A stretch of DNA of 40,917 nt from Candidatus Nomurabacteria bacterium (GTDB lineage Bacteria; Patescibacteriota; Minisyncoccia; Phycocordibacterales; SBAW01): the NCBI GenBank assembly GCA_943355135.1, contig CALREG010000001.1, positions 1 to 40,917 of the forward strand. The letters are read 5' to 3'. Under the pieces are notes generated by a model. It was not told the origin of the DNA and searched no databases. It saw only the letters and a list, made by a program, of their open reading frames with translations. Of the stretch, positions 1 to 40,917 are shown in pieces. Position 1 is the first letter of the stretch, and each line of letters opens with the position of its first letter. The position numbers and the translations under genes were made by a program.

Positions 1-342
1 CGGCTCGCCGAGCTTGGGACTGCGGTAGAAAGTTTATTAAAGAAGTGGAAGCCCGACTGCATCGCGATCGAAAACTTATATTTTGAAAATAACGCCAAAA
101 CGGCGATGAATGTGTCGGCAGTACGCGGCATGCTGCTGTATATCGCCGCCTCGCATGATCTGCCAGCACATGAATACACGCCTCTGCAAATAAAGGTTGC
201 AGTGACCGGTTATGGGCGCGGCAGCAAGGCAGACATCGCGCTCATGGTGCCCAAATTAGTGGCTGTTTCCTCTCGTAAAAGGCTTGACGACGAGCTCGAT
301 GCTATTGCGGTGGGGATTACGTGCCTTGCATCAGTACGATAA
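1..342 (+). CDS. ruvC: Holliday junction resolvase RuvC, 5'-truncated by the window edge
   Basis: Frame 1 is open from base 1 (RLAELGTAVESLLKKWKPDCIAIENLYFENNAKTAMNVSAVRG...). The IENLYF and DDELDAIAVGI segments match the RuvC acidic catalytic regions. TAA at 340-342. Confidence 0.85.
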   Translation, partial: RLAELGTAVESLLKKWKPDCIAIENLYFENNAKTAMNVSAVRGMLLYIAASHDLPAHEYTPLQIKVAVTGYGRGSKADIALMVPKLVAVSSRKRLDDELDAIAVGITCLASVR

Positions 343-404
343 CTTGCTATAACTCTTTGTGTTAGATAGTTTGCTAAACAATTAAACGTTAATTAGTGAC
401 GCGT

Positions 405-557
405 ATGCACGATGAGTTTGCTCCGGACTTTCTCTCCGAAGAATTTCTGATGAGCAGTGTTCCTGAAGAAGAGGAAGAAGAAGTAAGTGGAGAGGAAGAA
501 GAGGTTGAGGACGAAGACGAGGTCGTCGACCCCACTCTCACCGAAGAAGAGGAGTAG
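405..557 (+). CDS. Hypothetical hyper-acidic 50-aa protein
   Basis: ATG at 405 and TAG at 555-557; below the ORF-track size cutoff. Translation is MHDEFAPDFLSEEFLMSSVPEEEEEEVSGEEEEVEDEDEVVDPTLTEEEE, with 25 of 50 residues D/E and no K/R. A strong hairpin terminator follows immediately. Confidence 0.35.
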   Translation: MHDEFAPDFLSEEFLMSSVPEEEEEEVSGEEEEVEDEDEVVDPTLTEEEE

Positions 558-586
558 AAAAAACCCCGCCTCGCGCGGGGTTTTTA
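557..586. terminator. Bidirectional rho-independent terminator
   Basis: Stem CCCCGC (564-569) and GCGGGG (575-580), flanked by an A-run (557-563) and a T-run (581-585). It lies between the convergent ORF 405-557 and tyrS. Confidence 0.7.
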
Positions 587-1759
587 TTTTGTGTCTATTT
601 GTATAAACCGGTGCTTCCCTATCCGAATAGTGCCTGACTCAACTTCCTCTTCTATACTGGTTATTTTTTTGCCACCAACAATTGAAACCGCGCCTTGCTC
701 AACCAATCGGCGCAACTCACTTGTTGAAATATCTTTTACCACATCGCGCAGTTTTCCTGCTGCAGCGGTCGGCGCATCAGCAGGCACTCCTCCCTCGCTA
801 AAAGTATTGGTCCAGTCATCCTGCGCTTTTTTTGCTGCATCTTTGTTGTGGTACATGCTGACTATCTCGCGGGCCAAATGCATCTTGGCTTCCTTAGGGT
901 GTCCACTCAGTATTTTATGAATCTCTTCGCCCGACACATCGGTCAGCACTTCCAAGTATGTTTTGACCAACTCATCTTTGATAGACATGAGTTTGCCAAA
1001 CATCTCCGACGGAGCATCATCGAGATACACCGCGTTGTCGTACGTCTTACTCATTTTGCGACCGTCAGTACCCTCGATGAGTTTGGTTGTCAGCACAAAC
1101 TTGTCGCGCTTGTTGAATGCTTGCTGCAGGTGGCGCCCCGCAAGAATATTAAATTCTTGATCAGAGCCGCCGAGCTCGCAGTCGACATCGAGCATGACCG
1201 AATCGTAGCCGACCATCAGCGGATAAAGAAACTCATGGAGCGAAATCGGCTTCTGCTCCTGTATGCGCTTCTCAAACATATCGCGCTGGAGCATTTGTTG
1301 GACTGTAAACTTGCTCGCCAGCTGTACTATCCCCTCAAACTTCAGGCTCTCGAGCCACTCGTGGTTGTAGCGGATAGTTACTTTTGAGAAGTCGAGAATT
1401 TTTTGCGCTTGTCGTTTGTAGTCTTTGAAGTTCTCTTCAATCTGCGCGCGGGTCAAAGGTTCGCGCATTGCATCGCGACCGGTCGGGTCGCCTATCATCG
1501 CGGTAAAGCTCCCTACCAAAAAAATAACTTCGTGTCCGAGATCGCTGAAGGCTTTGAGCTTGCGCAGCGGCACCGAATGTCCCAGATGTAGTTTGGAGCC
1601 GGTCGGGTCTATACCGAGGTAGACGCGCAAGCGCTCGCCTGAGCGTAGCTTTTTGAGCCCCAGCTCGCGCGGCAAGACATTCTCCACTCCCCGATGCAGG
1701 AGTGCGTGTATCGCCGCTTCGTCAGTCCTTACGGCCACTACTCGGCTAAAAAATCCCAT
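584..1759 (-). CDS. tyrS: Tyrosyl-tRNA synthetase
   Basis: Class I HIGH motif (HLGH) and KMSKT motif, with a C-terminal S4-like domain; 391 aa. A -10-like TAGAGT (rc of 1767-1772) lies 7 nt upstream of the ATG. Confidence 0.95.
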   Translation of the reverse strand: MGFFSRVVAVRTDEAAIHALLHRGVENVLPRELGLKKLRSGERLRVYLGIDPTGSKLHLGHSVPLRKLKAFSDLGHEVIFLVGSFTAMIGDPTGRDAMREPLTRAQIEENFKDYKRQAQKILDFSKVTIRYNHEWLESLKFEGIVQLASKFTVQQMLQRDMFEKRIQEQKPISLHEFLYPLMVGYDSVMLDVDCELGGSDQEFNILAGRHLQQAFNKRDKFVLTTKLIEGTDGRKMSKTYDNAVYLDDAPSEMFGKLMSIKDELVKTYLEVLTDVSGEEIHKILSGHPKEAKMHLAREIVSMYHNKDAAKKAQDDWTNTFSEGGVPADAPTAAAGKLRDVVKDISTSELRRLVEQGAVSIVGGKKITSIEEEVESGTIRIGKHRFIQIDTK

Positions 1760-1804
1760 ACAAAGAACTCTAGCATACCGCTGTAGGGGTGGTAGAATGC
1801 CCCC

Positions 1805-4072
1805 ATGCAGCCCTTGCGCCGCCTAAAGCGGCTCTTCCACCCCTTGTTTACTCAGGGAGACAAAATATTCGTAGATTCCATCCGCTACACGCATCGGCAT
1901 TGGCGAGTGCTCTTTATGTGGGGTATAAGCGCAGGGCTCGTGCTCGGTGGCGGCGGGCTCTTGTGGGCGGCCACACTCGAGTTGCCCGACCTACACTCGC
2001 TAGAGACCCGCAAGACTGAGCAGTCGGTCAAGATATACGACCGCACCGGAGAAGTCTTGCTCTATGACCTCCATAAAAACATGCAGCGCACCGTAGTACC
2101 GCTGGACTCCATCTCCCCTTTTATAAAGCAGGCCATAGTCGCGATAGAAGACCCTGAGTTTTATACCCATAAAGGGGTCAAGCCGACTGCTATCATGCGC
2201 GCAATCTTTACTAACGCGACGCAGGGCGAATTACTTTCTGGTCAAGGCGGTTCCACTATCACCCAACAGGTGGTCAAACTCACGGTTCTTACCACAGACA
2301 AAACAATCACCCGCAAGCTCAAAGAGTGGGTCTTGGCACTCAAAATGGAACGCTCGTTGTCCAAAGAGCAAATTCTTGAACTCTATCTCAACCAAGTACC
2401 CTTCGGCGGACAACTCTACGGTATAGAAGAAGCTTCGATGACCTTCTTTGGCAAACACGCAAGCGACATCACCCTGCCCGAAGCGGCATACTTGGCGGCC
2501 GTATTGCCGGCACCAACACGACTCTCTCCGTACGGCACCCATATAGACCAATTGGAAGTGCGAAAAAAACTAGTGCTTAACAAAATGCTGGAGCATGGCT
2601 ACATCACCGAGACCGAACGCGCTGAAGCACAAAGTGCCTCAGTAACCTTTGTTCCTCCGCGTGACACTTCCATCGCGGCGCCACACTTTGTATTTTATGT
2701 GCGCCAGTATTTGGAAGACAAGTATGGCCAAGACGCGCTCGAGCAGAGCGGCTGGCGCGTCACCACCACGCTCGACGTCGACCTCCAAACGCGCGCTGAA
2801 GAAATTGTGCATCGCCAAGCCCTCGCCAACACCGAAAAATTTAGCGCCACCAACATGGCTATGGTCTCGCTTGATCCAAAGACTGGCCAAATTTTGACCA
2901 TGGTCGGCTCGCGCAACTACTTTGATACTGACATCCCCGGCGCCTACAATGTCACCACTATGAGTCCGGGGCGCCAGCCGGGTTCGTCTTTTAAGCCGTT
3001 CGTGTACGCGCAAGCATTTTCTGAAGGGTACACTCCCGAGACCGTTGTGTTTGATGTACGCACCCAATTTTCCACCAACTGTTCGCCATCAAACATGACC
3101 TCCGACGACGGTTGCTACGCTCCCGGCAACTACGACGACAAATTCCGCGGTCCTATGTCACTACGCGAAGCGTTGGCACAATCAATCAACGTGCCGGCGG
3201 TCAAAGTATTGTATTTAGTGGGTATAAACGACGCGCTCAAAATAGCAAAGTCTATGGGCATCTCTACACTCTCCAACTCGGACCAGTACGGACTGACACT
3301 GGTACTCGGCGGTGGCGAAGTAATTCCACTTGATATGGCGAGTGCCTACGGCGCCTTTGCCGCTGATGGTATGCACTACGACACCACTCCTATTTTGCGT
3401 ATAGAAGACGCTCAAGGAGCGGTCATCGAAGACAATACTGAGCGCAACGGCAACCAAGTGCTCTCTGTGGAAGTTGCTCAAAAAATAAATGATGTCCTTT
3501 CTGATAAAGTGGCCGCCGCTCCACTCGGACTTAATTCCTACCGCGATTTTGGCGGCCAGGAAGTCGCGGTCAAAACTGGTACCACCAACGACTACCGCGA
3601 CGCTTGGATACTCGGTTACACGCCAAATATTGTTACCGCCTTCTGGGCAGGCAACAATGACAACAAAGCAATGGACCACAAGGCCGGCGGACCTATTGTT
3701 GCCCCTGCGTGGAGCGAATTTATGCACTATGCGCTTACCAAAGTTGCATCACAACCTTTCACCCGCATGGAATACTCACCTGCCGCAAAACCTATTTTAA
3801 ACGGTGTGTGGCAGATACCAGGAGCGGACGGTCTCGTGCACGAAATACTCTACTGGGTCAGCAAGACCAACCCGACCGGCCCACAACCCGCAGACCCCTC
3901 AATAGACCCACAATACGAGCGCTGGGATGCCCCTGTACGCACGCAATACGGCGGGTATGGTGTTGCCACACCCCCTCCCTCTGTCATACAGCCTCAGACT
4001 CCACAAATCCAACAGCCACAATATCAAAACCCTTATGGCGGCTCCTTTGTCCCCTACTACCCCGCACAATAA
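1805..4072 (+). CDS. ponA: Class A penicillin-binding protein (transglycosylase/transpeptidase)
   Basis: GT51 motifs EDPEFYTHKGV, GGSTITQQ and RKLKEW. Transpeptidase motifs SSFKP, SIN and KTGTT. N-terminal TM segment and a Q/P-rich C-terminal tail. TGgTAGAAT (1790-1798) lies 6 nt upstream of the ATG. Confidence 0.93.
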   Translation: MQPLRRLKRLFHPLFTQGDKIFVDSIRYTHRHWRVLFMWGISAGLVLGGGGLLWAATLELPDLHSLETRKTEQSVKIYDRTGEVLLYDLHKNMQRTVVPLDSISPFIKQAIVAIEDPEFYTHKGVKPTAIMRAIFTNATQGELLSGQGGSTITQQVVKLTVLTTDKTITRKLKEWVLALKMERSLSKEQILELYLNQVPFGGQLYGIEEASMTFFGKHASDITLPEAAYLAAVLPAPTRLSPYGTHIDQLEVRKKLVLNKMLEHGYITETERAEAQSASVTFVPPRDTSIAAPHFVFYVRQYLEDKYGQDALEQSGWRVTTTLDVDLQTRAEEIVHRQALANTEKFSATNMAMVSLDPKTGQILTMVGSRNYFDTDIPGAYNVTTMSPGRQPGSSFKPFVYAQAFSEGYTPETVVFDVRTQFSTNCSPSNMTSDDGCYAPGNYDDKFRGPMSLREALAQSINVPAVKVLYLVGINDALKIAKSMGISTLSNSDQYGLTLVLGGGEVIPLDMASAYGAFAADGMHYDTTPILRIEDAQGAVIEDNTERNGNQVLSVEVAQKINDVLSDKVAAAPLGLNSYRDFGGQEVAVKTGTTNDYRDAWILGYTPNIVTAFWAGNNDNKAMDHKAGGPIVAPAWSEFMHYALTKVASQPFTRMEYSPAAKPILNGVWQIPGADGLVHEILYWVSKTNPTGPQPADPSIDPQYERWDAPVRTQYGGYGVATPPPSVIQPQTPQIQQPQYQNPYGGSFVPYYPAQ

Positions 4073-4084
4073 AAATTGCTAAGA

Positions 4085-5188
4085 CTAGCGGTTCATTGGC
4101 ATCGCCAAGTATAAAAATGAGTCGTCGCCGGCATCTTTAATAAGCAGCGCTTTGCCGGGGCCGTTGGAGTGCAGGCGTACACTGTCGCCCGCGACCGCCT
4201 GCAGGCTGTCGGCCAAATAACGGCCATTAAAAGACACCGCCACCGAGTCGCCTTGGATTGAGGCCTTAACGGTTGAAATCTGCTCGCCCACGTCCGGATT
4301 GCGCGAAGAAAGAAACATTGATTTTTTAGCGGTATCAAGCGAGAGCGACACTTGAGCAAACTTGTCGGCAAAGATAGAAAGAGATTTTAATGCGCTGGAC
4401 ATATCTTCGCGTAGTACCACCGCTTCGGTAGAAAAAGATTTTGGTAGTATCTGGCGGTAATTTGGGAAGGCTCCGTCGAGTAAGCGGCTAGTGTAATACA
4501 CCCCATCGGTCTGCACCGAAAGTTGATTGTCGTTGTAATACAGCTCCACCTCCGCACTTACAGTGTCGAGTATACGCATCAGTTCAGCAGCATTGCGTGC
4601 AGGTAGCAGGAGTTCTGGCACATTGCCGCCAGCGCGGAGCGGGACTTGTTTCTCCGCAAGGCGGAAGGAGTCGGTCGCAACAGCAGTCAATTTACCCGCA
4701 TCTCCATACAACAAAACACTTTGTAGCTCGGGTTTGATAGCCGAGAGCGATGCGCAGTAAGCAACCGAGCGGATGGCACGCACTAAATCACCACTTTTTA
4801 TTTTGAAAGAGTGTTCGGCTGATACGCGCGGCAAGACCGGAAAATCGTCGTGTGGAAGTGTTTTAATTGATGCGTTGGCGCGTTCGGTTTCAACCTTCAA
4901 CACCTCCCCTACCAAATTGGCTGATACTACTTTGCCGCGGGCATTTCCTAAAAATCCGGCCAACACCGACGCTGGTACCGCAACCGTACCTTCGGTCGCA
5001 ACTTTTGCCGGAATAACAATTTCCACTCCACACTCAACATTGGTCGCGCGTAAAATAAGGCGACTCCCTTCGGCAGTTATGAGAATACAACCCAGTACCG
5101 GTAAATTTGCACGCTTCTCTGCAAACCTTGATGCGGTCGAAGAAGCGTTGAGTAGGGTGTCGAGAGTTGTTTCAAATTTCATACTCAT
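4085..5188 (-). CDS. dnaN: DNA polymerase III beta sliding clamp
   Basis: 367 aa with three-domain clamp length, downstream of dnaA. The start may instead be the second ATG at 5182 (MKFETTLD...). Confidence 0.93.
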   Translation of the reverse strand: MSMKFETTLDTLLNASSTASRFAEKRANLPVLGCILITAEGSRLILRATNVECGVEIVIPAKVATEGTVAVPASVLAGFLGNARGKVVSANLVGEVLKVETERANASIKTLPHDDFPVLPRVSAEHSFKIKSGDLVRAIRSVAYCASLSAIKPELQSVLLYGDAGKLTAVATDSFRLAEKQVPLRAGGNVPELLLPARNAAELMRILDTVSAEVELYYNDNQLSVQTDGVYYTSRLLDGAFPNYRQILPKSFSTEAVVLREDMSSALKSLSIFADKFAQVSLSLDTAKKSMFLSSRNPDVGEQISTVKASIQGDSVAVSFNGRYLADSLQAVAGDSVRLHSNGPGKALLIKDAGDDSFLYLAMPMNR

Positions 5189-5384
5189 TCTCTTTATAAA
5201 ACCTATTACTATTATTAGTGCTGTGGATTAGTGGGATAAGTCCGGTATAGCTTGGTCTGTAATGGTTTTATAGGATTTGTTTGTTCTAACTGCGTGTGTA
5301 CTTTCCTGCGTTGGGGTGTTGATAGTACTTACTTTTGGTTTTTCTATCAACACCTACTCACAACAACTTCATCTGTTATCCACA
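5189..5384. promoter_or_regulatory. dnaA-dnaN spacer with DnaA boxes and an AT-rich tract (candidate oriC segment)
   Basis: Perfect TTATCCACA at 5376-5384. TGTGGATTA at 5222-5230 (rc TAATCCACA, 1 mismatch). TGGGATAA at 5232-5239. AT-rich tract at about 5196-5218. An 11-bp perfect inverted repeat, GGTGTTGATAG (5314-5324) and CTATCAACACC (5343-5353). Confidence 0.45.
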
Positions 5385-6725
5385 TCATTTCAACATGAGG
5401 CGGATCTGGTGAAGTTCGTTGTTTAAGACGCTGTCCTGGCGCAAATCATTTTTAATTTTGTCGCAGGAATGTATGACAGTTGTGTGATCACGGCCACCGA
5501 GCTTCTCTCCTATGGTGGGGAAGGATATCCGGAAGTCTTCGCGTAGGAGAAACATAATAACTTGCCGCGGTCGCACTACTTCTTTGCGGCGAGTCTTCTC
5601 ATAAATACTCCCCTCCTCTACGCCATAGAAGTTGGCAATAATTTTGACCACCTCTTGCACCGACACCGCCTTCTTTTGAGCACTCCCTGCACCACGTAGG
5701 AGCGTCTTGGCGTCGTTTATAGTCAGCGGTTGGCCTCGCATCTCAAACTGGATCATAAGCGTGTTTAAAGCCCCTTCCAGCTCGCGTACGTTGCCCTCAA
5801 TGGTGGTGGCAAGGTACTCCAACACCTCATCTGCCAGAATGAAGTTATGAGCGGCCGCCTTGGTGCGGATAATAGCAAGGCGCGACTGGTGGTCAGGAGG
5901 AGTAACCGACACAATCATGCCGGCATTAAAGCGCGACTTCAGGCGGTCTTCGAGGTTTTGTATGACGTTCGGGTGCTGATCGGAGGAAAAGACAAGCTGT
6001 TTGTTGCCGTCGTGGAGATAGTTGAAGAGATGAAAGAATTCTTCTTTGATTTTGTCGCGTCCGGCCAAAAATTGTACGTCGTCCATGATAAGAAGGTCGT
6101 ACTGGCGGTATTTTTCTTTAAAGCTCTGTACCTTCCCTGCTTGGAGTGAGGACACATAGTCCATAGAAAACTTTTCGGACGTAACATAAAACACTTTGCG
6201 CTCAGGCGCGCTCACGCGAAAGTGGTTGCCTATTGCTTGTATGAGGTGGGTTTTACCCAAACCGGTTGGTCCGTAGACGAGTAGTGGGTTGTACGCGATG
6301 CCTGGCTTGCGGACGACCGCTTGCGCGGCGGCGTGGGCAAGTTCGTTGAAGGGACCAACAACAAATGTAGAAAAGGTAAACCGTGGGTTGAGGTTGCTCT
6401 TTTGATGTACTGCCTCGAGCGGTAGTTCGGTCACTGGTGGGGGCACGGTGCGTACTTCCTCGCTGTTGCGTTTAGGGCCGCGAGATATAACGTACTCGAC
6501 GGTACGTACCGAGTCTGAAAGGGTGCGTAGAGAACGCAAAATATCTTTGTGAAATTTAGTAGAAAGCCAGTCTCGGGCAAATTGGGATGGCACACCGAGC
6601 GCTACGGTGCCATCTTCTACACGGACAATATGGGTGTCGCGGAACCATGTGTTGAAATTGGGCTTGGAGATGGTGAGTTCGAGCTCTACCAGTGCGTTTT
6701 CCCAGAGTTCTTTTGTGGTTGTCAT
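5385..6725 (-). CDS. dnaA: Chromosomal replication initiator DnaA
   Basis: AAA+ Walker A GPTGLGKTHL, Walker B LLIMDDVQF and a C-terminal DnaA-box binding HTH (GGRDHTTVIHSCDKI); 446 aa. Confidence 0.97.
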   Translation of the reverse strand: MTTTKELWENALVELELTISKPNFNTWFRDTHIVRVEDGTVALGVPSQFARDWLSTKFHKDILRSLRTLSDSVRTVEYVISRGPKRNSEEVRTVPPPVTELPLEAVHQKSNLNPRFTFSTFVVGPFNELAHAAAQAVVRKPGIAYNPLLVYGPTGLGKTHLIQAIGNHFRVSAPERKVFYVTSEKFSMDYVSSLQAGKVQSFKEKYRQYDLLIMDDVQFLAGRDKIKEEFFHLFNYLHDGNKQLVFSSDQHPNVIQNLEDRLKSRFNAGMIVSVTPPDHQSRLAIIRTKAAAHNFILADEVLEYLATTIEGNVRELEGALNTLMIQFEMRGQPLTINDAKTLLRGAGSAQKKAVSVQEVVKIIANFYGVEEGSIYEKTRRKEVVRPRQVIMFLLREDFRISFPTIGEKLGGRDHTTVIHSCDKIKNDLRQDSVLNNELHQIRLMLK

Positions 6726-6843
6726 GGAGATAAGGGAATGGAGTCACTGACCAGTGTATGCGAGCACTCGGTAGGAGTCAAAAAAGCCCTTTTTGTGCAC
6801 AAGTTGTGGAGAAACTGGGGATAGAGTATAGTTGACACCGTAT

Positions 6844-6978
6844 ATGTCGCAGACATACCAGCCAAAAAAGCGCAAACGCGCCCGCGCACACGGGTTTTTG
6901 AAGCGTACGTCCACTCCGGGCGGCAAAAAGACCATACTGCGCCGCCGCCGCAAAGGCCGCGCCAAGCTCTCTCGCTAA
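6844..6978 (+). CDS. rpmH: 50S ribosomal protein L34
   Basis: Below the ORF-track cutoff. ATG at 6844 and TAA at 6976-6978. Translation is [44 protein letters not shown] (44 aa), a typical L34. It precedes rnpA as usual. Confidence 0.95.
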
Positions 6979-7008
6979 TTGCGGCCGCCCCTGTCGCCTA
7001 CCCCTCTC

Positions 7009-7305
7009 ATGCTTGCTAAAATAGCTAGGCTTACGGCAGCGGAGGTTCGTGAGATACTTAAGAGTGGTCGCTCAGTCCGCTCAGGCACACTCTCGGCCAA
7101 ATATATCCCTGCTACAGGTGCGAAAGCGGCGGTAGTAGTAAGCAGTAAGGTTGCCAAGACCGCGGTTCTGCGTAACAAGTTGCGCCGTGCCGCCTATCTC
7201 ACCCTTCGCTCTACCCTCCCCCATAATCGGCACATTGTCTTCTTTCTGCATAAGCCGCTTGTCGATGAAAAAGAACTAACCCAGCTATGTTTGAAACTTT
7301 CTTAG
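7009..7305 (+). CDS. rnpA: RNase P protein component
   Basis: Follows rpmH and has the basic RNR-type segment LRNKLRRAAY. The ORF-track start at 6979 is TTG; ATG at 7009 (MLAKIARL...) is more plausible. Confidence 0.85.
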   Translation: MLAKIARLTAAEVREILKSGRSVRSGTLSAKYIPATGAKAAVVVSSKVAKTAVLRNKLRRAAYLTLRSTLPHNRHIVFFLHKPLVDEKELTQLCLKLS

Positions 7306-8003
7306 TACAACCTATCTACAACTTGTTTGTTGCGCTTGCCGGCGTGGTGCCGCAAGGCGACGCAGGCCTCGCTATTATTCTACTCACGCTCTTGATGCGT
7401 CTGGTGCTCTATCCGGTCTTTACCGCCTCTATACGCACCCAGATGGGTATGGCCGCCATGCAATCTGACATTGAAATTATTAAAGAGAAACACAAAGGCG
7501 ACAAAGAGGCGCTCGCCCGCGAGCAGATGGCACTCTTTAAAAAGCACAAAGTTAACCCGCTCGCCGGTTTTGGCGCCCTGTTTATCCAGTTGGCAGTCAT
7601 TATTGCCCTGTACTACGCACTCTTTAACGAGGGCTTCCCCGTTATTAAAACAAGCCTGCTCTACTCGTTTGTGCAGGCACCAGAAGCAATATCCACTTCC
7701 TTTTTTGGGCTCATTAATCTTCTTGAGCCGCACCATGTAGTGCTCGCACTTTTGGTTGGCCTTACCCAGTACTTTGCTATCCAGCTTACGCTCAGCCGCA
7801 CCCCCAACCCACACCCACACGGCTCGGATAAGGCCGCGGTAGCCCGTATGCAACAGAATATGATGCTGTACCTTATGCCCTTGGTTATGGCCGTTACCTC
7901 CTACTATTTTGCCGCTGCCGTAGGCCTATATTTCGTTGCCAGCAACGTCTTTTCTCTAGGGCAAGAGTGGATTATCCGCAGGCAGCTCCAAACACAAAAC
8001 TAA
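7287..8003 (+). CDS. yidC: Membrane protein insertase YidC (short form)
   Basis: 238 aa and polytopic, with the conserved segment KHKGDKEALAREQMALFKKHKVNPLAGF...ALY. Overlaps rnpA by 19 nt and has the canonical rnpA-yidC-jag order. Confidence 0.9.
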   Translation: MFETFLVQPIYNLFVALAGVVPQGDAGLAIILLTLLMRLVLYPVFTASIRTQMGMAAMQSDIEIIKEKHKGDKEALAREQMALFKKHKVNPLAGFGALFIQLAVIIALYYALFNEGFPVIKTSLLYSFVQAPEAISTSFFGLINLLEPHHVVLALLVGLTQYFAIQLTLSRTPNPHPHGSDKAAVARMQQNMMLYLMPLVMAVTSYYFAAAVGLYFVASNVFSLGQEWIIRRQLQTQN

Positions 8004-8056
8004 ATCAGCAAAAAGTCCAGTTCTACCAAGACGCGTCTTCCTGTATAGTCTGATAC

Positions 8057-8527
8057 ATGGACGCGCAACTCCTTAAAACCTTTATTACAGACTTCCTGAA
8101 ATTGCTTGATGTTGAGGTGACGGCGCTTGAGGTAAAGACTGGCCACCGCACACTGGTCGTTGTCGAATCGGGCGACTCTGCCCGCCTCATCGGCCCAAAC
8201 GGCGAACATCTGCGCGCTCTTAATATGATTGCGCGTAGAGTTGTGGAGCAGAAGCATGGAGAAGAGGCCGCAAACTTTCTTATAGATGTAAATGCGTATC
8301 ACGAGACTGCGATGGAAAAGGTGCGTCAAAGTGCGCGCATGCTCGCCCAGCGCGCGCGGTTGTTTAAACATGATGTAGAACTTGCGCCCATGAGTGCGTA
8401 CGAGCGCTTGGTCATACACGAGCTCTTTGCCGAAGACCCCGAAATTAAAACCGAGTCCGCAGGCGAAGGAAAGTTCCGCCACATTGTCTTAAAGTACAAA
8501 GACGCAGGGTTTATTGCCCAGAAATAA
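8057..8527 (+). CDS. jag: Jag/KhpB-like RNA-binding protein (KH + R3H domains)
   Basis: Position after yidC and an R3H-type segment (ERLVIHELF). TGtTATAGT (8042-8049) lies 7 nt upstream of the ATG. Confidence 0.85.
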   Translation: MDAQLLKTFITDFLKLLDVEVTALEVKTGHRTLVVVESGDSARLIGPNGEHLRALNMIARRVVEQKHGEEAANFLIDVNAYHETAMEKVRQSARMLAQRARLFKHDVELAPMSAYERLVIHELFAEDPEIKTESAGEGKFRHIVLKYKDAGFIAQK

Positions 8528-8528
8528 T

Positions 8529-9755
8529 TTATTTTTTGAGCCGTACGCCCCAAAGGCTGCGGTCGCCGGTGCGTATAAAGAGTAAGTAACTGTCGTCCGG
8601 AGAGACTGCAAGTTCGGCAATGCTCGACTGCTCTCCCCCGTCCACACCTCCAGGTGAGGCAATAATAGTAGAACCTCCTTTAGCAAGATCAAACTTCAAA
8701 ATAGTGCTTGCAGCGCTTGCAGCGCCCATGTGCCAAAGATCCAGATAGTTTGCAGCAACATATGAGATGGGTGTTGCACAGTACAGTGTGGTAGAAGTGG
8801 CGTTGCTCCATCGGCAGAGCTCCGGTATAGGGTCGAAAGAGAGAGGTGTTGCAAGGCCCGTTTTGACGTTCTGCGAGTAGGTGGAGCGGCTTTCGTTGGC
8901 AGTTTGGTACACCACACGCCCAAAAGTGCGGTCTGCAATGGCAGTAAGTCCCGACGCATACACTAACGGGGCTGAAGCGCCTGTTTTTGCGTCTATAGAG
9001 AAGACCACCCCCGGTATGCCAGTTGCGGAGTTTGTTTGAGCGAGTAGTGTGCCCTGTGCGGGCCAAGAAATCTGCAGTTCGGAGAATGGTAGGCTAAGTA
9101 GCTTTTTTATATTTGAGCCATTTGCGCCAGCAGTATATATGTCTGAGCCGTTTGCGGTTTTAATCAGGTAGGTGACACTCGCCCCATCGGGAGAGACATC
9201 TAGGTTTACTATGCCTTGCTGGAGAAATTCGATACGCACGGGAGTGGTTGTTGTCGCTTCTGCACTTGGAAGCGCGAGGTGCGCCGTTTTTATAACGCCG
9301 CCATCAATGTACTGTACAAGAGCCCCCCTTCCCTTTTCGCTCCACACGGTACGCAGAACTCCGGGGATGGTGGTGTTTGAGCGAGGTTTGGCCACTGTGC
9401 CGGGCGAGTCTAGTACCAAGTCAAATATATGACCATTGTTTGCAAGGACAAAACGCACCACGGTGGAAGTTGCCGGACGGAGCGTTTGCATCAGTGTCGC
9501 TCCTGCGACGGGGCCATTAGCTATCTTAAATACTTTGGTGGTGTTTATAACACTCTCGGTAATAGATTGTGCCGCATTAATTCCGCTGGTATTGCCTACA
9601 CCAGACGAAGTGCGCGTTTCGCTGTTGCCAAACTGCTGGGGTGTAGTGTCGGGAGTAAAAGTAGGTGTTTTAAAAAAGACAACCCATATGATGAGACCCG
9701 AGGCGACAATGCCCGCACCTACTATTCCTGCAATTATTTTCCAGTTGGTATCCAT
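8529..9755 (-). CDS. Hypothetical N-terminally anchored protein, possibly with beta-propeller-like repeats; last gene of the T4SS-like locus
   Basis: One TM helix (IIAGIVGAGIVASGLIIWVVFF). The C-terminal part has PD40/TolB-like strings (AVSPDDSYLLFIRTGDRSLWGV). ATG at 9755 lies 2 nt after the upstream stop; the track start at 9782 is GTG and overlaps the pilin gene. Confidence 0.7.
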   Translation of the reverse strand: MDTNWKIIAGIVGAGIVASGLIIWVVFFKTPTFTPDTTPQQFGNSETRTSSGVGNTSGINAAQSITESVINTTKVFKIANGPVAGATLMQTLRPATSTVVRFVLANNGHIFDLVLDSPGTVAKPRSNTTIPGVLRTVWSEKGRGALVQYIDGGVIKTAHLALPSAEATTTTPVRIEFLQQGIVNLDVSPDGASVTYLIKTANGSDIYTAGANGSNIKKLLSLPFSELQISWPAQGTLLAQTNSATGIPGVVFSIDAKTGASAPLVYASGLTAIADRTFGRVVYQTANESRSTYSQNVKTGLATPLSFDPIPELCRWSNATSTTLYCATPISYVAANYLDLWHMGAASAASTILKFDLAKGGSTIIASPGGVDGGEQSSIAELAVSPDDSYLLFIRTGDRSLWGVRLKK

Positions 9756-9757
9756 AC

Positions 9758-10345
9758 TTAGTAGGCTCCGGCGTATTGGCACGACTGGGTGTTGTCAGGG
9801 TTTACTTTTATTGCATAACCTAGCTGTTTTTCGCAGTCAGCACGTTGGGCATCGGTCGGAGGAGTTTGTGTCGCGGCTCCTGCGGGGTTTGAACTTCCGG
9901 GTGGCTGAGCAGTAGTGCTGTTAGGTGCTGTTTTGCCAAGTTTACCGAGTGAGGTAAGGTCAAATTTTAAGAGGTCAGGGTTTATGGTGTTGAGTATAAG
10001 CCAGCAACTGGTCAGCAGCAGCAGCCCCCAGAGCGCGGCCTTGGCGCGGCTCTTGGCCTTGTCTATATCTCCCGCGGCTTCTGAAATCATGTACCCGATG
10101 CCCGCCACCACCAACATAACAACCGCAAAGAGCCCACCGACGCTGATCAGGAGGCGGAAGAGGTTAGAAAGAAAGTTTGGGAAGTTTACGGTGCCACTCT
10201 GGCAGTTTGGGACCCCTGGGGGGCATGGCAGAGGTTCCAACGCTGTGTAAGTTCCTACGCCATTCTCAAATTTTGTTTGAGCCATTGCAGGAAGAGCAAC
10301 TGTAAAGATAGAAAGAAAAACAAGTGTAATTAGAATTTTTTTCAT
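9758..10345 (-). CDS. TrbC/VirB2-like T4SS pilin candidate
   Basis: Signal peptide MKKILITLVFLSIFTVALPAMA. Two hydrophobic helices are separated by the short charged loop SEAAGDIDKAKSRAK, the VirB2 topology. There is a Pro/Thr-rich C-terminal extension. The start overlaps the upstream stop (ATGA). Confidence 0.65.
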   Translation of the reverse strand: MKKILITLVFLSIFTVALPAMAQTKFENGVGTYTALEPLPCPPGVPNCQSGTVNFPNFLSNLFRLLISVGGLFAVVMLVVAGIGYMISEAAGDIDKAKSRAKAALWGLLLLTSCWLILNTINPDLLKFDLTSLGKLGKTAPNSTTAQPPGSSNPAGAATQTPPTDAQRADCEKQLGYAIKVNPDNTQSCQYAGAY

Positions 10346-11979
10346 AAGCCGATGAAGTCAAACAACCCGTTTGATTGTGCGCCGAAGACTATTTGCAACG
10401 CGGCAGAAGCTGTTTGTATTAATTGGTCGGCGTTGCCGTTCTGCATAGAGACCCCAACTGTCGCCCGTCCTTCTCCGGAGCCTGTCTGTCGCAGAGTCAG
10501 TATCCCCCGCGCGCTGTCAGGACCAGTAGTTTCGGTATCATTGAGTGTCCATACAAACGGTATAAGTCCGGCCTTTTTACTTGCCGCAGAAAAGTAGTAC
10601 GGCTCCGCCTGAAGCGTAATTTCCTTGCCTGCGAGCGAAATGGCGCTGGGAATAGCTGTGTTGTAGAGTACTCCACGCAAGGCATCGCGCTGGTAGAGCA
10701 CTATCAAAGGGTCCCGAGTAGCAAGAAACAGCTCAGCCCGCCCAACTTTGTTGACCCCATAGTACACTTCAACCGCTATATCCTCGCCTGCTTGCAGCTG
10801 GTCGCCGGTGTTGGTAAAAGTGTTGCGCCCAAGGCCAGACTGCTCCGGAACAGAATCCCCTTTATAAAACCACTGGTATGAAAGTGCACTTGCCGCAACA
10901 CGGGCCGAACCCGAGTAGACCGTTGGGAGCGCCACTACTTTATAATCTGAGCCGGCGCTGTATAGCGCTTTGCCTTTATACAGTGGCGGCACAGTGGTAT
11001 AGGCTTCCCAGAGTAGGTTAATGCGCGATGGATTAAAGCTGAATGTTTGGGTAAAAAAACCTTGGCTAGAGTCTATAGCCACCTGCACGGTTGTTTTTTC
11101 TCCAAGAGCACCGGTCATAAAGGTGTAGTCTCGCTCACCTATCCCCTCTTTGACCACTTTGCCGTTTAATGACCACGTAATATCCGCACTCCCTAGGAAG
11201 GAGCCGACTCCTTGTACCGAAATAATAACCTTTTCATACGCGCCCGGGGTTTCTGGCGCGACAATATATTGGATAGGTGCGGGAACTACCTGCGCGTGTG
11301 CTTGTATGCCAACAAAAAGGAGGAGTGCAAGCACGGCACCCTTAGCGGCGGGGCGAATATCCTTAAATTTATCTAAGAGCGGGGTACGTAGAACCTCACG
11401 TACTTTTTGATGCGCAGTGGTATCAAATTTTTGAGCTGGGGCAAAGCGGCGTTGAGCGACCAGTTGAGCATTATGTTTAAGTCCGTATGGCCCTTCTCCA
11501 CGCGCTTTTACAAATCCAAAAGCGTTTTTGGAGGTCCCCGCTTTTTCTTCTTTATTTTTTGCTTGTATGCAAGCCCACACCATATTGCTCCAAAGAGGCA
11601 AAAAGTTTAAAAACGGTGCAAGTTCACCCAACATGCGGCTGATAATGATGCGCGGGTAAAATAGACCAAACATCGCCATCATCATAATGAGTGCTCCCCC
11701 AATGGTAATACTGAGAGCAACGTCAACTACAATCCCGATAGGTATGGCAAATGCGCTGACTCCAGCGCCCACAACCGCGCCACCCACGGCACATTTGCCG
11801 GCGGCAATAAGACCTGAGATGACCCCGGTGGAAGCATTCCAGCAGTAAGCGCCGGCCGCCAGAGCGCCGGTCACCCCGCCGCCTACAGGTGTGGCAAATT
11901 GTAGAGCAAAAAACGCCATACCGACCGCAAACTGGATGAAGTCGAGTACTATCGCAGGGAGTAGAAGAAAGTACCGCAT
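10342..11979 (-). CDS. Hypothetical polytopic membrane protein with a large extracytoplasmic C-terminal domain (T4SS-locus protein)
   Basis: 545 aa. The N-terminus has several Gly/Ala-rich TM helices, with a further TM before a roughly 330-aa beta-rich domain. Tightly coupled to the virB4-like gene by a 2-nt gap. Confidence 0.7.
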   Translation of the reverse strand: MRYFLLLPAIVLDFIQFAVGMAFFALQFATPVGGGVTGALAAGAYCWNASTGVISGLIAAGKCAVGGAVVGAGVSAFAIPIGIVVDVALSITIGGALIMMMAMFGLFYPRIIISRMLGELAPFLNFLPLWSNMVWACIQAKNKEEKAGTSKNAFGFVKARGEGPYGLKHNAQLVAQRRFAPAQKFDTTAHQKVREVLRTPLLDKFKDIRPAAKGAVLALLLFVGIQAHAQVVPAPIQYIVAPETPGAYEKVIISVQGVGSFLGSADITWSLNGKVVKEGIGERDYTFMTGALGEKTTVQVAIDSSQGFFTQTFSFNPSRINLLWEAYTTVPPLYKGKALYSAGSDYKVVALPTVYSGSARVAASALSYQWFYKGDSVPEQSGLGRNTFTNTGDQLQAGEDIAVEVYYGVNKVGRAELFLATRDPLIVLYQRDALRGVLYNTAIPSAISLAGKEITLQAEPYYFSAASKKAGLIPFVWTLNDTETTGPDSARGILTLRQTGSGEGRATVGVSMQNGNADQLIQTASAALQIVFGAQSNGLFDFIGL

Positions 11980-11981
11980 AT

Positions 11982-13790
11982 TTATTGAGCCGCCTCGGCC
12001 TTTTTTTGTCGCATGGCGAGTACTTGCGAGGGGTCGGAGGTGATGATTTGGTCTTCGGTGTAGGAGGCGATGACTTTGATGGCAACATGTTTAAGACCAG
12101 CAAAGAATATCCCCTCCCCTACATCAGACTCTAGCAGTAGGAATTTTTCTTCATCAGATAAATTGAAGGTCTTTTGCAAGTTATCAATTGTCGTTGGCGA
12201 CTGCTTGAGCAAAATTTGTATGGACGAGTTGGTAATCATCGGCAGACCGTATGGCGACTTCAAAAAGTCGTCGACGTCCTGCGTAATAGTCGCGAGTCCG
12301 AGGTAGTATTTGCGGCCACGCTTTGCCATCGAGTAGAGGAAGCTCGCGGTATCATCCGACTTCATCATCCACCACGCCTCGTCGATGACCAATAGGCGCT
12401 TTTTGAGGTTTTTGCGCACCGCGTTCCAAATGTAGTGCGTAATCAGATACATGGCGACCGACTTGAGGTCATCCTCCATATCGCGGACAGAAAAGACGAC
12501 AAATTTTTTGTTGATGTCGACGTTGGTCGGCTGGTTGATAAAGCCCGACCATGTGCCCTTGGTGTATTTAGACAGACGCTGCACCAACGACTCGCTCCCC
12601 TGCAGTCCTGCCAGCACCAACTCGAAGTCGCTCAAGAGTGGGGGCTCTATCTCGGCAAAGTTGGAGTCTACCGTGATGTCTTTAAGCGCGTAGGTTTCGG
12701 TGATGGCGCGGTCAATAATGGCGTCCTCCTCGGGGGTAAGACCGCCGAGCATAATACGGAACATCCCCACCAGCGCAACAATATTACTACGCAGAATGTC
12801 CGCCGGCGCCTCGTCCTCACGCGGTATAGGTAGGTCAAACGGGTTGATGTGACTCTCTGAGTTGAGCGATATGTTGAAGTAGCGCCCGCCGACGGTCTGG
12901 GCCAAAAATTCGTACTCACGCTCCGGGTCTATCACAATAACTTCGGTATCAAACATCAGTGTACGCAAAATTTCGAGCTTGGTGGCGTACGACTTACCCG
13001 AACCCGACTTAGCAAAGATGACCGAGTTGTAGTTCTCCAAACTAAAGCGATCAAAGAGCACGAGCGAGGCGTTGTGGCGGTTGACACCGTAGAGTATGCC
13101 TTTGTCCGAAGTAAGGTCAAAGGATACAAACGGAAATATCGAGGATAGTGGGCTCGAGTTGAGTTTGGAGTTGACTCCCAGCTCGTCGTGTCCGAGCGGC
13201 AACACCGACTTAAAGCCCTGCTCTTGCTGGAAGAGCGCCGGCTTTACATACACCAAACGCGACTCAAGCATGGATTTGATTTCGCTCTCGGCTTTGTCTA
13301 AATCTTCTACCGATGCGCCGTAGATGGTAATGTACACGCCGACGTTAAAGAGCTTTTCTTGCGCCTGCTGCAGCTGGTCGCGCAACTGCTCGAGGTCTTG
13401 GTAAGCGGTATCCAGTATTGGGTCGCGCACGAGGCCCTTCTCCTCCCGGCTCATAATCTGCGACTGCACCTCAGCAACCTTTTTTTGGAATTTTTTGAGT
13501 ATCTCAGCCGAGTCGAGCGGGTGGATGAATATTGATATATCGAGCACACGGTCGAGGTTGATGATTGGAGAGAACCACGAGTCAGTCAGGACTCTTGGGT
13601 AGGACATCACAAAGAAAGTGCGCGCTATTTTGTCACCGAGGTTTATTTCGCGCGGAGTGATTTTGAGTGCCGAGGGGGCAATGACGTCCTGCAGCTCTAG
13701 CACCCCCTCTTTGTATATTTGCTCGGGGAGGATAGAGGCCATCACCGCGGGGGCTTCTTTCTTTTTGCTTAAAAAATCTAGGAGTGCCAT
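11982..13790 (-). CDS. virB4: VirB4/TrbE/TraC-family T4SS ATPase
   Basis: Walker A AKSGSGKSY and Walker B LLVIDEAWWMM. The N-terminal segment DVIAPSALKI...ARTFFVMSYP is typical of VirB4 N-domains; 602 aa. Confidence 0.88.
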   Translation of the reverse strand: MALLDFLSKKKEAPAVMASILPEQIYKEGVLELQDVIAPSALKITPREINLGDKIARTFFVMSYPRVLTDSWFSPIINLDRVLDISIFIHPLDSAEILKKFQKKVAEVQSQIMSREEKGLVRDPILDTAYQDLEQLRDQLQQAQEKLFNVGVYITIYGASVEDLDKAESEIKSMLESRLVYVKPALFQQEQGFKSVLPLGHDELGVNSKLNSSPLSSIFPFVSFDLTSDKGILYGVNRHNASLVLFDRFSLENYNSVIFAKSGSGKSYATKLEILRTLMFDTEVIVIDPEREYEFLAQTVGGRYFNISLNSESHINPFDLPIPREDEAPADILRSNIVALVGMFRIMLGGLTPEEDAIIDRAITETYALKDITVDSNFAEIEPPLLSDFELVLAGLQGSESLVQRLSKYTKGTWSGFINQPTNVDINKKFVVFSVRDMEDDLKSVAMYLITHYIWNAVRKNLKKRLLVIDEAWWMMKSDDTASFLYSMAKRGRKYYLGLATITQDVDDFLKSPYGLPMITNSSIQILLKQSPTTIDNLQKTFNLSDEEKFLLLESDVGEGIFFAGLKHVAIKVIASYTEDQIITSDPSQVLAMRQKKAEAAQ

Positions 13791-13794
13791 ATGG

Positions 13795-14454
13795 TTATTT
13801 TGTTGCCAGCTGCTCTACTTGCAGTGGCTTTTCCAGCTCGCCGGGGTTAAAGAGCTTGTAGAAGAGCTCTATTACCTCTTCGGTGCCGAGTTTGACCGTG
13901 CGCACGCCGGTGCGCACCAACCCCTGCTCGATGACCGAAATACGCTGCTCCAATTGCGTGCGGTATTGCTCAAACTGCTCGTCGGCCAACGGACCCATCC
14001 CCTTACTGCTTTTTGGGAGGATAGAGCCGAGTATCCCGCCGCTGCGATTGACCAGCGCGGGATCGTACGGCACTACAATAAAGAAGTTTTTGGTCATAAT
14101 ATTTGCGCGCTCGGTAAAGTCTTTGATGAATGCCATATACTCGCGGATTTGTATCTTCATCAACTCATCAAGCTCTTGCGCGTAGCGGTCTTGCAGGAGC
14201 GCAATGTAGGGGCGGATGTCGAGGTCGCGGCTTTGTATAGAAAACTCCACCGTAAACTCGAGTGAGTTGAGGAAGTTTTGAAACTGTCCGATGATAGCCT
14301 GTTGTTCGTCCTGCGACTTGAGCGCCAAGTTTATAGATGAAGCCATCAAGAGCACGCGCAAAGAGCCGTCTTTCAATATAATAACGCCGTCGCGCACCTC
14401 TTTGATAGGTACAAATTCCTGCGTCGCCTTAGATTTTATTTTTGTATCAGGCAT
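13795..14454 (-). CDS. ATPase-less VirB4 N-terminal-domain-like protein
   Basis: 219 aa. EFVPIKEVRDGVIILKDGSLRVLLMASSINLALKSQDEQQAIIGQFQNFLNSL follows the pattern I recall from N-termini of Gram-positive VirB4 homologs (Tn916 Orf16/TcpF type). No Walker motifs. Confidence 0.55.
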   Translation of the reverse strand: MPDTKIKSKATQEFVPIKEVRDGVIILKDGSLRVLLMASSINLALKSQDEQQAIIGQFQNFLNSLEFTVEFSIQSRDLDIRPYIALLQDRYAQELDELMKIQIREYMAFIKDFTERANIMTKNFFIVVPYDPALVNRSGGILGSILPKSSKGMGPLADEQFEQYRTQLEQRISVIEQGLVRTGVRTVKLGTEEVIELFYKLFNPGELEKPLQVEQLATK

Positions 14455-14894
14455 TATATTTCAAAACCGCTCTTTGCAGCGGTGGAGGCTCCCGATTCGG
14501 TATGGTCTTTGATATTGAGTGACCAAGACAGGTCTTTGAGCTTGCTCTGCGAGAGTTTTGGAATGGGTAGGTTGGCTGGCTTGGCGGCAACAACAGCCAC
14601 TTTCGCGCTCTCGGTGCGTTGTTTCCACAGATACAGCTTGCTCCCAAAAAAGTAATTGAAGCCGTGTTCAACTGCATGTATGAGCGGCCTGCCGTTTATT
14701 TCAAAGAAAGCGAGCCCGGCCGAAAAGGCCATGACGGGAATTCCTAAGATTATTGTAAGGTAGAGCGGCAGAAGGGAAAAAAGTAGGAGGCACAGCCCTC
14801 CCCCGCCGGCGAGCCAGATAAACTGCTTGAGCGTCAGCGGCCCAAAGATTTTATCCTCTACCTCTATAAATTGAGGAACTTGATACTGAGCCAT
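14454..14894 (-). CDS. PrgI/VirB3-like small membrane protein
   Basis: The N-terminus MAQYQVPQFIEVEDKIFGPLTLKQFIWL is followed by two TM helices, the PrgI-family pattern. It lies immediately upstream of the VirB4-type genes. Confidence 0.65.
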   Translation of the reverse strand: MAQYQVPQFIEVEDKIFGPLTLKQFIWLAGGGGLCLLLFSLLPLYLTIILGIPVMAFSAGLAFFEINGRPLIHAVEHGFNYFFGSKLYLWKQRTESAKVAVVAAKPANLPIPKLSQSKLKDLSWSLNIKDHTESGASTAAKSGFEI

Positions 14895-14901
14895 TGCTCT
14901 A

Positions 14902-14919
14902 AGTATACCCCATGAGATA
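14902..14919 (-). promoter_or_regulatory. Motif copy A: TATCTCATGGGGTATACT, 7 nt upstream of the prgI-like ATG
   Basis: The rc of 14902-14919 reads TATCTCATGGGGTATACT. The TATACT -10-like box (14902-14907) is followed by 7 nt and then ATG at 14894. Confidence 0.6.
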
Positions 14920-14933
14920 ATCGTGTTGTTACT

Positions 14934-15194
14934 ATGTACTACGTTTATATTTTGCGTAGCCCCAAGCAGTTTTATACCGGTTCAACCAACGACTTAAAAA
15001 GACGCTTTTCCGAGCATCAAGAGGGTAAATCCTTTGCAACAAAAGGAAAAGGTCCTTGGCAGCTTGTCTATTATGAGGCTTGTACATCCGAAAAAGATGC
15101 TCGACTACGTGAAAAATATCTAAAAACTGCTTGGGGTAAAAGATATATTAAAGCTCGTTTAAAATATGACCTCGCTATCTCACGGGGTATATAG
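14934..15194 (+). CDS. Small GIY-YIG (URI-domain) nuclease family protein
   Basis: MYYVYILRS...FYTGSTNDLKRRFSEHQEGK...PWQLVYYE...REKYLK matches the stand-alone GIY-YIG family; 86 aa. It lies on the opposite strand inside the T4SS-like locus. Confidence 0.9.
   Translation: MYYVYILRSPKQFYTGSTNDLKRRFSEHQEGKSFATKGKGPWQLVYYEACTSEKDARLREKYLKTAWGKRYIKARLKYDLAISRGI
15176..15191 (+). repeat. Motif copy E (TATCTCACGGGGTATA), inverted partner of 14904-14919
   Basis: 15 of 16 positions are complementary to TATACCCCATGAGATA at 14904-14919. It overlaps the last codons of the GIY-YIG ORF. Confidence 0.7.
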
Positions 15195-15202
15195 CAACTT
15201 TT

Positions 15203-15733
15203 CTATGTAGTTGGCTCGCGATAGGGGTCTGCTTTGTATGGTTGCGGCGCGGTTGGCTCAACTTTAGGTGCTGCAGGTGGAATAAGTGGTTTTGGCGTAG
15301 GAGGAGCTACTGTAGTGACCGTTTTTTGCGAGAGCATCGCGTCGGCAGGGTGTAATTCGGCTGGTTTCGATATTGCCGAGGTGACTGGGGTGCTTGGACC
15401 AGAAGGAGCCCCTTGTCCGTCGGCCTTTTTCATTGAGCCACGGATCGGAACCATAATTTCCTTTCCAATATCTACCGCAATGTCACCCGCTGTTGTGGTG
15501 GATACACTGAGGTCATTAACCAGTTGAGACATAAATTCTTCAGGCTCGGTAAATCCCATCATAAACATGACCACCTCATCCTCGAGTTTGCCCATCTGGT
15601 CTATGTGGAGTTGGTGTTTGCTTCCAATAATCCGGATTTTTTCATGGAGCTGTGGCGACTTGAGGGCCGCTTGTAGTTCGGTCGGCAGCTTAGAAAACTG
15701 CTCCTGCATTAGTTTCTGAGATTCAATGTCCAT
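15203..15733 (-). CDS. Hypothetical soluble protein with a Pro-rich C-terminus (T4SS-locus protein)
   Basis: 176 aa ORF, 17 nt downstream of the VirB6-like gene. No recognisable motif. Confidence 0.7.
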   Translation of the reverse strand: MDIESQKLMQEQFSKLPTELQAALKSPQLHEKIRIIGSKHQLHIDQMGKLEDEVVMFMMGFTEPEEFMSQLVNDLSVSTTTAGDIAVDIGKEIMVPIRGSMKKADGQGAPSGPSTPVTSAISKPAELHPADAMLSQKTVTTVAPPTPKPLIPPAAPKVEPTAPQPYKADPYREPTT

Positions 15734-15750
15734 GTTATTCCGTTAGTCGA

Positions 15751-17895
15751 TTAATGATTATCATCTTTTTTAGGCTCATCCTTCTTTTCCTCTTTTTTCT
15801 CCGCATCACCATGGTCGTCTTCGTTCATCTCCTTAATCTTTTCTATCAATTCATCTGACTTACTCTTCCCTTTTCGTATCTTCTCCGCGGCAGTCTTTTC
15901 TGCCTTTGGTACCCACAAAGAAAGCGTTCTGAAGAGATTGCCCTCATTTGACGTTATGTGTTTAGCAAATTGTTCTTTGTAGTTTGGCGCCAGTTTTGTT
16001 GTTGTAGCTGCAACCTCCTCTTTTTCTTTTTTATCGAATTCAACTTCTCTCTTTTTTGCGGCATCGAGAGCCTCTTTAGCAATCTCTTGAGTGATTTTAT
16101 GTGTATCAATCAATCCTGCGATGTTGCTACGTTGTATATCATTTTGTGCATTACCCAAATCTGTTTCAAGTTGAGCAGCTCTCTTTGTAGAAACTTGGTG
16201 AGTGTCTGCCGCTGTTTTTACTTGAGTTTTTATCGTTGTACGCTCGCTACTGTATTTCTGTTCGAATTCCGCCTTGGCTGCTGTCTCAGCTTTTGCCTTT
16301 TCATCCTTACTCGGGGCTTTAAATTGTTCGGCTTCTTTTTGCAGCGCTTTTACGCGGGCATCGAAGTCTCCTTTATAACCACCCTTATTCGTTGCTTTGC
16401 CAAATTCAAGCGGAGTTACTTTGCCGTGGACATCCACACTCCCTCCAACCAGCCCGAGGCTTTTATTAATTGTTTTTGAGTTTCTGCCGTCGAAAGTGGC
16501 TTTTCCTATCCGGTTGACTCCGCTCAGTAGGTTCCTACCCACCACGCCTTTTGAGCCGAGGTTCTGCATAAATTTACTCTGACCTAGACTGTATGCGCCC
16601 AAGCCGAGCGTATTGCGCCCAGCAAACCCGGCTAAGCCAAAACTCTTACCTGTAAGGTTTCCGGTGACTTTTGAGGCGATACCGCTTCCTTCTTTGACCA
16701 CCCAGTCTGATACCTTTAGTGCCACAAACATCAGTGCGATGATAAAGCCCATACGGATGAACACCGATGCTATAAGGCCGACAGTGGCTATTTCGTCGGT
16801 GCCAGAGCTTGCGGTATTGGCTATTGCGTTAAGCAAGTTTCCATTACCGGTGGTGTTTCCAGTAAGTAGAGTTCCTGCAAACCGAGTGAGTATAAGGAAC
16901 ATAAAAAGGAATATCGCTGGATAGAGCGAAAACTCTACGAGCTTTTTGAGCCATTGGTCAAAGTACCCTTCAGTCTTCTTCATAGTTTTTGCAACAAAAG
17001 CCAACGGTGACGCTATGAGCAAGAACCACAACCCCACAATACGGAGCATAAATTTAATACCCACTTGAATAAAAGTAAAAAACAACATCCAGAGCATCGC
17101 CGCAACAGACAAATAAATCACCGTAAATGTCCCTAGTGCTGCCCAAGCGCCGCCAGAAAAGACACCGCCATTCCCTCCAAGTTTGTCAAAAGTCTCCTTA
17201 CTGAGTAAGACCTGAGGCCCTACGGCTCCCATAATAGAGGTGCTCAAGTCTTTGACACCGTTGATTTGCACTATCTTGCCGTCCGCTCCTACGCCGGCGG
17301 GGATAGCATTATAAAACTGCAAGGCTAAAATGTTACCCATGTCTATTACCACGCGGGTAAAGAAGAAGCTGAAGTTGACTAACAAGGCAATGACCACAAC
17401 TATTGCGAGTGTTTTGATGGTGCCGGAAGTTTCGGCCTGTAACATGACGGTCATCGCGATGTAGACGAGGATAAAGATGAACGACATGTTGGCAAGATCG
17501 CGCACCGTGGTCCATCCGTCAGAAAGAAAGCCAAGTGCATAGGCGGTTGAGTTGAGCGAGAGTTGCACCACAATACTAAAGAAGTACGCACCCACATAAG
17601 CTACTTTACTGGCGATGAGGGGGCCTATGTAGTACATGATCACAGCCAAGCACTCTGTGATGCCCGATTTGCACTCCATTTCTGTAGAAGCAGAAGGTGT
17701 ACTGTAAGGATTTGCTTGTGTCTGTTGCGCAGTATTGTACTGTGTTTGAAGTTGTTGACATTCCGCAACATTCCCTGGATTTTGTCTTAGACATTCCTCC
17801 TGCGAGAACGGAGCGGCCTCTGCTTGTATTGGCAAAAAACTGAATACCAATATTCCAAGGGCTACTCCAAATAGTATTTTTTTACTGGAACGCAT
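15751..17895 (-). CDS. VirB6/TrbL-like polytopic membrane protein with a Lys/Glu-rich C-terminal tail
   Basis: 714 aa with a signal peptide, a Cys-containing exposed segment, at least 7 predicted TM helices and a roughly 250-aa charged, coiled-coil-like tail. Assignment rests on topology and context only. Confidence 0.55.
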   Translation of the reverse strand: MRSSKKILFGVALGILVFSFLPIQAEAAPFSQEECLRQNPGNVAECQQLQTQYNTAQQTQANPYSTPSASTEMECKSGITECLAVIMYYIGPLIASKVAYVGAYFFSIVVQLSLNSTAYALGFLSDGWTTVRDLANMSFIFILVYIAMTVMLQAETSGTIKTLAIVVVIALLVNFSFFFTRVVIDMGNILALQFYNAIPAGVGADGKIVQINGVKDLSTSIMGAVGPQVLLSKETFDKLGGNGGVFSGGAWAALGTFTVIYLSVAAMLWMLFFTFIQVGIKFMLRIVGLWFLLIASPLAFVAKTMKKTEGYFDQWLKKLVEFSLYPAIFLFMFLILTRFAGTLLTGNTTGNGNLLNAIANTASSGTDEIATVGLIASVFIRMGFIIALMFVALKVSDWVVKEGSGIASKVTGNLTGKSFGLAGFAGRNTLGLGAYSLGQSKFMQNLGSKGVVGRNLLSGVNRIGKATFDGRNSKTINKSLGLVGGSVDVHGKVTPLEFGKATNKGGYKGDFDARVKALQKEAEQFKAPSKDEKAKAETAAKAEFEQKYSSERTTIKTQVKTAADTHQVSTKRAAQLETDLGNAQNDIQRSNIAGLIDTHKITQEIAKEALDAAKKREVEFDKKEKEEVAATTTKLAPNYKEQFAKHITSNEGNLFRTLSLWVPKAEKTAAEKIRKGKSKSDELIEKIKEMNEDDHGDAEKKEEKKDEPKKDDNH

Positions 17896-19768
17896 AGCAT
17901 TGGTTGAGCTCGGTAGTGGTCAGTTGATTGCGGGTTGCAAGCGAGTTTTGCAGGGTTGTACGGTCTTGCTGTGCGTTGGTGATATCGGTTTGGGTAATTA
18001 GCGTGCCCAACGCAAGTGCTTTGCTGTAGGCTGCCTTAACCGCCGCCACGTCTCCCGGTCCAGAAACGCCGATAGCCGCGGTTTGCAGATCTTGCAGGGT
18101 CGCGATACCTTGGTTGGCGCGTGTGATGTTGTTGTTGGCGTTGTCTATGAGTGGATCGTATGAGTGGAGCGCGCGCGCCGAGCTGGTTGCAAGCGCGTCT
18201 TGCAGTTTGCTCTCCCAGCAATTGACCAGAGTTTGTAGCTGTGACTGCGTGTTTTGTATATCGCCGATAATCCCCTGTTGTACCGAGCCATACTGCTGGG
18301 CCAAGTTGACCTGTCCTTGAAGTGCGGTCAACACTCCTTGCGCGTCTGCCTGTGCCTGCTGCTGTTCGGGTGTAAGAAAGTTTGCTGCGTAGCCTTGGCT
18401 TCCGCTGAGGTTAGACACACCTCCTTGGAGCGCCTTGACCATCAACTGACTTATGAGTGCGCTGATGATCGCGTCGAAACTACCCGAGATCCCCGCTTGG
18501 GTAAGCGTCTCTTTAGATACGTTCAGCGTACTACTCAAAGAGTCGGCGATGGTGGAGCCCGGAGTAGTCACTACTTTGTCGCAGATCATTTTAGTAGATA
18601 TGCCACCAGTGTTGGGAGCTGGTCGGCAGTTACTCTCCTTTTCAGACGAGAGGAAGCCTTTGCCCAATATGTAATCCTCTTGTTTTCGGCCTACAGCAGA
18701 GTTGACGGCGAAGCTGAGTTTACCGAGACCATCTTGGTAAGCTCCAAACGAGTTATTAGTGGGGGTGCCAACAAAGGAGAGGAGTCCGCCCCACCCACCT
18801 TGGGAGAAATTGCCATTAGCAAAAGCGTTTATGTTTTTAATGACGCCTGTAAGAGTACAAGAGGCGGCATTGTTGCGTCGTGCGTAGCTTTGTGCGAGAG
18901 CGACGCGTATCTGGGCTTTAAAGGGTGAGCACAAGAACGAGAGCGCTGAGCCGCGGATAAACTCACCCGCCGCTTGGTCGGCCACATTGGTAAAGAATTG
19001 CTTGTAGTTGGTAACAAACGACGGCTTGCCGTTGAAGCCGGAGTTGATCCAGTTGACCACACTCGAGGTGATTTGTTGCACGGCGGCGCGAGCAATAGTG
19101 CGAGCGATGCAGTTTAAAAAGTTTTCGCGTATGGTATCCGCCGTTGCCACCGTGTTGAGGTAGCGCGGCGACACAGGTACTGCACTTACTGTTTCGACGG
19201 CATTGCCGGCAAGTGATGCCGTTGCGCCGCCGAGCAACCCTGCAGTGCAGAGTGCCGCACCGACTCCTACCCCCAACAAAGCCGCTCCTAAAATACTATT
19301 GCCGTTGGCATCTACGGCAGTGGCTCCACTCCCGGGGACAATGTTGGGGCTCCCTGAGACAACGCCAGTATTAAGTTCGTTGGCTGTTTTTGGAACAAAG
19401 TTGCTGGTCGGTCCTCCTCCACTCCCCGCCGAACTACCGCCAAGCCAATCTACCCCAGGGACACTTTGTATACCGCCTGCTCCCCCGCCCGTGGTTCCTC
19501 CTCCTGCTGAAATACTGCTGCCGGTGGTGCCACCACCACTCAGTGGAGTCCCTACATTTATATTTGTGTCAGAAATAACGCCAGAGGGCGTGTTGTTTTG
19601 ATTTTTTGTGGTACTGGTGGTGCCGGTTGTTCTTGTCGTTCCTGTTCCAAACGAGCCGCTGTCAGGCTGTTTAATAATCCCGTCGCGGAAGAAGAAAAAC
19701 CAGACGAGCCCGACTAAAAGTGCAAGCGCTACTGCGGCGACAATAGTGAGTATAATTCGTCTGGTCAT
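17882..19768 (-). CDS. Hypothetical N-anchored protein with a Gly/Thr-rich low-complexity region and a large exposed domain
   Basis: 628 aa with a TM helix at residues 5-27, then a GTGTTRTTGTTSTT...GGGTTGSSISAGGGTTGGGAGG region. Overlaps both neighbours (4 and 14 nt). Confidence 0.7.
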   Translation of the reverse strand: MTRRIILTIVAAVALALLVGLVWFFFFRDGIIKQPDSGSFGTGTTRTTGTTSTTKNQNNTPSGVISDTNINVGTPLSGGGTTGSSISAGGGTTGGGAGGIQSVPGVDWLGGSSAGSGGGPTSNFVPKTANELNTGVVSGSPNIVPGSGATAVDANGNSILGAALLGVGVGAALCTAGLLGGATASLAGNAVETVSAVPVSPRYLNTVATADTIRENFLNCIARTIARAAVQQITSSVVNWINSGFNGKPSFVTNYKQFFTNVADQAAGEFIRGSALSFLCSPFKAQIRVALAQSYARRNNAASCTLTGVIKNINAFANGNFSQGGWGGLLSFVGTPTNNSFGAYQDGLGKLSFAVNSAVGRKQEDYILGKGFLSSEKESNCRPAPNTGGISTKMICDKVVTTPGSTIADSLSSTLNVSKETLTQAGISGSFDAIISALISQLMVKALQGGVSNLSGSQGYAANFLTPEQQQAQADAQGVLTALQGQVNLAQQYGSVQQGIIGDIQNTQSQLQTLVNCWESKLQDALATSSARALHSYDPLIDNANNNITRANQGIATLQDLQTAAIGVSGPGDVAAVKAAYSKALALGTLITQTDITNAQQDRTTLQNSLATRNQLTTTELNQCYAFQ

Positions 19769-20652
19769 TGAGGGTACGAAGAAACAAAAACGTCCCAGGA
19801 TGTCCCCGGCTCGTCTTTACTGAAAAGTATACCGCCTTTACGCAGTTGCTCGGCGAGCGTTGTTAACACACGTGCCGATTCTGTACCCGCGGTTTGGAAG
19901 CTTTGCAACCCCGAAAGTCCGCGCATCGGGTCTTCGAGGACCATACGCATCTCTCCGGTAGCCACCGACATTGTCGAAAGGTTATTAATGAGCGGCAGAT
20001 AGAGCGGAACGAGTGTTGTGGGGACAGGAATGTTGGCAAGATCCTCTGCCAACGCGGTATACTCTGCCCCTATACCCACAAGAGACTTGAGTGTGGCGGC
20101 GTCATTGTAGTCGGTAGCATACCCGATGGCATACAAAACATCGTCGTTGCTGGCTTTAGGGTGCTTTCTAAAGGTTTGCATAACCGCATTACCCCACGTG
20201 CGCATAGTGGCCGCGTTTTGAGATACTGCATTGAGGTCAGTCGCTTTATATTGAATACTCTCAATACTCCCTACCCGAGCGGCGGCGTCGGCTATAAGCT
20301 TTTCTTGGGTGGGTATATCGTTGCCAAGGCCCTGCGCGTTGGCATTGCTGAGGTTTATAAAGAGTGAGCGTGCTACGCTTGAGGTTACATTTGAGCTCTG
20401 AGCCTCTTTTAGTAATGCTTGTATGGTGTCTTCGCTCGGCGCGGCGGGGAGTTCGGGAGCTCCTGCTTGCGCTGCCTCTAGTGCAGCCTGCCAATCTTCG
20501 GCGGGAGTGGGCTGATCAGCACTTAATACGGCTGCGGGGCTGCTTTTAGGCGCAGTAATATATTGTGCCAGCAAGATAAGTGCGCCAGAGAGTGCAATAG
20601 ACACCACTATGGTTGAAAATCGTGAACTCGGGAGATACGAAGCAACATTCAT
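19765..20652 (-). CDS. Hypothetical N-anchored protein; first gene of the T4SS-like locus
   Basis: 295 aa with one TM helix (IVVSIALSGALILLAQYI). Motif copy B lies 7 nt upstream of the ATG. Confidence 0.7.
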   Translation of the reverse strand: MNVASYLPSSRFSTIVVSIALSGALILLAQYITAPKSSPAAVLSADQPTPAEDWQAALEAAQAGAPELPAAPSEDTIQALLKEAQSSNVTSSVARSLFINLSNANAQGLGNDIPTQEKLIADAAARVGSIESIQYKATDLNAVSQNAATMRTWGNAVMQTFRKHPKASNDDVLYAIGYATDYNDAATLKSLVGIGAEYTALAEDLANIPVPTTLVPLYLPLINNLSTMSVATGEMRMVLEDPMRGLSGLQSFQTAGTESARVLTTLAEQLRKGGILFSKDEPGTSWDVFVSSYPQ

Positions 20653-20659
20653 TACCTCA

Positions 20660-20677
20660 AGTATACCCCGTGAGATA
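20660..20677 (-). promoter_or_regulatory. Motif copy B: TATCTCACGGGGTATACT, 7 nt upstream of ATG 20652
   Basis: The rc of 20660-20677 reads TATCTCACGGGGTATACT, followed by TGAGGTA and then ATG. Confidence 0.6.
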
Positions 20678-20712
20678 GTCTGGGTAGTCGCGCGTCGTGA
20701 ATAATTATCATA

Positions 20713-20730
20713 TATCTCACAGGGTATACT
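20713..20730 (+). promoter_or_regulatory. Motif copy C: TATCTCACAGGGTATACT, 8 nt upstream of ATG 20739
   Basis: Reads TATCTCACAGGGTATACT, followed by GTACCTAC and then ATG. It is divergent from copy B, 35 nt away. Confidence 0.6.
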
Positions 20731-20738
20731 GTACCTAC

Positions 20739-21080
20739 ATGCATACTATTTCGAGATTGTTAGTTACGGGGCTGATGTTAGCCGGGCTTTCGGCACCTCT
20801 CATCAGTCAGGCGCTCATTGTTCCCATTGGGGGCAAGATAACTAAGGTTGTATTTTGTTTAAACGGGGGTATTTACTTTACCGTTCTTGGTTTTGGCGCA
20901 GGGGCAGGCGCTTTTACCTTTACACCAGGATCAATCTTGTATCCATGGGGTCCGCCGCGACCAGGAGTAAATGTTCTCGGCGCGGCAGATGTACCCTACG
21001 GGTGCGTCATTTCAGTCAAACCGCCGATTGTGCTCCCGAGCCTCCGAGTATTTATGAGCGGGACAAGTCTATCCATTTAG
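20739..21080 (+). CDS. Small secreted hypothetical protein
   Basis: The start was moved from the track GTG at 20697 to ATG at 20739 because of the motif spacing. It has the signal peptide MHTISRLLVTGLMLAGLSAPLISQA and is 113 aa. The 3' end overlaps convergent rsmA by 29 nt. Confidence 0.6.
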   Translation: MHTISRLLVTGLMLAGLSAPLISQALIVPIGGKITKVVFCLNGGIYFTVLGFGAGAGAFTFTPGSILYPWGPPRPGVNVLGAADVPYGCVISVKPPIVLPSLRVFMSGTSLSI

Positions 21081-21789
21081 ACAGCGGTACATCTTCGGCG
21101 CGTGTTTTTGGAGATATTTCGACTTTCTCAAGAAGTTCAGAGTATTCTTTCCCCAGATTATTTTTGAGAAATTTTCTTTTTTGAGAGAATCCTTTTTTGA
21201 CCAGCTCAAAAAACTTTTCTTCGTGTGCGGTGTTTGTAAAATTGCTTCGCGAAATGTTTTCAACCGCCACAATCGCTGAGTCTACTTTGGGTGGTGGAGA
21301 GAAAGCGCCTGCTGGAGTGGTCTTTATATATTTTGGCATTCCGTACGCTTTGATAGAAAGCGAGAGAATACTTTCTTTCTTTGAACGTGCAATCCTCTCC
21401 CCCACTTCTTTTTGTACCAAAAATACTAGTGTTGATGGTTGTTGTTTGGCGGTGAGAAACTTTTTAAACAAGGCGCCGGTGATGTAGTACGGAATGTTCC
21501 CCACTACTTTGTAGTGTTTGAACTTTGGTTCAAACTCAAGCGCATCACCTTCCATCACGGTAAAATCTTTTCCTGCAAACTTTTCTTGCAACATAGAAAT
21601 AAGGCGCGAATCTTTTTCAAGCGCAATAACTTTTGCACCACGCTCAAGCAGTACTTCTGTCAGTGCCCCTTCGCCGGGGCCTATTTCCACTACCGTCTCC
21701 CCTTCTTCTATATGTGCGGCATCGGCAACCGCATTCAAATATACTTTTGAATTAAGGAAGTGCTGCCCGAGAGATTTCTTCTTATACAT
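21052..21789 (-). CDS. rsmA: 16S rRNA (adenine1518/1519-N6)-dimethyltransferase
   Basis: LGQHFL and the SAM-binding VVEIGPGEGALT motif; 245 aa. Confidence 0.93.
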   Translation of the reverse strand: MYKKKSLGQHFLNSKVYLNAVADAAHIEEGETVVEIGPGEGALTEVLLERGAKVIALEKDSRLISMLQEKFAGKDFTVMEGDALEFEPKFKHYKVVGNIPYYITGALFKKFLTAKQQPSTLVFLVQKEVGERIARSKKESILSLSIKAYGMPKYIKTTPAGAFSPPPKVDSAIVAVENISRSNFTNTAHEEKFFELVKKGFSQKRKFLKNNLGKEYSELLEKVEISPKTRAEDVPLSKWIDLSRS

Positions 21790-21804
21790 ATAAGTAGAGC
21801 GATA

Positions 21805-23691
21805 CTAGTCTAAGTATATGGTTTTGCCTAGACGTTCGGGGCTCTCGGCTTGCAATAGGTCGCCAGAGATTTCTTGCAGGAATAGCGAGCTACTCCGCAC
21901 GTCGGTGTTGCCAAATATCGTGCGCATCATTGCGTAGGATAGGTAGAGCTTTTGTTTTGCCCGCGTCAGCGCCACATACATCAGTCTGCGCTCCTCCTCG
22001 AGGCTGTCTTTGGTATCGTCCTCCCGCTCGTAGGGGAAGAGGCCTTCCTCGAGTCCGATGATGAATACGCAGGGGAATTCCAGCCCTTTGGCCGCATGTA
22101 CGGTCATAAGTCGCACTTGGTTTTTGTGCTCTTTTAGTTCGTCTTGGTCGCTCGCAAGGGCCGCAGACTCTAAAAACTTTTCCAAACCTTCCGGTTGGGG
22201 CAATACATCATATCGCGCAGCAAGCGACACCAACTCGGCGAGGTTTTCTAGTCGCTCGGCCCCTTCCGACTTATCTTCTTTGAGTGCTTGTTCTATTCCG
22301 CTTTCTGTCACTACCATACGCAAAAGTTTTGAGGGCGCAGCTGTGGCTGCATTGGTTTGTATGGTCGCGAGTAGCCGACGCATCGACGCAACTCGCTCGC
22401 GCGTTTTGCCTGTCAGCGCAGCCTCCTGTCCTGCGAGGATTTTTAATTTTGTCACCTTTCCTATTCCCGGCAGAGTGTCTATCACACGCCCAATGTCAGC
22501 GGAATTTTCGCTCACGGCGGCGCGCACAAACGACAGTACATCTTTGACCTCTTTGCGTTCAAAAAAGCGGGTGCCGAGCACTTGGTACGGGATGCTCGCG
22601 TTGAGCAACTTTTCTTCTATCGCACGCGACTGAAAGTTGGCACGATAGAGCACCGCGAAGTCTTGCGGCGCCCGGCCGTCGTCGAGCAGCTCTTGGATTT
22701 TGCGGGCAACAAACGTCGCTTCGTCTCCCCCGTCGCCCGCGATGTAGAGCGAAATAGCTTCGCCGTCAGCATTGTTAGTAAAAAGATTTTTCTCCGGACG
22801 ATTGGTGTTGTTGCTGATTACTTGGTTGGCGGCGGTGAGTATGGTCTTGGTGGAGCGGTAGTTTTGTTCAAGGGTTATCATCACTCCGCCGTACTTCTTT
22901 TCAAACTGGAGCATGTTTTCAATCTGCGCTCCGCGCCAGCCATAGATAGTTTGGTCTATGTCACCCACGACGCAAATATTTTTTTCTGGCCCGACTAGTA
23001 GTTCGGCGAGCCGGGCTTGTATAAGGTTAGTGTCTTGATATTCATCGACGTGTATATAGCTCCAGCGTTTTTGGCATCGCTCGCGCACGTCCGGAAATTT
23101 CTCCAACAGTTGTACCGCGCGCAGCAGCAGGTCATCAAAGTCCATCGCGGTGTCCGCGCGGAGGGCACTTTCATATTTGAGCCACGCTTGCGCTATTTGT
23201 TTGTCCCGCCACGAAACGGCCCCTTCGGCGTACTCACCGGCCCCAATTCCCTCTCCTTTATTGCGTGAGGCGACCGCTAAAGCAGTCCGTGGTTCGATAT
23301 CTTCGGCGCCGGCAGACTTGAGTGCCGCCTTCATCTCTCGCAGAGAGTCGGCGCGGTCATAGATTGCCGGAGTGCGCTTATAGCCGAGCAGCTTGGCGTT
23401 CTCCTTTATAAGAGTGAGTCCGAGCGAGTGAAAGGTGGATACAAAGGGTCCACTGCCTTGATCGCGAGCAAAGCTCGCCGCAATCCGCGAGCGCATTTCG
23501 GCCGCCGCTTTGTTGGTAAAGGTGATAGCCAAGATGCTTTCAGGCGCCACCCCGTGGCGGATGATATTGCGGATACGATCGGCAATGACCTTAGTTTTGC
23601 CCGCCCCTGCTCCCGCGAGTACTAATAGGGGGCCCTCTATTGACTCAACGCACTTCTGTTGTTCTGAGTTGAGTTTGGGTAGCGGGTCCAT
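21805..23691 (-). CDS. UvrD/PcrA/Rep-family superfamily 1 DNA helicase
   Basis: Walker A AGAGAGKT, HVDEYQDTN (motif II), NYRS, and the C-terminal VHAAKGLEF and YVALTRAK motifs. TATAGT (rc of 23698-23703) lies 6 nt upstream of the ATG. Confidence 0.9.
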   Translation of the reverse strand: MDPLPKLNSEQQKCVESIEGPLLVLAGAGAGKTKVIADRIRNIIRHGVAPESILAITFTNKAAAEMRSRIAASFARDQGSGPFVSTFHSLGLTLIKENAKLLGYKRTPAIYDRADSLREMKAALKSAGAEDIEPRTALAVASRNKGEGIGAGEYAEGAVSWRDKQIAQAWLKYESALRADTAMDFDDLLLRAVQLLEKFPDVRERCQKRWSYIHVDEYQDTNLIQARLAELLVGPEKNICVVGDIDQTIYGWRGAQIENMLQFEKKYGGVMITLEQNYRSTKTILTAANQVISNNTNRPEKNLFTNNADGEAISLYIAGDGGDEATFVARKIQELLDDGRAPQDFAVLYRANFQSRAIEEKLLNASIPYQVLGTRFFERKEVKDVLSFVRAAVSENSADIGRVIDTLPGIGKVTKLKILAGQEAALTGKTRERVASMRRLLATIQTNAATAAPSKLLRMVVTESGIEQALKEDKSEGAERLENLAELVSLAARYDVLPQPEGLEKFLESAALASDQDELKEHKNQVRLMTVHAAKGLEFPCVFIIGLEEGLFPYEREDDTKDSLEEERRLMYVALTRAKQKLYLSYAMMRTIFGNTDVRSSSLFLQEISGDLLQAESPERLGKTIYLD

Positions 23692-23894
23692 ATGCCCACT
23701 ATACCCTCAAAACCCTTATATTCCAACGGTTTTTCATCAAATCTACAGGGTTTTTCCACAGCTCGGCTTTCGGGCGGTTGACGCGGCTTAAACGATCTGC
23801 GTATAGTAAAAAGGTACAGGGACGGGAGTTAAAAAACGGCTCAACTAAGCCATTTTTTAGCGGAATTACGCAAAATACAGCCTAGAATAACGCT

Positions 23895-24995
23895 TTGAAG
23901 TCAAAAAACTCACTCTCTTCTCCGGCCCGGCCATTCGTCGCGGAGAAGCTCAAAAAGTCGCTTTGGTTTGCGCTTGCATCGTCGAGCGTGTCCTTGTTCC
24001 TACTTGCCCCTATGCTTGCCTCGGCAAGCATGTTTTCCATACCAGCGCTGCTCGCCTCTTTTACTAAAGAAACTTCAGCCGCCGGCTCCAAGCAGAACTC
24101 CCAGACGGTAGCCCTGCTCTCTCCTGCTACCAACCTCGACCCGCGTGGGGCGATGGGTGGTGGAGACATTGCATTGGTGGGCGGCTCCGCACTCCTGTCA
24201 GAAGACGGCCCCTCAGGTACCGCAGCCGATGTAGAGACCTCTCTCCCCGAGGCGACCATGATTTCGGTATATACGGTGCATAAAGGAGACACTCTCTCCG
24301 GTATTGCAAAGATGTTTAATGTAACTACTAACACTATCCGGGGAGCCAACGATATTAAAGACAGCGTTATACGCGAGGGCGACACGCTCATCATCCTCCC
24401 TATCGCCGGCGTGCGACACACGGTAGTAAAGGGAGATACCGTTGCGTCTATAGCCAAAAAATATAAAGCGGATGCCGACGAAATTACGAAGTACAACGAC
24501 CTTTCTGATGGTCCGCTCGCACTCGGAGAAACACTCATAGTGCCCGACGGCGAACTGGTGACACCGGTTGCCGTTAAATCGACCATCAAGAAGTCTTCGG
24601 TAGGAGTCAATTTGTATAAGGGAGGTGCGGGCCCAGACTTGGGCAGCTACTATGCGTGGCCGGTGAATGGCGGCATGGTTACGCAGGGCATCCACGGCTA
24701 CAACGGTATAGACATTGGTGCATCAAGCGGCACCGGCATACTAGCGGCGGCCGACGGCACGGTCATCATCGCCCGCGGTGGTGGCGCGTGGAATGGTGGC
24801 TACGGCAACTACATCGTCATTCAGCACGAAAACGGCACGCAGACACTGTACGCACATGCAAGCAAGGTCTATGTATCCGCCGGCCAGCGCGTGTCTAAAG
24901 GCACCACTATTGGCGCGGTCGGACGCACTGGCAAGTCCACCGGCTCGCACCTCCACTTCGAAGTCCGCGGCGCGACCAATCCGTTTGGGATATAA
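23895..24995 (+). CDS. Secreted LysM-domain M23 metallopeptidase
   Basis: Signal peptide, two LysM repeats (YTVHKGDTLSGIAKMF and HTVVKGDTVASIAKKY) and an M23 core (GIDIGA...YAHAS...GSHLHFEV). TTG start, with TAGAAT (23883-23888) 6 nt upstream. Confidence 0.88.
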   Translation: MKSKNSLSSPARPFVAEKLKKSLWFALASSSVSLFLLAPMLASASMFSIPALLASFTKETSAAGSKQNSQTVALLSPATNLDPRGAMGGGDIALVGGSALLSEDGPSGTAADVETSLPEATMISVYTVHKGDTLSGIAKMFNVTTNTIRGANDIKDSVIREGDTLIILPIAGVRHTVVKGDTVASIAKKYKADADEITKYNDLSDGPLALGETLIVPDGELVTPVAVKSTIKKSSVGVNLYKGGAGPDLGSYYAWPVNGGMVTQGIHGYNGIDIGASSGTGILAAADGTVIIARGGGAWNGGYGNYIVIQHENGTQTLYAHASKVYVSAGQRVSKGTTIGAVGRTGKSTGSHLHFEVRGATNPFGI

Positions 24996-24996
24996 T

Positions 24997-25608
24997 TTAC
25001 TTTTTATCGAGCGTGCGCCAGAGGTAGAAGCACGCGACCGTTCGATGGCCGCTCCACGGCTTGGCAAGTTTCTGCATTTTTTCTGGAGAGGGTTTCGTAC
25101 GGAGAGCAAAAAGTTTTTGCATCGCTTTTTGGATACCCAAATCGCCAGTCGGCAACACGTCGGGGCGCGAGAGCGTAAACATGAGGAACATCTGCGCGGT
25201 CCACTCCCCGATGCCCTTAACCGCGACTACGTGCTCGGTAATCTCTTCGTCGGTCATCGAATGAAACAGTGTCGGGTTAATAGTGCCGTCGGTAAATTTT
25301 ACAGCGAGATCTTTGAGATACGATGCTTTTTGTCCGGAGAGTCCTGCTGAGCGTAGCTTTTCGACTTTTATTTTTAGTACTTGCTCGGGTGTTGGAAATT
25401 TTTGTTTTGGCCACAGGGCGACAAACCGCCCAAGTATGGTGCTCGCCGCTTTGCCCGAGAGTTGCTGAAAAATGATTGATTCTGCAAGCGATTGAAACGC
25501 TCCGAGCGAGTGCTCGCGCCGAAATTTCATTGGGCCGTAGCTGCGTATAAACGCGCCGAGGTGTTTGTCCTTGGAGAGATATTTTATTGATGCGGTATGC
25601 ATCACCAC
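24997..25608 (-). CDS. HhH-GPD family DNA-3-methyladenine glycosylase (AlkA-like)
   Basis: QQLSGKAA, VKGIGEWTAQMFLMF and PTGDLGIQKA helix-hairpin-helix/Asp motifs; 203 aa. GTG or ATG start, coupled to the comM stop. Confidence 0.82.
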   Translation of the reverse strand: MVMHTASIKYLSKDKHLGAFIRSYGPMKFRREHSLGAFQSLAESIIFQQLSGKAASTILGRFVALWPKQKFPTPEQVLKIKVEKLRSAGLSGQKASYLKDLAVKFTDGTINPTLFHSMTDEEITEHVVAVKGIGEWTAQMFLMFTLSRPDVLPTGDLGIQKAMQKLFALRTKPSPEKMQKLAKPWSGHRTVACFYLWRTLDKK

Positions 25609-25611
25609 ACT

Positions 25612-27186
25612 TTACGACTTTTTCTCTCGATATTGCAACGCCTCTAAGATATGGCTTTCGTTGATGTCAGGGTGTTCGTCGAGGTCGGCGATGGTGCGCG
25701 CAACTTTGATGACACGGTGGAATGCTCGTGGAGAAAGCGCCATGCGTGTGCCCGCTTTTTCTAAGAGCTCGCGCACTTTAGTAGAAAGAGGAACCAAATC
25801 ATCGAGCTCGCGCGGCGAGAGGTCGCTGTTAGTTTTGTTTGGGTTTTTAGTTTTAGAAAATCGCTTTTTCTGCGCATCGCGCGCCTTGAGTACGCGGGTG
25901 CGCGCCGCTTTTGTTTGAGCGCCTTCGGTGTCGCGCTTGCCTAACTCGCCGAGCTCGACCGGCCCCATGATGCTCCAGAGGTCGATACGGTCGGCGATGG
26001 GCCCCGAAATTTTGCGTCGGTAGCGCTCCAAACTAATGGGGCTGCAGGTGCACGCAATTTCTGGGTGGCCGTAGTTGCCACACGGGCAGGGGTTCATGGC
26101 CGCCACCAGCGTAAAGCGCGCGGGGAATTGCGCGGTGCCTTTGGCGCGCGCCACAGAAATGATACGGTCTTCCAGCGGCTGGCGCAGTGCCTCAATGACT
26201 CGGCGTTCAAACTCGGGGAACTCGTCTAAAAACAAAACACCTCGGTGTGCGAGTGTTGCTTCGCCAGGGCGGGGTGTTGCTCCTCCACCGACGATAGAAA
26301 CGTAGGAGCTCGTGTGGTGTGGCGAGCGGAACGGCGGCATGGTCAAAAGTTCTCCGCGCAACACGCCTGCAACCGAGTGGATAGAATTTACTTCCAGCAC
26401 ATCATCAAACGACAGTGGTGGAAGTATCGAGGCGAGCGCGCGAGCGAGCATGGTTTTGCCCGTGCCGGGCGGGCCCGAAAGTCCTAGGTTGTGTCCGCCT
26501 GCGGCGGCAATAATTGCGGCGCGCTTGGCGCTCTCCTGTCCACGGATGTCTTCAAAAGCAAACTGTGACTCGCCAAAGTCGTGTTTGAGTTTTGTTGCGG
26601 GAGCGGGTTTGAGCTTGGCAGAGGTATTTCCTCCGGCTTTGCTGGAGGTGATTCCTCTGCCACCCTTTTTCGTATTCAAATGCTCAATAACCTGCAGTAA
26701 ATTATCCGCTCCATACACCTCTATCCCCTGCACGAGCGCCGCTTCGGCCACGTTGTCGGTTGGTACAAACACCGCCTTCTTCTTTTTGCGCTTTGCCTCA
26801 GCAATAAGCGGCAGTATCCCGCGCACCGGCTGCAATGCTCCATCGAGCGACAGCTCGCCCACAAACAAGTACGGCTCGGGGTCAAACTTGATATCCCCCG
26901 CTGCAAGTAAGTAGGAGAGTGCAATCGGCAAGTCGAACATCGGCCCTTCCTTTTTTAAATCTGCCGGGGCAAGCGAAATAACAATTTTTTGATTGCGCGA
27001 CTTCGGACTTTCAAAACCCGCGTGTTTAATCGCCGCGGCCACACGATCGCGCGACTCCTCGACCGCTTTGTCGGGCAACCCGACGACCGTAAAGGCGTGC
27101 AGCCCACGCGAGAGATCGGTCTCGATAGAAACAATATAAGGCGAAAGGAGCGATGTCTGAGCCCCGTACACCTTGGCGTACTGCAT
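25612..27186 (-). CDS. comM: YifB/ComM Mg-chelatase-like AAA+ ATPase
   Basis: N-terminal Lon-protease-like domain, Walker A GPPGTGKT, Walker B VLFLDE and a C-terminal ChlI-like region; 524 aa. Confidence 0.9.
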   Translation of the reverse strand: MQYAKVYGAQTSLLSPYIVSIETDLSRGLHAFTVVGLPDKAVEESRDRVAAAIKHAGFESPKSRNQKIVISLAPADLKKEGPMFDLPIALSYLLAAGDIKFDPEPYLFVGELSLDGALQPVRGILPLIAEAKRKKKKAVFVPTDNVAEAALVQGIEVYGADNLLQVIEHLNTKKGGRGITSSKAGGNTSAKLKPAPATKLKHDFGESQFAFEDIRGQESAKRAAIIAAAGGHNLGLSGPPGTGKTMLARALASILPPLSFDDVLEVNSIHSVAGVLRGELLTMPPFRSPHHTSSYVSIVGGGATPRPGEATLAHRGVLFLDEFPEFERRVIEALRQPLEDRIISVARAKGTAQFPARFTLVAAMNPCPCGNYGHPEIACTCSPISLERYRRKISGPIADRIDLWSIMGPVELGELGKRDTEGAQTKAARTRVLKARDAQKKRFSKTKNPNKTNSDLSPRELDDLVPLSTKVRELLEKAGTRMALSPRAFHRVIKVARTIADLDEHPDINESHILEALQYREKKS

Positions 27187-27199
27187 GCCCTACATACTA

Positions 27200-27763
27200 C
27201 TACGAAGTTTTCAGGACAGCAGGATCCCTCGTCTGTTCCTGGATAACCAGTTCGTAGATTCGCTGGCCAGAAACTGTGAGACCATTATCTTTTCTGTATT
27301 GTTTAAATTTAAGAATATTTTCTCGCTGCTCGGGTGTAATAGCTATGGTTGAAATATCGAGGTGACCAGCATTTAATATTCGTGCACGCTCGGCCGCACT
27401 GATAAACCAGATATCAAAATTCCAGCGCTCCTCTTGTATCAATGCTTTGAGCATAATAAGCCGTCCTACCGGCTTTGCGTTGCCCAGCTTAGGATCATCC
27501 CAATCGCTTTTTATGTAGTAACTCATAAAACGCGAAGTTGTCGCAAGGTGAATAGTTTTTGCTACTTCGAACATCTCTGCCATTTCAAACTCTTTTTCTC
27601 TTACCACTCCAATATCGACATCACCGTGTAGCATGACATTCCCAGCATACGCGCCTTCAATAAAGGTGCTGCCAAATTGTTCGAGACAACGAATGAGACC
27701 GGATTCATGCAGAAAGGCGTCAGCCTGATCGTGATAAGTTTGGGCCTTTTCGGTGAGTGTCAT
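27200..27763 (-). CDS. Hypothetical protein with a pol-beta-type nucleotidyltransferase signature
   Basis: GAYAGNVMLHGDVDIGV fits the G[SA]-x(9-10)-DxD NTase pattern; 187 aa. TATACT (rc of 27770-27775) lies 6 nt upstream of the ATG. Confidence 0.5.
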   Translation of the reverse strand: MTLTEKAQTYHDQADAFLHESGLIRCLEQFGSTFIEGAYAGNVMLHGDVDIGVVREKEFEMAEMFEVAKTIHLATTSRFMSYYIKSDWDDPKLGNAKPVGRLIMLKALIQEERWNFDIWFISAAERARILNAGHLDISTIAITPEQRENILKFKQYRKDNGLTVSGQRIYELVIQEQTRDPAVLKTS

Positions 27764-27795
27764 AAGGAAAGTATACCCGCTCTATTTGGTTGAAG

Positions 27796-27817
27796 AAAAC
27801 CCGCCAAAGCGGGTTTT
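27796..27817. terminator. Bidirectional rho-independent terminator
   Basis: AAAACCCGC-CAAA-GCGGGTTTT. It lies between repeat copy 1 and the promoter of the 27200-27763 gene. Confidence 0.7.
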
Positions 27818-27819
27818 CG

Positions 27820-27931
27820 TAGCGGAGCGAAAGAGGTTGGCGGGAGGCTTCGCAAGTGCGACGGCACGAGACTTGAGGAAATTTTTAGCAAAAAATTATC
27901 CGTACTCCCGCCGGCCTGCTTTCGCGGAGCC
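27820..27931. repeat. 112-nt structured repeat, copy 1 (candidate ncRNA or miniature palindromic element)
   Basis: 107 of 112 positions are identical to 33551-33662 in the same orientation. It folds into a 20-bp closing stem (27827-27846 with 27905-27925) plus two inner hairpins. It ends 1 nt from the stop codon of the convergent dksA-like gene. Confidence 0.75.
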
Positions 27932-27932
27932 T

Positions 27933-28247
27933 CTATGCCATGTGCAGCTTGCAAGTAGCAGCTGCAGGGTTTGCCTCAAGACGGTCTGCTTCTATCTTCT
28001 CGCCACACTCTTCGCAGAAGCCGTAGGTGCCGGCGTCCATGCGGGCAACAGCGGCTATAATTTCATTTTTACGCGCCAGAAGGGTCGCCTTTTCAGACGA
28101 GTGTTCCTCTTCGGCCTCCATGCGGTCGGCGAGCTCGTCGGATTCGGTGGCAGTCGGGTCTATGTCCTCTACCCCAAGGTCCGAGAGCTCCTGCTTGACC
28201 ACATCTATCTCCTCTTCTAGCTTTGCCCGCAGTTCTTCGTTTGTCAT
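27933..28247 (-). CDS. DksA/TraR-family C4 zinc-finger protein
   Basis: The C-terminus FCEECGEKIEADRLEANPAAATC is the Cx2C-x17-Cx... zinc-finger pattern. The start was moved to ATG 28247 (MTNEELRAKLEEE). TATACT (rc of 28256-28261) lies 8 nt upstream. Confidence 0.8.
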   Translation of the reverse strand: MTNEELRAKLEEEIDVVKQELSDLGVEDIDPTATESDELADRMEAEEEHSSEKATLLARKNEIIAAVARMDAGTYGFCEECGEKIEADRLEANPAAATCKLHMA

Positions 28248-28294
28248 ATGAAAAGAGTATACCCTACCGAAGTAAGCAAACAAAACTCGTCTCC

Positions 28295-29491
28295 TTATTG
28301 CCTCGGGATAGGCACCACAGGGGTGGTATTGAGCCTCGAGAGTACCTCGCGCAGGGTGTACTCATTGGTAGTAATAAGCACGGTGTTGCGCCCAAGGAAG
28401 GTCCACAACATCAGTATGTCGCCGTTGATGTTTTGTACGACTCGCGCGTCGCGGTTTTCTACCACCCTGTCCAAAAAGTTGCTTCTGATGAACTGTAGCG
28501 GAGATTCGTCAGGAAGCGTGGCACCAGTCTTCTGCGGGCTCGGTATTCGGGTAAACAGCGGTGAGAGGTCGCTCTGCAACGTGCGCTCCCACTCGAGCAT
28601 CCCTGCGTACGCGGTTTCGTACGAGTCCACCTGCAACAAGAGGAAGGGCTGATTTTCATCAAACGAGTGGAGGCCAAGTAGGTACTGGTTGCTCAGTACC
28701 CGCAGCAATTTTTCGGGCATCTCGGGCACCATGGTGCCCAACAATTCGGCACTGCCTATAGGGCGGTATTGGCCGTCTTTTGTGGCGGGGCTTTCTGCAA
28801 TGTAGAGCCACTGTATAAGCCCGAGCGATAGTTTTGCTTGGATACGCGCCGCCTGCAAAATTGTCATCAACTCTTCGCGGGTATGCGGGGAGGCAGGCAG
28901 TGCCACAAACTTACTGTCGTCTACTGCAATAAATGGTGCTTGGGGTGCCACTGCGGCGGGTACCGAGGTTGGGCGCGCGAGTACTACAGTCAGTACCACC
29001 CCCGCAAGCAACACCAGTACTACCCCGCCAGCTATCATGGCCCACCGCGTCGAGCGAGCCTTCTTTTCTTCGTACGTTTCTTCTGGCAGAGGTTGTTTGC
29101 CTCGGCGCACCGCTTCGGCGGCGGCGGCTGATACCGCAGACACACCCTGCTTGGCCACGACGCTATCCAAATCGGCCTTGTAGGTCTGTAGCGGCTTGGT
29201 CTCTGATTCTTCAACAGGTGCGGCTGGAGTTGTGGGAGCAGGAACTTGGGTCGTCGGTCCTATGACAACTGGAGCCGTAGGAGTGGCAGGCTTCAGTAGT
29301 GTCGCATTTTCTTCCTGAGCCAAAAGCGCGCCCGCGTTTACACGCTGCGCGCTTTCAGGCGTCGGTCCGCTCTCTTTTTTAGGGAGCAGTATTTTGCTAA
29401 TATCGAGACCCTTAACTTCGGGGTCCGGTTTCTTTTCGGGGGAAGGAGGCATGAGGTTCTGTCGAAGGCTTAAGGCCTTTGCGAGACGCAA
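28295..29491 (-). CDS. Hypothetical membrane protein with a Pro/Thr-rich N-terminal region
   Basis: 398 aa with a central TM helix (WAMIAGGVVLVLLAGVVLTVVLA). The start is uncertain: 29491 and 29452 both overlap the pnp 3' end. Confidence 0.6.
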   Translation of the reverse strand: MRLAKALSLRQNLMPPSPEKKPDPEVKGLDISKILLPKKESGPTPESAQRVNAGALLAQEENATLLKPATPTAPVVIGPTTQVPAPTTPAAPVEESETKPLQTYKADLDSVVAKQGVSAVSAAAAEAVRRGKQPLPEETYEEKKARSTRWAMIAGGVVLVLLAGVVLTVVLARPTSVPAAVAPQAPFIAVDDSKFVALPASPHTREELMTILQAARIQAKLSLGLIQWLYIAESPATKDGQYRPIGSAELLGTMVPEMPEKLLRVLSNQYLLGLHSFDENQPFLLLQVDSYETAYAGMLEWERTLQSDLSPLFTRIPSPQKTGATLPDESPLQFIRSNFLDRVVENRDARVVQNINGDILMLWTFLGRNTVLITTNEYTLREVLSRLNTTPVVPIPRQ

Positions 29492-31586
29492 ACTCCGGAT
29501 CTACCGCCTTAATAGAGAGGTTGATGCGGCCTTTATCGTCTATCTCCTTTATCATAACCCGAACCTTCTCCCCCACGCTCACCGCGTCGGCGATTTTGTT
29601 GATTCGGAAGGGCGCGATTTCGCTCACGTGCACCAACCCTTCGGCATCTTTGCCGGGGCCCACCTTTACAAACGCGCCGAAGTCCATCAAGCGAGTCACC
29701 TCGCCGTCGTATACCTCGCCCGCTTTGTACTCCTTCACTATTTGCTCGATCATTTCCTTGGCTTTCTGCGCAGTACCGCCCTTGCCGGTGATAAATATCG
29801 AGCCGTCGTCCTCTATCGTAATGTCAGAGACGCCGGTGACATCGCGGATACCGTTGATAGTCTTGCCTCCCCCGCCGATGACCATGCCAATTTGGTCGGG
29901 TTTGACCTTCATGGTCAAGATTTCTGGCGCGCGCGCCGATATGGCGGCACGCGGCGAAGCAATTTCTTTTTCAATCACATCGAGTATTTGTAAGCGCGCT
30001 TTCTTGCCACCTTCGAGTGCTTCCACCAGCACTGCAAGCGGAATACCGTCGAGTTTGATGTCGAGCTGTATTGCGGTGACGCCCGTGCGGGTGCCGGCAA
30101 CCTTAAAGTCCATGCCACCAAACTCGTCTTCGGGGCCTTGGATGTCGGTCATTACTTTGTGCTTGCCGTTGTGGGTCATGACGCCCATCGCGATGCCTGC
30201 AACCGGCGCCTTAATCGGCACACCGCCGTCCATGAGTGCAAGCGTAGAGGCGCAAGCCGAACCCATCGAGGTCGAGCCGTTGGATGCAAGACACTCCGAC
30301 ACCAAGCGGATCGTATACGGGAATTGCTCTGCCGACGGGATAACCGCGGCGAGCGCCTTTTCTGCAAGTGCGCCGTGGCCGGTCGCGCGGCGGTTGATGC
30401 CGCCCATGCGTCCTGTCTCCCCTGCCGAGTACGGGGGGAAGTTGTAGTGATGCATAAAGCGCTTCTTTACATCGTGCTCCTCCATCGTGTCTATTACCTG
30501 CGAGTCGCCGGGGCCACCGAGCGTAAGCGCAGTAAAGACGTGCGTGCCGCCGCGATAAAAGACGCCCGAGCCGTGCAGTATCGGCGAAATCCCGCCTGCT
30601 TTTGCAAACAGTGGGCGGATCTGGTCGAACGGCCGATTGTCCGCGCGCTTGTTGTCCTCGATTGCGCCGCGATGAATTTCTTCGTCCACTTTGTCTTCTA
30701 TAAATCGTTTTGCAACACCCTTGTTGATGTCTTTGAGCGCCTCTACTTCTTTAATCCGCGCCATCCACGCGTCGGTCAGGTGATGAATCTCATCTTTGCC
30801 TGCGACTCCGCAGAATACGGTCGGCGTAATTTTGCTGGCAAACTCGGTTGCATAGAGTTCGGTCAGTGCTGCAGGAAGTTCTGGCTTAGTTGCATCACGC
30901 TTTGGCTTGCCGATTTCGGCAATAATCTTTTTCTGCCAGGCCAAAATTTTGTTGTGCTCTTCTACCGAAAGTCCGAAGGCACTCGCAACTACCTCTTCGT
31001 GCGCCTCATTCGCGCCCACCTCAATCATGTTGATGGTGCCGTCTTTGCCACAAGCAAGCACATCGAACTCCGCACCTGCGCGCTCGGCGTAGGTCGGGTT
31101 GATGATAGGTTGGCCGCCTTTTTGTCCGATGCGCACCGCAGCCACTGGCCCGCCCCACGGGATGTCCGAGGTCGCGAGTGCGAGCGATGCGGCGTTGACC
31201 GCTACTTGGTCGGGGTCTTCCTCATCAAGAGCGAGTACGGTAATGACTACCTGCACTTCGTTGCGGATGTGCTGAGGGAAGAGCGGACGGATAGTGCGGT
31301 CGACGATGCGACCGCTGAGGATTGCGGCGTCAGATGGCCGGCCCTCGCGGCGCATAAAGCGCGAGCCGAGGATTGCACCTGCGGCGTAGAAGCGCTCCTC
31401 GTAGTCGACGGTTAGAGGAAAGTAATCGATGTCGTCGCGCGTGCGACCAGATATAACCGCAGTGGCGAGCACCGCGGTGTTGCCGTAACGCAAAATGACC
31501 GAGCCGTTGGCCTGCTCGGCAAGGTCGGTAAACTCGGCCACCATTGTTTTGCCCCCCACCTCGAGCGAGTACGTTTTTGATTGCAT
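29412..31586 (-). CDS. pnp: Polyribonucleotide nucleotidyltransferase (PNPase)
   Basis: 724 aa with two RNase PH domains, a KH domain (MVIGGGGKTINGI) and a C-terminal S1 domain (GEVYDGEVTRLMDFGAFVKV). Confidence 0.96.
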   Translation of the reverse strand: MQSKTYSLEVGGKTMVAEFTDLAEQANGSVILRYGNTAVLATAVISGRTRDDIDYFPLTVDYEERFYAAGAILGSRFMRREGRPSDAAILSGRIVDRTIRPLFPQHIRNEVQVVITVLALDEEDPDQVAVNAASLALATSDIPWGGPVAAVRIGQKGGQPIINPTYAERAGAEFDVLACGKDGTINMIEVGANEAHEEVVASAFGLSVEEHNKILAWQKKIIAEIGKPKRDATKPELPAALTELYATEFASKITPTVFCGVAGKDEIHHLTDAWMARIKEVEALKDINKGVAKRFIEDKVDEEIHRGAIEDNKRADNRPFDQIRPLFAKAGGISPILHGSGVFYRGGTHVFTALTLGGPGDSQVIDTMEEHDVKKRFMHHYNFPPYSAGETGRMGGINRRATGHGALAEKALAAVIPSAEQFPYTIRLVSECLASNGSTSMGSACASTLALMDGGVPIKAPVAGIAMGVMTHNGKHKVMTDIQGPEDEFGGMDFKVAGTRTGVTAIQLDIKLDGIPLAVLVEALEGGKKARLQILDVIEKEIASPRAAISARAPEILTMKVKPDQIGMVIGGGGKTINGIRDVTGVSDITIEDDGSIFITGKGGTAQKAKEMIEQIVKEYKAGEVYDGEVTRLMDFGAFVKVGPGKDAEGLVHVSEIAPFRINKIADAVSVGEKVRVMIKEIDDKGRINLSIKAVDPEFASRKGLKPSTEPHASFPRKETGPRS

Positions 31587-31687
31587 ACCTTATATATGCA
31601 AAGTTCGCGAATTTTAGGTCTCAAGCACTATCTTGAGAGCTACCTATCCGCGCCCTTTGCGCTTAATTAATATACCGAAACTGTAGC

Positions 31688-31725
31688 AAAAAAAAGACCC
31701 TCGCGCGAGGCGAAGGTCTGGAAAC
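31688..31725 (-). terminator. Rho-independent terminator of the 45-aa ORF
   Basis: The minus strand reads AGACCttcgCCTCgcgcGAGGGTCT followed by T8. Confidence 0.6.
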
Positions 31726-31736
31726 GGGGCTTGATG

Positions 31737-31874
31737 TCAGCGGGTGCTGACGTCGGTGGCGGCCTGCGAGTGTTGGACCGTCTGCTGGCTGTTGCGGTAG
31801 GCGTCGTATCCGACCAAAACTGCCAAAACGATGCAAACCGGAAGAATCTGCCGAAGAACATAGCGCTTGCTCAT
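31737..31874 (-). CDS. Hypothetical 45-aa single-TM protein
   Basis: Below the track cutoff. Translation is MSKRYVLRQILPVCIVLAVLVGYDAYRNSQQTVQHSQAATDVSTR. It has an SD-like AGAGGG 8 nt upstream, a TTGCCA-N16-TATACT promoter further upstream and its own terminator. Confidence 0.5.
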   Translation of the reverse strand: MSKRYVLRQILPVCIVLAVLVGYDAYRNSQQTVQHSQAATDVSTR

Positions 31875-31942
31875 GGGTGGACCCTCTGTGCTGGACTAAA
31901 AACAGTATACCACAAAGGCCTTTTTTGGCAAAAGGGTAGTAC

Positions 31943-31971
31943 TTGACAAAACTAGTGAAAAGGAGTATAAT
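31943..31971 (+). promoter_or_regulatory. Perfect consensus sigma70 promoter TTGACA-N17-TATAAT
   Basis: TTGACA at 31943-31948, a 17-nt spacer and TATAAT at 31966-31971. It lies about 40 nt upstream of ATG 32011, which has GAGGAGG as its SD. Confidence 0.7.
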
Positions 31972-32010
31972 ACACAATGGAGCAACGAACCTTGAGGAGG
32001 GCATTAGAGA

Positions 32011-32544
32011 ATGTTCAGAATTAAGTTTCTGCTCTGGGCTTACCGCCAAGTCTTGGCGGTTACGGTCCTCTCTTGCTACGGAGCTGCCGTGCTAGCACTC
32101 TTGTTTTTGCTGGCATACGCGCCGGGGGCGGTCTTGTACCTCCTCGACGTGGTCTCGCCGATCACCGAAGCCATCAAGAGTGCGCTGTGGGGTCTATTCC
32201 CTGGCGACGCTCCGAAGTGGATTAAGGCGGCCGGCGGATGGCTGGGGGCGGCGACTCGGTGGACACTGTCGTTCACCAAGGCGCGCGAGGAGGCGATCGG
32301 GCGGATTCTTCTGCTCGATGGCTTTGTTCTCGTAAGTCTTATGGCTTGGGTATTCGTCAGGATATCTGGGCTGTGGGTCAACGTACTGGTGGCGCGGTGG
32401 TTCAACCGCCGCTACTGCCTAGTACGGCGGCAAAGCGTCGAGTCGCTTATGCCGCAAGAGCGGGATAACCCGCCGACATCCGCTCCTGCAGAGCAGCCGA
32501 AGAAGCTGCCACAAGCACCGCAACTTCAAAAGCCCCCTCACTAG
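32011..32544 (+). CDS. Hypothetical membrane protein (GC-rich islet I)
   Basis: 177 aa with about 3 TM helices and a Pro/Gln-rich tail. It has a strong SD, and its stop codon lies in the loop of its own terminator. Confidence 0.65.
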   Translation: MFRIKFLLWAYRQVLAVTVLSCYGAAVLALLFLLAYAPGAVLYLLDVVSPITEAIKSALWGLFPGDAPKWIKAAGGWLGAATRWTLSFTKAREEAIGRILLLDGFVLVSLMAWVFVRISGLWVNVLVARWFNRRYCLVRRQSVESLMPQERDNPPTSAPAEQPKKLPQAPQLQKPPH

Positions 32545-32560
32545 GGGGCTTTCTCTTTTT
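32528..32560 (+). terminator. Rho-independent terminator overlapping the stop codon
   Basis: AGCCCCCT (32531-32538), loop CACT, AGGGGGCT (32543-32550), then a T-rich run. TAG at 32542-32544 spans the loop/stem junction. Confidence 0.75.
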
Positions 32561-32611
32561 CCTATAAACCCCGACGCACAAAGTGGTCGGGGTCCCGACC
32601 AAGGTGTCGGG

Positions 32612-32641
32612 ATAAAAAAGCCCCGCTCATGCAGCGGGGCT
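32612..32641 (-). terminator. Rho-independent terminator overlapping the stop codon
   Basis: AGCCCCGC (32619-32626) and GCGGGGCT (32634-32641), with an A6 run on the plus strand giving a U-run on the minus strand. The TGA (rc of 32627-32629) lies in the loop. Confidence 0.75.
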
Positions 32642-33007
32642 TGGGTCGAGCGTCACATGGTCGCGCTGTTGTCGGCGCTTGGCGATACCGATCGCTTGGT
32701 CGAGCGACTCGATCGTCCGGTCCGATTCGCGGTACATCTTGCGCTTGGTGCACCAGTATCCCTGCAAGTAAGCGACCTTCTGTTGCACGCTTGCTTGGGT
32801 GAGCTTCAACACCAAGTTTAATTTGCCCCAAGGAGAGACTCCGTGGCGCGCATCGTGCGCTCCAGAGTCCCAATAGTGCGCCGTGTGCCCGATTGGCCAC
32901 GGGGCGTTGCTCTTGCAGTCTGGGTCGTGCTCGTATTTGTTGACCCAACTTGCACCACAGCAAGGGCACACGCCCTGCTGACAAAGTTTCGTCACTGGGT
33001 CTTTCAT
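32627..33007 (-). CDS. Hypothetical Cys-rich protein (GC-rich islet I)
   Basis: 126 aa from ATG 33007 (the track start at 33010 is GTG). CQQGVCPCCG...C near the N-terminus. SD AAGGGGAG upstream. Confidence 0.55.
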   Translation of the reverse strand: MKDPVTKLCQQGVCPCCGASWVNKYEHDPDCKSNAPWPIGHTAHYWDSGAHDARHGVSPWGKLNLVLKLTQASVQQKVAYLQGYWCTKRKMYRESDRTIESLDQAIGIAKRRQQRDHVTLDPSPAA

Positions 33008-33054
33008 CACTCTCCCCTTCGGTTATCTTCTGCCCAGAGAGTAACAAATAAGTC

Positions 33055-33099
33055 AAAAAATAAAAAGCCCCGCAGTTGTCGACTGACGACTGCGGGGCT
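33055..33099 (-). terminator. Rho-independent terminator
   Basis: AGCCCCGCAGT (33066-33076) and ACTGCGGGGCT (33089-33099), with an A-rich run on the plus strand giving a U-run on the minus strand. It lies 5 nt after the stop of 33104-33442. Confidence 0.8.
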
Positions 33100-33103
33100 G
33101 GCA

Positions 33104-33442
33104 TTACTTCTGACGCTGGACCTCGCTTGGGTGCGAAGGAATGATGTCCTGAGCCTTCGGCCGCGAACGCGGCACTGGCACGATCGTGCGGACATCTCGC
33201 TCGAGCTTCGAGTTGAGCTGTTCGATCTTGGTGAGGAGTTCCTCCATGCGCGTCATACCTTGGCGCAGAGTCTCCATCGCCTTGTCCATCTCCTTCAGGT
33301 CGGTGCAGGCCTCCTGGAGATTGGTGTCGGCACGATCTTCGGCGGTCGGGTTGGTGCAGAAAGTCGGCAGTTCCGCCGCGTAGGCAGGAGTGGCCAACAT
33401 AGCTGTGGCACAAAGCGCCGCAACAAAGAAGAGCCTCTTCAT
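33104..33442 (-). CDS. Small secreted coiled-coil protein (GC-rich islet I)
   Basis: Signal peptide MKRLFFVAALCATAMLATPAYA followed by heptad-like MDKAMETLRQGMTRMEELLTKIEQLNSKLE. SD AAGGTG lies 6 nt upstream. Confidence 0.65.
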   Translation of the reverse strand: MKRLFFVAALCATAMLATPAYAAELPTFCTNPTAEDRADTNLQEACTDLKEMDKAMETLRQGMTRMEELLTKIEQLNSKLERDVRTIVPVPRSRPKAQDIIPSHPSEVQRQK

Positions 33443-33550
33443 AGGTCACCTTTGGTTAGGGTTGAGAACGGGTACCAAACGGAATATAGCAAGAAAGCCC
33501 TATCTCCGCCAGAAGGCTAAGAGATCAGGGCTTTACATGTGTATTAAATC

Positions 33551-33662
33551 TAGTGGAGCGAAAGAGGTTGGCAGGAGGCTTCGCAAGTGCGACGGCACGA
33601 GACTTGAGGAAATTTTTAGCAAAAAATTATCCGTACTCCTGCCGACCTGCTTTCGCGGAACC
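33551..33662. repeat. 112-nt structured repeat, copy 2
   Basis: Aligns to 27820-27931 at an offset of 5731 with 5 substitutions. It ends 1 nt from the stop codon of the convergent NYN gene. A hairpin at 33497-33536 follows it in the minus direction. Confidence 0.75.
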
Positions 33663-33663
33663 C

Positions 33664-34335
33664 TTACTCGCCCGACATCTTGATAGCGGGGTCCTCCCCT
33701 TCGCCATTCCAGTCTTGCTGCGCCTCGGTTGTTTCGATACTGGTGTCGGCATCGATGCGGCCTTCTTTGCCACCACCATTGCCCGACTTGCCCCCAAAGC
33801 CGGGGATATAGCGCCCGACGCCGCCGCGAAAGCCGATGAGGAAGTTGCGTGGGTCTTCGCACATATCGATAAACTCGTCGGCCGCGTCGCGCAGCTGGCC
33901 AGAAGATGATTTGCCGAAGGCGATGACCTCGACTTGGCAGCCGTGTGCGTACTTGAGGTACTCTACGACCGGCACAAAGTCGCCGTCGCCGGTGGCGATG
34001 ATGATAGTGTCGAGCTTTTGCGCCATAGCCACCAAGTCGATGACGGTGCCGAGGTCCCAGTCGGCCTTCTTGGCGCCGCCCGCAAAGACGCGGATGTCTT
34101 TGACCTTAGTTTCGATACCAAGCTTGTTGAGTGCGTCGAAGAAGCCCTTCTCCTCCTCGCTCTCGGTGCGGATAACGTAGGCGATGGCGCGGATAAGTTG
34201 GCGCCCCGCTACGGCCTCTTTGACCACTTGGCCAAAGTTGACCTTGGCCTTGTAGAGGTTTTTTGCGCTGTGATAAAGGTTTTGCGTGTCTATAAAAATG
34301 CCGACACGCTGGCTTTTGTGTTTGATGATTGCCAT
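33664..34335 (-). CDS. NYN/LabA-like (PIN-fold) domain protein with a Gly-rich tail
   Basis: VGIFIDTQNLYHSAK...IIATGDGDFVPVV is the NYN-domain acidic pattern. The C-terminus is RGG/Gly-rich (FRGGVGRYIPGFGGKSGNGGGKEGR). Confidence 0.8.
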   Translation of the reverse strand: MAIIKHKSQRVGIFIDTQNLYHSAKNLYKAKVNFGQVVKEAVAGRQLIRAIAYVIRTESEEEKGFFDALNKLGIETKVKDIRVFAGGAKKADWDLGTVIDLVAMAQKLDTIIIATGDGDFVPVVEYLKYAHGCQVEVIAFGKSSSGQLRDAADEFIDMCEDPRNFLIGFRGGVGRYIPGFGGKSGNGGGKEGRIDADTSIETTEAQQDWNGEGEDPAIKMSGE

Positions 34336-34486
34336 ATAACAAAAATAAATTAAACGAACTGCTATTAAAAATAGAACACTGCGTATGTGCTGACGATGAA
34401 CCTACAAAACAAAAAAGGCCTTTCTATATAGTACTACCGTTTGGCAATACAAAATCTTTCACTTGCACCAAAAAAGTGCAAAACTC

Positions 34487-34753
34487 TTACTTCTTCAAAT
34501 TGAGCTTCTTGACCAGAGCGTTGTAACGCTTCTTGTCCTTGCCCTCGAGGTACTTCAAATGGGTGCGGCGGTCGGCTACCATCTGCAAAAGGCCGCGGCG
34601 GCTGTGCTTGTCCTTCAGGTGTTTCTTCAAATGCGAGGCAAGCTCGTCTATTTGCTTAGACAAAAGTGCGACCTGGACCTCCGGAGAGCCAGTGTCGGTG
34701 GCATGAACAGCCACTTCCTTCATAGTTTTAGTCTTTTTCTGCTTCGTCAGCAT
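34487..34753 (-). CDS. rpsO: 30S ribosomal protein S15
   Basis: [16 protein letters not shown]...[20 protein letters not shown] is typical S15. ATG 34753 is preferred because TGtGATACT (rc of 34762-34770) lies 8 nt upstream; the track start is 34759. Confidence 0.93.
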
Positions 34754-34815
34754 AAGCATATAGTATCACACCCCCTCATTTTGCGCAAGCCCCCACCCTG
34801 TGGTGTAACTGTTGT

Positions 34816-34846
34816 AAAGAAAAGCGGCCCGAGTTCATCGGGCCGC
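34816..34846 (-). terminator. Rho-independent terminator overlapping the stop codon
   Basis: GCGGCCCGA (34824-34832), loop GTTCA, TCGGGCCGC (34838-34846). An A-rich run on the plus strand gives a U-run on the minus strand. The TGA (rc of 34835-34837) lies in the loop. Confidence 0.75.
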
Positions 34847-35443
34847 CGCTGATTGTCCCTGCGCCCTTAATATTTGGGGCTTTTTTGTGCAGTAGAAGGT
34901 GTGATTTCCGTAGATAGCCACTTGTCGCAGCTTCTTGCGGAACCACTTGTTCGGCTTTTTGCCGACACCCTTGTTGTCGGTGCGTTTGTAATGAGTGACG
35001 CACCGATTTGCCTCGGGCCAAGTATGCTCGAACTTCCCTGCCAACAACGTGTCGGCGAGACTGAGCATAAATTCCCAGCGGCCCGCTGCTTTTGGCAGCG
35101 TGTCGGGAGCAAGCTCCCTCGTCCAAGAGAACTGGTTTTGCTGGTACACAACCTCGCAAATGGTGTTGCGATAGCTGTGCTTCCTGCCCAGTTCCACCCG
35201 CCGAAGGACTACGCGGGTGATGGCCTCGAGCTCCTCGCGCGCTCCTACGCGCAGATGCGAGTTGCCGAGGGTCTCGAGCGCCATATTGCGCGCGAGGCAC
35301 TCGCGGTCGGTGTAGACCGTCGAGGTAGAGACCGGCGCTTTCTCGGCCGATTTGGGTACGGACGTCTGCCGCACCAGATGTGGCCAGATCATCGCTGCAA
35401 GAGCGAGGAGCAGGCCGACGAGCAGTACTGGTCTGAGGCGCAT
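34835..35443 (-). CDS. SleB/CwlJ-type cell wall hydrolase family protein (GC-rich islet II)
   Basis: ECLARNMALE...EAITRVVLRRV...ICEVVYQQNQFSW follows the Hydrolase_2 (SleB) pattern. N-terminal signal/anchor. Perfect SD AAGGAGG lies 6 nt upstream. Confidence 0.7.
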   Translation of the reverse strand: MRLRPVLLVGLLLALAAMIWPHLVRQTSVPKSAEKAPVSTSTVYTDRECLARNMALETLGNSHLRVGAREELEAITRVVLRRVELGRKHSYRNTICEVVYQQNQFSWTRELAPDTLPKAAGRWEFMLSLADTLLAGKFEHTWPEANRCVTHYKRTDNKGVGKKPNKWFRKKLRQVAIYGNHTFYCTKKPQILRAQGQSAAAR

Positions 35444-35530
35444 CGGCCCCTCCTTTCATTGTTGGAATTGTGAAGAACTAGACTGTACATTATATACTAA
35501 GATTTCCATCTTGTCAAGAATTGTATAGGC

Positions 35531-35570
35531 AAAGAAAAAGCCCCGCAGTCCGAAATACGGACTGCGGGGC
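35531..35570 (-). terminator. Rho-independent terminator
   Basis: A 13-bp stem, GCCCCGCAGTCCG (35540-35552) and CGGACTGCGGGGC (35558-35570). An A-rich run on the plus strand gives a U-run on the minus strand. It lies 5 nt after the stop at 35576. Confidence 0.85.
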
Positions 35571-35575
35571 GGTGG

Positions 35576-36148
35576 TTAGGCAACTTTTTGCATAGGCGAG
35601 TGTGGTTCGTGAGCCCACGCGGCCAACGAAAACACCATCTGGAAGACAAGACACCATGCAGCCACTTCGTTTGGCGGCACCCGTGTTGCCTCGATGAGAT
35701 AGAGATACGCTCCAAAGGCCGCTGGTGTAGGCGCCAAGGCTGGCAAATTGAAGAGCAGCCCACTCGGCTCGCGGCTTGCGAGTGCGGCACCAACCCACCA
35801 GAAGCCGATTGCGGCGACTCCAAGCAGAACGGCGAAGCCGATCGAGACGATGCCTGTCGCGTAGTGGAAGACCACTGGAGCGAAAAAGCCGCACACGGTC
35901 GCGAGGCACAGCCACAAAACCGAGCCCAATACATCCTCCTCGTCCCCCATTGCATCGGGGTTGGCAGTGACCATCGAGACGCCGATGAGCACCGGCACGA
36001 TCCCGCTGAGCCACATCCAGAGGGTGAAGCCGATGATGCCGCGCGACACGCCCTCGAACACCAGCAACATCGCAAACTGAGCTGCGAGCACCCATCCGTA
36101 GGGCACCATCCAACCCGTGGTCAGCACGGTAGTCAGCTTTCGAAACAT
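35576..36148 (-). CDS. Hypothetical polytopic membrane protein (GC-rich islet II)
   Basis: 190 aa with about 6 TM helices. SD GAGGTG upstream and a strong terminator downstream. Chosen over three overlapping ORFs in other frames on that basis. Confidence 0.65.
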   Translation of the reverse strand: MFRKLTTVLTTGWMVPYGWVLAAQFAMLLVFEGVSRGIIGFTLWMWLSGIVPVLIGVSMVTANPDAMGDEEDVLGSVLWLCLATVCGFFAPVVFHYATGIVSIGFAVLLGVAAIGFWWVGAALASREPSGLLFNLPALAPTPAAFGAYLYLIEATRVPPNEVAAWCLVFQMVFSLAAWAHEPHSPMQKVA

Positions 36149-36254
36149 GACCCACCTCTATATATAGAACTTGTCCGGATGCGCCGGAACCCGCTAAACA
36201 CAAAGTACCACTACCTACTTTGCGTGTCTATCGTGGTAAAATATTGTGCGACGT

Positions 36255-37169
36255 ATGGCAACTACTGAACTCTCAAAACTCAAAACCGAATTTCTAGAAT
36301 ATCTAGAGATAGAAAAGGGCCGCTCGGTTAAGACGGTGGAGAATTATGACCGCTACCTCACGCGCTACCTCGCTTTTTCTAAAGTCTCCTCCCCTGCCAA
36401 GCTTACTGAACAGTCGGTACGCGAGTTTCGCATACATCTAAACCGACAGGCGGGTACGAGTGGCACGATGAAGCACAAGACGCAGAACTACTACATGATT
36501 TCTCTGCGGGCGTTTCTCAAATTTCTGCGCAAGCGCGGGATAGAAAGTTTAAACCCCGAAAGAATTGAACTCGCCAAGGTTGGTCAGCGCGATTTGGATT
36601 TGATTACTGCCGACGAACTCAATCGGCTCATCAATGGGCCAAAAAATGACCCTTCGGTTGCAGGCTTGCGCGATAGGGCAATTTTGGAATTATTTTTCTC
36701 CACCGGCTTGCGCGTCTCGGAACTCTGCGCGCTCAATCGCGACATCGACCTCTCGCGTGATGAGTTCAGTGTGCGTGGCAAAGGCGAGAAGGTGCGCGTG
36801 GTCTTCCTCTCCCCTGCCGCCAAGGCCGCTATCAAAGCCTATGAGGCGAAGCGTGGCGATGTAGACGAAGCGCTGTTTATACAAATGGGCCGCGCCTCAA
36901 AAAACGCGAATGACCTCCGGTTGACCCCTCGTTCTATAGAAAGAATCGTCAAAGGTTATGCGATTAAGGCCGGCATCACCCGCAAAGTTACGCCGCACGT
37001 TATCCGCCACAGCTTTGCCACCGATTTGCTAGAGAACGGTGCCGATCTCCGCTCGGTGCAAGCATTGCTCGGCCATGCCAACATCGCCACGACACAGGTC
37101 TATACCCACATAACCGACAAACATCTGCGCGAGGTGCATAAAAAATTTCATGGACAACGGAGAAAATAA
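36255..37169 (+). CDS. XerC/XerD-type tyrosine recombinase
   Basis: N-terminal SAM-like core-binding domain (FLEYLEIEKGRSVKTVENY). Catalytic R...HVIRHSFAT...LLGHANIATTQVYTH. The start was moved to ATG 36255; TGgTAAAAT at 36234-36242. Confidence 0.88.
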   Translation: MATTELSKLKTEFLEYLEIEKGRSVKTVENYDRYLTRYLAFSKVSSPAKLTEQSVREFRIHLNRQAGTSGTMKHKTQNYYMISLRAFLKFLRKRGIESLNPERIELAKVGQRDLDLITADELNRLINGPKNDPSVAGLRDRAILELFFSTGLRVSELCALNRDIDLSRDEFSVRGKGEKVRVVFLSPAAKAAIKAYEAKRGDVDEALFIQMGRASKNANDLRLTPRSIERIVKGYAIKAGITRKVTPHVIRHSFATDLLENGADLRSVQALLGHANIATTQVYTHITDKHLREVHKKFHGQRRK

Positions 37170-37283
37170 ATTTAAGTTGTGGATTAAACGTCTCGGCGTT
37201 TTTGGATTTCTATTCTTTTTTATAAAAGGCTTGCTGTGGCTAATAGTCCCCGCTCTGCTCATTTGGTTTGGTACAATGCGCCC

Positions 37284-38087
37284 ATGAAGCTCATCAGCTG
37301 GAACGTCAACGGAATACGTGCGGTGGTTAAGAAGGGTGACTTCCAAGCTTTTATGAAAGCGCAGAAGCCTGATGTTCTTTGCCTGCAAGAAACGAAGGCC
37401 GAGCGCGGGCAGGCAGAAGTTGATTTGAAAGAGTACGAAGAATATTGGAATAGTGCCGAAAAAAAGGGATACTCAGGCACCGCGATTTTTGTAAAAAAAG
37501 ATATCGAGGTACTGGGCGAAGAGTACGGCCTGCCCGAAGATCTGTGCAAGAAATATAAACTGCACGAAGACGATTATGGCGATCCAAACAAAGAGGGGCG
37601 CGTGGTGACGCTCGAGCTCGACGATTTTTTTGTGGTCACGAGCTACACCCCTAACTCAAAAGATGACCTGAGCCGATTGAAGCTCCGCCACAAGCAGTGG
37701 GACCCTGCGTTTTTGGAATATATGAAACGTTTGGAGAAGGAGAAGCCAGTTTTGTTTTGTGGCGACCTCAACGTGGCGCACACTCCTGATGACTTGGCCA
37801 ACCCCAAGCCTAACGTGGGCGAACACGGCTTTACCGATGAGGAGCGCGAGGGTATTAGCCACATGATTAACGCCGGCTTCGTAGACTCCTTCCGCCACTT
37901 TGTACCTAAAGGCAACGGTCACTACACGTGGTGGACGCACTGGGCCAACGCTCGCGCGCGCAACGTCGGCTGGCGCATCGACTACTGGTTTGTATCCAAA
38001 AAACTCCTCCCCCGCCTCAAAAAAGCGTACATTCTGCCCGACGTAATGGGCTCCGACCACTGCCCCGTAGTTATTGAGTTGAAATAA
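37284..38087 (+). CDS. xth: Exodeoxyribonuclease III (AP endonuclease)
   Basis: MKLISWNVNGIRA, LCLQETK and SDHCPV motifs. The start was moved to ATG 37284, with TGgTACAAT (37269-37277) 6 nt upstream. Confidence 0.92.
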   Translation: MKLISWNVNGIRAVVKKGDFQAFMKAQKPDVLCLQETKAERGQAEVDLKEYEEYWNSAEKKGYSGTAIFVKKDIEVLGEEYGLPEDLCKKYKLHEDDYGDPNKEGRVVTLELDDFFVVTSYTPNSKDDLSRLKLRHKQWDPAFLEYMKRLEKEKPVLFCGDLNVAHTPDDLANPKPNVGEHGFTDEEREGISHMINAGFVDSFRHFVPKGNGHYTWWTHWANARARNVGWRIDYWFVSKKLLPRLKKAYILPDVMGSDHCPVVIELK

Positions 38088-38110
38088 AAAATCAAATTTT
38101 GGGTACGAGT

Positions 38111-38146
38111 AAGCCCCGCTGTTTTAGGAGTATGTTAGCGGGGCTT
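38111..38146. other. GC-rich hairpin without a U-tract
   Basis: AAGCCCCGCT (38111-38120) and AGCGGGGCTT (38137-38146) with a 16-nt loop. Both arms are identical to the arms of the 32618-32643 terminator. Confidence 0.6.
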
Positions 38147-38403
38147 GGGTGCAATTATCTAAATCTATTTCTCACACAAGCGGTGTGGCCTTCTTTATAA
38201 ATTGGTTGTATAAGTTTGGGACCTTACCGCCAAGCTTTAAGAAGTGAAGTTAGAAGATTGCACTGGTGCAGCTGCAATGCACATGTAAAGAACTTCTCAA
38301 CGGTACGCCTATAAATTAATACAGGGTAGAAATTAATCTGCGGCGAACTCAACGAGTGATCCGCTATTGATACTACTCCTATCAAGGACAGTGTAAAGGA
38401 CAG

Positions 38404-38412
38404 TTATCCACA
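38404..38412 (+). promoter_or_regulatory. Perfect DnaA box TTATCCACA
   Basis: Exact 9-mer in the loop of the inverted repeat TAAAGGACA (38394-38402) and TGTCCTTTA (38418-38426). Confidence 0.45.
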
Positions 38413-38433
38413 CCATATGTCCTTTATGGTTGT

Positions 38434-39906
38434 CTAGTCTACAAAATACTTCTTTTGTATGTCCTTTATCTCTGCCTCCTCGGCGGCTTCTTTGGTATCC
38501 TTTGCCTCCTCTCCTATTTTGCGGAGCTCTTTGTCGCTCAAACTAAGCAACTCCCCTGCCCTACCCTCTAGATATTCAGCCGTGTTCTTGGTCGGATCTT
38601 CCAGTACTTCCTCCAATAAGGCATGGAGCGTCCAGCCGATGCGAGGTCCCGGCTTCTCCCCCAACTCGATTATCTTACGACCATCAATTTTGAGCATTCC
38701 AACCGAAATGGGGTCGCGCATAGCCTGCTCTATCATGGCCTGATACTTGCGCAGGCGGAACGGTTGCTCCTTGGGTCGCCCTGTCCCTATCCGGTCGCAT
38801 ATACGAAGGTTTATGAGGTCCCAGATGTGTTCCTTGCCCACATTGGCAACTATGCGGCGTACCGCAGACAGCGTCACCTTCTCCGGGTCACTAAAAAACA
38901 TGTGCCAGCGCACCAGGGAGGTCGCTTTGTCTATCGTTTCACGTGGAAACTTGAGGTTTTCGAGTATTTTCTTTGTCATCCGTGCCCCAACAACATCGTG
39001 TCCATGAAAGGTCCAATCCTTTTTTTCATCCGACCAGCGGCGGCTCTTAGGTTTGCCCACATCATGAAACAGGGCCGAAAGCCGGACTATAAAGCTCCAG
39101 TCTTTGTCGGCGGCATGCTGTAGAGAGCGTATGTTGTGCTCGAATACATCAAAGCTGTGCGCCTGATTTTGGGCAATTCCCATCCCTGTTTCTATCTCGG
39201 GGGCTATATACTGCAAAATACCTATTTTTTGGCTCAAAATAAGGGCTTTCATGGGCTGGGAGGAGTTTAAAATCCGCACAAACTCATCACGTATACGCTC
39301 TTTTGAGATCTTCTCTAGCTGGGAGGCGCATTCTTCTACCGCTGCTTCGGTTTTAGGCTCGATAGTGAAGTCTAGTTCGGCAGAAAGGCGCACCGCGCGC
39401 ATAATCCGGAGCGCGTCTTCCTCAAAACGTTCCTTCGGCTCCCCTACTGCCCGTATCCAGCGGGTACCCATGTCCTTTATGCCATCATACGGATCGAGTA
39501 GCTGTCCTTTAGTGGCGCTATAGGCCAACGCGTTGATAGTAAAGTCGCGGCGCTTGAGGTCGTCCTCTATGTTTTGACTAAACTGGACGCTGTCGGGGCG
39601 TCGGGCATCGCTATACTTCCCTTCCAAGCGGTATGGGGTCACCTCGACGACCTTTAGGCGCTCGTCGGTGGCGTCATCATTGACCACCCCCACGGTGCCG
39701 AACTCATTGGTGTAGTAGGTGTGCTCAAAAGTAGCCTGAATTTGCTCCGGAGTGGCGTTGGTGGTCACGTCCCAGTCTTTTGGGCTGCGCCCAAGCAAGA
39801 GATCGCGTACACACCCCCCTACTATCCACGCCTCGTAGCCGGCTTTTTCTAGACCTGTGGTGACCCGCACTACCTCGGGAGGTATCTGACTGGGGCTGAT
39901 CTGCAT
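38434..39906 (-). CDS. cca: CCA-adding enzyme (class II nucleotidyltransferase with HD domain)
   Basis: GGCVRDLLLG...DWDV head-domain motifs and the HD motif LFHDVGKP. The start was moved to ATG 39906 because the track N-terminal extension overlaps tRNA-Gly. Confidence 0.9.
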   Translation of the reverse strand: MQISPSQIPPEVVRVTTGLEKAGYEAWIVGGCVRDLLLGRSPKDWDVTTNATPEQIQATFEHTYYTNEFGTVGVVNDDATDERLKVVEVTPYRLEGKYSDARRPDSVQFSQNIEDDLKRRDFTINALAYSATKGQLLDPYDGIKDMGTRWIRAVGEPKERFEEDALRIMRAVRLSAELDFTIEPKTEAAVEECASQLEKISKERIRDEFVRILNSSQPMKALILSQKIGILQYIAPEIETGMGIAQNQAHSFDVFEHNIRSLQHAADKDWSFIVRLSALFHDVGKPKSRRWSDEKKDWTFHGHDVVGARMTKKILENLKFPRETIDKATSLVRWHMFFSDPEKVTLSAVRRIVANVGKEHIWDLINLRICDRIGTGRPKEQPFRLRKYQAMIEQAMRDPISVGMLKIDGRKIIELGEKPGPRIGWTLHALLEEVLEDPTKNTAEYLEGRAGELLSLSDKELRKIGEEAKDTKEAAEEAEIKDIQKKYFVD

Positions 39907-39916
39907 GATGTTTGTT

Positions 39917-39990
39917 TGGTGCGGATAGGGAGAATCGAACTCCCGTCTCAACCTTGGCAAGGTCGTGTTCTACCACTAAACCATATCCGC
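39917..39990 (-). tRNA. tRNA-Gly (anticodon GCC), CCA encoded
   Basis: The rc reads GCGGATA-TG-GTTT-AGTGGTA-GAAC-A-CGACC-TTGCCAA-GGTTG-AGAC-GGGAG-TTCGATT-CTCCC-TATCCGC-A-CCA. This gives a full cloverleaf of 74 nt. Confidence 0.9.
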
Positions 39991-40125
39991 TTTTATGTTT
40001 TTAAATGTGCCCCGCCTGCCGGCGGGCAGGTTCGTGAGTGAATATAACATGCATCCGCACTAAAGTTTAGTGTGGACTATGGGGAATGTCTGCTACGATA
40101 AACCCAGCCTATCCTATAGGCTCAT

Positions 40126-40197
40126 GCGTCTGTGGTGAAATGGATATCATCGCTGCCTTCGAAGCAGTTGTTGGGGGTTCGAGTTCCTCCAGACGCA
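40126..40197 (+). tRNA. tRNA-Arg (anticodon UCG), no encoded CCA
   Basis: Reads GCGTCTG-TG-GTGA-AATGGATA-TCAT-C-GCTGC-CTTCGAA-GCAGT-TGTT-GGGGG-TTCGAGT-TCCTC-CAGACGC-A. The T-stem contains two G-T pairs, hence the reduced confidence. Confidence 0.7.
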
Positions 40198-40275
40198 CAT
40201 GACACAACGGATGCTCAAAGACATCCATACTGGGGATATTGAAAACCTCCAAAACAAAGGGTTTTCAGCGACTTC

Positions 40276-40284
40276 TGTGGATAA
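40276..40284 (-). promoter_or_regulatory. Perfect DnaA box (TGTGGATAA, rc TTATCCACA)
   Basis: Exact 9-mer, followed directly by AAACTGGGGATA. The same 12-mer also follows the DnaA-box-like TGTGGAGAA at 6805-6813. Confidence 0.45.
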
Positions 40285-40385
40285 AACTGGGGATATGTGC
40301 ATTAAAGGACACAAAAAGGTCTGTCCTTCATGCCCTTTTCATATAAAACACCCAAAAGTGTTTCATATGTAACGTTCCACGTGAA

Positions 40386-40420
40386 CCCCATGAGATGGCG
40401 GCTTCGCCTATCTCACGGGG
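40386..40420 (+). promoter_or_regulatory. Motif copy D as a hairpin/palindrome just upstream of yraN
   Basis: CCCCATGAGAT (40386-40396), a 12-nt spacer, then TATCTCACGGGG (40409-40420). It is flanked by the direct repeat GTGAACCC (40381-40388 and 40420-40427). ATG at 40431. Confidence 0.5.
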
Positions 40421-40430
40421 TGAACCCACT

Positions 40431-40802
40431 ATGACAAAGACTCCAAAAAGGAAAACTGGCGATATTGGCGAAGAGGTAGTCTGCCAATACCTAGAAAGAA
40501 AGGGATTTCGGGTATTGGAGCGTAATTATCTGCGGAAATGGGGTGAGATAGATATTATTGCCGAAAAAGGGGATTTGATTAGTTTTGTCGAGGTAAAGAC
40601 TGTTACACGTGCAACAGGGCTCCGGCCAGAGGAAAATATGCACCCCGCAAAGCTCAAAAGACTCCATCGGGCGATCCAAACTTACTTGTTGGATAGAAAG
40701 GTGCCGGAAGAGAGACCTTGGAGGGTCGACTTAGCTTGTGTTTATTTGGACTTTTCGACTAGAAAGGCTACAGTAGAGGTTATAGAGAACGTAATACTCT
40801 AA
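40431..40802 (+). CDS. yraN: YraN/UPF0102 family endonuclease-like protein
   Basis: GEEVVCQYLERKGFRVLERNYLRKWGEIDIIAEKGDLISFVEVKT is the UPF0102 signature. The start was moved from 40395 to ATG 40431. Confidence 0.85.
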   Translation: MTKTPKRKTGDIGEEVVCQYLERKGFRVLERNYLRKWGEIDIIAEKGDLISFVEVKTVTRATGLRPEENMHPAKLKRLHRAIQTYLLDRKVPEERPWRVDLACVYLDFSTRKATVEVIENVIL

Positions 40803-40818
40803 AGGACACTAAAAGACA

Positions 40819-40892
40819 CGGGGCGTAGTATACTGGTAGTACAACTGCTTTGGGAGCAGTTAGACCGAGTTCGATTCTCGGCGCCCCGACCA
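40819..40892 (+). tRNA. tRNA-Pro (anticodon UGG), CCA encoded
   Basis: Reads CGGGGCG-TA-GTAT-ACTGGTA-GTAC-A-ACTGC-TTTGGGA-GCAGT-TAGA-CCGAG-TTCGATT-CTCGG-CGCCCCG-A-CCA. The C1:G72 pair is typical of bacterial tRNA-Pro. Confidence 0.88.
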
Positions 40893-40917
40893 ACGAAATG
40901 GAGATAGACCGAACCCA

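Follow-up and report, generated by a model that had tools for sequence, protein, structure and literature searches.

A complete copy of the relaxase-free, pilus-bearing T4SS cluster beside the replication origin of a Candidatus Nomurabacteria genome

Introduction

The T4SS of Paceibacteria has a VirB4 clade that derives from MPF_FATA and is accompanied by TrsD, PrgI, VirB6 and VirB2 pilins in a dnaA/dnaN/ksgA neighbourhood with no relaxase (Quinonero-Coronel et al. 2025, PMC12102498). In that survey relaxases were rare among 3,035 genomes, the nearest relative of a VirB4 belonged to the same class in 99.3% of cases, and most Patescibacteria carried VirD4-like homologues far from virB4. The same system is listed among recognised T4SS types in a review (PMC12857230). 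The cluster SEML1_0006-0019 of Southlakia epibionticum ML1 is essential for epibiotic growth, essentiality having been tested in S. epibionticum only (Wang et al. 2023, PMC10633639). A non-conjugative role (pilus biogenesis, contact, uptake) is the published view (PMC12102498, PMC10633639, PMC12857230), and the review speculates that the T4SS and its pilus form a conduit. A 2024 perspective called the role of the Patescibacteria T4SS "completely unknown" (PMC11665869); neither a pilus nor secretion has been demonstrated in the literature for any of these systems.

Here we analyse a locus in a window of 40,917 nucleotides (the whole stretch of DNA under study; Candidatus Nomurabacteria bacterium, GCA_943355135.1 CALREG010000001.1:1-40917), in which a first-pass annotation made from sequence had proposed a minimal T4SS-like machine. 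Since clusters of this type were already published in 2023-2025, the locus is not a new discovery, and the novelty implied by that first reading falls away.

Results

The ORF calls delineate an operon of ten tightly packed genes on the minus strand, at 8529-20652 (g1, the first gene, to g10, the last; Table 1), and gene calls on three other, independent assemblies gave the same products. The operon encodes an inner-membrane platform (VirB4 motor, split-off TrsD-like N-domain, PrgI/VirB3 and extended VirB6), one VirB2-type pilin, and a further five or six proteins, anchored or exported, that are specific to the lineage and have folds of the adhesion type (Ig-like repeats, beta-propeller, helical bundle). 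Housekeeping genes flank the operon, with jag, yidC, rnpA, dnaA and dnaN on one side and ksgA and pcrA on the other. As first proposed, none of the substantial ORFs in the 41-kb window showed a domain of a coupling protein (VirD4-type), VirB11 or a relaxase in profile searches. Eleven co-directional genes had been counted; ten stand, and the eleventh is a GIY-YIG nuclease ORF on the opposite strand. The locus is a genuine, complete copy of the pilus-bearing, relaxase-free T4SS cluster found beside the replication origin in most CPR bacteria. It goes far beyond what chance would produce, as most of 80 related loci repeat the full gene order.

Table 1. Genes of the T4SS operon and other features of the window
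Feature	Coordinates	Strand	Length (aa)	Description	Evidence or location
g1	19765..20652	-	295	First operon gene	ORF, TM prediction
g2	17882..19768	-	628	Anchored protein, Gly/Thr-rich	ORF, TM prediction
g3	15751..17895	-	714	Extended VirB6/TrbL-like polytopic membrane protein	Orthologue TrbL matches, AF2/Foldseek
g4	15203..15733	-	176		ORF
GIY-YIG ORF	14934..15194	+	86	Stand-alone GIY-YIG nuclease	PF01541 1.1e-16; between g4 and g5
g5	14454..14894	-	146	PrgI/VirB3-family membrane protein	PF12666
g6	13795..14454	-	219	TrsD-like protein, separately encoded VirB4 N-terminal domain	NF041427
g7	11982..13790	-	602	VirB4 ATPase motor, MPF_FATA-type CD1110 family	NF045971, PF19044
g8	10342..11979	-	545	Fusion protein	TM prediction, comparison with relatives
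g9	9758..10345	-	195	VirB2-type T4SS pilin	PF18895
g10	8529..9782	-	417 from GTG start; 408 from ATG 9755 (gene callers' choice)	Membrane-anchored TolB-like beta-propeller protein, last operon gene	TM prediction, family profile
LysM-M23	23895..24995	+		Two LysM domains and M23 peptidase	PF01551 8e-30, LysM 3e-23; 3.2 kb upstream of operon, divergent
comM	25612-27186				5 kb from locus
Tyrosine recombinase	36246-37169			XerC/D-type architecture	15 kb from locus

The VirB4 ATPase named in the first-pass annotation was confirmed in g7, which matches the CD1110 family (NF045971) at 390 bits (cut-off 325) and PF19044 at 6e-26, with intact Walker A (GSGKS, residue 263) and Walker B (VIDEAW, residue 468) motifs. 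Its closest homologues are all from Patescibacteria; more than 8000 homologues were found, many of them over 90% identical across Kaiser-, Adler- and Nomurabacteria. On these sequence matches, g7 is assigned to the monoderm MPF_FATA lineage.

Directly upstream of virB4, after a gap of 4 nt, lies g6, which had been read as a paralogue of the VirB4 N-domain. The domain identity held, with a TrsD/TraD match (NF041427, 2.9e-9) and a precomputed match to the TraC-like PF26593. An extra VirB4 paralogue was rejected. On the CD1110 VirB4 model g6 matches positions 2-117 and the g7 ATPase ORF positions 185-733; the two jointly cover the model, and g6 is the split-off VirB4 N-terminus. It is present in 79 of the 80 related loci, at 60% identity.

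The PrgI/VirB3-like protein (g5) scored 38.4 bits against a PF12666 cut-off of 27 and recurs in 77 of 80 loci with a median identity of 48%. The pilin (g9), present in 53-58 related loci, scored 36.8 bits with PF18895 (T4SS_pilin, cut-off 26.6) and matched TrbC/VirB2 at 3.5e-4. It has the predicted VirB2 topology of a signal peptide and two TM helices, followed by a Pro/Thr/Ala-rich C-terminal extension of ~75 aa, absent from canonical VirB2, with a Cys pair at its end. Pilin, PrgI and VirB4 thus all exceed curated cut-offs, and the remaining assignment of the first reading, a VirB6/TrbL-like protein with a charged tail, was reached through orthologues and a structure model.

This protein (g3) has six or more TM segments and a C-terminal tail of 234 aa of mixed charge (46 K/R and 45 D/E). 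It gave no direct Pfam match itself, and a PDB profile search by itself gave nothing significant (E = 3.4). PF04610 (TrbL) was found in ~17 of 120 g3 orthologues, including some at 50-58% identity, and in 3 of 25 syntenic ones. When the AF2 model (pLDDT 79.7) was compared with the PDB by Foldseek, ranks 1-8 were all TrwI/VirB6 of R388, with match probabilities of 0.91-1.00. The TrbL matches in orthologues and the structure-model matches together support g3 as a VirB6 protein.

The remaining conserved accessory proteins (g1, g2, g4, g8 and g10) go uncharacterised in PMC12102498. A single N-terminal TM anchor (residues 14-32) and a mostly helical exported domain make up g1, for which Pfam, NCBIfam and PDB-profile searches gave no significant match; syntenic orthologues occur in 23-30 loci at ~23% identity, with bacterial TSP3 repeats in 7 of 23. 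The Gly/Thr-rich protein noted earlier is g2. Its N-terminal TM segment leads into a linker rich in Gly, Thr and Ser (38 G, 22 T and 19 S among residues 31-190), beyond which come a conserved domain containing Cys and, at the C-terminus, a helical bundle. Cys and Trp positions are invariant in the g2 family, and fusions to PG_binding_1, F5/8-C or surface Ig-like domains occur in some orthologues. The AF2 model of g2 is confident solely in the C-terminal bundle (pLDDT >93), and Foldseek returned nothing beyond generic helical bundles for it. No TM segment is predicted in g4. Conserved in this protein are a helical N-terminal part and a C-terminal DPYRE motif, and it also has a Pro-rich region; it is syntenic in 49-61 loci and gave no match in Pfam, NCBIfam or PDB profile searches.

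In g8, residues 1-~205 form a polytopic membrane module rich in Gly and Ala (g8a), followed by a signal or anchor sequence and tandem Ig-like beta domains (g8b, residues ~206-545). Of 7 close relatives, 6 encode the two parts in separate ORFs, and the fused ORF is present in three independent assemblies; g8 is a lineage-specific fusion of two genes. The g8b profile gave weak Ig-like matches (Hoc 0.015; BiPBP_C; Ig_3), and g8b is found in 73-77 loci. The propeller-like repeats of the first-pass annotation belong to g10, which has one TM segment (residues 16-34) and occurs in 62 related loci; its family profile matched TolB with E = 0.0011, alongside further weak TolB and Tricorn_N matches.

No NTF2-type (VirB8-like) or lysozyme (VirB1-like) match was obtained for the operon proteins by profile searches or with the 3D models of g2 and g3. 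Such components are variable across the Patescibacteria clade and not strictly defining. Outside the operon, the LysM-M23 peptidase gene keeps its position in a close relative (L003), and virB4-associated VirB1-type proteins with LysM/M23 have been described as specific to Paceibacteria (PMC12102498). It is a candidate that may stand in functionally for VirB1. The GIY-YIG ORF was also found in independent assemblies and is absent from all 80 related loci, and the g4-g5 gap measures 308 nt here versus a median of 48 nt in relatives. This ORF is an insertion and no part of the secretion machine.

Conservation was assessed in the 80 related loci, picked by VirB4 similarity. The order pcrA-ksgA-g1..g10-jag-yidC-dnaA-dnaN-pbp1 is kept in most full-length loci, and it spans all the uncharacterised genes too in dozens of Paceibacteria-type genomes. 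In 52 of 52 loci identity is higher for VirB4 than for DnaA (medians 78.5% and 54.6%), in a set whose selection by VirB4 similarity somewhat inflates the apparent VirB4 conservation. In every locus VirB4 also changes at a slower rate than DnaA, DnaN, KsgA and PcrA. The exported parts are only 23-34% identical. This combination of a conserved motor and a variable surface is what one would expect of a host-interaction machine. The locus is a vertically inherited core machine and no conjugative element.

Discussion

The locus very probably descends from monoderm (MPF_FATA) conjugation machinery, has lost its DNA-processing half, is inherited vertically beside oriC and acts as a host-contact machine. 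A VirB4 hexamer would dock onto PrgI and VirB6 and pull the Sec-inserted pilin out of the membrane, polymerising it into a pilus-like filament or a short conduit across the wall. The wall-spanning and host-contact part would consist of the exported proteins, which evolve fast. Such an apparatus would serve an obligate epibiotic lifestyle through host-cell contact, moving protein or small cargo out or in, and conjugation would not be its role. A role other than conjugation, already suggested in the first-pass annotation, is supported by housekeeping flanks conserved across divergent genomes and agrees with the published reading. We counted against the host-contact reading that the essentiality data come from Saccharimonadia and the window from Paceibacteria, that the operon has no recognised VirB8-like or VirB1-like protein and the g9 extension is foreign to canonical VirB2, and that distant VirD4 homologues are common in the phylum, the search here covering the 41-kb window.

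The first-pass annotation allowed that a coupling protein and relaxase beside the locus would make it an ordinary conjugative element; both flanks proved to be housekeeping genes within the window. An integrated element or its remnant, with these genes beyond the window, is highly improbable. The VirB4 family of the locus was indeed typed on conjugative elements (CD1110/CTn2, pCF10 PrgJ), a tyrosine recombinase is encoded in the window and the GIY-YIG ORF sits inside the locus. However, the same flanks and gene order in dozens of genomes with DnaA ~55% identical exclude an ordinary integrated conjugative element, and VirB4 is the slower-evolving protein throughout. The rarity of relaxases and the within-class VirB4 relationships (PMC12102498) point the same way. 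No mobile-element boundaries were recognised: the flanks are conserved, GC content marks no island boundary, and the lone recombinase is XerC/D-like and separated from the locus by the core genes pnp, comM and cca. Alternatively, the machine could translocate effectors, exporting proteins into or onto a host bacterium for nutrients, as protein-secreting T4SSs without a T4CP do (Bordetella Ptl, Brucella VirB). Wang et al. (PMC10633639) suggest protein export as another option besides DNA transport, and effector delivery is mentioned as speculation in PMC11665869. We consider this possible but doubtful, as Ptl and Brucella VirB operate with an outer-membrane core complex and an intermediate in the periplasm, neither of which a monoderm has; no candidate effector/immunity pair was recognised in or beside the operon, and the secretion signal is undefined.

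The ComB system of H. pylori is a T4SS subset without VirD4, VirB11 and relaxase and has a role other than conjugation. The window locus resembles it in having VirB2, VirB3, VirB4 and VirB6 without those three components, and might run inward like ComB or archaeal Ced, feeding a non-synthesising cell with host DNA or nucleotides. ComB has been named as a precedent (PMC11665869), and a review speculates on uptake via T4SS and pilus (PMC12857230). Import is nevertheless unlikely. The weak VirB4 matches to CedB (3.2e-9) and CedD (6.9e-4) reflect generic P-loop similarity far under cut-offs of 600-700 bits (CedB 36 bits against 700), no other Ced- or ComB-specific family was matched, and the best family of the VirB4 is the conjugative CD1110 type. 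The nearby comM lies within 10 kb in only 1 of 80 loci, and neither a ComEC-like channel nor a DNA-binding receptor is encoded at the locus. S. epibionticum can do without comEC but not without its T4SS, so that import, if there is any, would have to circumvent the established competence route.

Comparison with known systems

ComB belongs to a diderm and includes homologues of VirB7-10, and its likeness to the window locus lies in the shared VirB2, VirB3, VirB4 and VirB6 families. The Gram-positive conjugative MPF_FATA prototypes pCF10 (prgD-pcfC) and CTn2 have PrgI, a CD1110-family VirB4 (PrgJ) and a VirB6-type protein adjacent and in the same order as the window, and share its monoderm architecture without VirB7, VirB9 and VirB10. 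In pCF10 there are also a T4CP (PcfC), a relaxase (PcfG), a hydrolase (PrgK), a VirB8-like protein (PrgL) and LPXTG adhesins, none of which the window has; pCF10 has no pilin, whereas the window locus has a VirB2-type pilin and is chromosomal and vertically inherited.

With SEML1_0006-0019 of S. epibionticum ML1 (PMC10633639) the locus shares the core order VirB6-PrgI-TrsD-like-VirB4-large unknown-Ig-like exported protein, PF18895 pilin(s), a position next to the origin and a cluster without coupling protein or relaxase. S. epibionticum has a tandem set of six pilins and a pair of VirB6-like proteins, and also encodes an NTF2-like protein of the VirB8 type and a phage-tail-lysozyme VirB1. In contrast, the window has one C-terminally extended pilin, one VirB6, a TolB-like propeller protein and no recognisable NTF2 or lysozyme operon gene.

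The features that define the Patescibacteria-clade T4SS are all present: an MPF_FATA VirB4 with adjacent TrsD-like protein, PrgI/VirB3, VirB6/TrbL and a PF18895 pilin, at a chromosomal, vertically inherited site near dnaA/dnaN/ksgA with no linked relaxase in the 41-kb window. The Paceibacteria arrangement of this clade (Quinonero-Coronel et al. 2025, PMC12102498) has the same VirB4, TrsD-like and PrgI/VirB3 proteins, likewise includes VirB6 and the PF18895 pilin, likewise lacks a relaxase and a locus-linked T4CP, and is also chromosomal beside dnaA, dnaN, rnpA and ksgA. There is no essential difference between the two; the window locus stands apart by its single pilin in place of an array, its fused g8 and the GIY-YIG insertion.

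Components of the secretion machine

The minus-strand genes g1 to g10, numbered in transcription order, are shown to encode a complete inner-membrane T4SS platform together with a pilin and a set of conserved exported proteins. Four of the core assignments made in the first-pass annotation hold. The pilin g9 exceeded the gathering score of PF18895 T4SS_pilin (36.8 against 26.6 bits) and combines the signal peptide and two hydrophobic helices of VirB2 topology with a Pro/Thr/Ala-rich C-terminal extension of ∼75 aa; its match to TrbC/VirB2 was weak. The PrgI/VirB3-like protein g5 scored 38.4 bits against PF12666 PrgI (threshold 27). The VirB4 ATPase g7 passed the NCBIfam equivalog for the CD1110 family, an MPF_FATA-type VirB4 family, with 390 bits (cut-off 325), and retains both Walker A (GSGKS at residue 263) and Walker B (VIDEAW at residue 468).

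The fourth, the polytopic VirB6/TrbL-like protein with a charged tail, required a longer route. Neither Pfam nor NCBIfam gave a direct match for g3, and a PDB profile search recovered the VirB6 of R388, TrwI, only at E=3.4, and therefore a structure model was used. When residues 1-480 were modelled with AlphaFold2 (102 sequences, mean pLDDT 79.7), each of the top eight Foldseek matches in the PDB was a TrwI/VirB6 chain from the R388 T4SS (probability 0.91-1.00, TM up to 0.54), with Legionella DotA ranking after them. PF04610 TrbL/VirB6 is carried by 3 of 25 syntenic orthologues and by ∼17 of the best 120 database homologues. Because of these orthologue and model matches the assignment of g3 as an 'extended VirB6' stands; its tail of 234 aa contains 46 K/R and 45 D/E residues. 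Single-sequence templates were too insensitive when CPR family alignments were compared by hhalign with individual pCF10 proteins (PrgC-PcfC), the positive control of PrgI against PrgI reaching a probability of only 10.9.

The protein described earlier as a VirB4 N-domain paralogue, g6, matched TrsD/TraD (2.9e-9), which upholds the N-domain identity. Its status as a paralogue fell: since g6 and g7 align with different parts of the CD1110 VirB4 model, g6 with positions 2-117 and g7 with positions 185-733, g6 is a separately encoded VirB4 N-domain and not an additional paralogue.

Gene layout and an inserted nuclease

The ten ORFs are tightly packed (Table), with overlaps or gaps of ≤25 nt between neighbours and one exception. 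Between g4 and g5 lie 308 nt (median gap in relatives 48 nt), occupied by a stand-alone, oppositely oriented GIY-YIG nuclease ORF. The locus had been read as eleven co-directional genes; ten are co-directional, and the eleventh is this insertion. The ORF is missing from all 80 related loci and was rejected as a machine component for that reason, yet it is found in independent assemblies of the source organism. It looks like a recent selfish insertion that interrupts a compact operon midway. When genes were called independently in three further public assemblies of this organism, the same products emerged, including the GIY-YIG ORF and the 545-aa g8. A scan for promoters and terminators was uninformative (13 promoter-like sites, 11.5 expected).

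Table: Coordinates of the T4SS operon and of other features in the window
Feature	Position	Strand	Size	Remarks
g1	19765-20652	-	295 aa	anchored exported protein
g2	17882-19768	-	628 aa	anchored, Gly/Thr/Ser-rich linker
g3	15751-17895	-	714 aa	extended VirB6
g4	15203-15733	-	176 aa	DPYRE motif
g5	14454-14894	-	146 aa	PrgI/VirB3
g6	13795-14454	-	219 aa	TrsD-like
g7	11982-13790	-	602 aa	VirB4
g8	10342-11979	-	545 aa	membrane module and Ig-like domains
g9	9758-10345	-	195 aa	VirB2-type pilin
g10	8529-9782	-	417 aa	TolB-like propeller; 408 aa from ATG at 9755
GIY-YIG nuclease ORF, stand-alone	14934-15194	+	86 aa	PF01541, 1.1e-16
dnaA	5385-6725	-
rnpA	6979-7305	+
LysM-M23 peptidase	23895-24995	+		secreted, 2xLysM + M23
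XerC/D-type tyrosine recombinase	36246-37169	+
Exonuclease III-type (Exo_endo_phos) protein	37236-38087	+		after the recombinase
tRNA genes Gly-GCC, Arg-TCG, Pro-TGG	39917-40892			around UPF0102/YraN-like nuclease gene
Six further ORFs	27200-27763, 28295-29491, 32011-32544, 32562-33449, 34776-35459, 35514-36203		177-398 aa	no Pfam family at E≤0.05

Accessory proteins

The protein with propeller-like repeats proved to be a membrane-anchored, TolB-like beta-propeller (g10; family profile against TolB E=0.0011, Tricorn_N weak). In g8 a Gly/Ala-rich polytopic membrane module (residues 1 to ∼205) is followed by a signal or anchor sequence and Ig-like beta domains (residues ∼206-545). The two halves are separate, frame-shifted and overlapping genes in six of seven close relatives. 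Because it is reproduced in three independent assemblies, the g8 fusion is genuine and no sequencing artefact.

The Gly/Thr-rich region noted previously belongs to g2, where an N-terminal anchor and a Gly/Thr/Ser-rich linker precede a conserved domain, in which Cys and Trp residues are invariant, and a C-terminal helical bundle. Only the bundle was modelled well by AlphaFold (pLDDT above 93, remainder poor). Foldseek returned generic bundles and no VirB5, VirB8 or hydrolase match, leaving a VirB5-like role for g2 unsupported. Extra domains of the peptidoglycan-binding, discoidin or surface Ig-like type occur in some g2 orthologues and suggest that the protein sits at the wall or surface. A sub-threshold DUF4141 match near the N-terminus of two g2 orthologues (24.9 bits, cut-off 30) is a lead only.

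g1 is an anchored, mostly helical exported protein with TSP3 calcium-binding repeats in 7 of 23 orthologues. g4 has no TM segment, in an operon whose products are otherwise membrane or exported proteins, and belongs to no detectable family; after a variable Pro-rich linker it ends in a nearly invariant DPYRE (D-P-Y-R-E) motif, by which it might dock onto a partner, VirB4 for instance. PDB profile searches with g1, g2 and g4 gave no significant match, and none of the operon's products was recognisable as VirB8-like or VirB1-like. The five conserved partners without an assignable family are obvious structural and genetic targets for understanding how ultrasmall bacteria exploit their hosts.

Genomic setting and conservation

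On one side the operon ends 2 nt from the stop codon of jag, in convergent orientation, and this flank continues with jag/R3H, yidC, rnpA, dnaA, dnaN, a class A PBP and a class I (Trp/Tyr-type) tRNA synthetase. Positions 5385-8527 show a classical origin-region arrangement: the minus strand carries dnaN and dnaA, the plus strand rnpA, yidC and jag, and oriC is probably the stretch of ∼250 nt between dnaA and rnpA. The other flank holds ksgA, a UvrD/PcrA helicase, the LysM-M23 peptidase, an HhH-GPD glycosylase, comM, PNPase and further genes. The peptidase lies divergently upstream of pcrA-ksgA-T4SS at a distance of 3.2 kb, a position matched in a close relative (L003), and by analogy with the 2025 Paceibacteria survey (PMC12102498) it is a candidate wall-remodelling (VirB1-like) partner of the machine. 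Some of the six Pfam-less ORFs lie in a stretch of higher GC content (0.55-0.58 around 29-34 kb).

A scan of one genome per species found 589 VirB4 relatives, and the best 80 were examined with 10-kb flanks. Most of the sufficiently long loci among these 80 keep the order pcrA-ksgA-g1-g2-g3-g4-g5-g6-g7-g8-g9-g10-jag-yidC-dnaA-dnaN-pbp1. The synteny comparison suggested in the first-pass annotation thus places every gene then carried as 'unknown' within a conserved block. By tblastn, within limits set by divergence and contig ends, g8 was detected in 77 of the 80 loci, g3 and g10 in 62 each, g9 in 53, g4 in 49, g2 in 44 and g1 in 23.

For the same genome pairs the median identity was 78.5% for VirB4, 54.6% for DnaA, 39.6% for DnaN, 46.2% for KsgA and 36.5% for YidC, the VirB4 value being somewhat exaggerated by the choice of loci by VirB4 similarity. 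VirB4 was more conserved than DnaA in 52 of 52 loci, and in every locus compared it stood above DnaA, DnaN, KsgA, PcrA, YidC and PBP1 (78.5% versus 36-55% median identity). In this sample, picked by VirB4 similarity, the constraint on VirB4 is unusually strong by the standards of secretion ATPases. Conservation is high in the cytoplasmic and membrane parts of the motor (VirB4 78%, TrsD 60%, PrgI 48%), and the exposed parts are only 23-34% identical, as is typical where the outside of a machine faces a partner that varies. Those VirB4 homologues that exceed 90% identity are labelled Kaiser-, Adler- and Nomurabacteria/Paceibacterota, several candidate-phylum names, and on this basis the source organism belongs to Paceibacteria.

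Function of the locus

As the first-pass annotation had stated, no coupling protein (VirD4/TraG), VirB11-type ATPase or relaxase was matched in any substantial ORF of the 41 kb. The sole recombinase in the window has XerC/D architecture and lies 15 kb from the operon, behind core genes; neither it nor the exonuclease or the tRNA cluster shows any sign of bounding a mobile element. An integrative conjugative element, or a remnant of one, was rejected because a mobile accessory module would not show such conserved core flanks and such slow VirB4 evolution. The operon is shown to be inherited vertically beside oriC with no DNA-processing genes nearby, and the non-conjugative reading proposed at the outset is supported and coincides with the literature.

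How the machine might work can be sketched from established T4SS biology, namely the R388 and F models (PMC12857230). VirB4 would dock on VirB6 via VirB3/PrgI, pull pilin out of the membrane and polymerise it as a filament or a short conduit, with the wall-spanning and host-contact part built from the variable exported proteins. Effector export through such a machine is a live reading, and so is import of host material, for which ComB and Ced are precedents. A Saccharibacterium can do without ComEC-dependent competence but not without the T4SS, so the essential role is not classical transformation. In a bolder form of import, which we regard as improbable, the extended pilin would join g1, g2 with its confidently modelled helical bundle, the cytoplasmic protein g4 and its DPYRE tail, the membrane/Ig-like module of g8 and the g10 propeller in an envelope-spanning structure specific to CPR bacteria. 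Such a structure would make a conjugation-derived motor run inwards, as a conduit drawing nucleic acids, lipids or metabolites from the host. Transport of this kind, if real, has no known counterpart among the T4SSs of monoderm bacteria.

Comparison with known systems

The same components and order have been described between 2023 and 2025, and the locus is therefore an instance of an already published system and no new kind. Wang et al. 2023 (PMC10633639) found that a Saccharibacterium cannot grow epibiotically without an 'apparent T4SS', SEML1_0006-0019. That system is most similar to Gram-positive conjugative systems, its pilins are essential, and recognisable coupling and relaxase proteins are missing from it. 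In their structure-based table the core order VirB6 - PrgI - TrsD-like - VirB4 - large unknown - Ig-like exported protein is that of the window, and PF18895 pilins occur in both (here g9). Surveying 3,035 genomes, Quinonero-Coronel et al. 2025 (PMC12102498) placed 2,425 VirB4s in a Patescibacteria clade nested in MPF_FATA, with TrsD, PrgI/VirB3, VirB6 and VirB2-type pilins clustered around virB4, relaxases nearly absent and T4CP homologues mostly unlinked to virB4; the Paceibacteria neighbours were dnaA, dnaN, rnpA, ksgA and rpmH. A 2025 nomenclature review includes such systems in the T4SS superfamily, as a recognised newcomer (PMC12857230). The locus teaches little beyond these papers; its conserved unassigned subunits and unusually slow VirB4 evolution are worth noting. 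It is a clean and complete Paceibacteria example, with all ten genes syntenic across many genomes, of one of the few envelope systems common to most of the Candidate Phyla Radiation, a machine without which the one species tested does not grow on its host.

Follow-up and report, generated by a model that had tools for sequence, protein, structure and literature searches.

A GIY-YIG nuclease gene between inverted repeats in a T4SS-like locus of Candidatus Nomurabacteria: a probable mobile cassette whose ends would rebuild a host promoter

The GIY-YIG gene and its inverted arms

The window analyzed here, that is, the whole 40,917-nt stretch of DNA from a Candidatus Nomurabacteria bacterium, contains a run of minus-strand genes (8529–20652), among them those of a PrgI-family protein, a TraC-like protein and a VirB4-like ATPase of a T4SS-like locus, with a P-loop_TraG Pfam match (E=6e-26) in the downstream half of that locus. 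The GIY-YIG ORF is the sole plus-strand gene in this run, in agreement with the earlier note, which had described it as the only opposite-strand gene of the locus. It sits between two 16-nt arms that, by sequence reading and a repeat finder, are complementary at 15 of 16 positions, as had also been claimed, with 256 nt between them. The features of the window are as follows.

14454–14894, minus strand: PrgI-family gene (Pfam PrgI, E=1.9e-9), the first of the downstream T4SS-like half; TraC-like and VirB4-like genes follow.
14902–14907, minus strand: putative re-formed −10 box TATACT of the prgI-like operon, with the arm's GGGG before it and 7 nt and then the ATG (14894) after it.
14904–14919, no strand assigned: left arm TATACCCCATGAGATA, core CCCCATGAGATA; the same arm lies 5′ of homologous GIY-YIG genes in 47/80 metagenome loci.
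14913–14921, plus strand: TGAGATAAT, an extended −10-like box and candidate promoter of the nuclease gene, composed of the left arm's inner end and AT, 12 nt 5′ of the GIY-YIG ATG.
14934–15194, plus strand: GIY-YIG nuclease ORF of 86 aa, a bare Slx1/UPF0213-type domain; its last five residues are a read-through of the right arm.
14960–14973, no strand assigned: 5′ half of an inner inverted repeat, CCCCAAGCAGTTTT, codons PKQF (repeat finder).
15123–15136, no strand assigned: 3′ half of the inner inverted repeat, AAAACTGCTTGGGG, codons KTAWG (repeat finder).
15176–15191, no strand assigned: right arm TATCTCACGGGGTATA, overlapping the ORF end and encoding ..ISRGI*.
15203–15733, minus strand: 176-aa gene, the last of the upstream T4SS-like half, with orthologues in L061, L101 and probably L120 directly before prgI.
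20662–20728, no strand assigned: ORF-less doublet of arms 35 nt apart; after each arm come CT, 7–8 nt and the ATG of a divergent gene (20652 minus, 20739 plus).
40382–40424, no strand assigned: degenerate short doublet or hairpin with the 11-nt spacer GCGGCTTCGCC, directly 5′ of a YraN-family gene (ATG 40431).

The inverted flanks thus bracket the gene, but the 3′-end of the ORF contains the right arm, and the motif also occurs elsewhere in the window, at 20662/20713 and 40382/40409. A minor correction concerns the upstream half of the locus, which had been said to end 8 nt from the right repeat: the stop codon of the 176-aa gene (15203–15205) is 11 nt from the right arm, and 8 nt is its distance to the GIY-YIG stop. 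When up to three mismatches were allowed, the arm 16-mer was found at seven sites in the window against 0.19 expected, a number that none of 100 shuffles reached; the seven are three inverted pairs (14904/15176, 20662/20713 and the degenerate 40382/40409) and one weak single site. A chance repeat or an assembly artefact around a housekeeping UPF0213 gene could draw on the small size of the repeat and on nothing else, whereas chance is excluded by this enrichment, the locus was found identically in independent assemblies (L001, Logan; L002, ENA), and the layout recurs on dozens of unrelated contigs. This explanation is refuted, and we give it practically no probability.

The ORF product matches the Pfam GIY-YIG family (PF01541) with 61.3 bits (cut-off 22.6; E=1.1e-16), and six residues that are invariant across 28 homologues (Y5, Y14, G16, R24, H28 and E48) can be read as the hallmarks of a catalytic-type GIY-YIG domain. 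By sequence, the best solved relative is the UPF0213 protein BH0048 (PDB 1zg2, E=2.9e-7). The AF2 model has a pLDDT of 87.5, with residues 82–86 below 50, that is, disordered; in a Foldseek search this model matched 1zg2 first and then Slx1 (7cq3_A; TM 0.61, rmsd 1.6 Å, 71 columns), and I-TevI weakly. Only the catalytic domain of ~80 aa was recognized by Pfam, alignment and the AF2 model, with no separate DNA-binding domain; the protein is a bare Slx1/UPF0213-type domain without an accessory domain. More than 1,700 homologues were obtained in a protein search, mostly of 80 aa, and the 86-aa members end in (L/I)SHGV. In a superfamily survey, prokaryotic Slx1-like proteins are the minimal stand-alone GIY-YIG form, and neither flanking repeats nor mobility is mentioned (PMC1564403). 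Two other identities were considered and rejected: a defence system, for which PADLOC gave only marginal matches (E of 5e-4 and 4e-3 over ~30 residues), and a phage origin, the full-cassette pattern being without a match in IMG/VR.

Empty orthologous sites and the re-formed promoter

In the first genes of operons in the window, a −10-like box typically precedes the start codon by 6–8 nt and a Shine-Dalgarno sequence is lacking, which indicates that their transcripts are probably leaderless or nearly so. The form found at the other first genes is GGGTATAnT followed by 6–8 nt and ATG, such as GGGTATACT-ttcctt-ATG at 27763 and GGGTATAGT-gggcat-ATG at 23691. A scan of 14300–15900 for consensus −35/−10 promoters gave no match, and only the extended −10-like GGGGTATACT is present there. 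Read outward, the left arm gives TATCTCATGGGGTATACT, then TAGAGCA (7 nt) and then the ATG of the prgI-family gene at 14894, as the earlier note had stated. Because the arm ends in GGGGTATA, GGGGTATACT is formed again, 7 nt from this ATG, where the arm meets host CT. The re-created box is, judged by its letters and spacing, the leaderless-type promoter form used elsewhere in the genome, and we infer that transcription of the prgI, TraC-like and VirB4 genes would continue despite the insert. The nuclease gene itself is likely transcribed divergently from TGAGATAAT at the inner end of the left arm.

A comparison with orthologous T4SS loci lacking the insert, proposed in the earlier note, was possible at L061 and L120, which were found to be insert-free and were aligned as empty sites. 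L061 has the same gene order, a PrgI that is 74% identical and no cassette, and its coding strand reads TAA-aaggtggga-TATAAT-taagtgcg-ATG. L120, also cassette-free, reads TAA-(20 nt)-TATAAT-actttt-ATG, and its ORF at the position of the 176-aa gene, a probable orthologue, is 229 aa long. A single arm stands before prgI in L101. The corresponding stretch of the window, with the insert in brackets, is TAG-aaaagttgc-TATA[TACCCCGTGAGATA ... TATCTCATGGGGTA]TACT-tagagca-ATG. The distances of 9 nt between stop codon and TATA and of 7–8 nt between box and ATG agree with L061, and the cassette therefore lies inside a native −10 box.

These alignments modify the view, put forward before, of a selfish cassette whose outward-facing promoter neutralizes polarity. 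The empty sites, the flanked homologues and the arm-to-start geometry described below are in its favour, but the insert brought only part of the promoter: a TATAAT box occurs at the same distance from stop codon and ATG where the cassette is missing, which indicates that the cassette landed inside the box, and that its GGGG+TATA end and host CT rebuild it. Likewise, the upstream half indeed has no terminator, but the operon boundary and the internal promoter are native and not made by the insert.

A second site shows the same kind of polymorphism. In a Lloydbacteria locus (L211), a cassette lies between uvrD and a LysM-M23 gene and abuts the uvrD −10, and the syntenic 23692–23894 of the window is empty. 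Presence/absence polymorphism was accordingly observed at orthologous sites of both the T4SS locus (L061 and L120 empty) and the uvrD/LysM locus (L211 filled), and the second site supports mobility. TATA flanks the cassette of the window on both sides, with displaced TGn; as TATA is palindromic, a target-site duplication is not separable from the 16-nt repeat. In other lineages a true inverted TTCA..TGAA was seen, and the copies in RNase P RNA genes have no duplication.

The cassette family, ORF-less doublets and solo arms

A search for GIY-YIG paralogs with the same flanks had also been proposed in the earlier note, and homologues with flanks of this kind were found widely. When the 70 nt upstream were compared with the 3′-end, an inverted repeat scoring at least 9 was present in 59 of the 75 homologue loci (metagenome loci with complete flanks), compared with 2 of 75 in a control with shuffled downstream flanks. 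Among 80 metagenome loci collected via protein alignment of GIY-YIG homologues, a CCCCGTGAGAT-type core lies 1–35 nt 5′ of the ATG in 47, the core complement lies at or just past the stop codon in 47, and a CGTGAGAT-type core lies on both sides in 42. The arm-ORF-arm layout is shared by the motif-selected genome loci L093 and L119, and GAGATAAT followed by 6–9 nt and ATG recurs in the homologues L121–L129 and L211. The cassette family is found mainly in Parcubacteria/Paceibacteria (CPR), with inverted repeats of 12–16 nt and the core CCCCRTGAGATA ... TATCTCAYGGGG.

What is conserved at the right arm is the DNA and not the peptide, as indicated by its use in three reading frames: the ending (L/I)SHGV corresponds to the DNA cTATCTCACGGGGTAta in a frame other than that of ISRGI in the window, and the third frame gives YLTG. 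The residues encoded by the right arm are disordered in the AF2 model. Distant homologues have different yet inverted arms (CCCGTTAGAGA / TCTCTAACGGG, CCCCGTTAGATA / TATCTAACGGGG, CCACGTGAGATA / TATCTCACGTGG and TGCGTTAGAGA / TCTCTAACGCA), and in homologues from soil sequences the inverted arms are a 27-nt repeat. Over 42 distinct arm pairs, changes in both arms were seen at 10 of the 16 positions, in 68 cells, a result that 0 of 500 shuffles reached; pairing between arms was 87.5% as observed and 29–52% in slid registers. Arm sequences co-vary with the nuclease subfamily. The earlier note had offered, as an alternative, that a palindromic regulatory site had existed first and that the nuclease gene had homed into its spacer; this is not favoured, as the arms travel with the gene to unrelated contexts, co-vary and are absent at the empty T4SS sites.

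No pairs of cassettes with at least 85% nucleotide identity were found in convincingly different contexts, and the identical proteins P0021 and P0056 are always in one context, which indicates that the cassettes look old and mostly vertically inherited. Recent transposition was rejected, there being no near-identical cassettes across clearly different contexts.

Arms were also found without a nuclease gene. An exact scan with one genome per species located the arm 16-mer in more than 118 stretches, nearly all from Parcubacteria, and one inverted arm pair was present in 64 of 120 loci (L001–L120). The spacers between the 11-nt cores are sharply trimodal (7–19, 35–41 and 68–79 nt), and the spacing is ~270 nt where the nuclease gene lies inside. 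Doublet spacers share no sequence, have no conserved positions beyond the arm, and are unrelated within one genome except in L024/L067 and L004/L079; the unrelated spacers of doublets from one genome, unlike the copies of a MITE or REPIN, count against a mobile cassette. The spacers were rejected both as decayed GIY-YIG ORFs (best local alignment 13.2 against 13.1 for shuffled sequences, p=0.57) and as structured RNAs (MFE equal to that of shuffles). The frequency of extra arms outside cassettes is ~0.08–0.1 per kb. For the CGTGAGAT type (type A), 9 extra arms were counted in 118 kb, and near type B and type C cassettes no cognate doublets were found in 37 and 43 kb, respectively. A putative link between autonomous and non-autonomous forms is accordingly confined to type A, and the restriction of extra arms to this one of three arm types also counts against a mobile cassette. 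Abutting arms in L143 and L111 raised the question of a CRISPR-like array, which seems unlikely, as the sites are typically single doublets standing alone and cas genes were not seen.

Orthologous copies show what is retained at these sites. L061 has the 20662/20713 doublet at the orthologous position too, its arms conserved and its spacer diverged; the short doublet form of 40382/40409 also occurs in L012, L016 and L056, beside other genes; and solo promoter arms are kept between the orthologues L008 and L058. Perfect retention of the arms at orthologous sites, beside drifting spacers, suggests that they are under selection in the host, for instance for a promoter or protein-binding function, in addition to any selfish spread. 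At the Y position, the 77 arm pairs are C/T, C/C or T/C, and T/T was seen 0 times against ~10 expected; no link was found between the C/T state of an arm and the promoter side.

The position of arms relative to genes is also constrained. For 64 of 217 arms, the 16-mer is followed after 8–11 nt, most often 8, by the start codon of an ORF of at least 60 codons, against a background of 8% for random positions in a slightly wider window of 7–12 nt. In doublets, usually one arm is start-adjacent (41/77), and both arms are so in 4. On the promoter strand, the far arm of a doublet is preceded by TGn in ~17 of 42 cases, as read by eye, compared with ~2.6 expected (1/16), as would be the case if an extended −10 TGnTATAMT had been split into TGnTATA and TATAMT.

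Taken by themselves, these observations could mean that the arms are a host promoter module or operator at −24 to −13 of leaderless promoters, often back to back, with the GIY-YIG gene as a freestanding homing nuclease in the spacer. The fixed distance of 64/217 arms from start codons would fit, as would the solo promoter arms kept between orthologues (L008 and L058; also L101), the 20662/20713 arms kept in L061 while the spacer drifts, the unrelated spacers in sharp length classes, and the missing T/T pairs (0 against ~10), a hint of functional constraint. However, arms bracket the nuclease where no promoter is needed (RNase P P3, YhcG and an Lcl_C-like coding sequence, described below), and their sequence shifts with the nuclease subfamily. 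The empty T4SS sites carry a working-looking −10 and no arm, and the promoters 27778 and 28264 of the same genome are likewise without an arm. In addition, the outward face of the right arm in the window meets the 3′-end of the convergent 176-aa gene, where there is no gene to drive. We therefore regard a host promoter module as a rather unlikely explanation of the whole. The old single-context cassettes, the unrelated spacers, the kept arms and the missing T/T pairs nevertheless speak against a simple selfish transposon and suggest that arms may serve the host too, as promoter parts or binding sites, or may be subject to a maintenance process.

Other insertion contexts, proposed mechanism and known systems

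In L126, L128, L129, L130, L131 and L133, the RNase P RNA P4 sequence AGGAAAGTCC directly follows the right arm, and L128 matches the Rfam model RNaseP_bact_a with 61.5 bits (E=3.7e-18). As P1 and P2 were recognized by eye before the left arm of L128, the arms would form helix P3, with the ORF in its loop and in sense orientation. Two more ORF-less hairpins with related arms occupy other peripheral positions of the L128 RNA. Among the loci examined, no RNase P gene without the insert was found by which the native P3 could be defined. In L143 and L149 (~90% identical), the cassette interrupts the gene of a YhcG-type PDDEXK nuclease, and in-silico excision of the cassette restores a PF06250 match over positions 2–156 of 157 (E=2e-48). 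The two loci differ by three ORF-less doublets, one a 63-nt in-frame insert in YhcG of L149 and two abutting the cassette arms, which indicates recent gain or loss of doublets. The cassette of L166 lies in an Lcl_C-like stretch beside a reverse transcriptase gene. In published work, CPR rRNA genes carry inserts at stem-loops that are introns of neither group I nor group II and contain GIY-YIG ORFs, repeats not being noted there (PMC11270868).

These contexts could point to a role at the RNA level, in which the insert would resemble an intervening sequence whose ends pair to a stem, the host transcript, be it operon read-through, RNase P RNA, rRNA or YhcG mRNA, keeping its fold or the stem being cut by a double-strand RNase and possibly rejoined, and in which the nuclease would be a passenger or maturase-like. 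The replacement of RNase P RNA P3 by the arms, with two more related ORF-less hairpins in the same RNA, is what such a role would lead one to expect; the GIY-YIG ORFs at stem-loops in CPR rRNA insertions (PMC11270868) and the YhcG halves, whose reading frames in L143 and L149 stay open to either side of the insert, are also in keeping with it. The predicted folds agree as well: 14895–15202 folds by MFE with the arms paired on both strands (z = −4.9 and −5.2), and the inner 14-nt inverted repeat (14960–14973 / 15123–15136), which is perfect and inside the ORF, pairs in the MFE folds of both strands. This inner stem is conserved in 12–14 of 14 positions, synonymous sites included, in the closest (PKQFY) subfamily only. 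However, where promoters diverge, the arms precede both start sites and would escape transcription, and at the variable arm position G.U and A.C are equally frequent on the sense strand (4 and 4), so that no single RNA strand is favoured. A known RNA family was rejected, since no Rfam match was obtained at the gathering score or at E<=5, and so was a group I or group II intron, with no ribozyme core in Rfam at E<=5 and ~30 nt outside the ORF. The 12–16 pairs of the arms are short for RNase III, and we know of no ligation activity for such stem sites in bacteria. A role at the RNA level is in our judgement quite unlikely as the main explanation, but it, the host role of the arms and a mobile cassette are not mutually exclusive.

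A mobile cassette accounts for the family-wide bracket, the co-variation of the arms, the empty sites, the varied contexts and the promoter geometry. We consider it probable, with moderate confidence, that the insert is a mobile, palindrome-bounded GIY-YIG cassette whose ends rebuild the host promoter, the mechanism of mobility being an interpretation of the sequence data. The segment 14904–15191 would then be one copy of a small mobile cassette family consisting of a bare Slx1/UPF0213-type nuclease gene in inverted repeats. Slx1 is a structure-selective nuclease, so that action of the enzyme on an arm hairpin or cruciform is a reasonable expectation; the nuclease may act on the hairpin or cruciform of its own arms, or on paired arms, and this action may promote copying of the cassette, and perhaps of ORF-less doublets too, to new sites. 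Tolerated sites would be spots where a self-contained hairpin does little harm, namely rebuilt −10 boxes, peripheral RNA helices and some coding sequences.

A wider proposal, which is possible but which we make tentatively, is that of an unrecognized class of mobile elements in which a bare Slx1-type GIY-YIG enzyme mobilizes palindrome-bounded units, with arms plus ORF as the autonomous form and doublets as the non-autonomous one. Such units would colonize −10 boxes, as portable leaderless promoters, as well as coding sequence, in frame, and RNase P RNA and rRNA in their peripheral helices, and would be a GIY-YIG analogue of REPIN/RAYT in CPR bacteria. The genomes of these bacteria are very small and compact, and how they are transcribed and how they change is poorly understood. 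If the proposal is true, a new enzyme class would join the few proteins tied to bacterial palindromic repeats, and the highly conserved 16-mer 5′ of many Parcubacteria genes would be explained. For organisms that are not yet open to engineering, the arm would offer a possible transferable promoter for leaderless genes, and the odd inserts in CPR rRNA and RNase P RNA genes would have one explanation. A testable role would also be given to the widespread stand-alone Slx1-like (UPF0213) proteins.

Among known systems, REP/REPIN sequences with RAYT (TnpA-REP) are similar in having a small nuclease gene between inverted copies of a short repeat, in the scattering of this repeat genome-wide, often as short-spacer inverted doublets, and in a nuclease that is low-copy and looks vertically inherited. 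In contrast, the enzyme here is GIY-YIG (Slx1-type), whereas RAYT is a Y1 HUH transposase; the doublets here mostly have unrelated spacers and are not mutual copies as REPINs are; and the arms have no GTAG/CGTC tag and lie at −10 boxes and gene starts, whereas REP sequences lie at 3′-ends. The terminal inverted repeats are shared with IS elements and MITEs. Correia repeat-enclosed elements of Neisseria and promoter MITEs are palindrome-bounded, with outward promoters at their ends and hairpins in transcripts, and in this they resemble the cassette. Correia elements, however, encode nothing, and to our knowledge no cognate enzyme is known for them, whereas the cassette is an autonomous-looking form with a nuclease gene and at most a putative target duplication.

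GIY-YIG homing endonucleases (T4 Seg, I-TevI) share the catalytic fold, the habit of a small selfish gene between or inside host genes, and presence/absence polymorphism. The cassette protein differs from them in its size of 80–86 aa, in having no DNA-binding domain, and in a fold nearer to Slx1/UPF0213 than to I-TevI; bracketing inverted repeats are, as far as we know, not a feature of homing endonuclease genes. The best sequence and fold matches are the stand-alone Slx1-like/UPF0213 proteins (BH0048, YhbQ type), which likewise are a minimal GIY-YIG domain but are treated as housekeeping proteins of unknown role. Rickettsia palindromic elements are also palindromic inserts in protein-coding genes (in frame) and RNA genes, comparable to the 63-nt YhcG doublet of L149, but they are of unrelated sequence and belong to a different host group, and we know of no nuclease gene associated with them. 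In the literature searched, no prokaryotic GIY-YIG genes with an inverted-repeat bracket, REP-like doublets or an RNase P RNA insertion were found. The parts (freestanding GIY-YIG genes, palindromic repeats with a cognate nuclease, promoter MITEs) are known, and their combination appears to be new.

The GIY-YIG insertions in CPR rRNA genes are similar in being inserts that are neither group I nor group II and that occupy scattered, poorly conserved stem-loop sites, but inverted repeats, ORF-less doublets and non-rRNA sites are not reported for them (PMC11270868). In 23S rRNA intervening sequences the ends pair into a stem, as they do in the RNase P RNA relatives of the cassette, whereas the copy in the window is intergenic.

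Cassettes within RNA and protein genes

RNase P RNA genes with a P3 helix built from the inverted arms of the cassette, and with the GIY-YIG ORF in its loop, were found in L128, L126, L129, L130, L131 and L133, which are comparison loci from other genomes and metagenomes. Among the other peripheral helices of the L128 RNA are two further hairpins (3558-3646 and 3796-3888), which have related arms and lack the ORF.

L128 3247-3990: RNase P RNA gene with the cassette as P3

Protein-coding genes were found to host the cassette as well. Within the YhcG-type PDDEXK nuclease genes of L143 and L149, two loci about 90% identical, it lies between ..GQMQIY and VNVNYYD.., and both YhcG halves remain open around it; the L149 gene contains an additional in-frame doublet (an inverted arm pair without the ORF) of 63 nt, located in the FVD|LVFY motif. 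Genes homologous to this nuclease also appear to carry the cassette in L158, L163 and L179/L180. At about 2400-4500 of L166, the cassette lies within an Asn-codon-rich, Lcl_C-like stretch with a reverse transcriptase gene immediately downstream, an arrangement reminiscent of a diversity-generating retroelement (template or variable repeat).

Arms without the ORF

Two ORF-less forms of the arms were located in the window, one between divergent genes and the other upstream of a YraN-family gene.

20662-20728: inverted doublet of cassette arms, spacer 35 nt, between two divergent genes
20652, minus strand: ATG of one divergent gene
20739, plus strand: ATG of the other, whose 113-aa product has an N-terminus resembling a signal peptide
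40382-40424: short hairpin form of the arms, loop GCGGCTTCGCC, directly upstream of the YraN-family gene (ATG 40431)

Both arms of the doublet are followed by CT, 7-8 nt and an ATG, and at the orthologous place in L061, a T4SS locus lacking the cassette, the doublet is retained with a diverged spacer. Arms and loop identical to those of the 40382-40424 hairpin are present in L012, L016 and L056, where yraN is not adjacent, which makes the short form a dispersed repeat in its own right. In the window, yraN and its hairpin are flanked by three genes for tRNAs, namely Gly-GCC, Arg-TCG and Pro-TGG (39917-40892).

In L111, L086 and L067/L024 the arms are densely clustered or arranged in tandem: L111 has 13 cores within about 600 nt (2700-3290) surrounding an assembly gap, and L067 has two tandem units sharing a 73-nt spacer, a copy of which occurs in L024, another contig of the same MAG.

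Paired arms and the inner repeat

Among the arm pairs from L003-L120, the Y position of TATCTCAYGGGG was C/T in 32 pairs, C/C in 26 and T/C in 19, whereas T/T was found in none, against about 10 expected. No link was found in these pairs between the promoter side and the C/T state.

Roughly symmetrically, about 40 nt inward of the outer arms, the GIY-YIG ORF contains a second repeat, at which synonymous sites are conserved in the closest subfamily.

14960-14973 / 15123-15136: perfect 14-nt inverted repeat within the ORF

Probable promoters and leaderless starts

Throughout the window, operon first genes lack a Shine-Dalgarno sequence and are preceded, at a distance of 6-8 nt from the start codon, by a −10-like box, which in many cases reads GGGTATAnT.

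27763, 28247, 23691, 1805 and 8057: examples of this first-gene arrangement

Together, this close spacing and the lack of a Shine-Dalgarno sequence suggest that transcripts in the source organism are mostly leaderless.

Follow-up and report, generated by a model that had tools for sequence, protein, structure and literature searches.

What kind of element is a 112-nt sequence that occurs twice in one contig of a Candidatus Nomurabacteria bacterium and ends each time at the stop codon of a different gene, and which of its two strands is selected to fold? The question arises from the 40,917-nt stretch analysed here (the window), in which positions 27820-27931 and 33551-33662 align without gaps and agree at 107 of 112 nucleotides in the same orientation, as the earlier note on this DNA had reported. 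The pair is the only long repeat of the window, the next direct-repeat family measuring 35 nt at 74% identity. Scanning both strands of the window with a covariance model and filters off gave exactly two copies. Taken from outermost pair to outermost pair, copy 1 spans 27822-27930 (plus strand; 137.9 bits with model R1) and copy 2 spans 33553-33661 (plus strand; 135.0 bits); both belong to type a, the second in a short form. They lie 5.7 kb apart, both behind housekeeping genes. Copy 1 adjoins the stop codon (CTA, 27933-27935) of a DksA/TraR-type zinc-finger gene (27933-28283, minus strand) and copy 2 the stop codon (TTA, 33664-33666) of an NYN-domain gene (33664-34335, minus strand); similarity between the copies extends up to the TA of these codons (27934-5 and 33665-6). 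The distance of 1 nt given earlier is true of the end of the repeat, the outermost base pair being 2 nt away. The neighbouring genes, on the other hand, are not convergent as had been thought: each copy has minus-strand genes to either side and thus sits between tandem genes of that strand. A full-window Rfam scan returned three tRNAs and nothing else.

The plus strand of copy 1 folds at -52.6 kcal/mol (z = -5.1), and none of 200 shuffled sequences folds equally well; the minus strand reaches -43.3 kcal/mol (z = -4.3). We could reproduce the fold proposed in the earlier note, with its closing stem, two hairpins and bulged G27918, except that the hairpin at 27850-27861 is part of a 7-bp helix, P2. 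The element is built of a 2-bp clamp, a symmetric GGA/GGA loop, 7 bp, one bulged base and a long rod, and its apex is a three-way junction bearing an AGCA-looped hairpin. All parts are given on the plus strand. The 5´ half of the base module GC-GGA-GC (27822-27828) comprises the outer 2 bp, the GGA of the 3x3 loop (27824-27826) and the start of P1; its 3´ partner is 27924-27930, with 27926-27928 as the other side of the loop. The closing rod P1 pairs 27827-27846 with 27905-27925, and its 3´ arm carries the sole bulge, G27918, seven bp above the internal loop. There follow P2 (27847-27865; GCUUCGC-AAGU-GCGA(C)GGC), the unpaired junction J2/3 (27866-27876; ACGAGACTTGA) and P3 (27877-27901), a hairpin rich in AU that has an AGCA tetraloop and one bulged A. 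The rod is followed by a short U-rich tail, CUUUUA or CCUUA, and the element is GC-rich. All five differences between the window copies are structure-neutral. G27842A and C27909T form a compensatory pair and G27914A turns U.G into U-A, at exactly the positions claimed before; the remaining two substitutions, C27823T and G27929A, are also compensatory, since together they convert an outer C-G pair into U-A.

The window copies are members of a dispersed family of structured repeats of ~110 nt in Adlerbacteria-like Patescibacteria from groundwater and soil, and this family is previously uncatalogued. Independent assemblies of related Patescibacteria yielded 14 distinct copies. Beyond type a there are two diverged subtypes, b (L018:3409-3521, 60.6 bits) and c (L029:14280-14393, 54.9 then 74.2 bits), plus a fourth, sense-oriented form (L007); L numbers denote sampled loci. 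L018 b, L029 c and L007 have the same architecture, with stem sequences almost wholly different. Types a, b and c all retain the C-GGA-G / C-GGA-G module, the single bulge at the same place of the P1 3´ arm and the octamer GCGACGGC inside P2, and P3 is kept in all four forms. An invariant apical core of 27 nt includes the unpaired junction J2/3, which is identical in all 14 type-a and L007-type copies. According to RNAalifold and pair counts, 98% of alignment cells are paired. Double changes occur in 16 of 39 pairs; shuffles give 3.0 +/- 1.3, none of the 500 attaining 16, and slid structures used as a control have 3-6 such pairs. The compensatory double changes affect 9 of 20 pairs in P1 and 5 of 10 in P3; P2 provides no covariation evidence because it is invariant. 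The stems of further copies thus covary, with no sign of random breakage, in line with the structure first suggested for the window copies.

Between orthologous loci, identity is 90-98% in the element, 76-82% in the 3´ ends of neighbouring coding sequences and 55-66% at their synonymous-type third positions. The element is under strong constraint, it forms subfamilies with co-varying stems, and it has been gained, lost and truncated among related genomes. Its copy number appears low in the sampled DNA, with two copies in 51 kb of the window's contig and 1-2 exact-core matches per species-representative genome; ~190 kb of related genomes held no copy, and a contig walk together with eight related genomes sampled added one intact member only, type c of L029. 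Assembly breaks and chimeras were seen at the element.

The host genes are seven and unrelated (dksA-like, NYN, ndk, rpsR, KH protein, MliC-domain protein and LysM/M23 peptidase), and in all of them the stop codon is 1-2 nt from the outer pair of the element; the abutment noticed in the window is therefore a property of other copies as well. In 7 of 8 host-gene contexts the strand that folds best runs antisense to the gene it abuts, the exception being L007/L014, where the plus sense of the element is co-directional with the flanking genes. The element fills the first nucleotides after the host stop codon, ahead of the terminator of the gene (both window copies, L017, L018 a/b and L029) or of the next cistron (L008 and L009, between the stop codon and the following RBS). 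Filled and empty sites can be compared directly. The NYN locus reads TAA, element, ATTTAATAC..AAAGCCC in the window, and TAA, 6-7 nt, ATTTA..AAAGCCC in L028 and L031, the C-termini of the protein being unchanged. At the dksA locus the element is missing from L028, L029, L031 and L036; at the VirB4-like locus L007 has the element and the window does not; L032 has truncated type-c remnants behind both the NYN and the dksA stop codons. Extra genes adjoin filled sites, but we rejected the idea of an element carrying cargo genes: the first ~10 and last ~16 nt of a 187-aa gene persist in the spacer of L028/L029, and this gene is therefore ancestral and was not brought in by the element. The same P3 variant is found at non-orthologous loci, which makes the copies mosaic. 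With its subfamilies, empty sites, truncated remnants and mosaic copies, the element behaves as a dispersed-repeat population, and of the two names offered originally, "palindromic mini-element" is at least as apt as "structured RNA".

In its long form the element is linked to a hairpin, AAAACCCGCCAAAGCGGGTTTT (27796-27817 beside copy 1), which is predicted to act as an intrinsic terminator in the gene sense. This hairpin (AAAACCCGCC..GGCGGGTTTT) travels with the element: a search of 39 loci and the window located it only directly beside the element, in four locus/genome combinations and with two host genes (dksA-like and NYN). The linker between rod and hairpin varies, being TA, CA, AC or TC in four copies, and the whole unit starts at the stop codon and stops precisely where the U-tract of the terminator ends. 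Next to copy 2 lies the native terminator hairpin of the NYN gene (33494-33534, minus strand), which is present also at the element-free NYN loci of L028, L031 and L032. Both terminator-like hairpins of the earlier note are thus real, the first at the position given and the second better placed at 33494-33534 than at 33497-33536. In L029 the terminator after the element is predicted to be functional in the gene sense only. Read in the plus sense, hairpin and U-run stand 2 nt upstream of copy 1, L017 and L018 a/b.

Here we meet a paradox: judged by the terminators, the element is transcribed along with the mRNA, whereas each subtype has its better fold on the opposite strand. The alignment contains 35 G.U cells and one A.C cell in the plus sense. 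All four subtypes are steadier in this sense, by 5-13 kcal/mol as RNA and by 3-6 as DNA, and their folds have 1-4 G.U pairs versus 0-1 on the other strand. Only in the plus sense does the internal loop consist of purines (GGA/GGA). The initial argument from two G.U pairs in favour of the plus strand is strongly reinforced by these numbers, and we infer fairly firmly that the selected fold belongs to the strand complementary to host mRNA. Plus-strand transcription, which had been suggested together with it, agrees with the strand of the fold but finds neither a promoter-like sequence nor a clear path, given the terminator hairpins 2 nt upstream. In the aligned plus-sense upstream flanks, inspected by eye, there is no conserved promoter-like sequence and no conserved -35/-10, and a promoter scan of 27000-34500 (7.5 kb) gave sites not above shuffles and none upstream of either copy. 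Because of this and of the upstream terminator hairpin in several loci, an independent plus-strand RNA gene is hard to sustain. Orientation by the direction of replication was rejected as well. The window has an oriC-type region, and both copies would be on the lagging-strand template; exposure of this template fails to explain the strand, because the orientation goes with the host gene, and in L029 the copy is turned round with respect to the same syntenic block. GC skew is weak.

The element was described as unclassified, and so it stays: Rfam 15 has no family at gathering score in either orientation, and relaxing E to 10 around copy 1 brought only terminator-driven chance matches of at most 21 bits. 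On L007, L018 and L029, which represent types a, b, c and the L007 form, Rfam matched no element. Nor was there a blastn match in the phage collection, in 72,556 plasmids or in 5,426 E. coli genomes. When IMG/VR was scanned three times with patterns, there were 0, 0 and 6 matches, the six being a chance 17-mer in a phage coding region. The literature on CPR elements yielded no described element of such kind.

Several known systems are nevertheless similar in part. ERIC elements (IRU) are 127-bp imperfect palindromes of Enterobacteriaceae. Our element shares with them its character of an imperfect palindrome of ~110-130 bp with one long stem-loop, the apparently low to moderate copy number, the location in transcribed intergenic regions beside stop codons, and conservation across species. 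It differs in having no sequence similarity, no TA target-site duplication and no sequence-conserved terminal repeats; its stems covary between subfamilies, its apex is a conserved three-way junction, and its fold is selected on the strand antisense to mRNA. REP and REPIN sequences are thought to be processed as folded single-stranded DNA by an enzyme encoded in trans, and usually there are 100 or more copies. The likeness consists in non-coding palindromic repeats at gene 3´ ends, a long hairpin of two inverted halves, and persistence at orthologous positions. Unlike REPs, the element has no conserved GTAG or CGTC tag, its flanks are without a conserved tetranucleotide, its copies appear far fewer in the DNA sampled, and its interior is a conserved branched structure, not a short spacer; the strict abutment of stop codons is its own feature and not one of REPs. 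A RAYT protein (PF01797-type) was found neither in the window nor in the sampled loci.

Integron attC sites come close in another respect. They, too, lie directly behind the stop codon of an ORF, their folding strand is the complement of the coding strand (as in 7 of 8 contexts here), and near-identical copies occur within one genome, as in VCRs. By analogy, the conservation of structure rather than sequence may be seen as attC-like, and so may the basal unpaired spacer, short helix, extrahelical base of the 3´ arm and variable or branched apex. Classical attC was rejected, since the core sites (RYYYAAC / GTTRRRY) are missing. In the sense of the fold the element begins with GCGGAGCG... and ends with ...CGCGGAGC, without AAC/GTT cores, and its only GTT, GGTTGGCG, lies within the 5´ arm. 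Also unlike attC, the helix outside the basal loop has 2 bp only, the apical core is conserved in sequence, and there is no cassette array and no integron integrase (IntI).

With Correia/NEMIS, RUP and other MITEs the element has in common a size of ~100-150 bp, a non-coding nature, a long stem-loop transcript, filled and empty sites between relatives, and the ability to carry terminator activity. Differences are the lack of sequence-conserved terminal inverted repeats matching an IS, the lack of TA duplication, a GC-rich instead of A+T-rich composition, and strong purifying selection on resident copies. The arms of L007, L018b and L029c are unrelated in sequence; they are complementary but covary freely. 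A TA-duplicating MITE (Tc1/IS630-type) is rejected because the flanks lack a consistent TA, which is found on both sides of the window copies only, the 5´ flank at other loci being GG, GA, TG etc.; at copy 1 this TA belongs to the variable linker that joins rod and hairpin. The single-strand origin ssoA of rolling-circle plasmids is likewise an orientation-specific folded single-stranded DNA element of ~110-160 nt, and the terminal hairpin loop TAGCAA matches its CS-6 consensus, TAGCGA/T (PMC6395029; PMC5703833), at 5 of 6 positions. The resemblance ends there: the element has no RSB box (TTTATGCCGAGAAAA) and is chromosomal, multi-locus and placed beside stop codons.

Other candidates were rejected too. 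A VR/TR pair of a DGR does not fit, as differences are at G/A and C/T on both strands and the copies are non-coding and at many loci; the reverse transcriptase of L009 has no link to the element, being part of a DGR with its own VR/TR. By eye there is no match to hammerhead or other ribozyme cores. The mini-ORF of type a (GGAGG 8 nt before GUG-CGA-CGG-CAC-GAG-ACU-UGA) has no equivalent start or frame in b and c. A signal for stop-codon readthrough or recoding is contradicted by the spacing of 1-2 nt, the varying frame and the wrong strand.

Our tentative preference, as the leading reading and not a settled one, is for a dispersed element of the ERIC/REPIN/attC-like kind in which selection acts on a folded single strand, probably of DNA. 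Because this strand is without a visible promoter and is often preceded by a terminator, we lean weakly to single-stranded DNA as its most likely form. By analogy with integron attC bottom strands and REP/REPIN hairpins, a trans-acting structure-specific protein of recombinase or nuclease type would read the folded strand. Between stop codon and terminator the element would have a site at which it is tolerated, or to which it is targeted; the minus-sense hairpin co-transcribed as part of the 3´ UTR would arise as a by-product and might influence mRNA stability as ERIC does. There are objections to this reading. Firstly, the 27-nt invariant core and the three-way junction resemble functional RNA more than known DNA hairpin sites. 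Secondly, the boundaries of the unit are transcript landmarks, which hints at an entity on the RNA level. Thirdly, the sequences compared display no target-site duplication and no sequence-conserved termini. As to a selfish repeat, the conservation at orthologous loci equals that of non-synonymous sites and, judging from the alignments, points to a host-level function, since a purely selfish repeat would not keep such conservation after insertion.

A more specific proposal, which we regard as possible but doubtful, makes the element the cis site of an undescribed CPR system acting on folded single strands. A protein acting in trans would then recognize the strand complementary to mRNA, either DNA that extrusion or replication exposes or else cDNA, by its AGCA hairpin, its bulge and its GC-GGA-GC base module, and the element would be installed or maintained precisely behind stop codons. 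Such a system may be called attC/REP-like in architecture, while its core sites, stop-codon targeting and presumably its enzyme would differ. For this proposal, as for the leading reading, neither the window nor the sampled loci supplied a candidate enzyme; they hold only a housekeeping-type XerC/D-like recombinase and, in L009, the unrelated DGR reverse transcriptase. The sole tyrosine recombinase of the window (36246-37169) is XerC/D-like and syntenic in element-free genomes too, and the window ORFs scanned with Pfam or NCBIfam include no transposase gene. An alternative of equal novelty would be an ncRNA of a new class, made in the plus sense from a promoter whose type we do not recognize.

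A rather unlikely rival is a cis-acting RNA module of the 3´ UTR, working in the mRNA sense (the minus strand of the window). The rod, alone or with its linked terminator, would shield the mRNA 3´ end from 3´-5´ exonucleases, or it would expose or hide a processing site, as the orientation-dependent ERIC elements of Yersinia do. As the rod starts 1-2 nt behind the stop codon, a terminating ribosome must melt its base, and the ERIC precedent, where orientation matters and a nearby terminating ribosome was proposed to remodel the RNA, offers such ribosome- and orientation-dependent effects on mRNA (PMC2229807). This explanation, which the earlier note held in reserve, matches the transcription units. 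The element is inside them, before a gene-sense terminator or the RBS of the next cistron; the unit boundaries coincide with transcript landmarks and the linked hairpin travels along; the orientation rule holds in 7 of 8 host-gene contexts, and even the minus strand folds well, at the energy given above. What it contradicts is the strand of the selected fold. In the mRNA sense 35 cells become A.C mismatches against one G.U cell, the internal loop becomes UCC/UCC and every subtype is weaker by 5-13 kcal/mol; selection for an RNA hairpin that protects the mRNA would be expected to remove A.C and let G.U persist, and the reverse is observed. Besides, in L007/L014 the element has the opposite orientation with respect to the genes around it, the host genes share no function, and the corresponding loci of related genomes lack the element.

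We consider it unlikely that the element is a new structured ncRNA of plus sense, that is, a small RNA, ribozyme or protein-binding RNA encoded by multiple paralogous genes convergent with the host gene, with the conserved junction and loops as functional core. Covariation and G.U pairs fall on the proper strand for it, the 27-nt core with its unpaired junction is invariant, conservation is above that of neighbouring coding DNA, and subfamilies with one structure and differing sequences are reminiscent of paralogous RNA families. A pseudoknot may form, since (C)AAGU of the P2 loop could pair with ACUU(G) of J2/3; the plus sense of L007/L014 is co-directional with flanking genes, and the U-rich tail (CUUUUA, CCUUA) stands behind the rod. 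The difficulty is expression. No promoter-like sequence was seen by eye in the aligned flanks, the 7.5-kb scan was null, the hairpin and U-run of copy 1, L017 and L018 a/b would stop incoming transcription, and the neighbouring terminator of L029 is predicted to act in the gene sense only. The patchy distribution with empty sites and truncated remnants, the lack of a match in Rfam, ribozyme classes included, and the absence of the type-a core mini-ORF from types b and c also speak against it.

A retro-mobile 3´-UTR cassette, in which the stop-to-terminator unit of a host mRNA would be copied into plus-sense cDNA with a fold under selection and re-inserted behind other stop codons, is very improbable: it does account for transcript-defined boundaries, for a fold selected on the complementary strand and for the obligate antisense orientation expected of a promoter-less unit riding on a host transcript, and reverse transcriptases are present in these genomes, but the sole one seen (L009) belongs to an ordinary DGR that has a TR/VR pair of its own, scars of retroposition such as poly-A are missing, as are a target-site duplication and a known mechanism of stop-codon targeting, and L007/L014 is sense-oriented.

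To our knowledge, CPR bacteria (Patescibacteria), with their tiny genomes, have almost no known non-coding biology. Here they harbor a 110-nt non-coding element as constrained as the non-synonymous sites of housekeeping proteins and folding on the "wrong" strand. Under either reading, a covariance model is ready for annotating such genomes, and the element explains recurrent breaks and chimeras in metagenome assemblies of these bacteria. If the folded form is RNA, it would be a new RNA class missing from Rfam. If it is DNA, a structure-specific system of recombination or nuclease type, as yet unknown, would be indicated in these organisms, and there would be a new example of how a cell or an element locates the position just behind a stop codon.

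The repeat holds in ungapped alignment: positions 27820-27931 and 33551-33662 agree at 107 of 112 nucleotides. There is no other long repeat within the window, and a covariance model scored at every position of both strands returned exactly two matches, the two known copies. The plus-strand fold proposed in the earlier note was reproduced at -52.6 kcal/mol (z = -5.1); the minus strand folds at -43.3 kcal/mol (z = -4.3). Three of the five substitutions between the copies fall inside the stem, as had been claimed, and the remaining two, C27823T and G27929A, represent both halves of one outer C-G pair, so that all five differences preserve the fold. The stop codons do lie 1 nt beyond the repeat at both copies. 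The neighbouring genes are not a convergent pair: each copy is flanked on both sides by minus-strand genes. For copy 1 these are the 187-aa ORF and, at 27933-28283, the DksA/TraR zinc-finger gene; for copy 2 they are a small ORF and, at 33664-34335, the gene with the NYN domain.

The element remains unclassified. Rfam 15 recognizes only three tRNAs in the window, all at its right end (39920-39990 (-), 40126-40197 (+) and 40819-40889 (+), with 72, 55 and 62 bits), and with E relaxed to 10 nothing relevant turned up near the element; the diverged subtypes gave no hit either. Blastn against plasmid, phage and E. coli collections gave zero matches, and IMG/VR pattern scans gave nothing beyond a chance match to coding sequence.

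Exact-core scans of species-representative genomes and metagenomes yielded 15 loci; these and contigs of the same genomes supply 14 distinct copies. The hosts are Adlerbacteria-like Patescibacteria: the 90% cluster of the NYN protein includes Candidatus Adlerbacteria proteins, and the rpsO-NYN-pnp-dksA-comM-nth-LysM-uvrD-ksgA block is syntenic with an Adlerbacteria genome. The consensus structure that RNAalifold gives for the family has four helices and a junction: a 2-bp outer clamp, a symmetric GGA/GGA internal loop above it, a closing rod P1 (7 bp, a single bulged base, 13 bp more), a hairpin P2, an unpaired 11-nt junction J2/3 and an AU-rich hairpin P3 that contains a bulged A and is capped by an AGCA loop. 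By pair counts, 98% of alignment cells are paired. Both sides have changed in 16 of 39 pairs, against 3.0 +/- 1.3 in shuffled alignments (0 of 500 shuffles reach 16) and 3-6 pairs in a slid-partner control. The covariation suspected from two copies thus extends to the additional ones, in P1 and P3; P2 is invariant and for that reason offers no covariation test.

Four subtypes can be distinguished, the window copies being type a. In the L007/L014 form the 34-nt core is exact, and P1 is wholly different and AU-rich, yet perfectly paired. The covariance model recovered two members at far greater divergence, type b at L018:3409-3521 and type c at L029:14280-14393. Both retain the base module GC-GGA-GC, one bulge seven pairs above that module, the long covarying rod, the octamer GCGACGGC and the UAGCAA hairpin with its bulged A; their remaining sequence is otherwise unrelated. 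A weak match (15 bits, E = 0.16) in the LysM-uvrD divergent spacer of L028, 14599-14647 (-), reads GGGAGCUAAAU...UUUAGCGGAA around a short hairpin; it could be a miniaturised base module of type c, or have arisen by chance.

Further copies adjoin stop codons as well. Seven unrelated host genes are abutted (dksA-like, NYN, ndk, rpsR, KH-domain protein, MliC-domain protein and LysM/M23 peptidase); at all seven the outermost base pair follows the stop codon (TAA or TAG) by 1-2 nt, and at all seven the best-folding strand is antisense to the host gene. The exception is the L007/L014 form, which lies in sense orientation ~20 nt past a VirB4-like gene whose window ortholog has no element. Relatives display clean empty sites: at the NYN locus the window has TAA, then the element, then G ATTTAATAC...terminator, whereas L028 and L031 have TAA, 6-7 nt, ATTTA...and the same terminator, with no difference in DksA and NYN C-termini between filled and empty sites. 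The dksA locus is occupied by type a in the window and by type b in L018, and a type-c stump lies there in L032. The latter genome has type-c stumps only, stop-proximal, after both the dksA and NYN stop codons, one of which matches L029 type c at 29/29 nt. Scanning of ~190 kb of related genomes found zero copies. A four-substitution P3 variant is common to the non-orthologous L018 NYN and L020 KH loci; the copies are therefore mosaic. Among 39 sampled loci and the window, a 22-nt hairpin, AAAACCCGCCwwrGCGGGTTTT, occurs only directly beside the element (four locus/genome combinations, two host genes), so the long form, element plus linked hairpin, carries its own terminator. Neither target-site duplication nor conserved termini were found.

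Short-read assemblies break or become chimeric at the element. One flank of L012 is identical to L008 and the other to L016, the two meeting at the element, through either an assembly chimera or recombination there. The Logan contig L002 has both ends inside element copies, and L004 has one. In L028 and L029 the ~40-nt dksA-comM spacer (10315-10358 and 10315-10356) corresponds to the 187-aa gene of the window (27186-27763) cut down to its first ~10 and last ~16 nt. The gene was therefore deleted in these lineages, a case of genome reduction with recognisable stumps.

Orthologous pairs were compared at the NYN, ndk and KH protein loci. Identity is 90-98% for the element, 76-82% for adjacent CDS 3' ends (KH pair 89%) and 55-66% for third positions of conserved codons from four-fold families, which puts the element's rate of change about level with that of first and second codon positions in these conserved proteins. 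It is under strong constraint, and neutral decay after insertion would look different.

An oriC-type gene order, dnaN-dnaA / rnpA-yidC-jag, occupies 4085-8527 (dnaN 4085-5188 (-), dnaA 5385-6725 (-), rnpA 6979-7305 (+), yidC 7287-8003 (+), jag/R3H about 8057-8527 (+)). The cumulative GC-skew minimum lies at about 4-6 kb; DnaA-box matches (5222, 5376, 5864, 6805) are no more numerous than by chance. If this is the origin, both window copies would be on the lagging-strand template, and ~27 kb of genes on its right side (8.5-35.5 kb, pnp and rpsO among them) are head-on to replication. Replication strand was rejected as the cause of orientation, since in L029 the element stands in inverted orientation to that syntenic block.

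Several other features were observed. A type IV secretion-like cluster, 8529-20652 (-), comprises a T4SS pilin (9758-10345), a VirB4/TraG-type ATPase (11982-13790), a 219-aa TrsD/VirB4 N-terminal-like protein (13795-14454), a PrgI family protein (14454-14894) and, at 15751-20652, several large ORFs that match no family, all on the minus strand. The recurrent motif GGGTATACT (27764-27790, 14892-14922, 20650-20680; + strand reading AAGTATACCC) is followed after 6-7 nt by a start codon and resembles a -10 box placed immediately ahead of leaderless genes; direct-repeat family D6 consists of two such motifs. A perfect sigma-70 consensus, TTGACA-17-TATAAT at 31943-31971 (+), precedes a 177-aa ORF (32011-32544) with its own terminator (32529-32552), isolated on the plus strand within the minus-strand block between the element copies. 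In L009, a 118-nt palindrome of 25% GC (6081-6199, between a 170-aa ORF and ssb) is made of repeated (C)AAGTA(T/A)C motifs, has a spurious MIR444 match in Rfam and is a different structured or iterated element. The L018 organism has a syntenic 714-aa XerC/D-like recombinase (L042 6132-8276 = L043 1917-4061), whose Phage_integrase domain is interrupted by an intein with a LAGLIDADG endonuclease domain.

Read in gene sense, the stop codon is followed by the element and then by an intrinsic terminator at both window copies (as had been described), L017, L018 a/b and L029; in L008 and L009 the element is followed instead by the next cistron's RBS. Because of this order and of the L029 terminator, predicted to function in gene sense only, the element should be co-transcribed as the window minus strand. 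Non-Watson-Crick cells of the 14-sequence alignment are 35 G.U and 1 A.C in plus sense and the reverse on the mRNA strand, and wobble positions interchange U.G, U-A and C-G across several lineages. All four independently diverged forms favour plus sense by 5-13 kcal/mol with RNA parameters and 3-6 kcal/mol with DNA parameters, and have 1-4 G.U pairs there versus 0-1 on minus; in plus sense both sides of the conserved internal loop are purine (GGA/GGA), the mRNA strand having UCC/UCC there. The fold under selection appears to be that of the plus strand, though the strand expected to be transcribed is the minus strand.

We tentatively rank first the reading that the element is a folded single-stranded DNA site, whose folded strand would be read by a trans-acting, structure-specific protein, like attC bottom strands or REP hairpins. 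It fits the strand on which the fold is selected, the lack of a promoter, the conservation of structure over sequence between subfamilies, and gain, loss and truncation. It leaves unexplained the host-gene orientation rule, the transcript-defined boundaries and the strength of conservation, and no enzyme for it was found in the window or sampled loci. The minus-strand 3'-UTR alternative of the earlier note, here an ERIC-like RNA module, agrees with the position in transcription units and fails on the strand of the selected fold; it seems unlikely. About as unlikely is a new plus-sense ncRNA, which suits the strand and conserved core and fails on expression. The earlier argument from G.U pairs is reinforced for the fold strand (35 cells to 1). 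A plus-sense transcript has less in its favour: no promoter-like sequence conserved among plus-sense upstream flanks was seen by eye, and a hairpin with a U-run lies 2 nt upstream in plus sense at four loci. A retro-copied 3'-UTR cassette would reconcile all observations but is very improbable, having no direct support, and the sole reverse transcriptase seen is part of a diversity-generating retroelement. This lies at L009 3009-5554, 1.3 kb from the rpsR-associated copy and with no link to the element seen (120-nt VR, 3586-3705, at the 3' end of a 234-aa gene; TR, 4028-4147, 86% identical to VR; group-II-like reverse transcriptase, 4325-5554).

The element family itself is real, conserved, covarying and uncatalogued. 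It belongs to a familiar kind, the intergenic palindromic repeats of ERIC/REPIN/attC type; it differs from all of those families in its stop-codon abutment, its conserved branched apex and its antisense-strand fold.
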